Origin: Candidatus Bathyarchaeota archaeon
GTDB taxonomy: Archaea; Thermoproteota; Bathyarchaeia; 40CM-2-53-6
Direction: 5' to 3'
DNA: 64,000 bases
Assembly (NCBI GenBank): GCA_963726255.1
Contig: CAVSBL010000002.1
Span: 1,408,001-1,472,000, forward strand
This document shows positions 1 through 64,000 of the stretch, one piece after another (position 1 is the stretch's first letter; each line of letters begins with the position of its first letter). The notes beneath the pieces were generated by a model, which was not told the DNA's origin, made no database searches, and saw only the letters and a program-made list of their open reading frames with translations. The translations under genes were made by a program, and so were the position numbers.

Positions 1-801
1 TCCGTCAACTTCTCTAATTGGAGTTATTTCAGCCGCAGTCCCGCAGAGGAACAGCTCGTCCGACGTGTACAACTCTTCCCGCGACATGTCAATGCGGCTA
101 CAATCGACATCAAGCTCACCCGCTAGTTGAATCACAGTATCACGAGTTATTCCCCGAAGTATACCTGCGGAAGCGGGCGGTGTTGAGAGCGCGCCTCGCT
201 TCACTCGAAAGATGTTCTCGCCCGTTCCCTCACACACCATTCCGTTCGCGTTTAGAAGGATGGCCTCATCATACCCCGCCTTTACTGCCTCAATCTTTGC
301 AAGGCCTGCGTTCGCGTAGTTCGCGGAGGATTTTGCTTGGGGAGGTAGCGTGAGCGGACTGATTCGTCGCCAAGATGAGACTAGGCAGCGGACCCCATTC
401 TTCAACGCATCTTTGCCCAGGTAGGCTCCCCAACGCCAAGCCGCAACTGCAAAGTCTACTTTGTTCGGTAACGGGTTAACTCCCATTTCCCCATAACCGT
501 AGTAAGCAATCGGCCTGATGTAACACTCGTCAAAGCCGTTAGCTTTGACAATGCTTCTGATTGCGGAAGCTATTTCATCTGGGCTGTATCGGAGGTCCAT
601 TAGGTATATCTTGGCGCTGTTCACGAGGCGCCAGACGTGATCGTACAGCCTAAAGATGGCTGGGCCTCGATCGGTTTTGTAGCATCTGAGGCCTTCGAAG
701 ACGGCTGTTGCATAATGCAAGGCGTGGGTTAGAACATGTATCTTGGCGTCGTCCCAGTCGACTAAGCTGCCGTTGAGCCAAATCTTACTGCCTTTATCCA
801 T
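1..801 (-). CDS. ilvE: Branched-chain amino acid aminotransferase (class IV), runs off window start
   Basis: Manual translation from ATG at 801: MDKGSKIWLNGSLVDWDDAKIHVLTHALHYATAVFEGLRCY...YIRP...QAKSSANY...GYDEAILL...EGTGENIF...ILRGITR...GTAAEITPIREVDG; absent from ORF track because it is partial. Confidence 0.93.
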   Translation of the reverse strand, partial: MDKGSKIWLNGSLVDWDDAKIHVLTHALHYATAVFEGLRCYKTDRGPAIFRLYDHVWRLVNSAKIYLMDLRYSPDEIASAIRSIVKANGFDECYIRPIAYYGYGEMGVNPLPNKVDFAVAAWRWGAYLGKDALKNGVRCLVSSWRRISPLTLPPQAKSSANYANAGLAKIEAVKAGYDEAILLNANGMVCEGTGENIFRVKRGALSTPPASAGILRGITRDTVIQLAGELDVDCSRIDMSREELYTSDELFLCGTAAEITPIREVDG

Positions 802-858
802 TCGTGAAGACCTCTGCCTCAAGCAACTGAGATTCAAACGAAAATTCTGGGCTGCGCG

Positions 859-1296
859 CTAGGTGATTTGGACGTGGTCGATTTGGTAGTAGCGTTTGGC
901 TAGCATGCGGGTCTTGTCTATTGTTCGGCCGTTCTTTCCTATGGCTAGGGCTTTGTCTTTGGGGTCCACTTCCACTACGACGATTTTGCGGTCGGGCCTT
1001 TCCGTTATTCGAACTTCCTTGATTTTCGCTGGCGACAGGCAGTTCCTAATGAGGCCTTCCGCCGTGTCGGAGAATTCAACTACTTCGATGGGCCGTCCGG
1101 TCATCTTGCGAAGGGCGTTAATGTTTTTGCCGCCCTTGCCGATCGCTAATCCCATCTCTCCGGGTTTGGCGAGGAAGATTATCCTATCGCCTTCTTCGTC
1201 GATTATGCAATCGTTTGCTGTGGCGCCCGTAATGTTTTCGAAGAGCGCGATAAGCCTCATCGTTTCGCCGGTGAGTTTTATTCCTGAGCTGGCCAT
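859..1296 (-). CDS. nusA: Archaeal NusA (KH-domain) transcription factor
   Basis: GLAIGKGGKNI and AIGKNGRTI KH motifs; follows rpl30e. Confidence 0.95.
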   Translation of the reverse strand: MASSGIKLTGETMRLIALFENITGATANDCIIDEEGDRIIFLAKPGEMGLAIGKGGKNINALRKMTGRPIEVVEFSDTAEGLIRNCLSPAKIKEVRITERPDRKIVVVEVDPKDKALAIGKNGRTIDKTRMLAKRYYQIDHVQIT

Positions 1297-1299
1297 GTC

Positions 1300-1614
1300 T
1301 TAGCTCTCTGCTAGTTTGAGTATCTCTGAATCGCCCGGTTCCTTAATCGCTAATACGGATACTACGAAGGGTTTCAAGCATGCTGACCCGAGGTCGACGC
1401 TGTTTCCTGGAAAATTGAAGATGGGCACCGACGATTGCTTGGCGTATTGGATAATGTCTGTCTTGTATTGGGCGGGGCAGTTAGAGGCTACGATTAGGAG
1501 CTTTGCCTTCGCGAACCTTGCAGCGTCGAGGGCTTCCCTGACGCCCAGTGCAACTTTGCCGGTTTTAACTGCGATCTGGATCTGTTTGTTCACGTCTACT
1601 TTTGTGCTCTGCAT
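1300..1614 (-). CDS. rpl30e: 50S ribosomal protein L30e
   Basis: AVKTGKVALG...LIVASNCP...GNSVDLGSACLKPF; conserved position after rpoA. Confidence 0.95.
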   Translation of the reverse strand: MQSTKVDVNKQIQIAVKTGKVALGVREALDAARFAKAKLLIVASNCPAQYKTDIIQYAKQSSVPIFNFPGNSVDLGSACLKPFVVSVLAIKEPGDSEILKLAES

Positions 1615-4600
1615 TACTTCTTTCCCTTCTCAGGCATGGACATGTAGACTTCGATGAGGCCTGTTCCCATAGGAACTTGTTGCCCGACGATGACGTTTTC
1701 CGCGACTCCACGTAATGTGTCCCGTGTTCCTTTGACTGCGGCATCTACGATGGTGGGTATTGTTATTTCAAATGCGGCTTTGGCTAGCGTGCTGGCTTTC
1801 TCTCCGCTCACGCCGTGCCTTCCGACTTGGAGTACCTCTCCGGACGCGGTCATAGCATCGGCTACGAGCATGACGTGGCGTATGTCTACGTCGAGGCCTT
1901 GCTCTTCCAGAACCGCGGTTGCCTCCTTTATGATTACGTTGCGGGCTGCTTCAATTCCAAGCACTTCGGCTACTTCGTGCATATTGTTCGAGATTGTTCT
2001 GGTTGTATCTACGCCTTCAGTTTCCAGTGTCAACTCGAGGTTTGAGCCCTCGGTTCTGATTACCCATTCGCTTTTCTCGCCAGTTTTCTCTTCCATGACT
2101 AGTGCACGTTTTACTTGTGGGATTCCCTTGACGTGCATCAGGGGCAGGCGCAACACGAGCCTGTTGAATTGTGGTATGTCCATGTCCTGCGGTGTGATGT
2201 GGACGGTGTTTCGTTCCACTTCTACCTTGCATCCGCCAGGGGTTACAGCTGCTTTTACGTCTTTGAGAACTACTTCTCTCTCCCTCATGGCTTCGGTGTT
2301 CAGTGTGACAACAATCCGCATTTTAGTGATATCTGATTCAATGATTGATGCAATGTCGCCCAAGGTGGTATGGGTGATTCTTGTGGCAACTTCCTGTGCC
2401 TTTTCCCGGCTCGTGCGCCGTTTCTTGTCAAGGTACACAATCATGCTAGGTGTGGATGGAATCTTCCGTGCGTCTACGATCTCGATTAGCCTGGGAAGGC
2501 CTAGCGTTACGTTCTGTTCCCTGACGCCTGCGAAGTGGAATGTTCTAAGCGTCATCTGGGTGCCGGGCTCACCTATTGATTGGGCCGAGACTATTCCGGC
2601 CGCTTCCCCAGGTTCGATCATTGATTTGCGGTAGTTCTTCACGGCTTCCTTTATCGCCGTGTCCACTCCCTTCCGGGTGAGTTTTACGCGGAGGAGGCTG
2701 TCTTTCAGTTGGTCGGCTAGGCTGGGGGTGAGGTCTTCCCTGACCTCTGCGACCCTCTTCTCAATGTAGGCCTTGCTCGCCTTTGCACCCTTCTCGATTG
2801 TGAGTTCGACCCGTTCCACCAATCGTTCGGTATTCACTGCCTTTCCGTGATCGCTTTTGGCGGTGTCGACTCCGTCTTCACCATACCTGAATTGTATGAT
2901 ATCGCCTCTTGAGTCGCGGACTGTGCCGTCGTATTCAACCCGAATGTGTTCGAGCGCATTGATGAGCCGGCGTTGCATGTAACCGCTCTGCTGCGTTCTA
3001 ACGGCCGTATCCACCAGTCCTTCTCTGCCGCCCATCGAATGGAAGAAGAATTCCACGGGGGTTAGGCCCTCTTGGTAGGAAGCGTAGACGAACCCTCGGG
3101 CTTCAGCGCCGACATCACCCCTCTCGAAGAAGGGGAGGGCTCGGTCTCTGTAGCCCCGCCTTATTCGTTGGCCGCGGATTGATTGTTGGCCAACGGTAGC
3201 AACCATCTGGGCGATGTTTAGCATTGAGCCGCGCGCTCCCGTCTTGGTCATTATAACTCCAGAATTGTCCGTCTCAGTCTTCAGGTATTGTTCAGCGAGT
3301 TCGCCCGCCTGGTCGCGGGCCTTTGAAAGTTCATCCATGATGCGGAGTTCAAGGGACTCTTCGACGGATCGACCTGGGAGCCGTTCAAGTGTCTTTCTCT
3401 TGTATTGGTCAATCAAGTCTTGTACATGTTCTTCGGCTTTCTTGACAGCCTTTGAGATTTTGTCTCTGACTCCGGCTGAAATGTCGAGTTCATCAATTCC
3501 GTACGTAAATCCTCGAAGGGTTATGAAACGGTCAAGGAGTTTTATCAAACCGTTCAGGAAGATACGGGCTGGTTCAGAGCCGCTGTCTTTCACTATGCGG
3601 TGGAAGAGGGTCTCGGAGCGTTCGGCACCGATTGTGTTCTTGTCTATGACCCCTTCAACGAGCGTCCCGTCTTTCACTACGACAGAGCTGCCGTCCTCTT
3701 TGGTTACCATGCTCGACTTGGCTACAAAGTCGAAACCTGCCGGGAGGAAGAGGCTGAAGATTTGCTTCCCGCTCCAAAGCTCCTCCGGCCGTTTTATCTC
3801 AGGGGGCGGCAGTTCTCCGCGGTATCCCGCCGCGGTTATGAGTTTGCCGACTTCTTCTTTGTTCAAGTAAGTTGACTTTCTCGTGAGTAGGTACGCTGCG
3901 GTGAGCAGGTCGGTCTTGGCTCCAATTATGGGGCCTCCGTATCGGGGTGAGAGAATTTGATCTTGGACTTGCATGAGTAATTTTGCTTCGGTTCTTGCTT
4001 CCTCCCCCTGTGGGACGTGGAGGTTCATTTCGTCGCCATCGAAGTCCGCGTTGTATGGTGGGCATACGCATGGGTTGAGCCTGAAGGTCTTGTATGGGAG
4101 CACTTTCACCGTGTGTGCCATTATCGACATTCGGTGGAGTGAGGGTTGCCGGTTGAACAGGACGATATCTCCATCCCTAATGTGGCGTTCCACGATGAAA
4201 CCCGGCTGAATTGCTTCAGCCAAGCTTTCACGTTCAGTGACGAATTCCAGCCTGACCCTTCGCCCGTCAGGCCTTACGATGTAGAGCGCGCCAGGGTATT
4301 GGTCTGGACCATTCCTGATGAGTTGTTTCAACTCGTCGATGTTCCAGGGTGTGACCCTTTCAGGGATGGTTAGGCGCTGGGCAACATCGAGCGGTACGCC
4401 GACTTCGTTAATGTCAATATTCGGGTCAGGTGAGATTACGGTCCTGGCTGAGAAATCAACTCGTTTTCCGGAAAGGTTTCCCCTGAACCTGCCCTCTTTG
4501 CCTTTGAGCCTCTGGCTGAGGGTCTTCAGCGCCCGGCCAGACCTATGGCGTGCGGGCGGCAGGCCGGAAACTTCGTTGTCAAAGTAGGTTGTGACGTGGT

Positions 4601-5426
4601 ACTGGAGTAGTTCATGGAGTTCTTGGATGATGTTAACGGGAACGCCTGACTCCAGAGCTTCTTTGAGTTTCTGGTTTATCCTGATAATGTCGACGAGCTT
4701 GTGCGTAAGGTCGTCCTCTGATCTGATTCCTGATTCGAGAGTGATGGATGGCCTTACCGTTACTGCTGGGACGGGTAGAACTTGGAGGATCATCCATTCG
4801 GGCCGTGCGGCGGTGGGTTCCATGCCTAGTAATCGGAGGTCTTCGTCCGGGATTCGTTCGAGTCGCTCCCGAATTTGGCTTGGGTTTAGCCTAGCTGCGC
4901 CGGCTTCCGCCATTTCATGGAAGGTGGTTGGTTTCGCGTGTTCAATTTGGTATTGGCGGGCTCCGCAGTGTGGGCATTCCTGGCTCTTCTTCGCATCCTT
5001 CATGACAGTGTCGTAGAATGTGGATGGGATCTCGTTGAGTTGCTTTTGCTGCCTCTGCATCATTTCATTGTATGCCTTGATCTTGTCGGCGGAGAGAAGT
5101 ATGCGGCCGCAGTTTCGGCATGTGACCTGAAGCAGTTTGTGGATAAGCTTCGCGAAGGCCACGTGGACGACTGGTTCTGCCAGTTCAATGTGCCCAAAGT
5201 GTCCAGGGCATGCGGATGCGGTGTTGCCGCAAGTCTTGCACTTCTGTCGTGGCTCTAGGGTGCCGAGGCGGCCGTCCATCAAGCCCGAAACAATTGGAAC
5301 GCCGTCTTCATCGTAAGTGTCGGCGGTTTGAATTTCAACCGCGGAAAGTTTGCGTATTTCACCTGGGGACGTGAGCGTAAAGTGGATACTGCCGATTACT
5401 TTGGTTGGTTCTTCAGCGACCGACAT
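1614..5426 (-). CDS. rpoA: RNA polymerase largest subunit, unsplit A'/A''
   Basis: NADFDGDEMN active site, CPGHFGHI, and A''-type SIGEPGTQMTLRTFH and ENVIVGQ in one ~1270 aa ORF; start taken at MSVAEE. Confidence 0.97.
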   Translation of the reverse strand: MSVAEEPTKVIGSIHFTLTSPGEIRKLSAVEIQTADTYDEDGVPIVSGLMDGRLGTLEPRQKCKTCGNTASACPGHFGHIELAEPVVHVAFAKLIHKLLQVTCRNCGRILLSADKIKAYNEMMQRQQKQLNEIPSTFYDTVMKDAKKSQECPHCGARQYQIEHAKPTTFHEMAEAGAARLNPSQIRERLERIPDEDLRLLGMEPTAARPEWMILQVLPVPAVTVRPSITLESGIRSEDDLTHKLVDIIRINQKLKEALESGVPVNIIQELHELLQYHVTTYFDNEVSGLPPARHRSGRALKTLSQRLKGKEGRFRGNLSGKRVDFSARTVISPDPNIDINEVGVPLDVAQRLTIPERVTPWNIDELKQLIRNGPDQYPGALYIVRPDGRRVRLEFVTERESLAEAIQPGFIVERHIRDGDIVLFNRQPSLHRMSIMAHTVKVLPYKTFRLNPCVCPPYNADFDGDEMNLHVPQGEEARTEAKLLMQVQDQILSPRYGGPIIGAKTDLLTAAYLLTRKSTYLNKEEVGKLITAAGYRGELPPPEIKRPEELWSGKQIFSLFLPAGFDFVAKSSMVTKEDGSSVVVKDGTLVEGVIDKNTIGAERSETLFHRIVKDSGSEPARIFLNGLIKLLDRFITLRGFTYGIDELDISAGVRDKISKAVKKAEEHVQDLIDQYKRKTLERLPGRSVEESLELRIMDELSKARDQAGELAEQYLKTETDNSGVIMTKTGARGSMLNIAQMVATVGQQSIRGQRIRRGYRDRALPFFERGDVGAEARGFVYASYQEGLTPVEFFFHSMGGREGLVDTAVRTQQSGYMQRRLINALEHIRVEYDGTVRDSRGDIIQFRYGEDGVDTAKSDHGKAVNTERLVERVELTIEKGAKASKAYIEKRVAEVREDLTPSLADQLKDSLLRVKLTRKGVDTAIKEAVKNYRKSMIEPGEAAGIVSAQSIGEPGTQMTLRTFHFAGVREQNVTLGLPRLIEIVDARKIPSTPSMIVYLDKKRRTSREKAQEVATRITHTTLGDIASIIESDITKMRIVVTLNTEAMREREVVLKDVKAAVTPGGCKVEVERNTVHITPQDMDIPQFNRLVLRLPLMHVKGIPQVKRALVMEEKTGEKSEWVIRTEGSNLELTLETEGVDTTRTISNNMHEVAEVLGIEAARNVIIKEATAVLEEQGLDVDIRHVMLVADAMTASGEVLQVGRHGVSGEKASTLAKAAFEITIPTIVDAAVKGTRDTLRGVAENVIVGQQVPMGTGLIEVYMSMPEKGKK

Positions 5427-5427
5427 T

Positions 5428-8400
5428 CTAAGCACGCTCCGATACTTCTAATCGCGGCGCCACGCCGAGGGCCATGAGTTCCTGCAGCAATAGTTTGAAG
5501 GCATAGGACAGTTGCACGGCGGAAATGACCGCCTTGTCGCCGTCGACTCTGCAAATGTACTTGTTTTGTTTCACGTCGTGGTAGGCTAACAGGCCGCATA
5601 CTTCGCAAACCATGGCCGTGTACTTGTCCGATTCTTCAAGGAGCCTGTCCCTCAATAGTGCCGACGCGCCGTGGCCGATTAAGCAATCTCGTTCCATCTC
5701 GCCGAACCTGAGGCCTCCGCCCCTCGCACGGCCTTCAGTCGGTTGACGTGTGAGCATCTGTACTTGTCCTCGCGCACGGGCATGCATTTTGTCGGCGACC
5801 ATGTGGTGTAATTTCTGGTAGTAGACGACTCCCATGAATATATCAGCGACGAGTTTCTTGCCGTCTACACCATTGTAGAGAACTTCCCTTCCGCTGTGTT
5901 GGAAACCTAACTCAAGAAGCGCATCACGTAGAGCCGCAGGCCCTTCATTACTGAACGCGGTTCCATCGACTGGCTCTCCCCGAAGGCTTGCAACCTTCCC
6001 TCCCACTGCCTCAACGAACTGGCCGATAGTCATGCGCGACGGAATCGCATGGGGGTTAATGATAACGTCAGGTACGATCCCCTGTTCGCTGAAAGGCATA
6101 TTCTCCTGCGGGATCAAAGTCCCGATAACGCCTTTCTGTCCATGCCTCGATGCAAACTTGTCTCCGAGTTCAGGAATTCGCGTGTCTCGAACGCGCGCCT
6201 TCACTAGGCGGTTGCCTTCTATCGACTCGCTAAGGAAAACGGCGTCCACTATGCCTTCTTCCGAGGGGCGCATGCCCACCGATGAATCACGTTTAGTTGG
6301 TCCTTTGACCTCGAATTCGCGGTATTCTTCGAGGAACCTGGGCGGACTTGTCCTTCCGATCAGCACGGAGTTTCCGGTGACCTCTGACTCTACCGAGATG
6401 ACCCCGTCTTCTTCTAAGAGCCTGTAGTACCTGTCACCCCTGTAGCCGCGAATTCCGGCCTCGGGCACTTCGAATTTATCACGAAGGCCCCCGAGATACT
6501 GCCTGCACTCTCCTTCATAGACTCGGTAGAATGTTGAACGGAAGAGCCCTCGGTCTACCGACGATTTGTTAATTATGATAGCGTCTTCCATGTTGTAGCC
6601 TTGGTAGCAGAGAAGTGCTACAACACAGTTCTGTCCCGCAGGCCTACTGTCGTACTTGATGATGTCCATGGGTTTCGTCCTGACCATGGGGACCTGTGGG
6701 TAGTGTAGGATGTGGCCTCGCGAATCAACGCGGTTTGCGTAATTAACGCAGAAAATTCCAAGCGCTTGTTTTGCCATAGCGGATTCATAGGCGTTGCGTG
6801 GTGACTGGTTGTGTTCGGGATAGGGGATTAGGGACGCGCAGATTCCCAGAATTGTGTACGGTGCAATTTCGACGTGCGTGGTCCTTTCATTCATTCGGTT
6901 TGGCGACGGGGCGATCAACGCATTTTCTTCCTCATCTGCGTCCAGGTACTCGATGACGCCTCGGTCCACGAGGTCCTCCCAACGCATCTCTCCGCGCTGT
7001 ACTGCTTCTACGTGCTCACGCGTTAGCCGTGGCTTTGAATTCTCCACAATGATTAGCGGCCTTCGTACCCTGCCTTGGTCGCAGTTAACGTAAAGCGCAT
7101 TTCGGCCTCCTTCAACTAGAGGCGGCGAGTAAGCTACATTTACTTCCGAACTTATCTCCGCACCCCTTCGCATTCGGATAAGCTCCGCCGCTAGCTTGTC
7201 TGCCTCGCTGGCGTATCCTGCAATCAGGCCGTCAACGAAAACCTTCGCGCCAGTTTCGCGGAGTTTGCTGTCGGCTTCGTCTACGGGGACTACGCCCATG
7301 CGTCGGAGTTTCGAAACGAATTCTCGCGAATCCACGCCAATAGATATGACCGCGCTGAGAGCGAGATTCTTTACAAGACCGCAGTTCGAGCCTTCAGGCG
7401 TCTCGCTGGGACAAAGCCTCCCCCAATGTGTGGGGTGGAGGTCTCTTGCTTCGAGGTTTGGTTGGCTCCTGCTTAAGGGCGACTGGAGCCTGCGAAGGTG
7501 GCTCAGGGTTGAAGCGTAATTTGTTCGGTCTAGGAGTTGCGTTACACCGACTCGGCCGCGAACCCAATTGCCGGTGGCAATCGCATGCTGTATTCGTTCT
7601 GTGATAATACCAGGGCGAATAGCATTACTGATTGAAAGTTCCGCATGCCTGCGGATTGTGATTCGTTCGAGTTGGTATTTCAGGTCTCGGATCAGGTTGC
7701 GGAAGGAAATTCGGAATAATTCGGCTAATAGGGACCCAGCGAGTTTCAACCGTTTATTCGCGTAATGGTCCTTGTCGTCAGGCCCCCTAATCCCAAGTTT
7801 GAGTTCGATTACCCGAACTCCCACTTCAGCAATGCACGCGGCTTTCTCTTTCCTGTCTTCAGGGCTCCGTCCAATATGTGGAAGGAAGTTTCTGTCAACG
7901 GAAGCCTCAGCCTTCTTTAAACGGTAATCTTCGACTTGGCCGGGAGCCAACCGGTTACCGATGTAGAGGAGGGCATCCCTCTGTGAAACGACGCCGACTG
8001 ATTTCTCAAAGGTTGTTGCAAGTTGGTTCTGAAGCGTCTCGTCGGTCGATATCATCTCAGCAATTCTCGAGTCCTCTTCGTAGCCGAGCGCCTTCATCAT
8101 CACAACGATTGGGATGTCCGATGGGACGCCGGGCATCGTTATGTACATGGCGCCGTCAGTTTTCAGAGTCACCTCTGTTCTAGCTCTGAAACCGACCGTT
8201 GTTGAGAAGATCTTAGCTTTGTAGGTGGGATGGACGCCTGTTTGCTCCTTGTCTACCAGAATCTTGTTTGCCGCCAAGTCTTCCAGTGCAACGACGACAC
8301 GTTCTGCACCGTTCACGATGAAGTAGCCACCGGGGTCAAGCGGATCTTCACCGATGCTGATCAGTTCCTCAGCGGACATTCGAGAGAGCGGGCAAATTTT

Positions 8401-8790
8401 CGAACGAAGCATTACGGGAAAATCGCCGATATAGACAATCTCGGTTTGACCCTCCCTCTCCCCGATCACAGGAGTCATCTCCAAGTGGAGGGGGGCGGCG
8501 TAAGTCAGGTTGCGAATTCTAGCCTCAGTTGGAAAGATCTGCCGTTCCGACCCGTCTACTTCAGTTACCCGCGGCGTTCCAATCTCAATTTTGCCGAGTT
8601 TGATTTTCAGCGGATAGTCTTCAATCTCAATTGGGATCTCTCCGGTTTCGTCGACAATGGCTTGCAGCCCAGTCTCTATGAACTCATTGTATGAGTCGAC
8701 GTGTTGCCTAACCAGCCCTTTCTCTTCCAGGAAATGTTTGATTAAATCCCAGATTTGAGGGCTAACAGTTCCAGCCGTAGTTACAGCCAC
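5428..8790 (-). CDS. rpoB: RNA polymerase subunit B (unsplit)
   Basis: ETPEGSNCGL, GDKFASRHGQKG, GGLRFGEMERD, C-terminal Zn site. Confidence 0.97.
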   Translation of the reverse strand: MAVTTAGTVSPQIWDLIKHFLEEKGLVRQHVDSYNEFIETGLQAIVDETGEIPIEIEDYPLKIKLGKIEIGTPRVTEVDGSERQIFPTEARIRNLTYAAPLHLEMTPVIGEREGQTEIVYIGDFPVMLRSKICPLSRMSAEELISIGEDPLDPGGYFIVNGAERVVVALEDLAANKILVDKEQTGVHPTYKAKIFSTTVGFRARTEVTLKTDGAMYITMPGVPSDIPIVVMMKALGYEEDSRIAEMISTDETLQNQLATTFEKSVGVVSQRDALLYIGNRLAPGQVEDYRLKKAEASVDRNFLPHIGRSPEDRKEKAACIAEVGVRVIELKLGIRGPDDKDHYANKRLKLAGSLLAELFRISFRNLIRDLKYQLERITIRRHAELSISNAIRPGIITERIQHAIATGNWVRGRVGVTQLLDRTNYASTLSHLRRLQSPLSRSQPNLEARDLHPTHWGRLCPSETPEGSNCGLVKNLALSAVISIGVDSREFVSKLRRMGVVPVDEADSKLRETGAKVFVDGLIAGYASEADKLAAELIRMRRGAEISSEVNVAYSPPLVEGGRNALYVNCDQGRVRRPLIIVENSKPRLTREHVEAVQRGEMRWEDLVDRGVIEYLDADEEENALIAPSPNRMNERTTHVEIAPYTILGICASLIPYPEHNQSPRNAYESAMAKQALGIFCVNYANRVDSRGHILHYPQVPMVRTKPMDIIKYDSRPAGQNCVVALLCYQGYNMEDAIIINKSSVDRGLFRSTFYRVYEGECRQYLGGLRDKFEVPEAGIRGYRGDRYYRLLEEDGVISVESEVTGNSVLIGRTSPPRFLEEYREFEVKGPTKRDSSVGMRPSEEGIVDAVFLSESIEGNRLVKARVRDTRIPELGDKFASRHGQKGVIGTLIPQENMPFSEQGIVPDVIINPHAIPSRMTIGQFVEAVGGKVASLRGEPVDGTAFSNEGPAALRDALLELGFQHSGREVLYNGVDGKKLVADIFMGVVYYQKLHHMVADKMHARARGQVQMLTRQPTEGRARGGGLRFGEMERDCLIGHGASALLRDRLLEESDKYTAMVCEVCGLLAYHDVKQNKYICRVDGDKAVISAVQLSYAFKLLLQELMALGVAPRLEVSERA

Positions 8791-8799
8791 AATTTCACC

Positions 8800-9066
8800 T
8801 TAACCATCAACAACATACCGATAAACGGTAACTTCGCCAGCGGTCGCGCTCTTGCGCGTTATACGCAAAATATCACCCATCTTTGCTCCCAAGGCCTCAG
8901 CGGTAGGATCGCTAGTTCTGACGTAAGGGAGCTGGTGTGGCCTGATATGGAACTCCCGCATCAGTTCTTCCGCTTCCTTCTTGGAAAGAAGCTCATGTTT
9001 CGGAACAAATTGATGGCCGAAGATGTTGTATGACCTCTCCTTTTCGCTATCCTTCAATCTAGGCAT
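8800..9066 (-). CDS. rpoH: RNA polymerase subunit H (Rpo5)
   Basis: HQFVPKHELL...QLPYVRTSDP...RKSATAG...YRYVV. Confidence 0.95.
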   Translation of the reverse strand: MPRLKDSEKERSYNIFGHQFVPKHELLSKKEAEELMREFHIRPHQLPYVRTSDPTAEALGAKMGDILRITRKSATAGEVTVYRYVVDG

Positions 9067-9338
9067 TTTCTCCCCCGAGAAAAGGTTCTTCCGGCCCTCG
9101 AACAGACCTTACCGAAACTTTCCACAGCACCACCGGGACCCAAGCTAATAAAGTTTAGTGCATTCTAAGCGCTCCGCTAAATGAACGCCCGCGGATTCCG
9201 AAGCAGAAATTTCGGAACAGACGAGTTTTCTGCTAACCGGCTCTATGTGAACTCTCATTAATTACGTTTGAGGCGCGCCCAAAACCGTTGACTCGGACGG
9301 TGAACCACAGGAGGAACATGAAAACTTCGTCGGCTGAT

Positions 9339-9785
9339 TTAGTCGTTCAACACGAGCAGATCGTCCAAGATAGGCGTTTTAGCCCAGTCCCTTGCCGCCT
9401 TCTTCTTGCCATAACCTATCAAGTTCCGGTTCTCTGAGGTCATCAGACTGCAGAAAAAGGCCTTGCCACCCTTCGGCTTGACTTCTTCGATTGCACACTC
9501 GCCGTCGCGCAAAAAAACACACGGAGAATCAGAAAAAGCCCATTCCGAATGAACAACTCGCCCCGCCTCATCGTCTTTCCTCGCGGGACAGACGTAATAT
9601 CGCCTCTGACCAGATTCCAAAACGTAGTCGAACACAAGGAAACGAGTAAGGAGCTCTCTTTCAGACAAGCCGAGGAACCGAGCAATCCTTGGCAAATCAT
9701 CCGGGGAAAGGGCACAGGGATGAGTCATACAGCACTTGCCGCATTTCACACAAGGCTTTAGCGTTGAAGGATTCTTCACTCTCAA
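9339..9785 (-). CDS. YkgJ-like cysteine-cluster (CxxCxxCC) protein
   Basis: CVKCGKCC...C and CVFL...CAIEEVKP pattern. Confidence 0.7.
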   Translation of the reverse strand: MRVKNPSTLKPCVKCGKCCMTHPCALSPDDLPRIARFLGLSERELLTRFLVFDYVLESGQRRYYVCPARKDDEAGRVVHSEWAFSDSPCVFLRDGECAIEEVKPKGGKAFFCSLMTSENRNLIGYGKKKAARDWAKTPILDDLLVLND

Positions 9786-9832
9786 TGGTTGCCGAGAAGC
9801 CCCTACAGAAGAAGAATTGCATTACCGGAGTC

Positions 9833-10264
9833 TTAAGATAACGCTTGTAGGGCCGTAAGTGCCTTTGCTCTGTCCTGTGAGTAGCGCGTGTATAGTCTGC
9901 TCACATTGGATATGAATTTGATTTTGTCTCCGGCTACTGTGTAGAATTCTTGCATTCTGCCTTCGAGTGTCTTTGCTGCAGACATTGCATCTGTCATGGC
10001 CGCGTTACCCGGTAACGTTAGGTCCATTTTGTATGTTTCCTCGAAAATACCTGAGACTGGTTCGAGTAGGGAGTGATCGACGCTTTCTCTCGCTGTCCTC
10101 TCTAACTCCTTCTTCCGTTTGTCGCTGTTCTCCGCGAATTTTGTGAAGAGTGGCTTGGCTTGGGCGAAGGTGCTACTTGTGGCCAAGCCGCGGTAGAATT
10201 GAGCGGTTTGATCTTCGAGTTGCAGCGTAAACCTGAGAACCATGGTGAAGGTGGTGAGCTCCAT
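9833..10264 (-). CDS. Ferritin-like/rubrerythrin-like four-helix protein
   Basis: Two LE..T/MxxFY helical repeats; the diiron His ligands appear to be lost. Confidence 0.6.
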   Translation of the reverse strand: MELTTFTMVLRFTLQLEDQTAQFYRGLATSSTFAQAKPLFTKFAENSDKRKKELERTARESVDHSLLEPVSGIFEETYKMDLTLPGNAAMTDAMSAAKTLEGRMQEFYTVAGDKIKFISNVSRLYTRYSQDRAKALTALQALS

Positions 10265-10297
10265 ACTTTGAGTCCCTCTCACACACCTTGCATGGCA

Positions 10298-11791
10298 CTA
10301 GAACCATCTTGAGATGACGACTTTTCTGTCCGTGAAGAAGTTGATCGCGTCGAAGCCTTGTCCGTGTAGGTCTCCGAAGAAAGAGTCTTTCCAGCCGCTG
10401 AATGGGAAGTAAGCTACAGGAGCCGCTATTCCTATGTTGACCCCGACGTCTCCTGCCAGTACTCTGTGTTTGAACTCTCTAGCCCACTTGCCGTTTTGTG
10501 TGAATATTGATGCTGCATTGCCATATGGGTTCTCATGGATGATTCTAAGAGCCTCTTCGAAGTCCTTGGCTCTGATCAAGCACATGACGGGTCCGAAGAT
10601 CTCTTCACTGCCAATCTTGCTCTTCGGGTTGACTTTATCGAATATTGTTGGGCCGATGAAGTAGCCTTTCTCGTAACCTGGCACTTTGATATTTCGACCG
10701 TCGAGGATCAATTCGGCCCTTTCCTTGATGCCGGTTTCGATGTAGGATAGGACCTTCTCTTTGGCTTGCGCTGAGCGAAGCGGCCCCATTTGCACAGTTT
10801 CATCTAAGCCGTAACCGGTTTTGACAGCCTTCGCGGCTTCCAATAGCTTCTTCTTCAGTTGCTCGTAGAAAGCATCGTCACCAACGGCTACTACGTTAGC
10901 ACCTGCTAAGCATCTTTGACCTGCACAGCCGTAGACTGAGTTCATTACAGCAGGCATGATCTTGTCGAGTGGTGCATCAGGCATAACCAAGAGGAAGTTC
11001 TTCGCACCACCTTGGCATTGTGCCCGCTTGCCGCCTGCAGTTGCTTTAGCGTAAACGTATTTCGCGACGGGTGTTGAGCCTACAAAAGACACGCCCCTCA
11101 CGTCTTTGCTTTCGAGAAGCGCATCAGAGACATCTCTTGATCCGTTCACGAGGTTGACCACGCCTGGTGGAAAACCTGCCTCGTCTACTAGTTCGAACAG
11201 CTTGTTTTGGGTCAGTGGGACTTCGCTTGAGGGCTTCAGGACATAGGTATTCCCGCACGCGACAGCATAGGGTAGGAACCACCATGGGATCATTGCTGGG
11301 AAATTGGAGGGGGGAAGGCATGCGAAGATTCCCAATGGCTGCAGGACACATTCCTCATCCAGACCGGGAGCGATGGTCTCTAAGTTGTATCCCATCATCA
11401 GCGTAGGAATGCCTGCCGCATGTTCAACACATTCAATCGCTCGTCGAACTTCGCCTCGAGCCTCGTCGATGGTCTTCCCATGTTCCTTCGTTAGGATTTG
11501 AGACACTTCTTCGAAATGCTCTTCCATCAAATTCTTGAGGGTGAACATGTAGCGTGCACGCGTGAGCGGAGGCGTTTCCCTCCATTCATCATAAGCAGCT
11601 TGGGCATACCGGATAGTCTCTTCCACCTCTTCTCTGGTGGACATTGGGACACGGGCTAGCACTTCGGTTGTGGCTGGGTTGACGACGTCTAGGGTCTTAG
11701 TCGATTTTGACGCAACCCATTCGCCGTTGACATAATTCTTTATGACTTCGGCCTGGGCCTCACGCCCTATGACCTTTGTAGCCTGTACCAT
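10298..11791 (-). CDS. mmsA: CoA-acylating (methyl)malonate-semialdehyde dehydrogenase
   Basis: SFVGST, GGAKN, GCAGQRCLA catalytic Cys, EEIFGP, FSGWKDSFFGDLH, C-terminal SRWF. Confidence 0.9.
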   Translation of the reverse strand: MVQATKVIGREAQAEVIKNYVNGEWVASKSTKTLDVVNPATTEVLARVPMSTREEVEETIRYAQAAYDEWRETPPLTRARYMFTLKNLMEEHFEEVSQILTKEHGKTIDEARGEVRRAIECVEHAAGIPTLMMGYNLETIAPGLDEECVLQPLGIFACLPPSNFPAMIPWWFLPYAVACGNTYVLKPSSEVPLTQNKLFELVDEAGFPPGVVNLVNGSRDVSDALLESKDVRGVSFVGSTPVAKYVYAKATAGGKRAQCQGGAKNFLLVMPDAPLDKIMPAVMNSVYGCAGQRCLAGANVVAVGDDAFYEQLKKKLLEAAKAVKTGYGLDETVQMGPLRSAQAKEKVLSYIETGIKERAELILDGRNIKVPGYEKGYFIGPTIFDKVNPKSKIGSEEIFGPVMCLIRAKDFEEALRIIHENPYGNAASIFTQNGKWAREFKHRVLAGDVGVNIGIAAPVAYFPFSGWKDSFFGDLHGQGFDAINFFTDRKVVISRWF

Positions 11792-11960
11792 ATCAGTTCA
11801 CTAAACTTGGACACCGTCCAATCGGTTATTAGCCTTACGGTGTAGTATCATCAAGGACAATGCGATTGACTTCGTCTGATAGTGGGGAAAGTTGTGCATA
11901 CCAAGATGCGGCTATCAGCTCTCACCTTTAGCCGCCTAGCCGCACATTTCCCAAGTGGTA

Positions 11961-13304
11961 CTAGGCAACCTCTTTGTCTGCTACCTCAAGCGCCCTGTCG
12001 AGCACGCTGACGCCCTGCTCGAATTCTTCTTTCTTGATTATCAGGGGTGGGGCGACGGTTAGGTAGTTGATCCATGTGTTGATGAACACACCGTTCTTCA
12101 TGCATTCTGCGGCGACGCGGTCAACAACCAAAGGTTTGCCCTGTAGCTTATCCTCACGAGTATTGAAGCCCTCCTTGGATTTCCTGTTGCGGACCAATTC
12201 AAGTGCCCAGAAAAGGCCAAGCCCGCGCACATCTCCTACTGAAGGATGTTTATCTTGCAACGCTTTCAACTGTTTTCCAATGGATTGCCCCATTTCACGT
12301 GAGCGTTCAACGAGGCCTAGCCGCTTGTATTCTCCGATGGCCGCGACCCCTGCTGCCAATGTCAGTGGGTGCGCCTCGTAAGTGTGACCGTGCGCGAAGT
12401 AATTCTCCTCAAAATAATCCGAAATTTCGCGAGTTGTTGCGGTGACACTCAGCGGAACATACGCACCAGTGATTCCCTTGGCAGTTGTCATAATGTCGGG
12501 TTTGACCTTCCAGTGGTCTACCGCAAACCATTCGCCTGCCCGTCCCCAACCTGACATGACCTCGTCACAAATCAGTAGGACTTCGTGTTGCTCTGTAATC
12601 TCGCGGAGGCGGGGAAGGTATTCGTCAGGAGGAACGAGTATCCCATTGGTTCCAACAATCGGCTCGACAATGATGGCTGCGACGTTCGATTCATGCTTAA
12701 TCATGTACTCAATATAGTCGGCGCATGCGATGCCACAGTTGGGATATTCCAACCCGAAGGGACAACGATAGCAGTAGGCATCTGGTCCAAAAATAACCCC
12801 TCCCATTTTGCCGGAAGGTTCAATCGGGTATCGTCGTGGATCACCCGTGGCTGCAATTGAACCCGCAGTCGAACCGTGGTAGGATGAGTAGCGGGAAATT
12901 ATCTTGTACTTGCCCGTGAACTGCCTCGCAATCTTGAACGCAGCTTCGTTTGCCTCGGTCCCTGACGTAGCGTAGAAAAACTTCTCAAGTCCTTGGGGCA
13001 TAACCTCCAAGAGAGATTTCGTTAATCTTGCGCGTACATCCGTGGTAAAAGATGGCGCTGCGTAGGGAAGCTTCTTGGCTTGTTCGCAGATTGCTTCAAT
13101 TACAGCCTTATTCCCGTGACCTAGATTGGAACACATCAGTTGGGATGAAAAATCAAGAAAACGCTGGCCTGACGCGTCTGTAAAGTAGCATCCTTCTGCG
13201 CTAACAATCTCGCGAGGAACCCACCCTTTTTGCGCTCGCCAAGTTCCATACGTGTACTCTTTTGATACTTTCACAACGTCCGACTGGGTAGCAGCCTGAA
13301 CCAT
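11961..13304 (-). CDS. Class III (omega-amino acid) aminotransferase
   Basis: SGTEANE, YHGST, DEVMSGWGR, TAKG PLP-lysine, HGHTY. Confidence 0.9.
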   Translation of the reverse strand: MVQAATQSDVVKVSKEYTYGTWRAQKGWVPREIVSAEGCYFTDASGQRFLDFSSQLMCSNLGHGNKAVIEAICEQAKKLPYAAPSFTTDVRARLTKSLLEVMPQGLEKFFYATSGTEANEAAFKIARQFTGKYKIISRYSSYHGSTAGSIAATGDPRRYPIEPSGKMGGVIFGPDAYCYRCPFGLEYPNCGIACADYIEYMIKHESNVAAIIVEPIVGTNGILVPPDEYLPRLREITEQHEVLLICDEVMSGWGRAGEWFAVDHWKVKPDIMTTAKGITGAYVPLSVTATTREISDYFEENYFAHGHTYEAHPLTLAAGVAAIGEYKRLGLVERSREMGQSIGKQLKALQDKHPSVGDVRGLGLFWALELVRNRKSKEGFNTREDKLQGKPLVVDRVAAECMKNGVFINTWINYLTVAPPLIIKKEEFEQGVSVLDRALEVADKEVA

Positions 13305-13428
13305 AATGCATCCATTCCTTTTACCAGAATTTACGCTTAATAGTATTACTGTCCAATTCCTGCGTCAAAATTCTGGACGATGTACAGTGCGGTATTGAGG
13401 CCTAAGGGAATATTCTCTATTGCCTCAG

Positions 13429-14778
13429 TTAGGAAACGTAGACAATCATGAGATCCATTAGATTCGTACCCGTCTCGCCAGTGCGTATGGCGTCGTGTAA
13501 TCTTCTGAAGGCGCTTGAAGAATCATGCATCCTTAAGCATTCAACGGCATCTATACCAGCCCTCCTAGCGCGTTCTAGACTGTGGCCGTCAACTATCGCC
13601 CCTGCTAGGTCAGTGGGGCCGTCAGTTCCATCGGTACCGATGGAAGCGATGGTGATTTTCTTACTGCCTGCTATTTTCAGGGCTGCCGCCAATGCCAATT
13701 CTTGATTTCGACCTCCTTCTCCGTGCTCCCCCCGAATAGTTACGGTAGTTTCGCCGCCCGCGACCAAGACACATGGAGAGTTAAACGGCTGCTCGTTCGT
13801 CTCGATTTCTTTTGCAATACTTGCCAAAATGATACCAACGTCCTTTGCCTCCCCCTCGACACTGGTTGATATCGTCACGGGGCGTAATCCAAGTTCGGTC
13901 GCCGTTCTCACGGCAGCCCGACAAAGCATCGGATTCTCCGCAAAAATAACATGGTGTGCCCTTACGCCCATCCGTTCAAAGTCAGTTGACTTCGGAGTTT
14001 CTTGATCAATGTCTGCTTTCTCGAAGTAATCCCTTGCCGAGCTGGGAATTTTGTCCCACAGATCATATCTTACAAGAACATGCTTTGCATCGGAGAATGA
14101 AGTCGTATCCGAAACGGTAGGCCCCCAAGGAAGACCTACAACTTCATCGATGGCGATTAAACTAACAACTTCGGCCTGGTGCGCAGCCATTGACAGTTTT
14201 CCGCCACCCACTTGAGAGAGATGCTTTCGAACAGTGTTCATATCTTCGAGGGGTGCCCCAGAATTCAACAGCAAGTTACAGACTTTTCTTGCATCCTCAA
14301 GGGTAATGCCTTTCGGGGGAAGCATGGTTAAGGAAGTACACCCGCCCGTAACACAGACAATTACAAGGTCATCCTTCTCTGCCTTTCTGGCTATCCGAAG
14401 AATTTCCTCACCTCCTATGGCGCTGCCCTCGTCAGGTATTGGATGGCCCCCTTCCATCACCCTAATCTTCTTGGTTTTGCGACCGCCTCCTTTCTTCTCG
14501 ACGACAACGCCTTCTCTAATTTTGTCTTGGAGAATGTCTTCAAGAGCACACGCGGCAAAGGTAACCTGTTTGCCTCCACCGATAAGGAATATGTCCTTAA
14601 TTTTCTTTAGATCGTATCTGAGCGGTCCTATCTTGAGATCGTCGTTAAGCTTGACCTGCTCCATGATGAGGTCATATGAGTTTACTTGTTCTAGGGCGCC
14701 CTCGATGATTTTAAGGACTGCCTCTCTTCCACGAATGTTTCCCTTAGACGTAAGCTCGTCCGAATTTTGTATTACCAT
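13429..14778 (-). CDS. Glycerate 2-kinase (MOFRL/TtuD family)
   Basis: GGHPIPD, NTVRKHLSQVGGG, GGETTV, GGRNQE, GTDGTDGPT, TGTNLMD. Confidence 0.88.
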   Translation of the reverse strand: MVIQNSDELTSKGNIRGREAVLKIIEGALEQVNSYDLIMEQVKLNDDLKIGPLRYDLKKIKDIFLIGGGKQVTFAACALEDILQDKIREGVVVEKKGGGRKTKKIRVMEGGHPIPDEGSAIGGEEILRIARKAEKDDLVIVCVTGGCTSLTMLPPKGITLEDARKVCNLLLNSGAPLEDMNTVRKHLSQVGGGKLSMAAHQAEVVSLIAIDEVVGLPWGPTVSDTTSFSDAKHVLVRYDLWDKIPSSARDYFEKADIDQETPKSTDFERMGVRAHHVIFAENPMLCRAAVRTATELGLRPVTISTSVEGEAKDVGIILASIAKEIETNEQPFNSPCVLVAGGETTVTIRGEHGEGGRNQELALAAALKIAGSKKITIASIGTDGTDGPTDLAGAIVDGHSLERARRAGIDAVECLRMHDSSSAFRRLHDAIRTGETGTNLMDLMIVYVS

Positions 14779-14787
14779 AAGCTAGTA

Positions 14788-16041
14788 CTAGGCTCCGACT
14801 GGCAAAACATATGGTCCTCCGGGAACTATTGCCGTCCTCAGTTCTTGATTTGATTGCATACCGCATAGCCGCAGAGCTTCGTCAACTGACTTGGCGTGCT
14901 CCATTTTCATTGTCCTTACGGTCTCGGGGTCAACCCCGTCGGTGACGACTATGACCTTGGCCTTGGACAGGATTCTTGCAAGTATCTGGATGTTATCCTG
15001 ATCCTCAACGGGCTCGTCCGTCTTCAGCTTCTTAAGGACGTCTTGGGGATCCTTCCCAAGGGACATGTACTTCTGAAAGACCTTGTGGCCCACGCCGTCT
15101 CTACACTCGCTTGCCAGAACGATAGTCCCGCCTTTTCTTATCATCAATTCTCCGACAGCCAAACCTTTGACACACTGATACAAGTTCCTGTCGAGTGGAT
15201 ATCCACCATTTGTTGTCACGACGACATCAAAGAGTTCGTGAAATTCCACTTTCATGTCTTCAGTAACTGCTTTGGCCGCTTTTCTGTGAGTTGGTCCTGG
15301 TTCTCCAATGAATAGGTGCGTCATGTTCTTTTGGGAGTCTACAGTGACGTTTACGATGAGGTGCAGTCCGCTCTTCTGACCTCCTTGAACAATATCCTCG
15401 TAGATGGGGTTGCGGTCTAGAAGTCCGTATCTAGCCCTATCATGCGCTACCATGTCGAAGCTGTGGTTCTTCAGAATTGTAATCTTGCCCGCGATACCCG
15501 GTACGATGCTTTTGTATCCTCCGCCGAATCCTGCGTGAAAGTGCGGAACCACTAACCCGGCGGCGATCTTCAAGTCCGATTCCATAAACCGCCTGTTGAG
15601 GAAGACTGGGGTGCCTCTCGTAGTTGTTCCAAGTGAAACCAATTCCCCGTTGGCATCGTGGTTTTCAATGCAAAACTTGTCTACAATCGTTTGTCCAATA
15701 TTCTCGATCAAATCAGCGCGGCTCATTGGCGCGTGAAGGCCATTTGCAACTAGAATTGTGATATTTTCTCTTGCGACTCCAGCCTCCTCAAGCTCCCCCA
15801 AGAGGAGGGGAACGATTACGTCGTTGAATGCGAAGCGAGTATTGTCGCTGACAACAACGCAGACCTTCTTGGCCTTAAATCCGAGGAAGAAGGAGCGATT
15901 CTCCTTGAAATAGCTGGAGATCTTGCTTTGAGCGTAATTTCTGGGATCAGTAATTGCTCTCGCATCTTTAGGCCTAAGTATTCTTACTTTTCGGGGTGCC
16001 TTGAGGTTGACGTACTTCTGTCCATAAGGGAGTTTTACCAT
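14788..16041 (-). CDS. larA: LarA-family nickel-pincer 2-hydroxyacid racemase/epimerase
   Basis: SDNTR, GLH, PHFHAGFGGGYKS, GGYPLDRNLYQCVKG; start taken at MVKLPYG. Confidence 0.88.
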   Translation of the reverse strand: MVKLPYGQKYVNLKAPRKVRILRPKDARAITDPRNYAQSKISSYFKENRSFFLGFKAKKVCVVVSDNTRFAFNDVIVPLLLGELEEAGVARENITILVANGLHAPMSRADLIENIGQTIVDKFCIENHDANGELVSLGTTTRGTPVFLNRRFMESDLKIAAGLVVPHFHAGFGGGYKSIVPGIAGKITILKNHSFDMVAHDRARYGLLDRNPIYEDIVQGGQKSGLHLIVNVTVDSQKNMTHLFIGEPGPTHRKAAKAVTEDMKVEFHELFDVVVTTNGGYPLDRNLYQCVKGLAVGELMIRKGGTIVLASECRDGVGHKVFQKYMSLGKDPQDVLKKLKTDEPVEDQDNIQILARILSKAKVIVVTDGVDPETVRTMKMEHAKSVDEALRLCGMQSNQELRTAIVPGGPYVLPVGA

Positions 16042-16069
16042 CGTTCTTGTCGTCCATCCTCGTTCACGA

Positions 16070-17356
16070 TCAAACTGGCCTGCGATAGTTCGCCCCTGCA
16101 TACGTTGCCGACTCGCCTAGTTCTTCTTCTATCCTTAGCAATTGGTTGAATTGGGCGGTTCTTTCACTTCTGCATGGAGCCCCGTTCTTGAGTTGACCTG
16201 CACCTATGGCAACGGTTAGGTCGGCGAGCCATGTATCCTCCGTTTGGCCCGATCTTTCAGAAGCGACGACACTGTAGCCGTTCTTGACGGCATATTGCGC
16301 GACGTCCAAGGCCTCACTCAATGTTCCTATCTGATTGACCTTCCAGAGTACGGCATTGGCCGCGCGACTTTCTACTCCCGTTCGAACCCGTGACAAATTA
16401 GTGACGAAGAAATCGTCACCCACTATCTGAATTCGCCCCAATCTCTTAGTGACCTCAATGAAGCCCTCAAAATCATCTTCATCGAATGGATCCTCGATCG
16501 ATTTAAGCGGCAACGTGTTGACCAACTCTTCGTAAAGATCCATAAGGTTCTCGCGAGAGAATTCTTTGCCCATCAGATGGTACTTGCCATACTTCCTATC
16601 GTAAAGATGACTTGCAGCCGCGTCCATCGCGAGTATGAACTTATCTTCATAACCAAGTTCCTCGATTGCTCTGAGAATCTCGTCAAAGGCGTCATGAGGG
16701 TCGCTTATGCCGGGAGGCGAATAAGCTCCCTCATCGCCTACGTTCAAAGCGTACTTTGATCGTTTCGCGAGCCGTTCTCCTAGTTTGAAATAGACCTCAG
16801 CGCTGAGACGCATAGCCTCTGAAAAACCCTCGGCTCCAATTGGCATAGCATTGAATTCTTGAAAATCTAGGTCAGTTGCACCAAGTTTTCCGCCGTTTAT
16901 CATAATTATCATGGGAACAGGAAGTATGTGCGCTTGGGGACCCCCGATGTATCTGTAGAGGGGAAGACCGAGAGCCTCTGCAGCGACCCGTGCAACTGCG
17001 AGAGAAACGCCGACGATGGCGTTCCCTCCTAGTTTCGACTTATTCTCAGTTCCATCGAGTTCAATTATCGTCGAGTCTATCTCCTTCTGGTTTCTGACAT
17101 CCATCCCGGTCACTTTAGGTCCGATGACCTCATTGACATTTCTTACAGCAGTCAAGACGCCTCTTCCAGCATATCTAGAACCACCGTCTCTCAGTTCGAA
17201 AGCCTCGTATTTTCCTCTGGATCTACCGGACGGAACATCAGCTCTTGCCCTTGCTCCCCCTTCGGCGATAACATCTACCTCTATCGTTGGGTTTCCTCTT
17301 GAATCCAGTATCTCCCTCGCCCTCACTGATTTGATTCTGAAGATTTCTTGAGACAA
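16070..17356 (-). CDS. eno: Enolase-family protein with divergent active site
   Basis: REILDSRGNPT, VGDEG, SIEDP, VGDD, KVNQIG retained; GASTG is GRSRG, the GGxHA His is lost, SHRSGE is SERSGQ. Confidence 0.85.
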   Translation of the reverse strand: MSQEIFRIKSVRAREILDSRGNPTIEVDVIAEGGARARADVPSGRSRGKYEAFELRDGGSRYAGRGVLTAVRNVNEVIGPKVTGMDVRNQKEIDSTIIELDGTENKSKLGGNAIVGVSLAVARVAAEALGLPLYRYIGGPQAHILPVPMIIMINGGKLGATDLDFQEFNAMPIGAEGFSEAMRLSAEVYFKLGERLAKRSKYALNVGDEGAYSPPGISDPHDAFDEILRAIEELGYEDKFILAMDAAASHLYDRKYGKYHLMGKEFSRENLMDLYEELVNTLPLKSIEDPFDEDDFEGFIEVTKRLGRIQIVGDDFFVTNLSRVRTGVESRAANAVLWKVNQIGTLSEALDVAQYAVKNGYSVVASERSGQTEDTWLADLTVAIGAGQLKNGAPCRSERTAQFNQLLRIEEELGESATYAGANYRRPV

Positions 17357-17564
17357 ACCGATTTACCAGCACACTAAGTCAATTCTACGCGCGTTTCTTG
17401 AACAAGGACTTATCCTTTCGAACTGTGGCTTATCTTCGACGCAATTGGGTGCAAAACGGCACAATGGCTCGTTCGAAAGATGGAGTCAATGTCAGGTATT
17501 CTTCTCGATATGCTTTCGGATTGAACCCGGGTGTTCCTTACGCGTGCGGCGGTCTCTGGCCAGC

Positions 17565-18026
17565 TCAAGTCTCCATTCTTGGATCCTCTTTTAGTATTCT
17601 TGCGACAACTTGCGTGCTGGTTCTTTCAATATCGCTCATGTTGCTGAGGCGTTCCAGTTTTTGCATATAGTCATCTCTGTCATGTGCTCGGATTAGGACT
17701 ATGAAGTCGACGTCTCCAAGAATATAATATACAGCCCAGACTCCAGGGATCTTGGATAGTCTGAGTCCAACTTTCTGGTGATACCGCGGGCCATACTTGG
17801 CTCGAACAAGCACCGCTGCAAGATAGTCGTACCCTAATCTTGCAGGATCGAGTTTCGCATAATACCCTTCAATTACCTTCTCTCGCTCTAGCCTGCTGAT
17901 TCTGTAGTGCACCGTTGATTTCGGGATGCCAAGCCTCTTAGCGATTACCTGCAGTGGAACCCTGGAATCTTTTTGAAGTATCTTTAGCAGGGTCCTATCG
18001 ATCTTATCCAACTTTGCCACTTCCAT
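17565..18026 (-). CDS. Lrp/AsnC transcriptional regulator
   Basis: LDKIDRTLLKILQKDSR HTH, GDVDF RAM domain. Confidence 0.92.
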   Translation of the reverse strand: MEVAKLDKIDRTLLKILQKDSRVPLQVIAKRLGIPKSTVHYRISRLEREKVIEGYYAKLDPARLGYDYLAAVLVRAKYGPRYHQKVGLRLSKIPGVWAVYYILGDVDFIVLIRAHDRDDYMQKLERLSNMSDIERTSTQVVARILKEDPRMET

Positions 18027-18226
18027 TCGGCACACAACGCCCCATTTGGACAGTGGAGCTTTTCTTTAAGACACTATCGGAATGTTGGGCTCAAGAATCC
18101 GATACGCGATGAAGAAAGCGTTTAGCCAATTTTACTGGCGAACCTTGTCGGGTAGCTGGGATTGGCTGCTCAACATATATTTTGGAGAGACATGCACGAT
18201 AGACGGGCCTTGAAGGTGGAACCACA

Positions 18227-18682
18227 ACGCAAGTTTCGGCCAAACTAGAGCGGGTTAAGAACCTAAAATTCAACGTCAAACTGCCAGACGGACGCCGAAT
18301 TGAACTAAACTCGGGCGAGGAGATGGGTCAAGCCTTCACCCCCATGGAGCTCTTCTTGGTCGCCTTGGCAGGTTGCACTGCGATGGATGTGCAATGGATT
18401 ATGGATAAGGAGAGGCAACAGGTGGACCGGCTTGAAATTTCAGCTCGGGGAACTCGGCGAGATGAAGACCCGATGTACTATGAAAGTATCGACTTAGAAT
18501 ACACGCTCGCGGGTCCGAGCATTAGGAAGGATGCCGTTGAAAGAGCAATTCGACTCTCACAGGAAAAATACTGTTCAGTATGGGCTATGGTGAATGATAA
18601 TGTCAAACTTAACATAACTTACAGGATTGCGAACGGAACCGATCCGGAGCAACAATACGCCTACACGGCCCAGGCAAGATAA
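18227..18682 (+). CDS. OsmC/Ohr-family protein (start probably upstream of ATG 18323)
   Basis: PMELFLVALAGCTAMDV...SQEKYCSV; the frame extends upstream as TQVSAKLERVKNLKF behind an AGGTGG SD-like motif. Confidence 0.8.
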   Translation, partial: TQVSAKLERVKNLKFNVKLPDGRRIELNSGEEMGQAFTPMELFLVALAGCTAMDVQWIMDKERQQVDRLEISARGTRRDEDPMYYESIDLEYTLAGPSIRKDAVERAIRLSQEKYCSVWAMVNDNVKLNITYRIANGTDPEQQYAYTAQAR

Positions 18683-18948
18683 GCCGTGGGTAACTTGCCA
18701 TCATAAATGGCAATGCCGCTTTTATTCTGGTTAGGCCATAACATACCTAGGTGGATATTGGGCAGCCCTAAGATGGTTCGGAAGAAGAAGAAAGAGCAGG
18801 CCAAACCCGCGCATACGGGTCAGATGTCAACTTCAGGACACTAACCACCGGATTGGTTAGTATCGAACCGCCTGCGCCAAAGAACTTCAGTTTATGTACG
18901 TAAGTCTCTATTGCGCCTTGGCGATCAATCTCCGGCGGACGGAAGCGA

Positions 18949-20109
18949 ATGCAGGAAACAGAAGCTAAAGAGTTCTACCAGTACGACCCCGCCAAGCGAG
19001 CCCTTGCCAAGCGTTACGAAAATGTGAAGCTAATTCTAGAACCTATCACTGGAACAATAGTTCCGGTCGCACTCTCCCTCTTTCTGCTCTTCTCGGGGAC
19101 ATCAGTTAAGCTCGCCCAAAGTCTCGCTTCGATGACCAGTTCTTACTGGATGACGTTGGGTTTGTACATTATCTCTTTCGTAATCTTCCTGCAGGTTGTA
19201 GAAACGCCATTCTCGTTCTACTCAGGGTACATTGTCGACCACAGATTTCACCTTTCAACCCAATCCTTGAAGGATTGGAGTGTTGACGAGTTGAAGAGCC
19301 TTGGAATCGAGGTGGCCTTTGGCGTACTAGCAGGAGTCACCCTCTATTATTTGATCAGAACTACGACTTTGTGGTGGCTCGCGGCCGCAGCGCTCTTTGC
19401 AATTTTCTCAATCCTGCTCTCAATAATTCTACCTTACGTTCTCATGCCGATATTCCATAAAGTTACACCACTCGCTGATCCGTCATTGAAGGACACACTT
19501 CTTGAGATGTCAGGGAAAGTCGGCGCGAGAAGCGTCGACCGGGTCTTGGTAGCGGATGAAAGCAGCAAATCCATCAGAGCGAACGCATTCTTCTCAGGGA
19601 TCGGTGGGAGTAAAGCGATCGTACTGTTCGATACACTGCTGAATAGTTTCACACGTAGAGAGGTGATTACTGTGGTCGCCCATGAACTTGGGCACTACGT
19701 GAACAAAGACATCTGGAAGGAAGCAGGTCTATCCGGCGTCCTGACATTGCCGCCGTTCTTCTTTGCCGACTTCGCCGTGAGGCAGGCAGCGAACAGCCTG
19801 GGGTTGGCCAGCATGGCCGACCCTGCTGGTGTCCCAATAATTATCGCCATCTTGGTAGGCGTGAGCTTCTTGCTGCAACCATTCTCCAACGGAATCTCCC
19901 GAGTAATGGAGAGGAGGGCTGACGAGTTTGCCCTTCGAGCTGCGGACGATTCGGACGCGCAGTCATCAGCTGAGAGGCGGCTGGCGGATTTGAGCCTCGC
20001 CGTAGACAAACCGAATCGGCTTGTTGAACTGTTCTTCTACTCTCATCCCTCATCCGCTAGACGCGAGCAGTTGGCTGAGGATTGGAAGAAAAAGCACACT
20101 AACAAATGA
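18949..20109 (+). CDS. M48 (Ste24/CAAX-protease-like) zinc metalloprotease
   Basis: ANAFFSG, HELGH, ERRADEFA, SHP; multiple TM segments. Confidence 0.9.
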   Translation: MQETEAKEFYQYDPAKRALAKRYENVKLILEPITGTIVPVALSLFLLFSGTSVKLAQSLASMTSSYWMTLGLYIISFVIFLQVVETPFSFYSGYIVDHRFHLSTQSLKDWSVDELKSLGIEVAFGVLAGVTLYYLIRTTTLWWLAAAALFAIFSILLSIILPYVLMPIFHKVTPLADPSLKDTLLEMSGKVGARSVDRVLVADESSKSIRANAFFSGIGGSKAIVLFDTLLNSFTRREVITVVAHELGHYVNKDIWKEAGLSGVLTLPPFFFADFAVRQAANSLGLASMADPAGVPIIIAILVGVSFLLQPFSNGISRVMERRADEFALRAADDSDAQSSAERRLADLSLAVDKPNRLVELFFYSHPSSARREQLAEDWKKKHTNK

Positions 20110-20193
20110 AGCATCGGTCCACTATTCTTGTCCACGCCTCACGCATGGCGAACAACACTTTCGCGGGCCGTGGGCATAAGTCTCATGTCTCAC

Positions 20194-20739
20194 TCAGTAA
20201 ACTTTTCTGATTCGCGCGATCAGGGACGGTCCGATTGCGCCGAGTAAGATTGCGGTCGTCAACTCGTGGGCCAGGCCGAAAGGATAGGGGCTAACGCTGC
20301 CCGTAATGAATGGAACGTAGAGGGCCAGGACCGCGCCCAGCCACGGGTAACTGAAAAGGAGAGCATCAATAACGGATGTCCCAATATCGAATAACATTGT
20401 AAGAAAGAAACCCACGATCGCCATCCTCCATCGACTAAACGAGCTTGTACGATGCCATAACAAACCCGCGAGTAACCCTACAACGGCCATACAGCTCGAC
20501 GTCTCCAGAGTCCATATACCCGCACCATAGGGGCTGACCAAGTCGCTAAGCGTCATAGAAAGCCAACCAACAGCAAACCCTGCCAAAGGGCCACCCACCA
20601 CACCACTAACGATCACGAGAAAAGCAATGGGCTTCACGTTAGGGGGACCCCAAGCGAGGGCGAACCTGAACGCAACGTTCGCTGCTGAAAGCGAAGCCAC
20701 GAGAGCCAAAAGCTTAGTCTTGCTTGGCACTGGAACCAC
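20194..20739 (-). CDS. ECF transporter S component-like membrane protein
   Basis: PPNVKP...GPLAGFAVG...SD motif, about 5-6 TM segments. Confidence 0.7.
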   Translation of the reverse strand: MVPVPSKTKLLALVASLSAANVAFRFALAWGPPNVKPIAFLVIVSGVVGGPLAGFAVGWLSMTLSDLVSPYGAGIWTLETSSCMAVVGLLAGLLWHRTSSFSRWRMAIVGFFLTMLFDIGTSVIDALLFSYPWLGAVLALYVPFITGSVSPYPFGLAHELTTAILLGAIGPSLIARIRKVY

Positions 20740-20964
20740 CTGGATGGATTATCCAGGCAACTACATGTAAAGCCTTCCTGCAGGAGTCTGATTCAGAGAG
20801 ACTTGCTCTCCCTGCACTTGCAGCCCTTTCGATTTCTAGCACGCTTTCCTCAAGCGCCCGCCTTCTTGGCTCGATCTTAGAGTGGACGAATCATCTATGA
20901 GGCTTAAATTTGCGCAGCACTCCCAAATTCGATTCGAGCTAGTCATAGGGGAGAACTGAGAAGG

Positions 20965-22545
20965 TTGTTCAGAACAAGAATCTTGATTTGCCTTGCAATT
21001 GTCCTGCTCATGGTAGGCGGTGCGACGCTTCCAATTCTCGCCTCCAACATGGACAATGCGCCTTCAAAGATTCAACACATCATCTTCATAATTCAAGAAA
21101 ACCATTCATTCGACAATTACTTCGGAACATACCCGGGCGCGAATGGTTTTCCTCTAGGAATCTCGATTCCGATCAATCCCAATCAAACGAACCTGGGGTT
21201 GGTTCAACCATTTCATCTGAATGTTGCACAGCCAATCTCGATAGTGGGCGACGAACTACCGCCAGGAATCAGCGACCCTTCACAACTGAACGAGACAATT
21301 TCCTTGGATCCGGATGATATTGGAAGTAGCTCGACTGGTCCATTCCCATTTAACAATGAGTCCATCGGACACGACCTAAGTCATGCATGGGCAGTAGCGC
21401 ACGAAGCATACGATAATGGTAAGATGGACGGATTCATAGCGGCGGAGAAGAGCACTCTAACTATGGGGTATTACGATCGGAACGATCTTCCATATTACTG
21501 GGATTATGCGGACAACTATGTCCTAGACGATAACTTCTTCTCGTCCCTGATGGGCCCCAGCTTTCCGAATCATCTTTACATAGTCTCAGGGACCAACGGA
21601 CCGACTAATGGATTAAACTACCGTTGGGTATTACATAACGGTGTGATCGATAACCCAGCCGGCGATTTTGGTTGGCAAGGCGTCAGCCTCTCGTGGGCAA
21701 CGCTTGCGGAAGAACTTAGCAACACGAACATCCAATGGGCTTGGTACGATGGGCAGGCGAGACCGCTGAGGCCTACAATCTGGAACGTTCTACCACTCTT
21801 CACCTACTTCCAGAATCACCCTGACCAGCTTACGGAGCATGTGAAGAACACACAATACTTCATTTCAGACATTCAAACCGGCCAGTTGCCAGCCGTTTCT
21901 TGGATCATTCCTGGAGAAGGAGCAGGAGCATGGCGTCCGCCTAGTTGGCCGGCGGTTTGCAATGGGCAGTCGACTAGTGAACACCCACCAGCTAGGAGCG
22001 ACTGTGGGATGGATTACGTATCGTACTTGGTCAATCAGGTGATGCAAAGCCAATACTGGCAGTCAACCGCAATCGTCCTGACCTGGGACGATTATGGAGG
22101 ATTCTACGACCATGTTGCCCCACCACAAGTAGATGAATACGGTGAGGGATTCAGGGTCCCAACCCTTGTAATCTCACCCTGGGCTAAACACCATTTCGTC
22201 GACCACACACAATATGAATTCGCCTCATTCTTGAAACTAGCAGAAGAAACCTTCAACCTACCATCACTCGGGACGAGGGACGTATCAGCGAACGATATGA
22301 TGAACTCGTTCGACTTCAACCAATCACCACAATCAGGGCGAATTGAGCCAGCGAATTTTGTAGGCCCCGCGCAATCATCGACAACAGCCCAGCTATCAAC
22401 CTCAATAACTGAAGCCACAAGCACTGAGTCAACATTGCTCTCGGAGACTGCATGGCTGTTCTATATCGTCTTGACCGTTGTGGTGGTTGCCGCAGCAGTC
22501 ATGGCCGCAGTTATAGTTCGTCGTTGGAGTATGAGGAAGAACTGA
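20965..22545 (+). CDS. Secreted, membrane-anchored phosphoesterase (phospholipase C/acid phosphatase family)
   Basis: Signal peptide, [35 protein letters not shown]; C-terminal TM. Confidence 0.88.
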
Positions 22546-22591
22546 AATCGCAGGGGGCGACACGAATTAGGCATCCGCTAGTTCAATGGCT

Positions 22592-22921
22592 CTATTCTTT
22601 TCTCTCAACCGTTACCTTGCATCTTGTGACTAAGGCAGCTATGGCCCCGAGTGCTGCCAGCCATGGTGCCATTACGGCCCCGATTAATCCAGCAGTGACT
22701 GGTAGTTCAAGCAGCAACTTGTCCTGCTCGTCTCGAACGATGATTCTCGTCACATTCCCTTCGTGTACTAAGTTCTTAACTCTCGTCACTAATTCGTCCG
22801 CGTTGATCGAGAATTCTTCCGACACAGACTTGCCAACTCGTCTTCCGCAATTCAAGCAGTATTTCGCGGTCTCTGGTAAGTCAGTTTGACATTTTTCGCA
22901 GCGGACCATGATCTCGCTCAC
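22592..22921 (-). CDS. Zinc-ribbon + DUF4342-like protein
   Basis: CEKC...CLNCG followed by VKNLVHEGNVTRIIV...LELPVTAG. Confidence 0.75.
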   Translation of the reverse strand: MSEIMVRCEKCQTDLPETAKYCLNCGRRVGKSVSEEFSINADELVTRVKNLVHEGNVTRIIVRDEQDKLLLELPVTAGLIGAVMAPWLAALGAIAALVTRCKVTVERKE

Positions 22922-22945
22922 TACACTGTTTGGCTCTGCGGTCGA

Positions 22946-23980
22946 TCACCGCAAAGGTCTCATGAGAACCTCGCCAGGCGTTTTTCGAGGGGTAGGCTTG
23001 ACATTCCGCCCGTAGCCTAGCCGAAGGAGGAGTTGCGGGAACCCCTTCACGCCTAACGTATCACGAAGCTTAGCAAGCAGCTCAGGGACTTCAATCGGCT
23101 GATTCAGAAAGGACGCCCAGACGTCGTCAGCGCAAGCCCGTAACAATACCCTTTCCAAGGCTTGACCCCCCGACAACCAACCCTCTATGGTATTGGCATC
23201 TGTTCCGAGCACTGCCAAGACGGGGGATCCGGTGGCGAGCTGCCGATCTTTCGCAGCCTGCCCCTCGCCGAAGTCGAATGTTCGGACGACAATAGGCGCC
23301 AAGTTTGAAGTTAGCCCTTCTATACCCAGGGCGTAGCCGGGCATGCCATCATGGCTGACGGTACGATTGCGATGCATCCAGGCGGCCAATTCACGGCGAA
23401 AACTCGGGTTAGCCATTTGAATACGGTCACCTTCAGCGACTAAGTCAGCAACTTTGTTGCGGTCATTTTCATCAAGCACGAAATGAAGCCACGCACCTTC
23501 TTTGCTAGCAGCGGCTTCCAGCTCTGAGAGAACTTTTTCGGGAATATTCCGTGGCTCAAAGGGCATCCGGTTTGTGCGGCGTTGGGTTATTGCTTGGAAC
23601 AGCAAATCATCCTCAGCGGTCGGCTTTTTCCTCTTCCCAAAACTGACGCGTGCCAGCAGGTCGGGCTCAGCCTTCTTCGGGAGGGTTCTCACTTTACTTG
23701 CATAACCAAAATGGTGAAGAGCAATACGCAGGTTTAGAAGTGATGCCCCACAGGCCATAATTAATTCCCGATCCTCAGGGTCACAAACAGGTAAGGCCCG
23801 CCTGCGATCGGCATGTAACTCAACTTCGTCCCCGACGATCTTGAACAGCCAGGGTTGCGAATTATGCCCCGATGGTGCCAGGATGGCATAGTTCAGGAGG
23901 TATCGCAGCTTGTCGGAAGGCTTCCCTCTCTTCGGATACGGTCTCTCGGAAATTTCCCAAGGGTCCCATAACTCGGACAT
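22946..23980 (-). CDS. Acg-family FMN-binding nitroreductase-like protein
   Basis: APSGHNSQPW, RRTNR, NQPIEV, PQLLLRLGY. Confidence 0.85.
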   Translation of the reverse strand: MSELWDPWEISERPYPKRGKPSDKLRYLLNYAILAPSGHNSQPWLFKIVGDEVELHADRRRALPVCDPEDRELIMACGASLLNLRIALHHFGYASKVRTLPKKAEPDLLARVSFGKRKKPTAEDDLLFQAITQRRTNRMPFEPRNIPEKVLSELEAAASKEGAWLHFVLDENDRNKVADLVAEGDRIQMANPSFRRELAAWMHRNRTVSHDGMPGYALGIEGLTSNLAPIVVRTFDFGEGQAAKDRQLATGSPVLAVLGTDANTIEGWLSGGQALERVLLRACADDVWASFLNQPIEVPELLAKLRDTLGVKGFPQLLLRLGYGRNVKPTPRKTPGEVLMRPLR

Positions 23981-24107
23981 TTCAGAACGCCCCTGACTTC
24001 CGAAGACCCGGAGACCCCCAGCTATTAAGAGGATTGCCTAATTTTCTGGCCAGAACACCAAAAGTCTGTTAACGCGGGTCAACAAGTTTCGGTTTTGATG
24101 GCTCAGC

Positions 24108-25547
24108 ATGAAGGAGTACGATGTCATCGCGATAGGCACGGGTTCGCCAATGTACGTTCTCGAAGGGATGATCCAAAGGAACCCGAACATCAGGGTCGCC
24201 GTCATAGACAAAGACGAAGCTGGTGGCATATGCCTCACACGTGGGTGCATCCCCTCTAAGATTCTACTCTACCCTGCAGAAGTAGTTCGGACGATTCAAC
24301 GGGCCAGTACTTTTGCGATCGAGGTTGACTTGAAGAAAGTGAATTTCGCGAAGGTAATGAAGCGTATGCGAACGCTGATCGATAAAGACGTAGAATCAAT
24401 AAGGCAAGGTCTTTCCAGTTCACAGAACATCGACTACTTCCACGCCACCGCAGAATTTACCGGGCCGTACACACTGAAAGTTCAGGATGAAACGATCAGG
24501 TCGAAGATGATTCTCCTATCGACGGGTTCACAGACGATCATCCCACCAATCGATGGCTTAGAGGATACGGGTTACCTCACTAGCGACACAATCCTCTACG
24601 AGACCAAACTGCCTGGAAGCGTCGCTATCGTGGGTGGCGGTTACATCGCGGCCGAATATGGCCACTTCCTATCCGCGATGGGTTCGAAAGTCACAATAGT
24701 CGGCAGAAACCGGCAGTTCCTCCCACAAGAAGAACCTGAGGTATCCGCACTTGCGAAAGAAGAGCTGGGAAAGCACATGACAATTCTAACAAATCATGAG
24801 GCCACGCAAACGCGGAAGACACCTAGTGGCAAGAAGCAACTCCTAGCGGTCGATAGAGAAACGGGGCGGAAAAAACCGATTCTCGCTGACGAAATAATGA
24901 TCGCGACGGGACGGGGGCCTGGCACGGAGATCTTACGTCCTGATCGTGCTGGAATCAAGACTGACGCGAAGGGGTGGATTGTGGTCGACGAATTCTTGCA
25001 AACGACGTCCCCAAACGTCTGGGCGTTCGGCGACGCGAACGGCAAATACCTTTTCAAACATAAAGCCAACTACGATGCCGAAGTAGTCTATTACAACGCC
25101 GTTCTGGGTAGGAAGGTCCCCTACGACTACCATGCCGTTCCACACGCTGTCTTCACAGACCCTGAAATCGCAAGCGTCGGGCTGAGAGAGAAAGAGGCGC
25201 TGGAGCGCTTTGGCTCGGACAGGATTATGATCGGCTTTGAACGGTATGAAGATACCGCCAAGGGAGAAGCTATGGCTCTGAAGAACTACTTCGTGAAGGT
25301 GATCTTGGAAACGGACACCTTCCGGATTCTGGGCGCTCACATCATCGGCCCAGAGGCATCCGTTCTGATTCAAGAGATAATTAATCTCATGTACACGCCG
25401 GAACAGAGCGCGCGCCCCCTGATGGTTGCAATGCACATACACCCCGCGCTGAGCGAGGTAGTTCAGCGAGCCTTCGGATCGTTAATGACACCTGAACAAT
25501 ACCACCACCAGCTAAGCCACATGATGACCGACGAAGAACATCACTGA
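24108..25547 (+). CDS. Dihydrolipoamide dehydrogenase/mycothione reductase-like disulfide oxidoreductase
   Basis: GGICLTRGCIPSK, GGGYIAAE, GDANG, HIHPALSE. Confidence 0.88.
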   Translation: MKEYDVIAIGTGSPMYVLEGMIQRNPNIRVAVIDKDEAGGICLTRGCIPSKILLYPAEVVRTIQRASTFAIEVDLKKVNFAKVMKRMRTLIDKDVESIRQGLSSSQNIDYFHATAEFTGPYTLKVQDETIRSKMILLSTGSQTIIPPIDGLEDTGYLTSDTILYETKLPGSVAIVGGGYIAAEYGHFLSAMGSKVTIVGRNRQFLPQEEPEVSALAKEELGKHMTILTNHEATQTRKTPSGKKQLLAVDRETGRKKPILADEIMIATGRGPGTEILRPDRAGIKTDAKGWIVVDEFLQTTSPNVWAFGDANGKYLFKHKANYDAEVVYYNAVLGRKVPYDYHAVPHAVFTDPEIASVGLREKEALERFGSDRIMIGFERYEDTAKGEAMALKNYFVKVILETDTFRILGAHIIGPEASVLIQEIINLMYTPEQSARPLMVAMHIHPALSEVVQRAFGSLMTPEQYHHQLSHMMTDEEHH

Positions 25548-25803
25548 AACGTATTTCCTTAAGCCACGATGGAGTCCTTCGCTTTTGGGTTGGGATTCAC
25601 ATTGTTCACTCTAGCCTCAATCATGTCTGCCCGATAGAGTCAATCGAACAGCGAAAATGAGAGAACAGGATGTACAGTCACGACAGAAATCAGGAACGCC
25701 ACCATTAATGCGCCCAAGGCTGGAGTCATTGAGACGACACTTCTCGAGGCCCTTTCACCTGTAACCTTGTTTAGATGATACCATTCGAGGGAGGATTCTT
25801 GCA

Positions 25804-26220
25804 ATGATTAGGGTTGTTCGATTCGAGGAATCCGTGGCGGACAGTATTCTCAGCTGTGCCCTTGACGCGTACCCTAATGAGGCGATTCTTCTCTTGCGCG
25901 GTAAGGTAGGTAAAGATGAGATACTCATCAATGACGTTTTGATTCCACCTCTCGCTACACATGGACGGGGATTCTCCAATTTCCGGAGCATCATGCTTCC
26001 AATGGACCTGAGTGTGATGGGAGTCGCACATTCGCATCCCTCCGGTTCGCTTCGACCTTCAATCCATGACTTGAACCATTTCTACGGGAGGATCATGGTA
26101 ATCACAGCTTACCCATACCAATCCTACCGTGATATCGGAGTCTTCAACAGCCACGGTGACAGACTCTTACATGAAGTAGTGCCGGACCATAAGCAGCCAA
26201 GCGATGACTTGACTTATTGA
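25804..26220 (+). CDS. JAMM/MPN+ metalloprotease
   Basis: YPNE plus HSHPSGSLRPSIHD JAMM motif. Confidence 0.88.
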   Translation: MIRVVRFEESVADSILSCALDAYPNEAILLLRGKVGKDEILINDVLIPPLATHGRGFSNFRSIMLPMDLSVMGVAHSHPSGSLRPSIHDLNHFYGRIMVITAYPYQSYRDIGVFNSHGDRLLHEVVPDHKQPSDDLTY

Positions 26221-26387
26221 ACGCTGCACTCGCAACTATCGTAGGCCGGCTACTTGGAATCTACATGTCAAGATAATATCTATGCTACCCGGATGGGGAA
26301 GCTTGTTACTCCTATCATTAGTCCCAAAGCAGAGTTTCGCGTACGCCTTTGAGCTGATCTGTTTCCCAATACTATCACAGTTATGCA

Positions 26388-26525
26388 TTACGCCTGTTGC
26401 TGGAGGATCAGAATTCCGAAGTATACGGCTAGACCCACGTAGAGAACTAGCTCTAATTGGTCAGGGAGGAGATAACCCAGTGAAACTCCCTTGGCGGCTA
26501 CCCACTCCAACGCATCCCTAATCAT
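26388..26525 (-). CDS. Small (45 aa) membrane protein, paralogue of 29451..29699
   Basis: Manual translation MIRDALEWVAAKGVSLGYLLPDQLELVLYVGLAVYFGILILQQQA; about half identical to the paralogue. Confidence 0.65.
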   Translation of the reverse strand: MIRDALEWVAAKGVSLGYLLPDQLELVLYVGLAVYFGILILQQQA

Positions 26526-26577
26526 CAAAATCGTCCTCGACACAGCTACTCAAATCCATCAGCGCAACATCAAGTCT

Positions 26578-26754
26578 TCAGGCTTGACCTGTTCCCTCTC
26601 CTCGGTAGTGAGGACTTAGGTCGTGTTTTCCGCAGTAGTGTCCCTTCAATCGCAATTTTGTGCTGAATCTTCTTTCGCAAAGTAGACACCTGTAGATGCC
26701 GATGATGGGTAGGGAAGTTGCTTTCCGTTCATCGAGTTGGAATATCTGACTCAA
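26578..26754 (-). CDS. Small C2H2 zinc-finger protein (58 aa)
   Basis: TTG start; YRCLLCERRFSTKLRLKGHYCGKH matches Y-x-C-x2-C-x3-F-x5-L-x2-H-x4-H. Confidence 0.65.
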   Translation of the reverse strand: MSQIFQLDERKATSLPIIGIYRCLLCERRFSTKLRLKGHYCGKHDLSPHYRGEGTGQA

Positions 26755-26972
26755 TTTCTGCGCCTTTGACTACGCCATGCAGTTGGGTTGAATATAATCA
26801 GGATTCACCTTCGGTGTACACCATTAACCGCATTGGGTTGGATAGTACGCTTATCGTTTTCCCAAGACATCAGCGCTAATTCATTTCGGCATGTTGATAA
26901 TCAACTGGCCTTCCATGCGGAGTAAGTATCCTCACTATATTCGAGTGACTGTAACTGACAGAGTCGAACCCA

Positions 26973-27245
26973 TTGGCCGAGAAGAAGCCCACGCAACCTG
27001 GCAGAAAATCCCCAGTGCAAATAAGGTTCGAGATTCTAGAGTTTCTCTTCTATAATGCTGGGCCTCATTCTAGGACATCCCTTTGGCGTCACGCTACTCA
27101 GCTTTCATACGATGACTTCCAACGCTATCTAGAATACTTGAGAACTAAGGGTTTCATCGAAGAATCGGAAGGGGAAATTCGACTGTCTGCGGAGGGAAGA
27201 GATGTTTACGTTAAGCTCAAAGAAACGCTTCCGTCGATTTTGTGA
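26973..27245 (+). CDS. Winged-helix DNA-binding protein
   Basis: RKSPVQIRFEIL...LSYDDFQRYLEYL..KGFI...LSAEGR. Confidence 0.75.
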   Translation: MAEKKPTQPGRKSPVQIRFEILEFLFYNAGPHSRTSLWRHATQLSYDDFQRYLEYLRTKGFIEESEGEIRLSAEGRDVYVKLKETLPSIL

Positions 27246-27308
27246 GAGACAATACACCAATGGTGAGTTATGCCTATACCTTCCCAGTTCGGTACGGAAT
27301 AGTCAGCG

Positions 27309-27683
27309 ATGTCAGACAATAGCGAAGAATACCCAGTCACTGGACTTCACGCATTCTTGCGAGAAGCCTCAGATGAGTTCCGAAGATTCCGTTTTCAGGC
27401 TAAAGTCAATCTCATAGGCTCGATCATTCTGCTTCTCTTTCTTTCACGCTTTCTCATTTTCGCAGTTGGAAGGTACGGACCTACACCGTTTAGAGCCCCC
27501 GAGGTGGAGTATGAACCGCATTTCGAATTCCTGGACTTCTTTCTCTTATTGGCCTCGCTAGCTGCTGTGTTGTGGTCTCTGTATGTGTGGATTGGGCAAC
27601 GACGATTTGTTTCACGGTGGGGGGAGAGATTTGAGAGACTCGACGCTTTGGAAAAACGATTCCTCCCCGACGATTCCTCCTAG
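27309..27683 (+). CDS. Two-TM hypothetical membrane protein
   Basis: Two hydrophobic stretches; follows the wHTH gene. Confidence 0.6.
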   Translation: MSDNSEEYPVTGLHAFLREASDEFRRFRFQAKVNLIGSIILLLFLSRFLIFAVGRYGPTPFRAPEVEYEPHFEFLDFFLLLASLAAVLWSLYVWIGQRRFVSRWGERFERLDALEKRFLPDDSS

Positions 27684-27843
27684 CGTAAACACCACAAGTT
27701 GACTACGAACCTCCGTCGCCTGACTTGCGGGCCGGGACTAAGCGACTGTAGGAGATGAAGCGCCAAATGCACCTCTGGTGCGCACCAGAAATGGCGTCTG
27801 CTTAAATGATACTCGCCGCGTGGATGCCCAGTGTGAAGCAGTT

Positions 27844-28629
27844 ATGGAACCAGCCGTACACCGCACTTCGGTGAACCCGGCTCTATCAATAGGCCTGCTG
27901 TGGCCACTACGAATCTTCATGGGCTTTACGTTTCTTTATGCGGGCCTCCAGCACCTGACGGACCCTTCCTATTTCGACCCGTCGAAATCAGGCTATATCG
28001 GGCATTTAATATCGCAATATGCGGTTGGTTCACCAATTCACGATTTCCTTCTTGGCGTTGTTGCTCCGAACGCGGCTACCTTCGGCTACGTTGTCGCCAT
28101 GGGAGAATCGTTGATTGGAGTAGCTGTTCTACTTGGTTTTCTGTTCAGATTCGCCGCATTCGCCGGCTTGATTCTGAATTTCACATTCTTTCTGTCCGCC
28201 ACTTGGGGTGCGTTTCCGTTCTATTTTGGTTCCGATATCGTTTTCGTGATGTGCTGGTTGACGCTGCTATTGACTGGGCCACAGGGACAAAGCGTAGATG
28301 GAGCGTTGGCGACGCGGTTTCATTCTCTCGGTTGGCTGGTAGTTAGGCCCGTTCAGGTGAGCGCGGTCGCAGCTCCGGCAAGTGCACAGACAAGTGGGAC
28401 TCCGGTTCCCCTTGCGAGAAGAGCGAGCCTGTATCCGAAACAGGTGCTTGAGGTGAATAAGGCATTTGACCGAATCAAACAGCAGTTCGTTTCGCATCGC
28501 GAGACGGTGACGATACTTGAGTTTGTTCGCGCATTCGTGATCAGCTTAGGCGTGGACCGTGCTGATACGCCGAGGCTCTTGAATGGAATTCAGGCTCTTA
28601 TCAACCGCAAAGGAGTTGATGGCCCTTGA
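27844..28629 (+). CDS. DoxX/DoxD (thiosulfate:quinone oxidoreductase small-subunit-like) membrane protein
   Basis: PLRIFMGFTFLYAGLQHLTDP...GESLIGVAVLLG...FLSATW...YFGSD. Confidence 0.8.
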   Translation: MEPAVHRTSVNPALSIGLLWPLRIFMGFTFLYAGLQHLTDPSYFDPSKSGYIGHLISQYAVGSPIHDFLLGVVAPNAATFGYVVAMGESLIGVAVLLGFLFRFAAFAGLILNFTFFLSATWGAFPFYFGSDIVFVMCWLTLLLTGPQGQSVDGALATRFHSLGWLVVRPVQVSAVAAPASAQTSGTPVPLARRASLYPKQVLEVNKAFDRIKQQFVSHRETVTILEFVRAFVISLGVDRADTPRLLNGIQALINRKGVDGP

Positions 28630-29261
28630 CGACGGAGGAGGTAAATCAGACCGCGGAGCGGCTGGTGGAAAAATATAGTATGCAAGTTCCAAAGGAAATT
28701 GCAGACTCAGTTTTCATTGGCCGGCCGAGAGTTCCGGTGTTACTTGCCCGTGCATCTTTTCGGCCTGACGTTGATGTTCGGACGGAGCAGCGGACGCAGT
28801 TTCAACGAGAGCGTAGAAACTTCCTTCACACAATGCTCGGACTTGCAGCGGTCTCCGTCACTGGGTTATTCTTGTTGAAGATCGCCTCTGCCCCCAGCTC
28901 CCAGCCCCTGCCGACCACATACGCGTCAAACGCCGCTGCCACCCATAGCGGTCAACTGCTTGCAAATGCCGCGAATATCCCCCCGAACCAGTCATTAACC
29001 TTCAATGACCCAGCCGTAGGCCCAATAGTTCTAATTCACCTAGACAATGGGCAATTTGTCACTTACAGTTCCATTTGCACTCACGCTGGATGCCAGGTTC
29101 AGTTTGACCCCTCGGCGAAGGATTTGGCCTGCCCCTGCCATGGTGCAGTATATGACCCGTACAACAATGCGCAAGTGTTGGCGGGACCAGCACCCTATCC
29201 GCTGCAAAAAATCCAAATACAATACGACTCGTCAACAGGCAACATCTACTTGACTGGTTGA
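28626..29261 (+). CDS. Rieske [2Fe-2S] protein
   Basis: CTHAGC and CPCHGAVY boxes, GPAPYPL; internal RRNFL Tat motif followed by a TM segment. Confidence 0.9.
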   Translation: MTTEEVNQTAERLVEKYSMQVPKEIADSVFIGRPRVPVLLARASFRPDVDVRTEQRTQFQRERRNFLHTMLGLAAVSVTGLFLLKIASAPSSQPLPTTYASNAAATHSGQLLANAANIPPNQSLTFNDPAVGPIVLIHLDNGQFVTYSSICTHAGCQVQFDPSAKDLACPCHGAVYDPYNNAQVLAGPAPYPLQKIQIQYDSSTGNIYLTG

Positions 29262-29450
29262 AGTGGAATATGGAACCGCCGTGAGGAATTCTCAGGGAAT
29301 CAACCTTCTCCATTTCATGAGATTGTGATTAGCACGCTTCGAGAACTCAGTCAAAGCTGCCGGTGACGGCCTCGGTGGTTTTTCGGTAAAGTCTCTTTTG
29401 AAAAGACGTAGCTCGATCCGTGGCGATCGGTAGCCAATCTAAGCTAGGAG

Positions 29451-29699
29451 ATGATTCATCCATTACCATTATATGCTAACTACACGCCGTCGTTCCATTT
29501 ATCGGCGCACATGGAGAAGACAGATTCATTGAAACTGAACGTCCATCTCAGGCCAAAGTCGATTGCTGACGCGACAGTGAACTGGTTACTGGCTAACGCG
29601 AGGTCGTTCAGTTACCTATTGCCCGATAGCTTAGAGCTAGGGCTTTATCTTGGCCTTGCGGCATATTTCGCATTCCAAATGGCTCAACAGCAAGCGTAG
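29451..29699 (+). CDS. Small membrane protein, paralogue of 26388..26525 (start uncertain)
   Basis: C-terminal WLLANARSFSYLLPDSLELGLYLGLAAYFAFQMAQQQA. Confidence 0.6.
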   Translation: MIHPLPLYANYTPSFHLSAHMEKTDSLKLNVHLRPKSIADATVNWLLANARSFSYLLPDSLELGLYLGLAAYFAFQMAQQQA

Positions 29700-29992
29700 G
29701 CGACTGTTGAGGTCGCTAAAGACTTGAGTAAAGAGAAAAAGTCCACAAGGAAACAAGACAGAGTTCACAATCGAGCTCTGGTGTTGACAACAATCGACCT
29801 GACAAATGGCTTGGAGGGCGAACGCTCTTGGTTTTCCTTTGCAGAACTTGGCCGATGGTGAACGGTGCAGAGAACAGATGCGGATAATTCAAAAACGCAC
29901 AATGGGCTTCATGGTCCGTGTGAATCGCATTCCTCGTACGGACCACGTCTCCTAATAGTCAGCCCGTCCGTTATGTCTACGTAGTGTAGAGT

Positions 29993-31147
29993 CTGAAAGC
30001 CATTCTCGTAGAGTGCCTTACTCCGGACACCAAACCGCGAATGAATGAATTAAGTGATATTGCGAAGACTGCCGGTTACGACGTAGTCGGACAAGTTACG
30101 CAACAACGGGACGCGGTAGATGGAGCGTTTTGTGTTGGCAAAGGAAAGATAGACGAGATCGCGAAGCTTGTTCGAAAGGACCCAGTTGATGCGGTGGTTT
30201 TTACTCGACAACTTTCCGCAGGTCAGGTGTTCAGGATCAAGAAGAAGCTTGGTGAGGAGGTCCGGGTTCTAGACAGGAATCTGCTCATCCTGGAAGTGTT
30301 TGATAAACGCGGTGCCACAGCCGAGGCTAAGCTCCAGGTATCGTTGGCGAGGTTACGGTACACGTTCTCTTGGGGTAGGGAATCGATACGCATGCGCGGA
30401 ATCGTCAGCGAACAAATGGGACGAGGAGGCCCCGGCCGTTACCCGTACGAGTCATACGAAGCCATGTCCCGCAAGCGTATTAGCAAGATCGAGGGCGAAC
30501 TCCGGGAAATAAGGTCGAAACAGTCCCGCCTCCGAACGCACCGAGGAAAAGCAGGTTTCCGGATCGTGGCTTTGACGGGTTACACGCAGAGCGGAAAGAC
30601 GACATTGTTCAACAGGTTGGCGTCTGAATCAAAAGAAGTGGGCTTGGGACCATTCACGACATTATCCAGCTTTGCACGAAAGATTCCCATGGAATCGGGG
30701 TCCCCGTTCATTATGGTCGACTCAATCGGATTTATCGAGGAATTGAACCCGTTACTCCTAAACGCGTTTCGTACTACGTTGAGTGAACTCGCAAATTCAG
30801 ACCTAGTTCTCTTGTTCGTTGACGGTAGCGATGATATTGAAACGGTGATCAGAAAGACATCGGCATCTCATGAGGCCATGCAGAAGGAAGTCCCTGGAGT
30901 TCCAATTCTCGTCTGCGTCAATAAGATAGATATCGCAACACGTGAACACTTGGACAAGGTCCTGAAGGAAGTTCGCAGAATATTCGAAACAGAGGAGATA
31001 ATCGAGATCAGCTCCAAAACAGGGGCTAATGAATCTGACCTCCTCAGCAAGATTGGAAAAAGACTAGCTACCACCCACCCGATTCTCAAGCACGAGTTGA
31101 CGCAAACGACCCTTTCACGAAAGAACCGAATGTATCCTAGACTGTGA
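29993..31147 (+). CDS. hflX: GTPase HflX (probable CTG start at 29993)
   Basis: VGKGK, DRNLLILEVF, EAKLQV, GYTQSGKT, FTTL, DSIGFI, NKID. Confidence 0.9.
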   Translation: MKAILVECLTPDTKPRMNELSDIAKTAGYDVVGQVTQQRDAVDGAFCVGKGKIDEIAKLVRKDPVDAVVFTRQLSAGQVFRIKKKLGEEVRVLDRNLLILEVFDKRGATAEAKLQVSLARLRYTFSWGRESIRMRGIVSEQMGRGGPGRYPYESYEAMSRKRISKIEGELREIRSKQSRLRTHRGKAGFRIVALTGYTQSGKTTLFNRLASESKEVGLGPFTTLSSFARKIPMESGSPFIMVDSIGFIEELNPLLLNAFRTTLSELANSDLVLLFVDGSDDIETVIRKTSASHEAMQKEVPGVPILVCVNKIDIATREHLDKVLKEVRRIFETEEIIEISSKTGANESDLLSKIGKRLATTHPILKHELTQTTLSRKNRMYPRL

Positions 31148-31175
31148 ATCCGCGCACGTCATCGGGTTGCAGGGT

Positions 31176-31418
31176 TCAGTATTGTTGCAGGTTCTGTATC
31201 TTACGTGAGGTTAGGTTCACCGTTACGGTGAAGAAGAATTTTCTGTCTTCGTTTCTTATTCTATAGCTGCCGGTAACTCCGACATCGCCCATTGCGTCAG
31301 GAGACATCTGGCCTTCAATTGCAAAGTCGTCGAGAGCCGAGCCAACTTTGGATTCTAAGTAGTTCTTGATTAGCTGATACAATTCGCTCGGAGGTGTTTT
31401 GGTTTCCAAATATTCCAC
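31176..31418 (-). CDS. Small hypothetical protein
   Basis: 80 aa ORF filling the gap, same strand as the TRAM gene. Confidence 0.5.
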   Translation of the reverse strand: MEYLETKTPPSELYQLIKNYLESKVGSALDDFAIEGQMSPDAMGDVGVTGSYRIRNEDRKFFFTVTVNLTSRKIQNLQQY

Positions 31419-31482
31419 CTCGATTCCGTGTAAGGTTGAACTTTAAAAAAATAGGGATTCGGGAGAGATCCTCCCAGAAGTT

Positions 31483-31689
31483 CTATTGGACGACTTCGCC
31501 TATGGCGAATCGTGGACCAACGGAGTTGATCTTAACCTTCACGTGGTCGCCAGGTTTGGTTTGGGGAATGAAGACTACGAAGCCTTCGATCCTAGCGACT
31601 CCGTCACCGCGACGGCTCGTCTCCTTGATGTCAAGTTCGTATTCTTTACCTTCCTCAACTGGCTTGTTGAAGGAACGTTCAAAGCTCAT
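31483..31689 (-). CDS. Single TRAM-domain RNA chaperone
   Basis: KPVEEGKEYELDI...GDGVARIEGFVVFIP..KPGD.VKVKI; GAGGTGA SD upstream of ATG 31689. Confidence 0.9.
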   Translation of the reverse strand: MSFERSFNKPVEEGKEYELDIKETSRRGDGVARIEGFVVFIPQTKPGDHVKVKINSVGPRFAIGEVVQ

Positions 31690-31932
31690 GCATTTCACCT
31701 CATTCGGTTTCGTTCAGCTAGTTCTTCGGGAGAAAACAAGGACGCCAACGCGGATGGTTACGGAAGGACGTTCGCTTCAGCCCGTATACCTAACTGACGA
31801 ACACAGTAGACCCGAGGCTAATAACCCTGCTTGTTGCGGCTTTCGTGTGAGTCTTTCTCGGAAAAAAGAAACAGATGTAGCGAGCCATCTTCGCTGTATA
31901 GCTTTCTTGTAGAAGTAGGGTTGGGCTGTTCC

Positions 31933-32313
31933 TCAGCGCGCCTTCTCGCGAACCTCGAAATAGTGTCGGTATCCTTTCGCGTCCTCCTCGTAATCGTACT
32001 TCGTCTGCGTGCGCCGGTCAATGTACAAACCTGACCCAAGGTGATCCATCTGCATGTTTCTCATGCGAGCTGTCAACGCGTCGAGAATGTTCACGTAGTT
32101 CAGGCCCTCACTCGGTTTCCACTCTGTGACTGGGGAGGGCTCACTCATCGTTATGAGCTTCACGAAGTGTCGTGGAGAACGCTGTTCACTGTGGCCGCCT
32201 CGACAAGTAAAGAGCTTTGAGTCCATGAAATCATTGAATTGCTCATAGCTTCCGGCGAACTCAAACTGGAGGCCGCATTTTTGGCAGCAACACAAGAAGA
32301 CGCGATTTGACAT
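31933..32313 (-). CDS. Hypothetical Zn-binding protein
   Basis: CQKCG...CRGGH. Confidence 0.5.
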   Translation of the reverse strand: MSNRVFLCCCQKCGLQFEFAGSYEQFNDFMDSKLFTCRGGHSEQRSPRHFVKLITMSEPSPVTEWKPSEGLNYVNILDALTARMRNMQMDHLGSGLYIDRRTQTKYDYEEDAKGYRHYFEVREKAR

Positions 32314-32514
32314 GAGCCTCTATAGTCCGCCCACCTAATAGACTCCCCTATCAGCAATCGCACAGACTTCTTTGGACTGCCCCAGCGCATCACCAATACT
32401 CCATACCAGAACTGCCTCCAATTTTGGAATTGAAAAACCCAAGCGTCATTCAACCGAACACCGACGATGAACATTTGTTTACGAAGGCTGTGGAAACAAA
32501 GTTTGGCCGTGATA

Positions 32515-32704
32515 TGGCGGGCCCGCCGGGATTTGAACCCGGGACCCTTCCCCAAGAAGGCTTCTCAGCCGGTTTCTTTTCGGGTGGCTTCCCATGGGTT
32601 CGAAAAGCCCAGAGGTAAAAGCGTCATCGACACCAGTCTGGCGTCTCCGATGCTCTACCTTTTCAGGATCCAGACTTGAAAGGATCTGACTGAGCTACGG
32701 GCCC
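32515..32704 (-). tRNA. tRNA-Lys(UUU) with four introns (17/17a, 30/31, 37/38, 43/44)
   Basis: Removing 32661-32687, 32623-32646, 32586-32615 and 32548-32579 gives a 77-nt cloverleaf GGGCCCG TA GCTC AGTCAGGTA GAGC A TCGGG CTTTTAA CCCGA GGGTC CCGGG TTCAAAT CCCGG CGGGCCC G CCA; each intron has BHB-type pairing. Confidence 0.9.
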
Positions 32705-32756
32705 CGGACGCTCACAGCACGGTCCACTATCAAAAGCGTTTCGCAGGGACGAAGAT

Positions 32757-33698
32757 CTACGACGGTGCTTCCGCGAGAATCACGTTTACTTTGCCTCGGT
32801 CGGCTCCGCGTCCAAGCGAGAGTTCAAGGCTTTCCCCGACCTTTCTGTGCTGAATCGTATGCTGCAGGTCGTCCCAACTCTTCAGCAGCTTCTTATCAGC
32901 TTCCAGAATCACGTCGCCGGCCGACACACCGCTCTTGTTGGCAGGGCTTCCTCTACCGACTTTGACGATCAGCACTCCGTTCTCATGTGGGATATCATAC
33001 GATTCCGCGATATCCCTGTTCAGAGTTACCCCTGAGATTCCTAGGTACGGTCTGACAACTCGCCCGTTTTGTATAATCTCCTTCGCAATCATCCTAGCTG
33101 TATTGATTGGGATGGCGAAACCGATGCCCTGCGCAAAGGGTATGTTCGCAGTGTTAACGCCGATTACGGAACCCGCACTGTCAACCAAGGGGCCGCCGCT
33201 GTTCCCTGGGTTAATGGCTGTGTCGGTCTGAATCAAATCCTCATACATGTGATCTTCGATGTGTATGTGCCGTCTCAGAGCACTGACTACGCCAACGGTT
33301 GCCGTGGGGCCTGGAAGTAAGAAGCCGTACGGGTTTCCGATGGCGATGGCAATTTGCCCAACGACTAGGCTGTCCGAATCCCCCAACTTGACTTTAGGCA
33401 GGTCCTCGCCGTCAACGCGTACCACGGCGACGTCGGACGTGGCGTCCGAGCCTAGAACCTCTCCTTTGAATTTCTTGCCATCGGTTGTTACGACTTCAAC
33501 GCGGGATGCGTCTTCGACTATGTGGTGGTTGGTCAAGATTCCGCCGTTGGAATCGAATATTATTCCTGACCCTAGGCCACGGAGGGGTATGGTGTCGAAG
33601 AAATTCTCGCGAATCACCCGTAAAGTCGCCACAGACACTACGGCGGGGCTGACTCTCTCGATGGCAGCAATCACATCTTTCTCGGTACCTGGCAACAT
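32757..33698 (-). CDS. HtrA/DegP-type serine protease with PDZ domain
   Basis: LTNHHIV, SDVAVV, INPGNSGGPL, PDZ. Confidence 0.92.
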   Translation of the reverse strand: MLPGTEKDVIAAIERVSPAVVSVATLRVIRENFFDTIPLRGLGSGIIFDSNGGILTNHHIVEDASRVEVVTTDGKKFKGEVLGSDATSDVAVVRVDGEDLPKVKLGDSDSLVVGQIAIAIGNPYGFLLPGPTATVGVVSALRRHIHIEDHMYEDLIQTDTAINPGNSGGPLVDSAGSVIGVNTANIPFAQGIGFAIPINTARMIAKEIIQNGRVVRPYLGISGVTLNRDIAESYDIPHENGVLIVKVGRGSPANKSGVSAGDVILEADKKLLKSWDDLQHTIQHRKVGESLELSLGRGADRGKVNVILAEAPS

Positions 33699-33782
33699 TT
33701 TCTAGACCTCGAAGAAAATTGAAAGCGACAGCGGTCTATTTAATGACTAACCACAGAGACAATTAGACAAGAGGCGAACGAG

Positions 33783-33923
33783 ATGGATGATGCTAAGTAT
33801 TTCAAATGCGGAAAATGCGGTTACGAATTCCTATCCAAAACAGGCAACTCAACCTGTCCCAAGTGCAAGAGCCAAACGCTTGAGGAGAAAGACCTCAAGA
33901 GCTTGTTGGGGTTGGACGAATAG
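33783..33923 (+). CDS. Small zinc-ribbon protein (46 aa)
   Basis: Manual translation MDDAKYFKCGKCGYEFLSKTGNSTCPKCKSQTLEEKDLKSLLGLDE; below ORF-track cutoff. Confidence 0.7.
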   Translation: MDDAKYFKCGKCGYEFLSKTGNSTCPKCKSQTLEEKDLKSLLGLDE

Positions 33924-33995
33924 ACTCGGGACCATCCTCTCGAAACACACAAGCATTTGGTTAGCCTTTCTTGTAGAGGAGTGACGACCGCGGGT

Positions 33996-34099
33996 TGGCG
34001 CCCTTCGCCAGGAGAAGGCTAGCTGCTCCTTTGGGCGGGATTCGAACCCGCGTCGACGACGTGACAGGCCGTCATCCTAGACCACTGAACGACCAGGGC
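33996..34099 (-). tRNA. tRNA-Asp(GUC) with intron at 68/69 in the acceptor stem
   Basis: Removing 34004-34031 restores acceptor pairing GCCCTGG/CCAGGGC plus G73 and CCA (76 nt); anticodon loop CTGTCAC. Confidence 0.9.
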
Positions 34100-34312
34100 A
34101 TCGGCAACTCAGAAATCCCTGAGCCAGCTTAAAGCATTGCTACAGCATAGGCACTAGGCGCATCTTACTTGTGTAAGGATGGAATAAGATACGGACTCAT
34201 TGTCGACTATTCTCTTAACCATCGTCGCGCTGCTGATCCTCGTCCCAGTGATACTAGTCTACTTTCGTTTTCGTCAACGCCTACTGCAACGAATTCTCAA
34301 AAACTCCTGATC

Positions 34313-36034
34313 TCACCGATGGGTTGTAAGAACCTGTGCGAAATCGCTCTCGAAGTATTCGTCTCGGTTCCTTGTTGCGGCGCTTCTCAAATCGGTTTCG
34401 AATTTCCGAAGGTCTGCCCTCTTAATTTTTCCACTCACAGTCTTGGGCAACTCGCCAACGAATTGTATCATCCTCGGCCGCTTGTAGGGCGCCATTCGTT
34501 GCCTGGTGAAGTTGAAGATGTCTAAGGCTAGTTCTCTGGATGGAGTTTGGCCCGGCTTTAGCATGATATACGCTTTCGGAACGAACCCTCGCAACGGATC
34601 TGGGCTTGCAACGACTGCGACTTCCGTTATGGAAGGGTGGGCTAGAAGTTCGCTCTCTACCTCGAAGGCGCTTATCCTGTAATCTGAGCTCTTGAACACA
34701 TCATCTGCTCTTCCGATGAACCAGAAGTAGCCGGCGGCGTCGCGTGAAGCTAGGTCCCCAGTAAGATACCAATCACCGACGAAAACTTCCCTATTCTTTT
34801 CTCGCGGATCGATGTAACCTTCCATCACTCCAACGGGTTTTCGCGGCTTAACCCGAATAGCTAGGATACCATCTGTCTTCGGTGGAACAGGATTTTGATC
34901 ATCGTCCAGTATTTCGATTTGAAATCCTGGGGCTGCAACTCCCATTGAACCCAACTTGACATCCATGCCTGGGAAGAAACCAACCGTTACGGTCGTTTCA
35001 CTCTGCCCGAAACCTTCTCGAATCGTAAGCCCGGTACCATCGTGCACTTTCTGGTTTATTTCGGCGTTTAGGGGTTCGCCGGCACTGACAAGTTGTCTAA
35101 GCGAGAAATGGTAGGCCTTCAAGTTCTCTAAGAGTAGGAATCTCCAGACCGTTGGAGGGGCACAAAGGGTCCTTACACTATAGCTTTCAATCACGCTTAG
35201 AACATGTTTGGGGTCGAATTTTCCAGCGTAATTGTAAAGGAAGCTTGTGGCTTCTGCGTTCCAAGCCCCGAAAATGCTGCTGTATGCGTACTTCGCCCAA
35301 CCGGGCGCACTTATGTTGTAGTGCACATCACCCTTTCTGGCTCCAATCCAATACATCGTGGTTAGGTGCCCAACAGGGTAGCTTCCGTGGGTCTGCAGAA
35401 CAAGTTTGGGTTTGGCAGTGGTTCCTGACGTGAAGTAGATAAGAAGTTCATCTTCAGGACTAAATGTGTCCTCGCTTCGGAAGTATGCAGACTCGCCGTC
35501 AGCCTCAGCGTAATCAATCCACCCATTCGGCCCCCCCGCAACACTAACCCTAGACACGGAGTCGGCTATGGAAGCAGAATCAATTCGACTAGTTAGCTCC
35601 CTGTTGGTGAAGACGCACTTCGCCTTGCCTCTCCCAATTCTGTCTCGAATATCGTCAGCTGTCAGGAGAGTGGAACTAGGTATGATTACGCACCCTGACT
35701 TCATTGCCCCCAGAAAAATCTCGAATAGCTCAACCGAGCTAGACATCATCAGCACGATGCGGTCCTTCTTCTTGAGCCCGAGGTTCCTCAGGAAGTTGGC
35801 CGCCTTGTTGGACCGCTCCTTCATTTCCTGAAAACTAGCCTTCCTCTCTGCCCCCTTGTCGTCTACGTAGATTAGGGCGGGGTTGGAGTTTCTTCCAGCC
35901 AGTGTGTCGAAGTAGTCCAGAGCCCAATTGAACTTGTGCAGTTGCGGCCACTCGAATCCTGCCTTCGCCTGCTCATAGTTGTGTGCGTTAAGAAGAAAAT
36001 CCCTAGTTGCAATGAACTCTTCTAGGCCTGGCAA
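34313..36034 (-). CDS. AMP-forming short/medium-chain acyl-CoA synthetase
   Basis: YFTSGTTAKPK, GFGQSET, YLTGD, GRADD, LPKTVSGKI. Confidence 0.9.
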   Translation of the reverse strand: MPGLEEFIATRDFLLNAHNYEQAKAGFEWPQLHKFNWALDYFDTLAGRNSNPALIYVDDKGAERKASFQEMKERSNKAANFLRNLGLKKKDRIVLMMSSSVELFEIFLGAMKSGCVIIPSSTLLTADDIRDRIGRGKAKCVFTNRELTSRIDSASIADSVSRVSVAGGPNGWIDYAEADGESAYFRSEDTFSPEDELLIYFTSGTTAKPKLVLQTHGSYPVGHLTTMYWIGARKGDVHYNISAPGWAKYAYSSIFGAWNAEATSFLYNYAGKFDPKHVLSVIESYSVRTLCAPPTVWRFLLLENLKAYHFSLRQLVSAGEPLNAEINQKVHDGTGLTIREGFGQSETTVTVGFFPGMDVKLGSMGVAAPGFQIEILDDDQNPVPPKTDGILAIRVKPRKPVGVMEGYIDPREKNREVFVGDWYLTGDLASRDAAGYFWFIGRADDVFKSSDYRISAFEVESELLAHPSITEVAVVASPDPLRGFVPKAYIMLKPGQTPSRELALDIFNFTRQRMAPYKRPRMIQFVGELPKTVSGKIKRADLRKFETDLRSAATRNRDEYFESDFAQVLTTHR

Positions 36035-36197
36035 ACCTATCGTGCCCGAGTCAAATGGAGCTTCTTCTAAGGGTTATTTCCCATTTCTCGCATTAACAAG
36101 AAGCGCTAAGCAGCACTAAGTGTCACCATCGCAAGCGGCTAAATATTTCAGTCGACAAGAGCAAGAATGTCGGGTGATGCCAGGCCTGCCAAGGACG

Positions 36198-36650
36198 ATG
36201 CCAATCAATGAGGGCACGAAAGCACCCGATTTCACCCTGAAAGATCAAAATGGCAAGCGGGTAAGGCTTCGCGATTTCCGGGGGAAGAAGGTTGTTCTAT
36301 ATTTCTATGTTCGCGATGACACGCCCGGATGTACTAAAGAAGCGTGCAGCTTCCGCGACGGCCTTGCAAGATTGAAAGATGTTCCGGTGCTCGGCATTAG
36401 CCCGGACCCGGTTGACTCACACAAACATTTCGCAGACAAGTACGGCCTCCCGTTTACTTTGCTCTCTGACGAGAAAGCCAGGGTCGCCAAGAAGTTCGGT
36501 GTTTGGGGTAAGAAGAACATGTACGGTAGAACCTACTATGGAGTCATACGCTCAACTTTCATCATCGATGAATCCGGTACCATCAAACAAGAATACAAAC
36601 GTGTGAAGGTAGATGGCCATTTAAGCCAAATTATCAAGAATTTACGGTGA
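36198..36650 (+). CDS. bcp: BCP/PrxQ peroxiredoxin
   Basis: YFY.RDDTPGCTKEACSFRD, RSTFII. Confidence 0.9.
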   Translation: MPINEGTKAPDFTLKDQNGKRVRLRDFRGKKVVLYFYVRDDTPGCTKEACSFRDGLARLKDVPVLGISPDPVDSHKHFADKYGLPFTLLSDEKARVAKKFGVWGKKNMYGRTYYGVIRSTFIIDESGTIKQEYKRVKVDGHLSQIIKNLR

Positions 36651-37144
36651 GGGCAACAACCCCTAGCTGGTCAGATCCTGTGGTAAACTTGGACGTTGCA
36701 TACGTCCCAACACCCAAGGACCTCGTTCGCAAAATGCTGAGGGTGGCAGGCGTGCGTCGGGGTGAGACCGTTTTCGACCTTGGGGCCGGGGACGGGCGCA
36801 TACTGATCGCGGCCGTGAGGGGGTTTGGGGCACGAGCCATAGGCGTCGAGATGGACCCGGAACGACTGGCCCGAATACAAGAACGATTAACTGCGACGGG
36901 CACAGAGGCAACAGTGCTTGCAGGAGATTTAATGCGGGTCGACCTGTCCACTGCAGACGTGGTCACGATTTACCTTTCAGAATCGGTGAACACCAAGCTG
37001 GCCGAAAAGCTGAGGAACGAACTCAAACCTGGGGCGCGGATAGTTTCACTAGACTACGTCCTCCCGGGATGGACCTCGGAACGAGACTTGACCGTCGGGA
37101 GCGGGGGTATCACACGCAAGTTATACTTGTACAGGGCTCAATGA
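36647..37144 (+). CDS. SAM-dependent methyltransferase (protein-lysine MTase-like)
   Basis: YVPTP, DLGAGDGR, ADVVTIYL, ELKPGARIVS. Confidence 0.85.
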   Translation: MRATTPSWSDPVVNLDVAYVPTPKDLVRKMLRVAGVRRGETVFDLGAGDGRILIAAVRGFGARAIGVEMDPERLARIQERLTATGTEATVLAGDLMRVDLSTADVVTIYLSESVNTKLAEKLRNELKPGARIVSLDYVLPGWTSERDLTVGSGGITRKLYLYRAQ

Positions 37145-37281
37145 TCCGACTGCGCTACGCGCGGAATTACACTGCCAGAGAAAAAGGGCAAAATCAACCT
37201 CTTTTGACTCCGAAAAACACCCCGCCCCCCCAGGGGTACCTCCAACCGTGCGCGCACCGCTGAATCCAGAGATTTTGATGT

Positions 37282-37480
37282 TGGTCCCGCGGGCCGGAGT
37301 TTCATAGGGTTTGGCCCTATTTTGAATTCGCCGGACCGCGAATAGTCCTCCAGCGACACTCCGGTTTCCGTTGTTAGCCTAGTAGGCTGACATGGGCACG
37401 CCTTGGGCGCACACCTACAGCGTCTCCGTCACTCCGTATAAGAGGGACTCGGAAGCTCTACCAGGCTGAGCTACCGCGGG
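37282..37480 (-). tRNA. tRNA-Tyr(GUA) with four introns (30/31, 37/38, 53/54, 59/60)
   Basis: Removing 37422-37449, 37366-37414, 37327-37349 and 37299-37320 gives 77-nt CCCGCGG TA GCTC AGCCTGGTA GAGC T TCCGG CTGTAGA CCGGA GTGTC GCTGG TTCAAAT CCGGC CCGCGGG A CCA; C1-G72 and A73 are archaeal Tyr identity elements. Confidence 0.92.
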
Positions 37481-37612
37481 ACCGAGTCAAAGCCTTCGCC
37501 CTGTAGCCTATAAGGTTTCACGAAGTATCTGCCGACCCAGCCATCTTCGTTGTGAGGGAAGCGCCCGCGTTAAATCCTCGGAAACATTGTCCTCGTCCTT
37601 AGGTTAGTTTCA

Positions 37613-38021
37613 ATGACTTTCAAGCGATCTTTCCGTGTTCACTGGGTCGACACCGACATCGCAGGCGTCATGCACTTCAGCAATTTCTTTCGCTACTTCG
37701 AAGCCTGCGAAGAAGAATTTTACCGTTCACTGTCTCTACCTTTAACCGAAATTCGCGAGAACTTTGGCGTGATGTTGCCTCGCGTCGAGGTCCATTGTCA
37801 GTACACGGCTGCGTGCCGATTCGATGAACAAATTGATGTTACGTTGAGAGTTCGCGAAGTCGAAGAGAAGACCATCACTTACAATTTCCAAATATTTCGT
37901 CAATCAGACGGAAAACTCGACGGCCGAAGGCTACGTGAAATGTATCGCAGTAAATTCGGAATGGAAGGCTGTACCGCTGCCCGCTGAAATCGCAAAGACG
38001 GTTCGCAGCAGCATTGGCTAG
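37613..38021 (+). CDS. 4HBT/YbgC-family thioesterase, frameshifted near 37920
   Basis: RVHWVDTDIAGVMHFSNFFRYFE; continues in another frame as AEGYVKCIAV...AVPLPAEI to TAG 38021. Confidence 0.8.
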
Positions 38022-38084
38022 GGCAGCCTGTTATACACAATCTCTCGCGGAGGCATAGAGCTTGCATACAGGAGAAAACGAACT

Positions 38085-38747
38085 CTAACGCTGCGACCGT
38101 CCACAGTGCTCGCAGAACGTTTGGTCGCCCGTGTTCACTGCGCCACAGAACCTACATTTCCAACCTAGAGCTTCGGCCGGAATGGTTTCACGCTTTTTTC
38201 CAGTCCCGATTCCAACCAAGGACAAAATCAACCCCACAAGAAAGACCTCGTAGCCGGCGAACTCGACAATTGGATTAAGGACGGTTAGGTTCTCGACTGA
38301 GTCTAGGCTGAAGATTACTACGCGGCGAGTGGTGTCTTGATTGTCGAAGACGAAGAAATAGGTCCCAGGGGTGGTGGGGGTGAACGTGAAGTTGTAGGAT
38401 ATCGCCGTTGGCCTAGCTAGAATGATTGCGCTAGGGCGCCCCGCCCGCCAAAGTGAGAAGTTTCCTTCATCCATCACGTAGAATGCTATTTCGCGTCCGT
38501 CGGTGACTTCCAAAGCCCCCTGCACTTGAACGTCCCCTCTCAGATCTGAGGAGAGGAAGGTGTAGTTTGAAGGCGGGACGGCTAGGAGTGTTGGGGGGAG
38601 GATTGGGTTAACAGTCTGAACGTGCGACGCGAATCCTACCGACTGAGCAATCGGGCTGAGAAATTGGGGGCCCTGCTCAATCGTAAATGCTCCGGCCACG
38701 ATTAGGATTAGACCTATGGTCAGGATTTTTCTTCGCGTCGTACTCAC
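38085..38747 (-). CDS. Membrane protein with beta-sandwich (GOLD-like) domain and C-terminal Zn ribbon
   Basis: IAFYVMD...GTYFFVFDN, TM, CRFCG...CEHCG. Confidence 0.65.
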   Translation of the reverse strand: MSTTRRKILTIGLILIVAGAFTIEQGPQFLSPIAQSVGFASHVQTVNPILPPTLLAVPPSNYTFLSSDLRGDVQVQGALEVTDGREIAFYVMDEGNFSLWRAGRPSAIILARPTAISYNFTFTPTTPGTYFFVFDNQDTTRRVVIFSLDSVENLTVLNPIVEFAGYEVFLVGLILSLVGIGTGKKRETIPAEALGWKCRFCGAVNTGDQTFCEHCGRSQR

Positions 38748-38794
38748 CAGGTTCTATTCAGATTCGTGTGATGCCTCCACTGATGTGGGAGGGA

Positions 38795-38909
38795 TGGCGG
38801 GCCCGCGGGGATTCGAACCCCGGATCCCAGGCTTTCGCCGCGAACGCTCCGAAGGCTTACACGAATCGGTTCCATCTCTGTGTCTTAATCCTGGCTCGAC
38901 TACGGGCCC
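38795..38909 (-). tRNA. tRNA-Arg(UCG) with two introns (29/30, 37/38)
   Basis: Removing 38857-38877 and 38834-38848 gives anticodon arm CAGGC CTTCGGA GCCTG; A20 present; GCCA end; 79 nt. Confidence 0.88.
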
Positions 38910-39371
38910 ACTACTCCGACTAGTCATGCTCAACGTCGGATAATTGTATATGGTTTCACCGTAAGCTCCTGTCAACCGCCAGTAAATCCAGCTTATCCTT
39001 CTCATCAACAACGTGCAGCTGACGACCAAATGCAAGAAGCGCTTCCCCCGCCCTCGTACGAGTGCCAGTTTCAGGCATCTCTCTCGAAACCAGGCGGGGT
39101 CGCAAGTCTTTCAAATCGCTCAACCGTCCATCTATTGCTGACTATTGTTGCACCTTGCAGAGCTGTGATACATGCTGCTGCTTCAAGGCCTGCTTTGAAG
39201 ATAGAATCAAGGCTAAGAGCACCAATTAGGCCAGAAACATGTCGCCCGAGTCATCTGGCAAAAGCTGCCGGCCTCTTACTGGCTATTTAGGATAGAGGAT
39301 GATTCATCCATTTAACCTAACTACGTGCCATAGTTAAGTGCAGGCAGTACATAGGAATCAACATCAGCGTA

Positions 39372-40616
39372 TTGGGAAGGAGTCTGCTAATTGTGTCGAT
39401 CCACGCGCGGTGGATAATGCTTGGCGCAATCATCATCGTAGCCGTCCTGGGCTTGATCTCAAGCGGGCCCACAGCATGGGCTGGGGCGGTTCACCAAATG
39501 GATGACTCTACGATTACGGTTTCGTCGCTAACATCAGTTACTAGTTCCGAGTCATCCTCAGGGTCGACAACGGGTACGGTTGCATCCACGACACTCGAAT
39601 CGCAAACACCCTCGACCAGCCTGTCTCTCACTTCAACTGAGTCTTCGGTTGCATCTACGACTCTTGCAACTGAGACGGTATCCTCGACATCATCCCTTGC
39701 TTTTTCTTCGAGTACAGAGAATTCTGAGACCTCACTTACGTCGACAAGTGCAACATCTTCGTCTCTGACAACAGCGTCGTCAACAGACGTTACATCCACG
39801 TCGAGTTCCATGGCGACTTCCACGAACACGGAGACGTCATCTTCATCTACGCCGTTGGTTTCGACGACAGCGTCTTCAACGAGTTCCCTGACGTCTTCGG
39901 CAGTATCTTCGCCAGCTACTACAACGACTGCGAAAGTTGAAAGTTCCACGACATCGTCTGTGACCAAGACGATTGTCGTCACTAGTTCGGAAACTGCATC
40001 AAGCGACCCCCCGGGGCAAACTTGCAACTCCTACTATTGGAACCAAGGGAACTGCCATCAATACACCTGCTACTACAACAACTGTAATGGCAATTGTTAC
40101 AACTGTTACGGGAATTGCTACAACAGCAACTGCTATCCTACTCCTTGCTCTTCTAACTATCCAAACTACCCCTATGGTTGCAATCCAAATTACGGTTACC
40201 CGAACCAGTACCAAACAATCACGTCCACGGAAACGAGTTATTCAGCATTCACAGAAACCAGTTTTACAACCTCAACACAAACTCCCCAGCCAGTAACTTC
40301 AACAACCATACTAACAAGCACCACGGCTACAACTGATGCAACTCTCGTGACAACGTTCGGTACATTGGCGGGCATCTTCTTGGGGCTATTCCTCGCCACC
40401 CTGTTTCTACTGATGAGGCGGAACTCGTCCACCAGCCAGCAACTTTCCGATAACACTCCAGTAGAAGCGGGTCCAGTGCCTCAAACAGCGGTAGGAGAGA
40501 CGTCGAAGACATCTGGATCGTTCTGCATGAACTGCGGAATGAAACTCCCCAAGAGCGTTAGGTTTTGTGGCGAGTGCGGCGCGCGACAACCTAAACCTGC
40601 TAAATCCCAGCATTGA
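39372..40616 (+). CDS. Ser/Thr-rich surface protein with Cys/Tyr/Asn-rich module, TM and Zn ribbon
   Basis: Signal peptide, long S/T tract, CNSYYW...CYNCYGNCYNSNCY, TM, CMNCG...CGECG. Confidence 0.7.
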   Translation: MGRSLLIVSIHARWIMLGAIIIVAVLGLISSGPTAWAGAVHQMDDSTITVSSLTSVTSSESSSGSTTGTVASTTLESQTPSTSLSLTSTESSVASTTLATETVSSTSSLAFSSSTENSETSLTSTSATSSSLTTASSTDVTSTSSSMATSTNTETSSSSTPLVSTTASSTSSLTSSAVSSPATTTTAKVESSTTSSVTKTIVVTSSETASSDPPGQTCNSYYWNQGNCHQYTCYYNNCNGNCYNCYGNCYNSNCYPTPCSSNYPNYPYGCNPNYGYPNQYQTITSTETSYSAFTETSFTTSTQTPQPVTSTTILTSTTATTDATLVTTFGTLAGIFLGLFLATLFLLMRRNSSTSQQLSDNTPVEAGPVPQTAVGETSKTSGSFCMNCGMKLPKSVRFCGECGARQPKPAKSQH

Positions 40617-40841
40617 ATTAGCAAAAATCTCCAAGGCCTAATATGGCGGCCTCGGTAAGAACACAGACAATTAGACGAGCATAAAGCATAGCCGAGGCTT
40701 TACGAGAAACAGGGGTTGTTTTCAGTGCTGTCCATAAGGCACGGTAAATATGGTATGGGCAGAGCGTGCCGTATCTTCCCAAGGGGAATACTGTTAGGTA
40801 CCATATGTCCACTCTTTGAGCCTGGCTCGGGGTGAAGGAAG

Positions 40842-41276
40842 CTGACGATCTTATCTGGCGAAGAGATTGAGAGGCGCGTTCGATGCGGATCGCTTGGCCT
40901 CACGCCTTTCGACCGTGGATGCTTGAATGGGGGCGGTTACGATCTGCGCTTGGCTATGGATGTAGTCATTCCAGCGGGCGAACATCGCTTGGTCGCAACT
41001 CTTGAAAGAGTTGAACTCGGAGATGATATAGTAGGAACAATGCACATTCGCTCCTCCCTTGCGCGCAGTGGAATCATGGCTAGCTTAGCGCTGGTGGACC
41101 CAGGCTTTCGCGGGCAGCTGACGATCTCACTCTTCAACGCGGGTGCCGATTCGTTCAAAATGAGTCGGAATAGCAGGTTCGTGCAGTTGACGTTGCATGA
41201 GCTTAGCAGTAAGACGAGACTCGTGTACACCGGGAAGTATCAAGATAGCCAAGGAATTGTAGATAGCCGACCCTAG
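40842..41276 (+). CDS. dcd: dCTP deaminase (probable CTG start at 40842)
   Basis: TILSGEEI N-terminus, GYDLRL, RSSLARSG, VDPGFRGQLT, YTGKYQ. Confidence 0.88.
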   Translation: MTILSGEEIERRVRCGSLGLTPFDRGCLNGGGYDLRLAMDVVIPAGEHRLVATLERVELGDDIVGTMHIRSSLARSGIMASLALVDPGFRGQLTISLFNAGADSFKMSRNSRFVQLTLHELSSKTRLVYTGKYQDSQGIVDSRP

Positions 41277-41339
41277 TCGCCCTACTCTTTGTGTCAATTC
41301 GTGTCGAAACCGTTATTACTGTTCGGCATGGGCATGTGC

Positions 41340-42128
41340 ATGTCCCTACTTGTCAAAGCGACTAAAGAAGGCGGCATATTGAAAGCAGGTTCACGTATAT
41401 CCGACCTGAAATACAAGCTCATGACCATCGAGCTCCTCAACCTGGCCAAAAACTACTACACATACAGAGAACTCGCACAGATTATCGGCCTCCCTGAGAC
41501 GGTTCTAAGCAGGTACGTGAAAGGCCATGTTCTACCAACAATAGACAGAGCACAGAACATCAACAGAACCCTCCAGAAAATAATGCGACTTGAAGGAGAG
41601 ATTCAGCAAAGAATCCGTTTCGACGAATCGGGATACTTCGACAACACCAAACTCATTTCAGACACACTTCTACTTGAGCGGGCAGTTCAACATGCCGTAA
41701 ACGCATTTGCTGGCATGCGGATAACAAAGATCCTTGCCGCCGCCGTTGACGGCGTACCTCTGGCGGCGCTTCTTGCACACAGACTTGGCGTTGGCCTCGT
41801 AATTGCAAAGAAGAACAGGGAGGTAGGAGTACGAGAATTCATCGAGGAAGTTTACATCCCCAACAGGACTGCGATAATGGTCAGCCTATACGTCCCACGG
41901 GATGCGCTAAGGAAAGGAGACTGCGTACTAATAGTGGACGATGTCATCGACAGCGGTGAGACACAAATCGCTTTGACCAGAATCGTTCAGAAAGCCAAAG
42001 CGGAAGTTACAGGCATGTATGCACTTATCAGTACGGGTTCAGAGTGGAAGAACAGAATCGAAGCAGTCACTCATTGCCCCGTAGAAATCGTTTTGCAAGT
42101 AGGTAAGAAACCGCTACAAGAAGTCTGA
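41340..42128 (+). CDS. HTH + phosphoribosyltransferase-domain protein (PurR-like architecture)
   Basis: YTYRELAQIIGLPETVLSRYVKGHVLP HTH; VLIVDDVIDSGET PRPP loop; start uncertain. Confidence 0.82.
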   Translation: MSLLVKATKEGGILKAGSRISDLKYKLMTIELLNLAKNYYTYRELAQIIGLPETVLSRYVKGHVLPTIDRAQNINRTLQKIMRLEGEIQQRIRFDESGYFDNTKLISDTLLLERAVQHAVNAFAGMRITKILAAAVDGVPLAALLAHRLGVGLVIAKKNREVGVREFIEEVYIPNRTAIMVSLYVPRDALRKGDCVLIVDDVIDSGETQIALTRIVQKAKAEVTGMYALISTGSEWKNRIEAVTHCPVEIVLQVGKKPLQEV

Positions 42129-42228
42129 GTCAAGACCGGGCTTCGTTCAGCAGCCCGCCCGGATACGACTGGCTTTGCACGCCCATGCCTGTTAGCCTAT
42201 CTCAGTAGCCAGCTGCTGGTTTCATTCG

Positions 42229-43272
42229 CTAACTCTTGGGAATAGACATCTCAGCTTCGAGCACATTTGGCCTTAGCACGCCTCTCTCGGTAATGAAACC
42301 CGTCACAAGTTCCACGGGTGTCAGGTCGAAGGCTGGATTGAAGGCGAAGACACCTTTCGGTGCAATTCGTTTTCCTCCTATGTGGGTAACCTCCTGCGGG
42401 TTTCTTTCTTCGATTTTCACTTCAGACTGGTCGTTCCGGAGGTTGAAAGTTGAGGCAGGGGCCGCAACGTAGAATGGAACATTGTTCGCTTTCGCTGCCA
42501 GCGCAATAAGATAAGTACCTACCTTATTGGCCACGAATTTCTTTGTGATCCGATCCGCGCCCACAATCACTTTTTGCACCATACCCATTTCCATCACGTA
42601 GCCAACCGCTCCGTCAACTATCAATGTGACCGGAATTCCATCCCTGAGTAGTTCGTAAGTGGTCAGTTTGGCTCCCTGAAGCCTAGGCCGCGTCTCAGTG
42701 GCGATAACTCGAACTTTCTTGCCCTGTCGGATAGCTGTGCGAACAGGGGCAATTGCGGTCCCGTAACTTACAGTTGCGAGTGTTCCAGCGTTGCAATGGG
42801 TTAGGACTTGATCGCCATCATCAATAAGGCTGGCTCCGTGTTCGCCGATCCTGTGGTTTGCTTCGACATCTTCCTGGGCGATTTGTTGAGCTTCAGCAAC
42901 GACTTGCGCGGCTATCTCGTTCGGTCCACCCTCTGTTTGTTGGGCTTTCCGAAGAACCCTGTCAATCGCCCAGAATAGATTCCACGCGGTTGGGCGACTG
43001 TTTCGAAGTACTTCCGCTGCAGCTTGAAGGCCCTGCATGAACTGGCCTTTGTCTTTGGTTCGGTTCGCATTGGCCGCTAGCGCAAGCCCCATTGCAGCGG
43101 CAACGCCGATTGCTGGCGCCCCACGCACGGTCATGTCTTTGATGGCCTTTGCAACCTGCCGGTAATTTCGGAAGGATACGTAGGCAAATTTGTTGGGCAG
43201 CTTGGTTTGATCTATCATTCTCACTCGGCCGTCAACCCATTCAACAGTTCTCAGCGCGGACATGGGCTCCAA
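42229..43272 (-). CDS. mtnA: 5-methylthioribose-1-phosphate isomerase (eIF2B-alpha-like)
   Basis: VRGAPAIG, SRPTA, LTHCNAG, ETRPRLQG, GADRI, ANKVGT, NPAFD. Confidence 0.88.
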   Translation of the reverse strand: MEPMSALRTVEWVDGRVRMIDQTKLPNKFAYVSFRNYRQVAKAIKDMTVRGAPAIGVAAAMGLALAANANRTKDKGQFMQGLQAAAEVLRNSRPTAWNLFWAIDRVLRKAQQTEGGPNEIAAQVVAEAQQIAQEDVEANHRIGEHGASLIDDGDQVLTHCNAGTLATVSYGTAIAPVRTAIRQGKKVRVIATETRPRLQGAKLTTYELLRDGIPVTLIVDGAVGYVMEMGMVQKVIVGADRITKKFVANKVGTYLIALAAKANNVPFYVAAPASTFNLRNDQSEVKIEERNPQEVTHIGGKRIAPKGVFAFNPAFDLTPVELVTGFITERGVLRPNVLEAEMSIPKS

Positions 43273-43461
43273 GTAAGTCGCCTGTTAAGGACTAGGGTTA
43301 CCTGTTGGATTAGCTTTCCCATACCATTTGCTTGGTTGAGCGTTCGCCGAGTTCAGTGTTGACCAATTTCGGAAACTTACGGAGCAAAATATTGCTATCC
43401 GGCTACCTAGTCACAAAAGCATTAAGGGATGATGCGTCAGCGGTGAGGCAAGTGCTATCAC

Positions 43462-44025
43462 ATGGAGAACAGCCCCGCGCCCGTTCCTCAAGCCCCTTCA
43501 CAGACACAAGAAAAGCCACTGTTCACTCCCTGGAACGCCGTGTCCGACGGGCGTTTGGTCTACTTACCATACAAATCTGAACTCATGGAGCTACGAGACC
43601 GGGGGTTCGGCGAACTCAGAAAAGACAAGCTTCTCCTGTCTTCATACGAATCCTTCTACCTCCTAGAGAAACAGAAAATTCGCGTTTTCACCAAGAAAAG
43701 CAACCGGGAGTTAGAGCTTCGAGACCTTGTCCGGACATTTTCCGTCGGTAGACCCGAGATCTGGATAAAGTACTTGGTCTACAGGGACCTACGGGACCGT
43801 GGTTACATAGTTCGCGAGTCCACCAGGGCTTTCGATTTTGACATTTACGGAAAAGGGCCGCTAAGGCGATTAATCTCGATCGTATACGAGGGTGGCGAGG
43901 CAAGCCTCAGGAAACTGAGAGGACTACTTCAATATTCTGACAAGGAAAAGAAGGAACTGATACTAGCAGTTGTAGACCGACGCACAGACATAGTCTACTA
44001 TACGTTGAACTCGTTAAAGGTCTAG
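43462..44025 (+). CDS. tRNA-splicing endonuclease, structural (non-catalytic) subunit
   Basis: LSSYESFYL, KYLVYRDLRDRGYIV, ILAVVD...IVYY EndA fold; lacks the G-x-K-Y-G Tyr and the catalytic His. Confidence 0.8.
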   Translation: MENSPAPVPQAPSQTQEKPLFTPWNAVSDGRLVYLPYKSELMELRDRGFGELRKDKLLLSSYESFYLLEKQKIRVFTKKSNRELELRDLVRTFSVGRPEIWIKYLVYRDLRDRGYIVRESTRAFDFDIYGKGPLRRLISIVYEGGEASLRKLRGLLQYSDKEKKELILAVVDRRTDIVYYTLNSLKV

Positions 44026-44040
44026 AGACCGAACGGCGAC

Positions 44041-44562
44041 TTATTGGGGCTGCCGAGCGTTGCAGTGCGGGCAGATAAGTTCTCCACCGTGCAACTGAGC
44101 ACCGCACTGAACGCAATACCTGACTTGAGCAGGGCCAGTTCCCAGCGGCGGGACTGTTTGGGGTATTGCTGATTCGGCGCCGCGGTGATGAACGGCGCCT
44201 CCTATTGCCCCGCCGAATGCACCCGCAACAACGTTCGTTAGGAGAATAAAAACGACTGCTTCCTGCAACTGCGACAAGGGCGGCGTCGGGCCAGCGGGGT
44301 TGGGGACCACCTCGAAAACCAGGAATATCTCTAAAACACCTAGAAAGAACGGTATCGCAAGGATACTAGCCAATGCACCCGTTGCAGCAGCCTGATTGAT
44401 CTTTCCGTGGAGGACGTAGGCTGCGACTGCCCCCCCAATTATGGCTCCAGTCGCCGTGGAAATGGGCGGATCAACCACAATGCCCAAAACCGCAGCGAGT
44501 ACACCGCCAACAACTAGGCCGCTGCAGGTTGCAGCCCAAAAATCCTTACTCTTGGCGGACAT
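44041..44562 (-). CDS. Gly-rich four-TM membrane protein with C-terminal Zn ribbon
   Basis: Hydrophobic GxxxG helices; CVQCG...CPHC. Confidence 0.65.
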   Translation of the reverse strand: MSAKSKDFWAATCSGLVVGGVLAAVLGIVVDPPISTATGAIIGGAVAAYVLHGKINQAAATGALASILAIPFFLGVLEIFLVFEVVPNPAGPTPPLSQLQEAVVFILLTNVVAGAFGGAIGGAVHHRGAESAIPQTVPPLGTGPAQVRYCVQCGAQLHGGELICPHCNARQPQ

Positions 44563-44683
44563 AGCAACTCTAACTCCCAGAATTCCAGCCTCGCTATAAA
44601 GGAATTGCACCTAAGTGGTCCACATTCGACTCACAATGTTATAGGAGGGGCTCTCGTAGCTGCAACCCCGAACGTGAAGAAAC

Positions 44684-45997
44684 TTGACCGCCAAAACATT
44701 CACCCTCCCGCGAGGGATCCGAGACACAGACTCTAATGAGATGAATCGAAGATTATGGCTCTACGACAAGATACGCGACGTTGTTCGAAGGTATGGGTTC
44801 CAGATGGTTGAACCTGCAACGATTGAAAACTTGGAAACCCTTGAAGCGAAGAGTGGGCCAGCCATCCGCAATGAAATCTACTGGTTCAAGGACAAAAGCG
44901 GCCGAAGCCTTGGCCTCCGTTTCGACCTGACAGTAGGCTTGGCGAGGATGGTCGCTAATCGCTCCGACCTACCCGAACCCATCAAGTTCGCCACGATTGG
45001 TGGAAACTGGCGGTATGACGAACCACAATTTGGAAGGTATCGATACTTCACCCAATGGGACGTTGAAATCTTCGGCTCTGAAAGCCCGTTAGCCGATGCT
45101 GAGGTGATTAGCGTTGGGGCGGATATTTTAGGCGGCGTTGGTTTGAAAGATTCCATTATCAGAATAAGTAACCGTAAGCTCACGGAAGCTTACCTAAAGC
45201 AGTTAGGTATTCGTACGGGCAAGGCACTCGACCAGTGCCTCAGAACCATCGATAAGCTACGAAAAGCGAACCGCCCGCAGCTCGAAAAGGAGTTCCAAGC
45301 GGCCAAAGCAAAGAAAGATGCAATTGAAGACATCTTCTCGTTCATTTCTCTGAATGGCTCGCCCGAGAATGTTCTTGCGAGGCTGGATGGCTTCACCTTC
45401 AAGGAAGAGAATGCTAAGAAGGGTTTGGAGGAGTTGAAGATTCTAGCAGACGCATTAGCATCATTCGGGCGTTTGGGAATCTGTGCCTATGACCTCAGCA
45501 TAGTGCGTGGCATCGGTTACTACGACGGAATCGTCTTCGAAGCTTTCGACAAGGGTGGGGAGGACGTGGGCTCAATCTTCGGAGGGGGAAGGTACGATCG
45601 CCTGTGCAAGATATACGGAAAACGCGACATACCCGCAACTGGCGTGGCTGGTGGAATTGAACGCCTCATGATCTCCCTAGAACGGGGCAACCTGTTTCCG
45701 AAAAGCCAACTCGGTGCTAAAGTCTTCGTCGCAACGGTTCAGGAGAGTCTTAAGCAGGAGGCCATCAAGCTAGCCCAGAAACTTCGCGAGAACGGTGTGG
45801 CAACCGAAGTTGACTTGAAAACACGACCTTTCGGTAAGCAGCTAGAGTATGCTAATACGACAAGGATTCCATACTTGATAGTGCTCGGCCCACAAGAACT
45901 TCAATCGCAAATGGTCAAGGTTAAGGATATGGCCACTCGGAACGAAATGGAAGTGCCCTTGACCGGTCTAGTTGAGAAACTTCAGTCGCTGAATTAG
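44684..45997 (+). CDS. hisS: Histidyl-tRNA synthetase
   Basis: LRFDLT, WRYDEPQFGRYRYFTQ, RGIGYYDG, GGGRYD, GIERL. Confidence 0.95.
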   Translation: MTAKTFTLPRGIRDTDSNEMNRRLWLYDKIRDVVRRYGFQMVEPATIENLETLEAKSGPAIRNEIYWFKDKSGRSLGLRFDLTVGLARMVANRSDLPEPIKFATIGGNWRYDEPQFGRYRYFTQWDVEIFGSESPLADAEVISVGADILGGVGLKDSIIRISNRKLTEAYLKQLGIRTGKALDQCLRTIDKLRKANRPQLEKEFQAAKAKKDAIEDIFSFISLNGSPENVLARLDGFTFKEENAKKGLEELKILADALASFGRLGICAYDLSIVRGIGYYDGIVFEAFDKGGEDVGSIFGGGRYDRLCKIYGKRDIPATGVAGGIERLMISLERGNLFPKSQLGAKVFVATVQESLKQEAIKLAQKLRENGVATEVDLKTRPFGKQLEYANTTRIPYLIVLGPQELQSQMVKVKDMATRNEMEVPLTGLVEKLQSLN

Positions 45998-46422
45998 TCG
46001 CCGCCTATGAAGACTTCTTTCTCATAAGACTGTAGTATTGCAGTTAGGGTAGCCCGCTCACCGACTAAGTCACGCGTAGACACCACCCCAACCAACTTCC
46101 CTTGCTCGTCGACCACGACCACATGCCTGATTCTGTGTTTGTTCATGGCCTTAGCAGCTTCCGCCACTTCGGAGCTGGCCTTGACGGTGACAACCTGTTT
46201 CGTACTCACCTCGTCTATCGGCGAGGTTAACTTTCTGCCCGACGCTATCGCTTTCATGATGTCTCTTTCGGAGACAACTCCGGCAAGTTTCGTTTTGTCC
46301 CCGGCTTCGCATATGACTAGGAGTCCGATGTTGTTCTCAACCATGAGCTTCGCCGCATCAACCATTGATCTTCCGGCCGGAATCGTGACAGGGGGCCGCT
46401 GGATTATGTCCCCAACGATCAT
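45994..46422 (-). CDS. CBS-domain pair protein
   Basis: GVVSERDI...HRIRHVVVVD...GVVSTRDL. Confidence 0.88.
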   Translation of the reverse strand: MIVGDIIQRPPVTIPAGRSMVDAAKLMVENNIGLLVICEAGDKTKLAGVVSERDIMKAIASGRKLTSPIDEVSTKQVVTVKASSEVAEAAKAMNKHRIRHVVVVDEQGKLVGVVSTRDLVGERATLTAILQSYEKEVFIGGD

Positions 46423-46424
46423 GT

Positions 46425-47593
46425 TTACTGATCCTCCGCCCTGCCAAGTCTAGAATCTATCGGGATATATGGCAGCGCCGTTTTTCCCACGTATAGAGCC
46501 TTAGGTCGAATCAGCCTGTTTGCTTCTAGATATTCAATCGCGTGCGCGGTCCATCCGGCAATTCTACTCATGGCGAAGATGGCGGTGAACAAATCTGTGC
46601 TGATTCCAAGCACGTGAAAGACGATGCCTGAGTACGAGTCCACGTTCGGGAAAATCGGAAGCCCCTCGAGGTGTTTTCGCCGCTCGTCTCAATCGCTTCC
46701 GCTGTGTCGAATAACTTCGTTTGGCCCCTCTTTGCCGCTAGTTCTCCGCCAAGTTTCTTTAGAATCACATATCTTGGATCCCAAGTCTTGTAAACGCGAT
46801 GGCCGAATCCCATGATCTTCTTTTTCTGAGCGAGGCATTCGGTGACGTAACTCTCCGCTCTAGATGGCTCGCCCACCTCCATGACCGTCCGCAATGCAGC
46901 TTCGTTAGCGCCCCCGTGGAGTGGCCCTCTCAACGTCCCGATCCCTGAAGTTATTATGGAGTACATATCCGCTAGCGTTGAAGCAGTCACCGTGCACGAG
47001 AAGGTTGACGCGTTCATCTCGTGCTCCGCGTGAAGAATCAGGGCGACATCCATGACCTGGGCGTCGTACGGCTCAGGCTCCTTTCCCGTTAACATATACA
47101 GAAAATCTGCTGCGTGACTTAGTCCAAGTTTTGGTAAAATGGGCTCTCTTTGGTTTCTTATTCTGTCAAATGCGGTAATTATCGTGGGTGTTTTAGCTAA
47201 GATTCTAAGCGCCTTATCGATTCGTTCCTCGATGCTGTCCGTCATCGGGTGAGGGTCGTACACGCCGAGGGCCGAGACTGCTGTCCTTAAGACGTCCATT
47301 GGATCGCTGCTGGCGGGACATGAGCGAATTAGTTGCAGCACGCCTGGCTCAAGCGTGCGGTAGGACTCAATTCGACCCTTGAATTCGTCCAATTGGGATT
47401 TTGTTGGGAGCCAACCGTAGATGAGCAGGTAGGTAGTTTCTTCGAAGGTGGAGTGTTCGGATAGGTCATCGATGCTGTAGCCGCGGTAGAAGAGTTTGCT
47501 CGCTTCTCCGTCTATAAAACAGATCTTACTCTCTTTCACGTATACATTGTCAAGCCCTTTGTGAATGACAACGGGCTCTTTTACAGCAGTCAA
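46425..47593 (-). CDS. Citrate/2-methylcitrate synthase, frameshifted near 46685
   Basis: HAEHEMNAST, GPLHGGAN, MGFGHRVYK..DPR; C-terminus FPNVDSYSG...SRIAGW...LIRP is in another frame. Confidence 0.88.
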
Positions 47594-47674
47594 TTCGACC
47601 TGAATGTGATTCTACCTGGTCGTTTATACAAATTGCTTAGAAAAAAGAGAGGAGGGAAAATTTAGCCGGTTGGA

Positions 47675-48439
47675 CTAGGTGATTGTTACTGTGCCGTCGC
47701 CCAGGAACCAGAAGGGAGGCGTGTAAACCGTATCGAGGGGATCTTTCGGTACCATATTCGAATATGGCGAGACCGTACTGTACACCGAGTCTAGAACGTC
47801 GTTCCCATTTGACAGGTAGCTGACCAGTTGGCCGGTTAGATCGTCAATTAGGCCAAATTGGAGTGAGATGTCCCCGTTGCAAGCGACCGCTGCTCGAGCA
47901 CCTGCACTAACTAAGGCCTGGCCAATTCCGTTGGAATTCGAGGATATGAGCAGAATTAGTTTGACGTTGCTGAGAGAGCCGGGTGAGAAGTGGTTGGTGA
48001 AGAAGTCGAGGTCAACCCCTAGGGTTCCAGCGTTACCATTGATCCAGCCTTGACTGAAGTCCGAGGCGTATTTCTGTTGCGTCACACCATTGACTACCTC
48101 TCCAACGTACCAGTAGGTGGTGTGAGCAAATGTGTACGTGTTCGAGCGCCAGATTATTACATCATAATTATTCAGTTGAGTTAACAGGAAATCAATAGTG
48201 ACTGCGGAGTCGTTAACGAAAGTTACCTGATATCCGGCGTGCTTCAGATCCTCACTGATCAGCTTGCCATGGAAGCCCATGTGGGCCAGTGCCTCGAGAG
48301 ACGACAGTATGACGGCCTTGCGTTGGCTTTGCGCTAGAACGGGGGGCAACCCAAAGCTTAGCGCCGAAACAGGTGCGACCCCAACGACTGGGATAGACAA
48401 TAGTACCATTATGACTGCGGCAAGAAATATTCGTTGCAA
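47675..48439 (-). CDS. Secreted hypothetical protein
   Basis: Signal peptide; 254 aa. Confidence 0.6.
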   Translation of the reverse strand: MQRIFLAAVIMVLLSIPVVGVAPVSALSFGLPPVLAQSQRKAVILSSLEALAHMGFHGKLISEDLKHAGYQVTFVNDSAVTIDFLLTQLNNYDVIIWRSNTYTFAHTTYWYVGEVVNGVTQQKYASDFSQGWINGNAGTLGVDLDFFTNHFSPGSLSNVKLILLISSNSNGIGQALVSAGARAAVACNGDISLQFGLIDDLTGQLVSYLSNGNDVLDSVYSTVSPYSNMVPKDPLDTVYTPPFWFLGDGTVTIT

Positions 48440-48685
48440 ATTCTACACCTTTGCGGGCAGGAAGGATTCCGGGAAATAAAGAGTATCCTCGGAGGGTAAC
48501 AAATGCAAGTAAAAAATGCTCGAGAAAATTATTGGGAGTTACGACCCGGATACAACGAGCCCGTAGACGCGGACACTGCAATACGCGTTGTTCGTTTTAA
48601 TGTTTCAGTGACTTCTTGATGCAAAGGCGTCAATGAGTCAACAATGGCTGATGCTTCTAATCGCCTGTTGAAAGAAATGTGAATT

Positions 48686-48874
48686 TCACTTGCTGAAATG
48701 AATAAGCAAAAGCCCGAGAGCTACGAGGACGCTCCCCCGAAAGATCGTGTCCCATGCCAAGTTGAATGGGCCGAATCGCCAGTAAGATGCGCCGTACGCG
48801 TTGCCCAAATAGAGTCCGCCAAATGTGCAGATTAAGCCGCCTAGGTATTTCATGAGCCTTGAAATTAACGCCAT
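48686..48874 (-). CDS. Small two-TM protein
   Basis: 62 aa with two hydrophobic segments. Confidence 0.45.
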   Translation of the reverse strand: MALISRLMKYLGGLICTFGGLYLGNAYGASYWRFGPFNLAWDTIFRGSVLVALGLLLIHFSK

Positions 48875-48983
48875 GTTGATTCAGGGTGAGATGGCGCATT
48901 GGATTTGTGTTAATGGCTTGTGGCCTCATCCCCATGAAACATTAATATACCTATAATGGTACACTATTGTTTCGGCGCCCGAT

Positions 48984-49757
48984 ATGTCCCACGCTTCCAG
49001 AACACCACCCTGTAACTCCGACACGGAAACGAGGTCGGCGACGTTCCCAGCCCTATACGAGCTCTCTCGGCCACTACTGGACTACAATATCGTCATCGCC
49101 ATCGTCAAGGGGGATGTCGGGGCAGTCAACATACTCAAAGACGCGATGAGCATTTCAAAGGACCTTCGCATCGACAACCTAATTCTGGCGCTAGGACCTA
49201 CTACGCCGCTGTCGCTCCGACCACCTTCAGGATCGAGAATATTGTGGGCAACATTCACTGACGGCCAAAACCTCCTAAACGGCCCCCGATTAACCATAGT
49301 GCCACCAAACCAGCTCACAGACCTAAGCTTGAGCCTGGAAAAACTCTCCAAAACAAGAACCGGCCGCATTCCACTAATCATGGGAGACTTTCTTGACAAC
49401 GTGCTCTCCGTCTCCTCAGCCCCAGCAGAACTCTATTCATTCTTATGCAAACTCTTCACCAGAATTCGGACAAACGGGCAGACGGCGTTCTTCGTAGCGA
49501 CAGAGGATTTGCACGACTCAAAGAAAACTGCAATACTCAAGAGGTTCGCCGACGTTGTCATCGAATACCGAGCAGTACAGGAACTAACCGAGAGCAGGCT
49601 GGAAGCTCGTATCTTCGACCACGCAGAGAACCACTACACTATATGGGACGAGAAAAGCACGTACTCGAAATATGAAAATCGACCATTCCTAAGCCACGAG
49701 CTTCCAAAGATCGGGCGCCAGCCCAACCTCATCACCGAAGCCCAAGGATATTTCTAG
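48984..49757 (+). CDS. Degenerate RecA/KaiC(RAD55)-like domain protein
   Basis: LTDLSLSL...IMGDFLDN...LKRFADVVIE pattern with no Walker A; start uncertain. Confidence 0.55.
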   Translation: MSHASRTPPCNSDTETRSATFPALYELSRPLLDYNIVIAIVKGDVGAVNILKDAMSISKDLRIDNLILALGPTTPLSLRPPSGSRILWATFTDGQNLLNGPRLTIVPPNQLTDLSLSLEKLSKTRTGRIPLIMGDFLDNVLSVSSAPAELYSFLCKLFTRIRTNGQTAFFVATEDLHDSKKTAILKRFADVVIEYRAVQELTESRLEARIFDHAENHYTIWDEKSTYSKYENRPFLSHELPKIGRQPNLITEAQGYF

Positions 49758-49781
49758 CAAGTCGGACTGAACAACGAGAAG

Positions 49782-51080
49782 TTACGCGGTTCTTATCGTT
49801 GCTGCCCCTTGCAGGCCAAGCTCCTTAATTGAAATCTCCCGCATCTTGAACTTCTGGATTTTCCCCGTAACCGTCATAGGAAACGAGTCTGTGAACTTGA
49901 AGTAGGCTGGAACCTTGAAGTACGCTATTCTCGCTTTGCAGTATTCCTGAAGTTCCAGGGCTGTTGCAGTCTGCCCAGGTTTCAGTTTGACCCACGCCAT
50001 GACTTCTTCTCCGTACTTTCGGCTTGGAACTCCGATTACTTGAACATCCGAAACCTTGGGATGCGTGTAGAGGAAATCTTCCACTTCTCTCGGGAAAATC
50101 TTCTCGCCGCCACGGCTAATCATATCCTTAGTTCGCCCGACGATGTTCACGTAGCCATTCTGTTGCATAACTGCAAGGTCTCCAGTGTGCATCCAACCCT
50201 CGGAGTCAATGGCTTCCCGAGTGGCTTCTGGATTGTTCCAATACTTCAGCATCACGAGGTAACCGCGAACGCACAACTCTCCCGCAGATCCGCATGGTAG
50301 AGTTCGGCGATGAACATTGTTGGTACGCCGTGAAGCGCTGTGCACTTTTCCTCCTCCACAGTCCTGAGGACGGTTTCCGCGCTGAAAGCATCCGAGGGAA
50401 GAACCATGGTTGCACCATGGGTAACGCACGCAAGGTTCCCTAGCACCATTCCGAAACAATGGTAGAAGGGTACTGGGATGCACAATCTGTCGTGGTGAGT
50501 GAAATTCATTCCCTCGCCAACGAAGAAACCATTATTCAAGATGCCATAATGGGTTAGGGTGGCGCCTTTCGGAAAACCAGTGGTTCCCGACGTATATTGA
50601 ATGTTGATGGCGTCATAACATTCGAGCGCCCTTTCTCTTTCTCTAAGCTCGGCTGGGGAGGAGTTCATTGTTCCGATGTCTATGAAACGTTCCCAGGGAA
50701 GCATTGAGGATGGGGAGGGCTCACCGCAATTGCTGAGTGTTATGACTCGTCGTAGGGCGGGGACACGGGTTGCTTTGATTTCCTGGTCAGGCGAATTGAG
50801 TCATGACCCATTCCGCGTTGTTCGGGGACCATATGCCGACGCAATCTCCCTTCTGCACGCCGAACCCGAGAAGCGCTGCGGCAAATTCATCCACCCGTTC
50901 CTTGAGCTGTGCGTAAGTGAACCTGAGGCCCTGATGCCTTGAAACGAGCGCCTCTCCATCCTCATACCTAGAGACTACCTCGTCGAAGAAACTCCCAACC
51001 GTCTTTTCGATGAGAAGCCTATCTGCCGGGCCTTGTTGGTAGCTTGGGCCCGGCCTGTTTTCCTTCATTTGCGCTCGCAC
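49782..51080 (-). pseudogene. AMP-binding acyl-CoA synthetase with two internal deletions and frame changes
   Basis: Three fragments: N-terminus to EWVMTQFA; [15 protein letters not shown]...[10 protein letters not shown]; GELCVRGY...HTGDL...FPMTVTGKIQKF. The TAK..NINP segment and the GSPCP/YGxTE segment are missing. Confidence 0.8.
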
Positions 51081-51144
51081 GCCGTTTGGGGTTTGGGGGT
51101 GGAAGAATAGTTCTTGGTACCTTTACTAAATACGGTAAAATGCT

Positions 51145-51292
51145 TGGCGGGCCCGCGGGGATTTGAACCCCGGACTTCTGCACTGGCCTTCCAGTTCTAC
51201 AGCTTTTTCCGGGTGTTCCTTAGGGGGTTCGGCAACAATCTCCGCCTCTTTAAGCGGAGCCTGCCGCTCTATCCAACCTGAGCTACGGGCCC
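51145..51292 (-). tRNA. tRNA-Arg(CCU) with three introns (30/31, 37/38, 45/46); C at position 33
   Basis: Removing 51228-51260, 51205-51220 and 51176-51196 gives a 78-nt cloverleaf with GCAGC CCCCTAA GCTGT AGGTC; A20 present. Confidence 0.8.
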
Positions 51293-51382
51293 AGAGCTGG
51301 AACGGGGCGGCTAAAGTAAAAGGATTAAGGCGGGATGATTCGAAGAAGCTTAAAGAATCAACGGGTTTTCCTTTGGGGTTGA

Positions 51383-51546
51383 GCGGGGATACCCGAGCCA
51401 GGTCAAAGGGGCAGGACCACCAGCCCGCTGGTGGGGCCATACTTAAGATCAGAACTTGCCTTGGGCAAAGAGAAGGCATCCTGTGGCGTAGAGCCCACGT
51501 ATGGACGCGAAAGCCTTCAGGGGTTCGAATCCCCTTCCCCGCACCA
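51383..51546 (+). tRNA. tRNA-Leu(UAA) with introns at 30/31 and 37/38 and a probable third in the variable arm
   Basis: Removing 51416-51440, 51448-51477 and ~51492-51510/12 gives CAGGA CTTAAGA TCCTG, variable arm GGC-GTAG-GCC, A73 and CCA. Confidence 0.85.
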
Positions 51547-51831
51547 TTTTGAGCATCTTCTGTTATAACTGCGAAGATTGCTGAACATGCGTAGTGGATG
51601 AAAACGTGAAGGTTATTGAGAATCAACGATAAGCGCTTCGGTGAAAGCGCTGGTGCAAACTCTGCGCAGCTAGCACCGATCAAGACATAGTGTCTAATCG
51701 CATGCTTGGAACTCCTCCGCCTACTGTGCCCTTAACCTACCTGCACGAGAAAAGAAACCAAACACAGCATTATTTACGCGTATGTACGAAGATGACTAGC
51801 CATTATTATTCTGGTAAGAGGAGATGCAATT

Positions 51832-53036
51832 ATGGCTCGTTATACCGTTGTGACGATGCCAGGAGACGGGATCGGCAATCAGGTTATGCCGGAGGCACTA
51901 CGTGTCCTAAGGGCAGTTGGTTTCGATGCAGATTATATCCATGCCGACATAGGCTGGGAGTTTTGGCGGAGCGAGGGAAACGCGCTGCCCAGTCGCACGA
52001 TTGACCTGCTGGCTAAGCACAAGCTGGGACTGTTTGGCGCCATCACATCCAAACCAAAGAAAGAGGCTGAAGCCGAGCTGGACCCTAAGCTACGCGATAA
52101 AGGACATGTCTACTACAGCCCCATCGTGACTATGCGTCAACGCTTCAACCTGGATATCTGCGTGCGGCCCTGCGTAGGCTTTCCCGGCAATCCGCTGAAC
52201 TATATCCGCAAAAGACCTGATGGTGGCTTCGAAGAGCCGCAGATCAACGCTACCGTCTTCCGCCAGAACACAGAGGGCCTGTATTGTGGCATCGAGTGGA
52301 CGAACCCGCCGGATATTGTCCGTGCTGCGCTGGACTCGCATCCCAAATTCAAGGCCTTCGCCGACGTTCCCGGGCAGGACCTCGCCGTAAGCGTGCGGAT
52401 CGTTACTCGGCCGGCGGCGCAGCGGATCATCACCGCAGCGTTTGAGTTCGCCAAAAAGAAGGGTTTCAAGGGAGTGACCATTTGCGAGAAGCCAAACGTG
52501 GTGCGCGAAACCTCTGGCATGATGGAGGAAGTTGCGAAGGAAATTCAAAAGACAAAGTTCCCTGACATCCAACTCTGGCGCAACAACATCGATGCGCAGT
52601 TAATGTGGTTGAACAAGAACCCGGAAAGCTTCAACGTAATCGTCGCTTCAAATCTCTTTGGCGACATCCTCTCCGATGCCATAGCCGGGTTGGTTGGTGG
52701 GCTGGGCTTCGCCGCTTCCGGGAATATTGGGAAGGAAGTTGCGGTCTTTGAACCGACACACGGGTCTGCCCCTAAGTACCGGAATTGAATCCGCCAATCG
52801 TGAATCCGATCGCCACCATCCTGGCGGGAGCGATGCTACTGGAACACGTCGGCGAAACTGCCAAAGCGAAAAAGATCTGGGATGCAGTTGGCGCCGTCGT
52901 GAGGGAGGGAAAGGTTCGCACTTACGACATGATGCGCCTCACCGGCGGGCCGAAAGTACTCCAACAAGGGGCAGCCTCAACACCTCAAATGACGGATGCA
53001 ATACTAGCCAAACTGGATAGGGAGAAGGAGGCTTAG
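51832..53036 (+). CDS. Isocitrate/isopropylmalate-family beta-decarboxylating dehydrogenase, frameshifted near 52780
   Basis: PGDGIG, RQNTEGLY, NLFGDILSD, FEPTHGSAPKY, then NPIATILAGAMLLEH in the next frame. Confidence 0.88.
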
Positions 53037-53041
53037 GCGAA

Positions 53042-54304
53042 ATGACAGGAAAAACATTAGCGGAGAAGTTGATTGGATCACACACCGCTAAGGGATCTGT
53101 TTCGGTTGGAGAGATCGTAATAGTCAAAGTGGATTACACCTTTAGTCACGACGCAGCCGGACCACTTCTAATTCAGCAACTAAGCAAATTGAAAAACGAC
53201 CTCTCTAGCTCCGACAAGAATCGGACGATCTTCTTCATCGATCATGCAGTTCCAAGCCCCACAAAAGAACTATCAAACGATCAGGCAACCGTCAGGAATT
53301 ACGCCTCAATCAACGGACTGATCTTATCTGATGCAGGTAACGGCATTTGTCACCAAATAATCGCGGAAGACTACGCGGCTCCGGGAGACCTACTTGTTGG
53401 AACAGACTCACACAGCTGCACGGCTGGTGGTCTGTGTGCATTCGGAACTGGCATGGGCGCGACAGATGTTGCAATCGCGATGAAACTAAGGAAAACATGG
53501 CTGCGTGTCCCAGAATCAATACGGATGAATATTGAGGGTCGCCTTCCGAGAGGCGTATTCGCCAAGGACTTGATTCTGAAGACCCTATCCATACTCGGAA
53601 CAGACGGAGCAACCTACAAGTCACTAGAATTCGATGGACCAGCAATCGATGAACTAGAAGTTTACGGCAGATTGACCTTGACTAACATGACTGTTGAAGC
53701 TGGCGCCAAGACAGGCCTCGTCAAGTCGGACGCACGCACAAAACAGTATCTCACGGAGTTTGGTCGGGAGCACCAATGGAAGGAAATCCATGCGGATGAT
53801 AATGCTTCCTACGAATCGGAAATCACAATCAACGCTTCGGAACTGCAACCTCAAATTGCTTTCCCCGGTTCGCCCTCCAACGTCAAACCGGTCTCCGAAG
53901 CTAAAGATGTGAAGGTTAACGAGGTCTTCATCGGAAGTTGCACAAACACCCGAATCGAAGATATGCGGATCGTGGCACAAATCTTCAGGAAGAAACAAAA
54001 AGCGAAGAATCTCAAGTTGATAGTAACCCCCTCATCTAGGAACCTGTACCTGAAATTGATGGAAGAAGGAATTCTGGAAACCTTACTACAAGCAGGAGCA
54101 GTAATCACCCCCCCTGGATGTGGAGTATGCTACGGAGCAGTTGGCGGAATCCCCGCCGACAACGAAGTGATCTTCTCCACTTCGAACAGAAACTTTCCAG
54201 GCCGAACAGGAAACCCGAAAGCCCAGACATACCTGGGATCACCAGCAACAGCAGCGGCAACCGCAATCACTGGTATCATTACGGATCCAAGAGAGTTTGT
54301 CTGA
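53042..54304 (+). CDS. Aconitase-family hydratase large subunit (LeuC/HacA/DmdA type)
   Basis: DHAVP, GICHQ, GTDSHSCT, IGSCTN, GCGVCYG, STSNRNFPGR. Confidence 0.92.
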   Translation: MTGKTLAEKLIGSHTAKGSVSVGEIVIVKVDYTFSHDAAGPLLIQQLSKLKNDLSSSDKNRTIFFIDHAVPSPTKELSNDQATVRNYASINGLILSDAGNGICHQIIAEDYAAPGDLLVGTDSHSCTAGGLCAFGTGMGATDVAIAMKLRKTWLRVPESIRMNIEGRLPRGVFAKDLILKTLSILGTDGATYKSLEFDGPAIDELEVYGRLTLTNMTVEAGAKTGLVKSDARTKQYLTEFGREHQWKEIHADDNASYESEITINASELQPQIAFPGSPSNVKPVSEAKDVKVNEVFIGSCTNTRIEDMRIVAQIFRKKQKAKNLKLIVTPSSRNLYLKLMEEGILETLLQAGAVITPPGCGVCYGAVGGIPADNEVIFSTSNRNFPGRTGNPKAQTYLGSPATAAATAITGIITDPREFV

Positions 54305-54320
54305 GGAGAAGGTGTAAAGA

Positions 54321-54815
54321 ATGGCTGGACGAGCGTGGAAATTTGGGGACAACATCAGCACGGACGAAATAACTCCGGGACGGTACATGGGTCTTCGGTC
54401 GAACCTGCCCGAACTGGCGAAACACACCCTCGAGGATGCTAGAAAGGAGTTCCCCGGTAGCGTAAAGCCAGGAGACTTCGTTGTGGCTGGAAAGAATTTT
54501 GGGATGGGTTCAAGTCGAGAGCATGCGCCAATTGTCATTAAGACGTGCGGTGTCGCCGCAGTCCTTGCTCAGTCGTTTGCAAGAATATTCTATCGCAACG
54601 CAATCAACATAGGATTGCCAGCGATTGTTTGTGACACAACAATAATCGATGAAAGCGACCAACTCGAATTGCATCTCACGGACGGTGTCGTAGAGAACCT
54701 GACAAGAAAAACCAAGATCCAGTTCCCAGCAATGTCAAAGACCATGGAGACAATCCTTAGCGAAGGCGGACTTATCGCATACGTGGAAAAACATGGAGAT
54801 CTGGTTTTCTCGTGA
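54321..54815 (+). CDS. Aconitase-family hydratase small subunit (LeuD/HacB type)
   Basis: GDNISTDEITPG, NFGMGSSREHA, SFARIFYRNAINIG. Confidence 0.92.
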   Translation: MAGRAWKFGDNISTDEITPGRYMGLRSNLPELAKHTLEDARKEFPGSVKPGDFVVAGKNFGMGSSREHAPIVIKTCGVAAVLAQSFARIFYRNAINIGLPAIVCDTTIIDESDQLELHLTDGVVENLTRKTKIQFPAMSKTMETILSEGGLIAYVEKHGDLVFS

Positions 54816-55338
54816 GAAGAAAACATGACCAATTCAAGAGAATCTTTCCAGAAGTAAGTCAAATCCATAATCCAAAGCTGATCGAGGCCGTCCTGAGGAC
54901 TTGGCAGCTCGCTCAAGAGCGCGGTTGCTGGAAAGTGGACGATTTAGAACATATTCCATTCACCCTACTTGTTCAGACAAAAACGTCCTTGCTTGAACAC
55001 ACGAGACGTGTAACAAGGATGGCGATGGCTGTGGCTCGAGAGAGGGGTGACCTGAATATGGACTATGTTATTGCAGGCGGGCTTCTTCATGATGTGGGTA
55101 AGCTTCTAGAGTACGAAAGTGCGGGCGGCACGTTGTAAAATCGAGACCGGGCGAACTTGTTAGACATCCCGTCTCCGGATATGGCCTCACGCGTGAAACT
55201 GACTTACCCCTAGAGGTAAGTCACATAGTCATGTCTCATTCAGAGGAAGGAGAGAAAGTCAAGAGGACACCTGAAGCGATTCTAATTCACCATTGCGACT
55301 TTATCGACTTTGAGATAGCCAAGAGAAAGGCAAAATGA
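54812..55338 (+). CDS. HD-domain phosphohydrolase, frameshifted near 55130
   Basis: EHTRRV, LLHDVGK; continues as VRHPVSG...SHIVMSHS...RTPEAILIHHCD to TGA 55338. Confidence 0.82.
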
Positions 55339-56624
55339 GACTATACGAAAACGAAGCAAAACAACTCTTCCGGGACAAGGGCATTCCTGTACCTGGGCAA
55401 TATGGAATAATCCACTCGCCCTTGGAACTGGAAGGACTCAACGCACATTACCCATTGATCCTGAAGGCACTCGTTCTGGTCGGAGGACGAGGAAAAGCGG
55501 GAGGAATCAAGAAAGCCAAGAATCAGAATGAAGCCAAGGCCAAGGCTGAGGAGATCTTCAAGCAGGGAGTAAAAGACTACCCTGTCAAGTCCTTACTAGT
55601 CGAGGAAGCTGTAGACGAACTCGCGGCCTGCTACATAGGGACGACGATGGATCCCGCAACCTTCAACAACGTTGTCATAGCAAGCGCCACCGGCGGTGTA
55701 GATGTGGAGACGGTGGCTAGAGACACTCCAGAAGCAATCCACAGAATCGAGGTCTCAGGAAACGAGAGCAAGCTTGCCCCGAGTCTAGCAAACGAGTTAG
55801 CCAGGCAACTTATCGACGAGCTGCCTGCAAGTGCACGCGCCATCGCCAGCACAGAAAACCTAGCAGAGATTACTTCCAAGGTCTACAGCCTCTATCAAGA
55901 AGCTGACACCAAGATCTGTGAGATCAACCCACTGATAATCACGACTAAAGGACTTGTGGCCGCTGATGCTAAGATCGTGCTCGACGATAACGCGTTGTAT
56001 CGTCAGAAAAAGCTACTTGATTCCCTTGGAATCACTGACAAGCGGCATGATGCAGCCGAGACGACCGCGAACGAACGAAAGGCTCAGGCAAACGGTTTCA
56101 AATATGTAGATCTTCTTCCCGAAGACGCCTCAAAGGATCTGAAGAAAATCTACGTAGGGCTTGTCCCTGGTGGGGCTGGCTATGGAATTTTCTCAATTGA
56201 CGAGGTCGCGAATATTGGGAATCGATTCTTTCAAGGTAGAGTCATACCCGTCGATTTCATGGACTCAGGAGGGGGGCCTTCCCAGCGTCAGGTAGCCCAA
56301 ATGTTTCATTTGCTGATGGACTATGACAAAGTCGACCTAATCATAACCTCACGATTCGGGGGCATCTCAAGTTGCGACGTCTTCATCCGTGGACTCGTTG
56401 AAGCCCTCAGGGAAAGACATGCCCAGGGCAAGAAAATCATTCCTGTCTACGGTCGGATGGTCGGAACAGATCTTCCTAGTGCCCGAGAATACTTGGAGAA
56501 GGCCAAGGCCGAGACACCGGAAGCGCTCAAAGAGATGACAATCATCGTGGGAAACCAGCGTATCATGGCTGATGTGATCAAAGACGCCATCAACTGGCTC
56601 TTCACCGCCAAGAGGGAGAAATAA
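55335..56624 (+). CDS. ATP-grasp acyl-CoA ligase beta subunit (SucC/AclB/citryl-CoA synthetase-like)
   Basis: MRLYENEAK, GGRGKAGG, GGVDVE, EINPL, DAKIVLDDNA, divergent PGGAGYG substrate loop. Confidence 0.85.
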   Translation: MRLYENEAKQLFRDKGIPVPGQYGIIHSPLELEGLNAHYPLILKALVLVGGRGKAGGIKKAKNQNEAKAKAEEIFKQGVKDYPVKSLLVEEAVDELAACYIGTTMDPATFNNVVIASATGGVDVETVARDTPEAIHRIEVSGNESKLAPSLANELARQLIDELPASARAIASTENLAEITSKVYSLYQEADTKICEINPLIITTKGLVAADAKIVLDDNALYRQKKLLDSLGITDKRHDAAETTANERKAQANGFKYVDLLPEDASKDLKKIYVGLVPGGAGYGIFSIDEVANIGNRFFQGRVIPVDFMDSGGGPSQRQVAQMFHLLMDYDKVDLIITSRFGGISSCDVFIRGLVEALRERHAQGKKIIPVYGRMVGTDLPSAREYLEKAKAETPEALKEMTIIVGNQRIMADVIKDAINWLFTAKREK

Positions 56625-58759
56625 TGGAGAAAATACGTGCCGACCAAGGATTGCTCTACCATCTCATCATGCAAGTCCGACCGGAACTCGCGAGGCACAT
56701 CAAAGAGACAGGAGAGATTGACACAATTGTTGTGGGCCTGGGAGGCGAGGGCACGCGTCACGCGGGACTAATGCGCGACTTCGGGACTAGAATTGTTGCT
56801 GGAATTGCGCCGGGCCGTGGGGGCACTCGTATCCACGAGACAATTCCAGTATATGACACGGTTGCAGAGTGTCTCAAGGATCACCCATATGTCGCTGCGG
56901 CGAGCATTTGGCGGCAATTTTCCACGGCGAAGGAGGCGGTAATCGAGGTCATTGAAGCAGGTATTCCGCTTGTTGTCGTAATCACTGAAGGAATCCCTCT
57001 GCGCGATGTCCGCGAGATGCTCGTAGCTGCGAGAAGGAACAGAACAGTCCTGATTGGGGGAAACTCGCCTGGCATCATCTTTCCCCCTGAGCAGGTAAAG
57101 ATAGGGATGCTTCCCGACGTCTTCTACCCTGAAGAGATTGCCCCTGGGAAGGTCGGACCAAATGGGGTTACGATAATCTCTCGTAGTGGTGCAATTCTGT
57201 ACCATATGTCCGATGCTCTAGCAAGTGCAGGTATCGCTCAGAACGCGGTCATCGGTATCGGCGGCGATGCAGCGATTGGTTCCACTTTTGTGGATCTGAT
57301 CCCTCTTGTGATGAAGTATCCACACACCGAACTCGTGGTGATTGCAGGAGAGATAGGCGGTATCCAAGAAGAGCGACTGGCCGAGGATATTCTTGCCCAT
57401 CCCGGACGATACTCAAAACCCTTGGTAGCCCTCGTCTCAGGAGCACACGCCCCGGAAGGGAAGACAATGGGACACGCCGGAGCAATCGTCGCTCCAGGAC
57501 AAGCCTACGGCACCTTCAAGTCAAAAAAGGAAGCACTGGAGCGTGCAGGAGTAACCGTTGTCAACTCCCAGTACGACCTCATCGAGGCTGCAAAGACAAA
57601 ACTGAAGAAAACCTACTTCGACCCAGAACGATACTATCAGAAAATGCGACACACCTGGGACGCGAAAGCCACAACCCCGGGGTGGGGGACTGTAATTACC
57701 GAAGTAAAACCGAACAACATCATCATCTCGGGCTACTCACTGCAACAAATCGTTGGCCACAAAGGGCTCTTGGACGTGGTCAATCTCTTATTCGAAGGAG
57801 AGTTCGCCGCTCCAGAATTGATGAAAGAGTTGCGAACCACCGCCATGAAAGGAGCTCTCAAGCCAGGGCCCCCGATCGTAAGGTATGGAGATGAAGATAT
57901 CTCTCAGACCCTTGCTAGGGCTCTCATCTATGACGAAATTCTAGCGACGTTTCCGCAGAAGGGAAGATCAGCACCTAGACTCAAGACTGCCTTCGCTATG
58001 GGAAGAGTCGGAAGGTATCTTGCAGCAATCTTGCGAACTACATCCGCGCTCGACGACCTCTCGGAAGAATCGAGCTTCACTGAACTAATCTACCGAGCTA
58101 TAACTGGCAACACGGCCTTTGATCGTGAAAAAGGAAACCTCCTTGAAGCGATGGCTGTAGCATGTGTGGACCACGGTGTTACTCCTCCCTCAGCTCAGGT
58201 CGCTATCATCTCGGCAACAACAAGACCCGACTACTCGGTGTCGGTTGCAAGCGGAATTGGTGCGATAACGGACATCCACGGAGGAGCAGGAGCGAAGGCT
58301 GCGCATTTCTTCTCCGAATGTGTTTCTCGTTCCAAGAAAAATAAAGTCGATTTGGAGGAAGCCACTAGAATAGTAGTTACTGAGTATGTCAGAGCCGGGC
58401 GGAGGATTGAAGGTCTCGGCCATAGAATCCACACCCAGGACCCTAGGCGAGATGTTCTCTGGAAACTAAGTGAGGTTGCAGGGATAGCCGCAGAGAATGT
58501 AGCCGTTTCCAAGATCGTTTCTAAAGTGTTCAAGCAAGTGCGAGGGATGGACCTCCCAATCAACGTGGATGGAGTCATCGGGGCTATAGTCGCCGACATG
58601 GGACTGAATCCCATAGTCGCAAAAGTCCTCTTCATTTGGGGGCGCGTTGCGGGCCTCTCGGCACATTATTTCGAAGAGATTCTTTCTCAACCCGAGATGC
58701 GATCCATCAACTTCGCCCAAGCCGTCTACAAGGGAAAACTTCACCGGGAGCTACTATAG
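56624..58759 (+). CDS. SucD-like alpha subunit fused to a citryl-CoA lyase/citrate-synthase domain (ACL-like)
   Basis: ITEGIP, SRSG, GEIGG, MGHAGA phospho-His; then DHGVTPPS, HGGAG, GLGHRIH..DPR, INVDG. Confidence 0.85.
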   Translation: MEKIRADQGLLYHLIMQVRPELARHIKETGEIDTIVVGLGGEGTRHAGLMRDFGTRIVAGIAPGRGGTRIHETIPVYDTVAECLKDHPYVAAASIWRQFSTAKEAVIEVIEAGIPLVVVITEGIPLRDVREMLVAARRNRTVLIGGNSPGIIFPPEQVKIGMLPDVFYPEEIAPGKVGPNGVTIISRSGAILYHMSDALASAGIAQNAVIGIGGDAAIGSTFVDLIPLVMKYPHTELVVIAGEIGGIQEERLAEDILAHPGRYSKPLVALVSGAHAPEGKTMGHAGAIVAPGQAYGTFKSKKEALERAGVTVVNSQYDLIEAAKTKLKKTYFDPERYYQKMRHTWDAKATTPGWGTVITEVKPNNIIISGYSLQQIVGHKGLLDVVNLLFEGEFAAPELMKELRTTAMKGALKPGPPIVRYGDEDISQTLARALIYDEILATFPQKGRSAPRLKTAFAMGRVGRYLAAILRTTSALDDLSEESSFTELIYRAITGNTAFDREKGNLLEAMAVACVDHGVTPPSAQVAIISATTRPDYSVSVASGIGAITDIHGGAGAKAAHFFSECVSRSKKNKVDLEEATRIVVTEYVRAGRRIEGLGHRIHTQDPRRDVLWKLSEVAGIAAENVAVSKIVSKVFKQVRGMDLPINVDGVIGAIVADMGLNPIVAKVLFIWGRVAGLSAHYFEEILSQPEMRSINFAQAVYKGKLHRELL

Positions 58760-60169
58760 GTGGATTCGATCAGTCGCAGAATGGCACAATTTGCTCTGTC
58801 TTTGCGTTATGAGGCGATCCCTGAACCTGTTTTGCGAATGGCGAAGCGGTTGCTTCTGGACAGCATAGGCTGCGCTCTTGCCGCCGTTAAACTGAAGGAC
58901 ATTCAGGCAGCGTACAACTATGTTCAGCAGCTTGGAGGGAAGAAACAGGCAAGCATCATCTGGTACGGCGATAAAACAAACATGCCCAACGCAGCACTTA
59001 TGAACTCCCTTCTAATCCGTGCCATGGATTACAACGATATCTACTGGAAACAGGATCCCTGTCATCCGTCAGACATAATCCCTGCGGCACTAGCCCCAGG
59101 GGAGTATCGTGGCGTAAGTGGAAAGGAGTTAGTTACAGCGATCGTGATCGCCTATGAGCTTGAGATGAGACTGTGCCTTGCCGCTGATCCCGGGATTCGT
59201 GAAGTGGGTTGGCATCACGCAAGCCTTACGCAATTTGTAAGTCCTTTGGTCGCTGGACGAATGCTCGGCTTAAGCGAAGATCAAATGGTGTCAGCCGTCG
59301 GAATCGCCGGCTCAAGTCACTTCACTTTCGGCGGGGTGGTTGCAGGCCATCTGACGAACATGAAGAATGCAGCCGACCCCATGGCAACTGAAGCTGGAGT
59401 TCGCGGAGCGATGCTAGCAGCAACAGGCTATTCCGGTCCGGTGGAGATTTTTGAGGGGAAAGAGAGCCTATTTGAAGTACTATCGAAAGTGAGATGGAAT
59501 AGAAATGCGTTGATCGATCATCTAGGTGAAGGGTTCCTCATCACACAGTGTAGCTTCAAGGCGTTTCCAACGGAAGCACTGACGCATCAGCCGATCACGG
59601 CGACTTTGGAAATAATGCGAGAGAACAAAATCGATTCCCGTGAAGTCAGAGAAGTTCTTGTCGAGACAACGAATCGCGGAGCTGATATTCTATCTGACAA
59701 AAGCAAATACCATCCCACAACGAAGGAAACAGCTGATCATTCTCTTCCTTATTGCATAGCAGTGGCGATTGCCAAAGGAAATGTTCTACCATCTGACTTT
59801 GAAGAAAAAGCTCTCCAAGATCAATCTGTTCTGCAACTTCTTCCTAAGATCAAGGTTATTGCCAACCCTGAGATCGATGCCATTTTTCCAAATGTGAAAC
59901 GAACGATCGTCACCATCACGACAAGAGATGAGCGAACGTTCAAGAAGCAAGAGGACTTCGCTAGGGGAGAACCGGAACGGCCACTTTCCGAGCAAGAACT
60001 GATTGCCAAGTTCCATGCCAACGCGCAAGTCGCTTTGAGCAAGAGACAGCGGGAAGAACTGATTCAAGCTACTCTTGCCATTGACCAGTACAATGATGTC
60101 CGCAAATATGTGTCCCTTCTAGTTCGTGCTGCAACTCCTCGTTTCGACCGGATGCAAGTCCGGCGGTGA
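58760..60169 (+). CDS. prpD: MmgE/PrpD-family dehydratase (2-methylcitrate dehydratase-like)
   Basis: LLDSIGC, IRAMDYND, HPSD, ETADHSLPY. Confidence 0.85.
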   Translation: MDSISRRMAQFALSLRYEAIPEPVLRMAKRLLLDSIGCALAAVKLKDIQAAYNYVQQLGGKKQASIIWYGDKTNMPNAALMNSLLIRAMDYNDIYWKQDPCHPSDIIPAALAPGEYRGVSGKELVTAIVIAYELEMRLCLAADPGIREVGWHHASLTQFVSPLVAGRMLGLSEDQMVSAVGIAGSSHFTFGGVVAGHLTNMKNAADPMATEAGVRGAMLAATGYSGPVEIFEGKESLFEVLSKVRWNRNALIDHLGEGFLITQCSFKAFPTEALTHQPITATLEIMRENKIDSREVREVLVETTNRGADILSDKSKYHPTTKETADHSLPYCIAVAIAKGNVLPSDFEEKALQDQSVLQLLPKIKVIANPEIDAIFPNVKRTIVTITTRDERTFKKQEDFARGEPERPLSEQELIAKFHANAQVALSKRQREELIQATLAIDQYNDVRKYVSLLVRAATPRFDRMQVRR

Positions 60170-60213
60170 GAGTCGCCCTCCAAATCGAAATGGTATATGT
60201 TTTTTTGTGCGTG

Positions 60214-61272
60214 CTATCCCATCGTCAGCGCCATTACTGCTTTCTGGGCATGAAGGCGGTTTTCGGCTTCGTCGAATATGACGGAGTTCGGTCCATCCAT
60301 GACCTCATCGGTTACCTCGAAGCCGCGGTCTGCAGGTAAGCAGTGCATGTAGAGAGCTTTCTTCTTGCAGAGGTCCATCATCTTCTGGTCGCAGATCCAA
60401 TCTTTGTGCTTGTCTATGAGTTGCCTTACACCGTCTAGGTCAGGGCTAGACCTCTTGGGCGGCAAGTACTCCGTGCTCGTCCATGACTTCGGATAAACCA
60501 CGTCGGCACCTTGAAATGCTTCCTTCATGTCGTAGGACACTTCGAAGGAGCCGCCGTTTTCATCCGCTAGGCGTTTGCAGTTCTGTATCACTTTGGGATC
60601 CAGCTCGAAGCCCTTCGGATGGGCTAGTACGACATCCATTCCGAAGTTTGTCCCAACCAGTGCCACGCTGTGCGGCACGCTGAGCGGTTTCCACGGGCTT
60701 GGGGCGTATGCCCAGCTCATCACTAGCTTCTTTCCTTCAGGTTTCGGTAATTTCTCTTTGATGGTTAGTATATCAGCCATTGCTTGGCATGGGTGGAACA
60801 TGTCGTCTTCCATGTTGATGATCGGGATCTTGGACCATTTCGCGAAGTCGCGCACAATTTGGTTGCCTCTGCCATAGGTCCAGTCTGCGGGTTTTCCGAA
60901 GATCCGGATAGCAATCCCATGCCCATATCGCTCAAGCACTCTGGCGGTGTCTGAGACTCGTTCCTTGGTCTCAGCTGCCACCTTTGTCTCCCCAACATCG
61001 CCCAACTTGATTGTTGGGCTGTAGACCGTTTCGGGCTGCAAGTAGTGCGCATGCCCTCCAAGTTGCGTCATCCCCGCCTCGAAGCTGTTCCTGGTGCGGA
61101 GCGAGGGATTGTAGAATAGCATGAAGAGCGTCTTGTCGGCAAGGATCTTGTGCGGTTCGCCAACTGCGAACTTCCTCTTGAGGTCCTTCGCCAACTCCAG
61201 TACGGCGTCCAGCTCTTCACGAGTCCATTCGGCAGTGTCGATGAAGTCCATGCCCTTCAAATTTGTAAACAT
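60214..61272 (-). CDS. YgeW/N-acetylornithine-type carbamoyltransferase
   Basis: SLRTRNSF, HPCQAMAD, SWAYAPSPWKPLSVP, HCLPAD. Confidence 0.8.
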   Translation of the reverse strand: MFTNLKGMDFIDTAEWTREELDAVLELAKDLKRKFAVGEPHKILADKTLFMLFYNPSLRTRNSFEAGMTQLGGHAHYLQPETVYSPTIKLGDVGETKVAAETKERVSDTARVLERYGHGIAIRIFGKPADWTYGRGNQIVRDFAKWSKIPIINMEDDMFHPCQAMADILTIKEKLPKPEGKKLVMSWAYAPSPWKPLSVPHSVALVGTNFGMDVVLAHPKGFELDPKVIQNCKRLADENGGSFEVSYDMKEAFQGADVVYPKSWTSTEYLPPKRSSPDLDGVRQLIDKHKDWICDQKMMDLCKKKALYMHCLPADRGFEVTDEVMDGPNSVIFDEAENRLHAQKAVMALTMG

Positions 61273-61341
61273 CTCTTAACGCCTCACGAATTCAGCGGAG
61301 TTTTCCGCTCTAAATCTGCATAAATATCTGCCTCGTGGGCT

Positions 61342-62154
61342 TCATGAGCGGTTTTGGCGCTCGCCTGATGCTATCGAACCTTTTCCGGAATAAGGGCGCC
61401 TTGGCAAAGCGAACTCTGTTCTTATTAGCTCAAGTAACCTTGAGACTGCGATTCGAGTCATCTGTTCACCTTGCTGCGCATTCACCTTCTTGATTTTGGT
61501 TAGAACGCCCGTCTTCGGAATCAGATCCTTGGTCGGAGGGAGAACAACGTACGGAGGATACCGTTCTGCTGAATCTCCTCTGATCCTGTCCTTCTTTACC
61601 AGTTTCGGCCTCAAGTACAACATCATAGCAGTTTCCATGTTGGCTGCGTGTTCCAAGGCTACACCCTCAAAGCCGGGGAAGATTTTGTCGTATTCCTCAG
61701 GTTTTATGAGTTCAAACCACCGGGCGACTACGACCTTTACGTTTGCGGGTCGACCGCTGTCCCTTAATGCGAGGTCGACGCCTTCGTTGAGAAACATGCT
61801 GTTTTCATAATGCCCGTCAAGAATAATGATCTTCTGCACTCCGTGCCGAATCACGTCTCTTAGGAAATCCCGCACAAGTGCCGTTAGGGTTGCTCCGTCC
61901 AAACTGCATGTTCCAGGAAAGTCGGGTCCACCTGAACTTCCGGGTTGAGGTTTGTATCCCAATGCCATCTGCGGGGCTACTACCACATCCGACTTCTCAG
62001 CCAATTTCAATGCAATTTCATAGGGTATGATAGCGTCAACGCCCAAGGGGAGGTGTGGCCCATGCTGCTCGGTTGAGCCGACGGGCACTACTATGACGCC
62101 GTTTCTCTTTACGAATGCATCGAAATCCTTCCATGTGATTTCCTGCATGTTCAA
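61342..62154 (-). CDS. Creatininase/creatinine amidohydrolase family
   Basis: GSTEQHGPHLPLGVD, GHYEN, EHAANMET. Confidence 0.9.
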   Translation of the reverse strand: MNMQEITWKDFDAFVKRNGVIVVPVGSTEQHGPHLPLGVDAIIPYEIALKLAEKSDVVVAPQMALGYKPQPGSSGGPDFPGTCSLDGATLTALVRDFLRDVIRHGVQKIIILDGHYENSMFLNEGVDLALRDSGRPANVKVVVARWFELIKPEEYDKIFPGFEGVALEHAANMETAMMLYLRPKLVKKDRIRGDSAERYPPYVVLPPTKDLIPKTGVLTKIKKVNAQQGEQMTRIAVSRLLELIRTEFALPRRPYSGKGSIASGERQNRS

Positions 62155-62170
62155 TTCGAATCACATTCGA

Positions 62171-63190
62171 TTAGCTGTGGTTTGATTTGAAGTATGGGAT
62201 TACGTGTTTTGCGTACATGTCGATATACTTGTACTCGTCTTGGCTCCAGTTACAGGTGTGGATCTCTTGGAATCCCTCCTTCACGTACCGTTCCAGCCGT
62301 CGTATGTGCTCGTCCGGATCAGAGGAGATTATCCAAACCTTCGCTAGTTGCTTCTCATCAAGCCAAACTGATGTGGCCTCAACCTCCCTAGGGTCAGAGA
62401 CAGGGTACTTGTAGAAGACAGGCATCATTATTGTTCCCCACCGTTTGCATGCTTGAAGAGCCTTGTCGTAGTCTTCATCGTAGGCAACGTTCACTTCAAG
62501 TATCTTCGTTACTTTATCGGGGTCCCTTCCAACACTTTTGGCGCCCTTAACCACCGCAGGGAATAGGATCCGTTTGTAGAAGGAGACATCTGTATTCTCC
62601 ATGGTAAGGAACCCATCGCCATATTTGCCTGCAATCTCCGCGTTGATTGGTCCGTTTGCAGCGACGTACAGCGGAATCGGTTTGTCGGGTTTGGTGTACA
62701 GGTTTGCGTTTCTGAGTCGATAGTACTTGCCCTTGAAGGTGACGAAGTCTCTTGTCCATAAGGCTCGGATTATTCTGATGGCTTCCTCGTAGCGTTCGGA
62801 CCGTTCTCTGAAGTTCGGCCATTCATACCCTAGCGGCACTTCGTTCATTGCTTCGCCGGCCCCGACCGCCAAGAAAATTCGGTTAGGGTACATTACTCCT
62901 AGAGTCGCGTATGCTTGAGCAACCAAGGCGGGGTGGTATCGGAGGATCGGAGCGGTGACAGCGGGGCCTATTGGAATGGTCTTAACGTGTTCTGCGCAAG
63001 CTGCAATCCAAGACCATGTAAAACCGCAACCTGCGTCCGTATGAACCCACGGATGAAAATGGTCGGTCACCCAAACGGCTCCGAAACCGTTCTTTTCGGC
63101 GTAGACGGCTTGGTCGATCAGTTCGTGAGGGTTTCGTACCTTTTCCAACTCGACGAAGTATCCAATTCTCAATGTTCCTGAGCCCTGCAT
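62171..63190 (-). CDS. F420-dependent LLM-class oxidoreductase (G6PDH-F420-like)
   Basis: DHFHPW, RYHPALVAQAYATL, GAGEAMNE, FKGKYY. Confidence 0.85.
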   Translation of the reverse strand: MQGSGTLRIGYFVELEKVRNPHELIDQAVYAEKNGFGAVWVTDHFHPWVHTDAGCGFTWSWIAACAEHVKTIPIGPAVTAPILRYHPALVAQAYATLGVMYPNRIFLAVGAGEAMNEVPLGYEWPNFRERSERYEEAIRIIRALWTRDFVTFKGKYYRLRNANLYTKPDKPIPLYVAANGPINAEIAGKYGDGFLTMENTDVSFYKRILFPAVVKGAKSVGRDPDKVTKILEVNVAYDEDYDKALQACKRWGTIMMPVFYKYPVSDPREVEATSVWLDEKQLAKVWIISSDPDEHIRRLERYVKEGFQEIHTCNWSQDEYKYIDMYAKHVIPYFKSNHS

Positions 63191-63300
63191 AGTACGTAGT
63201 AGATGTCCGTTTTAGACTATGCCACTTACAGTGTATGCAGTTAACCAACACGGCAAATCTTTTAACGCGTTCAACCGCACTACGCGATTAGGTCTTTCGC

Positions 63301-64000
63301 TTGGAAACTCCGTCGAAAGTCTTCCTAAGAAAGGCATCTGGCCTTGTACGAGAAATATCGTTTACGGACGTTCTGTTGTACAATATCGCACAGATAAGCA
63401 TCGGTATCGGCATCGCGTACATTGTGCTCTTTGTTCCGTCCTTCTACCCTGGCAGCAGCATGGAACTATCAATAATCATAACCACAATTGGATGCATGTT
63501 TTTCGCGCTGGTCTATTCCCTGTTCTCGGTGACAATGCCGCGTTCTGGTGGGGACTATGTGTTCGTCACTAGAACACTGCATCCGGCAATCGGTTTCGCA
63601 ATGAACTGGAACTTCGCCTTATGGGAAATATTCTACGTCGGATGGTCCGCGGGTCTCTTCGGCTTCTTGGGACTATCTACCTTCTTCGCCATACTCGGAT
63701 CGATCACAGGGAACCCACAGATGGCGACCTATGCCCAGGCGGTCAGTACTCCGAATGGGTATGTCCTCCTAGGAACTGTGGTCCTTATCTTGTTCACATT
63801 GCTCCTGATCTTCGGAGTCAGATCGTACTTCAAGTTCCAGACGGCGAGTTTCATAATCGCTTTTGTTGGCAGTCTGCTTACAATAGTTGTCCTTGCAGCT
63901 ACAAACCCTGCTTCGTTCATAACTGCGTTCAACCACTACGCTTCTGCGCTGGGCGTGGCATCACCCGACGCATATCACGACATTATCAACGAAGCGGTCA
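63301..64000 (+). CDS. APC-family amino acid permease, runs off window end
   Basis: Manual translation METPSKVFLRKASGLVREISFTD...AMPRSGGDYVFVTR..HPAIGF. Confidence 0.85.
   Translation, partial: METPSKVFLRKASGLVREISFTDVLLYNIAQISIGIGIAYIVLFVPSFYPGSSMELSIIITTIGCMFFALVYSLFSVTMPRSGGDYVFVTRTLHPAIGFAMNWNFALWEIFYVGWSAGLFGFLGLSTFFAILGSITGNPQMATYAQAVSTPNGYVLLGTVVLILFTLLLIFGVRSYFKFQTASFIIAFVGSLLTIVVLAATNPASFITAFNHYASALGVASPDAYHDIINEAV

Follow-up and report, generated by a model that had tools for sequence, protein, structure and literature searches.

The described systems closest to the locus studied here are type I ATP-citrate lyase (ACL; Chlorobium limicola 6hxj, Methanothrix 6hxi/6znw and human ACLY), the Hydrogenobacter thermophilus pair of citryl-CoA synthetase CcsAB (CCS; 6hxq) and citryl-CoA lyase Ccl (6hxp), and the succinyl-CoA synthetase SucCD (SCS). 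There are also precedents for two hydro-lyases that divide the removal and re-addition of water on a tricarboxylate between them, in PrpD/AcnB or AcnD/PrpF of the methylcitrate cycle and in aconitase with Lys4 of fungal lysine synthesis. In addition, a 'type II ACL' has been postulated (Magnetococcus Mmc1_3638/3639; Hugler and Sievert 2011), which the cited passages describe as heteromeric, closer to CCS/CCL than to the type I enzyme and never purified (PMC6783814, PMC5459899), and a fused ccsB-ccl type from Planctomycetes appears in a passage of the latter source (PMC5459899). Here we analyse a seven-gene operon at 51832-60169 of the window, i.e. the entire 64,000-nucleotide stretch under study, from a Bathyarchaeota archaeon of soil or sediment, and propose, with a probability of roughly one half, that it represents a tricarboxylate module that interconverts citrate and 2-oxoglutarate.

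Operon layout and reading frames

All seven open reading frames lie on the forward strand, tightly coupled as the sequence-only reading had described, with neighbours 0-16 bases apart or overlapping by 1-4 bases, and the named domains were recovered using Pfam and NCBIfam. None of the seven proteins attains an NCBIfam equivalog cut-off.

51832-52788, + strand: dehydrogenase with Iso_dh domain, C-terminal part continued at 52785-53036 in a different frame (Pfam)
53042-54304, + strand: aconitase large subunit, LeuC/HacA-type, 420 aa (Pfam, NCBIfam)
54321-54815, + strand: aconitase small subunit, LeuD/HacB-type, 164 aa (NCBIfam)
54812-55138, + strand: HD phosphohydrolase, remainder in another frame at 55102-55338 (Pfam HD, NCBIfam HDIG)
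55335-56624, + strand: SCS-beta-like ligase, ATP-grasp_2 and Ligase_CoA, 429 aa (Pfam)
56624-58759, + strand: SCS-alpha/lyase fusion, CoA_binding, Ligase_CoA and Citrate_synt, 711 aa (Pfam, NCBIfam)
58760-60169, + strand: MmgE/PrpD protein, N and C domains, 469 aa (Pfam)

The gene list thus stands, with the correction that the dehydrogenase and HD genes are broken in the window by single-base deletions, with one G absent after 52779 and, after 55115, one A lost from an AAAA run. At both genes the orthologous loci (L001, L002, L025 and L026) maintain one uninterrupted frame, and the extra base is present at both places in contigs of all three DNA runs (X1, X2, X4) and, in the RNA-library run X20, at 52779, the sole one of the two places covered. 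We therefore attribute the breaks to consensus errors; a pseudogene reading of the two genes is ruled out by the intact orthologs and the run contigs. The conventional citrate synthase gene previously placed about 4 kb upstream was located at 46425-47611 on the minus strand; like the two genes above, it is interrupted by a frameshift in the assembly.

A ligase-lyase pair resembling ATP-citrate lyase

The two ligase genes mirror the architecture of ACL, as had been claimed, with an ATP-grasp ligase gene followed by a gene that joins CoA-binding and ligase domains to a lyase domain, i.e. the two-gene layout of type I ACL. In the fusion protein, SCS-alpha-like CoA-binding and ligase domains span residues about 30-330, including the phospho-histidine H284, and residues about 345-711 constitute a lyase domain of citrate-synthase length with citryl-CoA-lyase motifs. 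The catalytic residues are intact, in agreement with the initial reading: in a 21-sequence family alignment the phospho-histidine motif MGHAGA (H284), a feature shared with type I ACL, is invariant, as are DHG (H517), HGGAG (H552), GHR (H600), DPR (R608), NVD (D649) and GR (R674) of the lyase domain. The latter motifs are those of short citryl-CoA lyases (DHGVTPPSAQ, HGGAG, GLGHRxHTxDPR, NVDG), and citryl-CoA lyase models are the top NCBIfam matches of this half, below cut-off (180 vs 245), with Ccl (6hxp) as the best solved match (105 bits). The SCS-beta-like subunit, the counterpart of AclB/CcsA, matches Pfam ATP-grasp_2 (130 bits) and Ligase_CoA, remains below cut-off for Citrate_synth_N (42 vs 83), and yields no match to Citrate_bind in the Pfam search.

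That the ligase subunits are SCS-like is borne out by the PDB comparison, in which SCS is the best match for the alpha and beta subunits (213 and 160 bits), far ahead of CCS (128 and 61 bits) and ACL (117 bits for AclA, 38 bits for AclB). In the alpha tree the family even nests among SCS alpha sequences. Nevertheless, in contrast to SucCD, both subunits score under the NCBIfam SCS cut-offs (alpha 235 vs 353, beta 235 vs 370), and sit on long stems (1.7 and 2.05 changes per column), the alpha subunit is joined to a lyase domain, and the host genome encodes a canonical SucCD at another place. CcsAB and Ccl combine, as here, an SCS-derived ligase with a CCL-type lyase carrying the same catalytic motifs, and the beta subunit has the length of 6hxq_B, 'Citryl-CoA synthetase large subunit' (429 aa); the operon lyase differs in being fused to the alpha subunit and of citrate-synthase length. 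Compared to type I ACL, the pair lacks Citrate_bind and stays below cut-off for the ACL ATP-grasp model, HGGAG occupies the position where Bathyarchaeial AclA has RFGGA, and the lyase domain has ~105 additional residues, as in citrate synthase.

Trees of the alpha, beta and lyase parts, which include the canonical AclA/AclB found in other Bathyarchaeia, place the operon family in separate clades apart from AclA/AclB, and an AU test of the alpha tree gave p 0.023 for a single clade uniting the operon family with AclA. The proteins hence do not nest within canonical AclAB, and the independent fusion suggested earlier holds relative to type I ACL. Membership of type I ACL is accordingly rejected, on the tree position and the missing Citrate_bind domain, and the data support a probable ACL look-alike assembled separately from it. 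The postulated type II ACL shares the concept, a likeness at the level of description. In a further fused family (P0145-type, ~720 aa), the few members that carry a name come from Planctomycetota, Pirellulales, Armatimonadetes and Latescibacteria MAGs. This family may correspond to the Planctomycetes type mentioned in the cited passage of PMC5459899; at 39% identity in the ligase part, and outside the operon family's clade in the alpha tree, it is a different fusion family.

Members of the ligase-lyase family from Bathyarchaeia, Thermoplasmatota, Bipolaricaulia and other MAGs share 57-96% identity. Its HD partner is nearly constant, while the PrpD gene or second LeuCD pair, and the dehydrogenase, are variable. 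In one locus (L004) citrate-lyase genes, namely CitF and a CitD/CitE-like ACP and HpcH fusion, lie immediately before the pair. In another (L047) a 2-oxoacid:ferredoxin oxidoreductase (OFOR) directly precedes the dehydrogenase, and the neighbours also include thiolase, hydroxyacyl-CoA dehydrogenase/hydratase and 2-hydroxyglutaryl-CoA-dehydratase-type genes. Canonical ACL in other Bathyarchaeia likewise clusters with aconitase-family and IDH-family enzymes.

Hydro-lyases, dehydrogenase and genome content

The LeuC-type large subunit (Pfam Aconitase, 328 bits) passes NCBIfam NF001614 (507 vs 385) and the homoaconitase family model hacA_fam (495 vs 386), and does not pass the aconitate hydratase model NF005558 (398 vs 612). 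The LeuD-type small subunit (LEUD_arch, 190 vs 109) has the substrate loop GRYMGLRSNLPE, as aligned to MJ IPMI, PH LeuD and MJ HACN. Its RSN(L/V)P motif is common to fused aconitate hydratases that adjoin canonical ACL, found beside AclBA and IDH in other Bathyarchaeia and passing NF005558 (950 vs 612); in other phyla, the LeuD loops of the partner hydratases are devoid of the Arg.

The last protein clearly belongs to the MmgE/PrpD family (Pfam MmgE_PrpD_N 233 bits, MmgE_PrpD_C 146 bits), but its earlier designation as PrpD is weakened, as PrpD equivalogs reach at most 103 vs 575 and cis-aconitate decarboxylase and IDS epimerase are equally near in the PDB (IDS epimerase 98 bits, IRG1/CAD 95-82 bits, PrpD 72 bits). 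We presume that it is a putative tricarboxylate dehydratase, and a split aconitase composed of this protein and LeuCD is plausible. The MmgE/PrpD position is taken by a second LeuCD pair in other lineages, i.e. the MmgE/PrpD and aconitase-family enzymes are interchangeable at that place. The arrangement differs from the methylcitrate and lysine pairs in that the MmgE/PrpD protein is no PrpD equivalog, the hydratase is of the archaeal LeuCD/HacAB type, and the partner is an ACL-like enzyme in place of a methylcitrate or homocitrate synthase.

Read through, the dehydrogenase is a beta-decarboxylating enzyme of the IDH/IPMDH/HICDH family of about 400 aa (Iso_dh, 199 bits); in this locus, as in L040, L046 and L047, its gene comes first. 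An intact ortholog (L001:5207-6412) falls under all NCBIfam equivalog cut-offs, the top model being the homoisocitrate dehydrogenase AksF (253 vs 500), and the nearest PDB entries are NAD-IDH (6lky, 194 bits) and Thermus HICDH (183 bits). Its substrate loop YYSPIVTMRQ, compared to YRSVNVTLRQ of IDH, keeps the Ser and has Ile in place of the Asn.

In the host genome, which is 98.5% complete, the LeuC-type subunit is the sole PF00330 match, and there is no second aconitase-family gene; two further genomes (G015 and G021) likewise have no other PF00330 protein, and an AcnA-type gene is present in 12 of the 18 genus members that lack the operon. Two citrate synthase genes, a second Iso_dh gene, canonical SCS, several OFORs and SdhA-like genes are encoded. 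The same genome yielded no HMGL-like synthase (LeuA/CimA/HCS), no IlvD and no DapF, and for LysX a weak RimK-like match alone (118 vs 276), beside a Zn_protease gene. On this gene content, the operon does not serve the synthesis of leucine or lysine.

Proposed reaction sequence and alternatives

We propose that the module would operate as follows. The SCS-like ligase, via its phospho-histidine, would convert the acid to its CoA thioester in an ATP- and CoA-dependent manner, and the fused citrate-synthase-fold domain would then cleave the thioester to acetyl-CoA and a 2-oxo-dicarboxylate, or catalyse the reverse. For the interconversion of tertiary and secondary hydroxy acids via a cis-aconitate-type alkene, we infer a division of labour between the MmgE/PrpD protein and LeuCD. 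The dehydrogenase would connect the secondary hydroxy acid with CO2 and the next 2-oxo acid. The likeliest substrates are citrate, cis-aconitate and isocitrate, which would link acetyl-CoA and oxaloacetate to 2-oxoglutarate with ATP coupling at the citrate step. According to the cited passage, the ACL reaction energy is -8.0 ± 0.8 kJ/mol, such that either direction is feasible (PMC13147460). The module would also be the organism's only aconitase.

We favour citrate and 2-oxoglutarate because the genome has no other aconitase and no LeuA/HCS or IlvD, and has kept its citrate synthases. The ACL-type layout and motifs, the citryl-CoA-lyase motifs, the LeuD RSN(L/V)P loop and the L004 and L047 neighbourhoods point the same way. 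Several observations argue against it. One aconitase would suffice, yet the clusters often have two hydro-lyases (PrpD and LeuCD, or two LeuCD pairs), a pattern typical of pathways that process methylcitrate or homocitrate. The dehydrogenase has Ile for the IDH Asn and homoisocitrate dehydrogenases as top NCBIfam names, the equivalog cut-offs are not attained, and the LeuD Arg is not kept in other phyla. With two citrate synthases in the genome, there is no obvious need for a third enzyme that forms citrate, and three loci (L038, L039 and L048, with flanks of about at least 8 kb on each side) hold the HD gene and the ligase-lyase pair only.

The main rival, which we regard as unlikely even with both of its directions taken together, is a module acting on homocitrate, cis-homoaconitate and homoisocitrate to connect 2-oxoglutarate plus acetyl-CoA with 2-oxoadipate. 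Forward, it would be an ATP-conserving substitute for homocitrate synthase; in reverse, ATP would drive the conversion of 2-oxoadipate, derived from lysine breakdown, to 2-oxoglutarate and acetyl-CoA. The AksF and hacA_fam matches are in line with such a function, as is the dehydrogenase Ile, which is the same in Thermus HICDH. In Thermus and fungi, homocitrate dehydration and homoaconitate hydration are split between enzymes, matching the two distinct hydro-lyases here, and the L047 surroundings would fit as well. The LeuD loop carries an Arg as in M. jannaschii HACN, but its position is of the aconitate hydratase type (RSN) and not that of HACN (YLRT). Moreover, the lyase motifs are unaltered citryl-CoA-lyase motifs, no 2-oxoadipate sink or source was found in the genome (LysX below cut-off and next to a RimK-type partner, no DapF, no HMGL-like synthase), and the organism minus the operon would have citrate synthases without an aconitase.

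Decidedly improbable is a propionate pathway, in which the ligase-lyase forms or cleaves 2-methylcitrate (propionyl-CoA and oxaloacetate), PrpD and LeuCD carry out the hydro-lyase steps and a PrpB-like lyase encoded elsewhere finishes. It draws on the PrpD-family gene within the operon, a PEP_mutase/PrpB-like gene (C2:1088184-1089035), genes for citrate/2-methylcitrate synthase II and acyl-CoA synthetase 1-4 kb upstream, and the precedent of AcnD/PrpF, where an aconitase-family enzyme acts in PrpD's stead. But the PrpB-like gene is unlinked to the operon, the MmgE/PrpD protein is far under the PrpD cut-off, and 2-methylisocitrate is a tertiary alcohol that a beta-decarboxylating dehydrogenase cannot oxidise, which would leave the dehydrogenases of this operon and of L040, L046 and L047 without a substrate; the methylcitrate option of the sequence-only reading is weakened by this chemistry. 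Finally, ordinary leucine (LeuCD/LeuB) or lysine (HacAB/HICDH) genes beside a divergent succinyl-CoA synthetase, with no new pathway, would account for the LeuCD- and IPMDH-family domains and for ligase parts closest to SCS, but this reading is highly improbable given the lack of a LeuA/CimA/HCS-type synthase and of IlvD in the 98.5% complete genome, the separate canonical SCS, the sub-threshold SCS scores and the recurrence across phyla of the same gene set with the ligase joined to a lyase domain.

The HD protein, a predicted metal-dependent phosphohydrolase of about 175 aa, may also have a role in the proposed citrate to 2-oxoglutarate module. All 17 aligned sequences share H63, D94, K97, H119, H143, H160 and D163, with H93 nearly invariant; the AF2 model (pLDDT 94.9) has the HD domain of YhaM as its best fold match (TMq 0.70). 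Its gene is the steadiest companion of the ligase-lyase pair, present in 20 of the 24 loci with the fusion gene.

The operon and the integrity of its genes

The operon spans positions 51832–60169 on the + strand, where the ORF call gave seven open reading frames whose neighbours abut or overlap.

Gene order in 51832–60169 (+ strand), assigned with Pfam and NCBIfam
first, +, IDH/IPMDH-family dehydrogenase
second, +, LeuC/HacA-type large subunit
third, +, LeuD/HacB-type small subunit
fourth, +, HD/HDIG phosphohydrolase
fifth, +, 429-aa protein with SucC-type ATP-grasp and CoA-ligase domains
sixth, +, 711-aa protein with CoA-binding, CoA-ligase and citrate-synthase domains
seventh, +, MmgE/PrpD-family protein

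The host genome (2.42 Mb in five contigs, 98.5% complete) is archaeal, and the nearest named relatives of the 711-aa fusion protein are those of 'Candidatus Bathyarchaeia' MAGs, with 96% and 86% identity. In the window sequence the reading frame of the dehydrogenase shifts after 52788 and that of the HD gene after 55138; compared to relatives, a G is absent after 52779 and, following 55115, an A from an AAAA run. Both frameshifts are assembly errors, and all seven genes are treated as intact, since the orthologous genes in the loci L001, L002, L025 and L026 of other contigs form single uninterrupted frames, and since the extra base is found at the two sites, at full depth, in contigs of the DNA runs X1, X2 and X4, among them a run that differs from the window at only 3 of 1491 bases. 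A reading of the dehydrogenase and HD genes as pseudogenes is ruled out by the same relatives and contigs. The 12.7 kb in common with L001 contain four single-base indels, each of them a base that the window lacks, and two fall in homopolymer runs. The extra base at 52779 is also present in a contig of the RNA-library run X20, the contigs of which span only 52098–54737 at low depth and may stem from DNA carry-over.

Two genes upstream of the operon are likewise broken. A citrate/2-methylcitrate synthase II gene (46425–47611, −) has a frameshift near 46690 that leaves its C-terminal catalytic part (NVDSYSG...) in another frame, probably through another assembly consensus error. An acyl-CoA synthetase (AMP-binding) gene (49782–50704, −) is in two pieces, and the window is without some 250 bases of this region that the 96%-identical locus L001 has (3228–3477).

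Relationship of the ligase-lyase pair to known enzymes

Based on trees of the alpha-ligase, beta-ligase and lyase parts, we propose that the 711-aa fusion and its 429-aa partner (here the family) were assembled separately from type I ACL. Reference AclA and AclB sequences, all from one class, were taken from three other Bathyarchaeia (G135, G199 and G451) found through a Citrate_bind search of 401 genomes of the phylum, and neither CCS nor 'type II ACL' was represented in the trees by a named sequence. A careful search gave an alpha-ligase tree of 51 rows and 323 columns, in which the 13 family rows form one 100/100 clade and the 3 AclA rows another; SCS alpha sequences separate the two, and the family is placed among these SCS sequences. 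Forcing the family and AclA together was 21.5 log-likelihood units worse (AU test, p 0.023), for a grouping that was chosen after the tree was seen, though predicted in the sequence-only reading. The beta tree, from a quick search with 44 rows, has a 100* split that sets AclB apart, with the family, itself a 100* clade, on the same side as SCS. In the lyase tree (40 rows; quick search) the family groups, at a support of 94, with stand-alone proteins of ~365 aa within the CCL radiation, far from which lie AclA and citrate synthase, on stems of 4.9 and 3.75, respectively. Nesting within canonical AclAB was thus looked for in all three trees and not found, in agreement with the independent fusion that the sequence-only reading had proposed. 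Another fused family of ~720 aa, represented by the query protein P0145, is a different one: P0145 falls outside the clade in the alpha tree, and the few named members of its family are Planctomycetota, Pirellulales, Armatimonadetes and Latescibacteria MAGs.

The remaining architectural claims of that reading were borne out by the domain, similarity and motif data. The 711-aa protein matches Pfam CoA_binding, Ligase_CoA and Citrate_synt, which is the layout of an AclA-type alpha subunit. Its ligase part and the 429-aa protein are SCS-like, with best PDB bit scores of 213 for SCS, 128 for H. thermophilus CCS and 117 for C. limicola ACL on the alpha-like side, and of 160, 61 and 38, respectively, on the beta-like side. 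The lyase half is closest to H. thermophilus citryl-CoA lyase (105 bits), with citrate synthases at ~41 bits and the lyase module of ACL on its own at ~28 bits. In the alignment, MGHAGA (H284), DHG (H517), HGGAG (H552), GHR (H600), DPR (R608), NVD (D649), F670 and R674 are invariant in 21/21 family sequences, so that the residues we take to be the phospho-His (H284) and the lyase His/Asp (H600, D649), in part following PMC13147460, are intact. The lyase motifs align with their equivalents in the citrate synthase of the same genome and in short CCLs, and, in a mapping made by motif, agree with the active-site residues that PMC13147460 gives for citrate synthase. In addition, ~105 residues of the lyase domain are common to citrate synthase and absent from short CCLs and AclA.

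From these features the core enzyme is predicted to work like ACL or CCS/CCL, yet it differs from each known system. With type I ACL it has in common the alpha-subunit layout with phospho-His and catalytic His/Asp. However, the family lies outside the AclA/AclB clades, the 429-aa protein has no PF16114 (Citrate_bind) match at E 0.001 in Pfam, and it reaches 42 bits vs a cut-off of 83 on the ACL-type ATP-grasp PF24948, compared to 130 bits on the SucC-type ATP-grasp_2. Genome-wide, PF16114 has 0 matches in the host, whereas the canonical AclB of the three reference genomes score ~300 bits. Nor is the core enzyme the two-enzyme CCS/CCL system, in which ligase and lyase are separate while here they are encoded by a single 711-aa ORF. 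Finally, it is not SCS, as both parts score below the NCBIfam SCS cut-offs (alpha 235 vs 353, beta 235 vs 370) and canonical SucCD is located elsewhere in the genome (C2:1179327–1181340).

The host also encodes a stand-alone 260-aa citryl-CoA lyase (C2:1235017–1235799, i.e. L029:8018–8800) that passes NF004866 (282 vs 245) and adjoins thyX, far from canonical SucCD; many genomes of the genus carry similar copies. Short CCLs, including this one, have motifs in common with the fused lyase domain, which itself scores 180 vs a cut-off of 245 on the NCBIfam CCL model.

Distribution and partner proteins

Each of the 120 homologs listed is this fusion protein, whole or truncated; most have 707–726 aa, and the identities of the 120 range from 61 to 96%. 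They derive from archaeal, Thermoplasmatota, Bipolaricaulia/Acetothermia, Eisenbacteria and other MAGs, under names such as 'succinyl-CoA synthetase alpha subunit', 'citrate/2-methylcitrate synthase' and 'hypothetical'. No cultured organism occurs among the homologs and cluster members listed, which bear MAG names and generic labels only, and no Magnetococcales among the names of the homologs. The full-length fusion is present in 5/23 genomes of the window's genus and in 0/38 genomes of the other genera of the order. Gene neighbourhoods were compared in 24 loci with the fusion gene (L001–L004, L025, L026, L032–L049), many of which are close kin.

Genes found beside the fusion gene (24 loci)
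HD gene: 20/24; the 4 misses are loci of 1.6–5.6 kb
At least one LeuCD pair: 13/24
PrpD-family gene: 9/24
Dehydrogenase: 7/24
HD gene and ligase-lyase pair only: 3/24 (L038, L039, L048), each flanked by at least ~8 kb on either side
Two LeuCD pairs, no PrpD: 2/24 (L040, L047)

In L004, a 'Thermotogae' MAG contig, the ligase-lyase pair immediately follows genes for a CitD/CitE-like ACP + HpcH fusion and CitF (5862–8578), suggesting two citrate-cleaving systems in one operon-like row. L047 has OFOR upstream of the dehydrogenase, and thiolase, hydroxyacyl-CoA dehydrogenase/hydratase and 2-hydroxyglutaryl-CoA-dehydratase-type genes downstream. Canonical AclBA of the other Bathyarchaeia (L119, L120 and L122, in G135, G199 and G451, respectively) adjoins IDH and a fused, 645-aa aconitate hydratase that passes NF005558 (950 vs 612).

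The most frequent partner, the HD protein, has the full H...HD...H...H...D set in the alignment and a predicted structure with pLDDT 94.9. By fold it is closest to HD phosphohydrolases of a generic kind (YhaM, for its HD domain, with TMq 0.70; PgpH; HD-GYP), and searches for a specific function returned only weak matches among PDB sequences (E 0.019 and above) and only the label 'HD domain-containing protein' in the Atlas. An HD protein also occurs ~0.9 kb upstream of the canonical AclBA cluster of G199, with 27% identity to those of the family and the invariant residues kept. The constancy of the HD protein as a partner points to a possible step of control or repair, which would be novel for ACL-type enzymes. 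In one Bathyarchaeial subgroup (L002:12332–12880, L025, L032, L034) the HD gene lies 3' of the fusion gene, and its product is ~40% identical to that of the window; in the L002 protein, the sole aligned copy of this subgroup, the HD motif reads AD, with loss of the His.

The hydro-lyases and the dehydrogenase fall short of the equivalog models. The LeuC-type large subunit scores 398 vs 612 on the aconitate hydratase model NF005558 (PRK07229 type). The LeuD loop GRYMGLRSNLPE has RSN(L/V)P in common with the PRK07229-passing aconitate hydratases beside canonical ACL, the equivalent place being YLV-YTKP in M. jannaschii IPMI and YLRT-TDP in HACN. The 'PrpD' of the operon is, as judged by its Pfam match, a member of the MmgE/PrpD superfamily only, rather than a PrpD equivalog: it reaches at best 103 vs 575 on the PrpD equivalog, and the PDB ranking places IDS epimerase and cis-aconitate decarboxylase above PrpD. 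The dehydrogenase stays below cut-off on all NCBIfam equivalogs (best 253 vs 500) and has two family-specific insertions, a conserved insertion being rich in Lys and Arg. In its loop YYSPIVTMRQ, conserved across phyla, the Ser is kept, Ile stands in place of the Asn, and the HICDH position has no Arg; we take the corresponding substrate-loop residues to be Ser113 and Asn115 of E. coli IDH and Arg85 of Thermus HICDH.

Genome setting and a possible reaction

A genome search of the host detected no aconitase-family gene other than that of the operon, as was also the case in two further genus members, G015 (100% complete) and G021. Hence, if the citrate synthases of the organism have a purpose, the operon must supply aconitase, and it appears from gene content to be the source of the organism's only one. 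Two other genus members, G016 and G019, have both the operon and an AcnA-type gene; among the 18 members without the operon, AcnA is found in 12/18 and bacterial-type LeuC in 14/18, the genomes being kin and the counts therefore not independent. Besides the frameshift-split citrate synthase in the window, the host keeps a full one, a second Iso_dh, canonical SCS, a second MmgE/PrpD gene, a PrpB-like gene, a haem-copper oxidase, five OFOR alpha-type genes and four SdhA/FrdA-like genes. The host has the oxidase and no CODH/ACS, CdhC not having been found, and its data give no sign of autotrophy. An HMGL-like synthase (LeuA, CimA, HCS), IlvD, DapF and, above cut-off, LysX were not found either, and a role of the hydro-lyase and dehydrogenase in leucine or lysine biosynthesis was therefore rejected.

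The clues to the substrate, all from sequence comparison, point both ways. The CCL-type lyase motifs, the RSN(L/V)P loop and the CitEF link in L004 count for citrate. Against plain citrate count the two different hydro-lyases, as citrate needs no second, the dehydrogenase loop with Ile for Asn, and the best NCBIfam names, which belong to the homo-series. Methylcitrate would suit the hydro-lyases, but not the dehydrogenase, since 2-methylisocitrate is a tertiary alcohol.

We propose that the operon may operate as follows. The phospho-His ligase would turn a tricarboxylate into its CoA thioester, from which the fused lyase would free acetyl-CoA and a 2-oxo-dicarboxylate, or these two steps would run in reverse. 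The MmgE/PrpD protein and LeuCD could then isomerise the hydroxy acid, which the dehydrogenase would connect with the next 2-oxo acid. Desulfobacter postgatei reportedly uses ACL for ATP-yielding citrate synthesis. The ACL reaction energy, −8.0 ± 0.8 kJ/mol in PMC13147460, allows either direction.

In a more far-reaching reading, the probability of which we place at about one in four, the family would represent a third ATP-coupled acyl-CoA lyase/synthase of independent assembly, acting on a non-citrate substrate (e.g. as a reversible 'ATP-homocitrate lyase', 2-oxoadipate ↔ 2-oxoglutarate + acetyl-CoA) or as an ATP-yielding citrate synthase. Either way, an obligatory HD partner would control or proofread the phospho-enzyme or a nucleotide signal, and PrpD (or a second LeuCD) with LeuCD would form a true two-enzyme aconitase. 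If this joint reading is true, the operon encodes a hitherto undescribed module of central metabolism in uncultured archaea and bacteria.

ATP-citrate lyase serves as a metagenome marker gene for the reverse TCA cycle. As the family has the ACL layout but a separate origin and candidate substrates only, it can be misread either way, as the 'succinyl-CoA synthetase' or 'citrate synthase' of current database names or as a proof that CO2 is fixed. Uncultured Bathyarchaeia, Thermoplasmatota, Bipolaricaulia and others carry the family widely and in very conserved form, and its lyase half, with CCL motifs on a fold of citrate-synthase length, is a direct test case for the relationship between citrate synthase, CCL and ACL. 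The window offers a Bathyarchaeial operon version with PrpD that holds the only aconitase-family gene of its genome, a same-class comparison with canonical ACL clusters, and frameshifts shown to be artefactual at the read level.

In the literature, a 'type II ACL' (Mmc1_3638/3639 of Magnetococcus) has been postulated and, according to the accessible text of PMC6783814 and PMC5459899, never purified; a search for the locus tag Mmc1_3638 yielded PMC6783814 only. The fusion survey PMC11237513 gives SucD-CS fusions only as Acl of Methanosarcinales, and the accessible text of the preprint 10.1101/2022.10.25.513756 mentions 'homologs of ACL' in Bathyarchaeota without detail. In the texts consulted, we found no account of the family's fusion with HD and PrpD partners, though the supplementary table of that preprint may list the genes.

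Two further observations concern the window outside the operon. At 10298–13304 (−), 40 kb from the operon and with no link to it shown, an aldehyde dehydrogenase adjoins a class-III aminotransferase, a pair that could be of GABA type or lysine-6-aminotransferase type. At 1614–5435 (−), one 1273-aa ORF contains RNA polymerase Rpb1 domains 1–5, and the largest RNA polymerase subunit of this archaeon thus appears to be encoded, A' and A'' together, as one gene.
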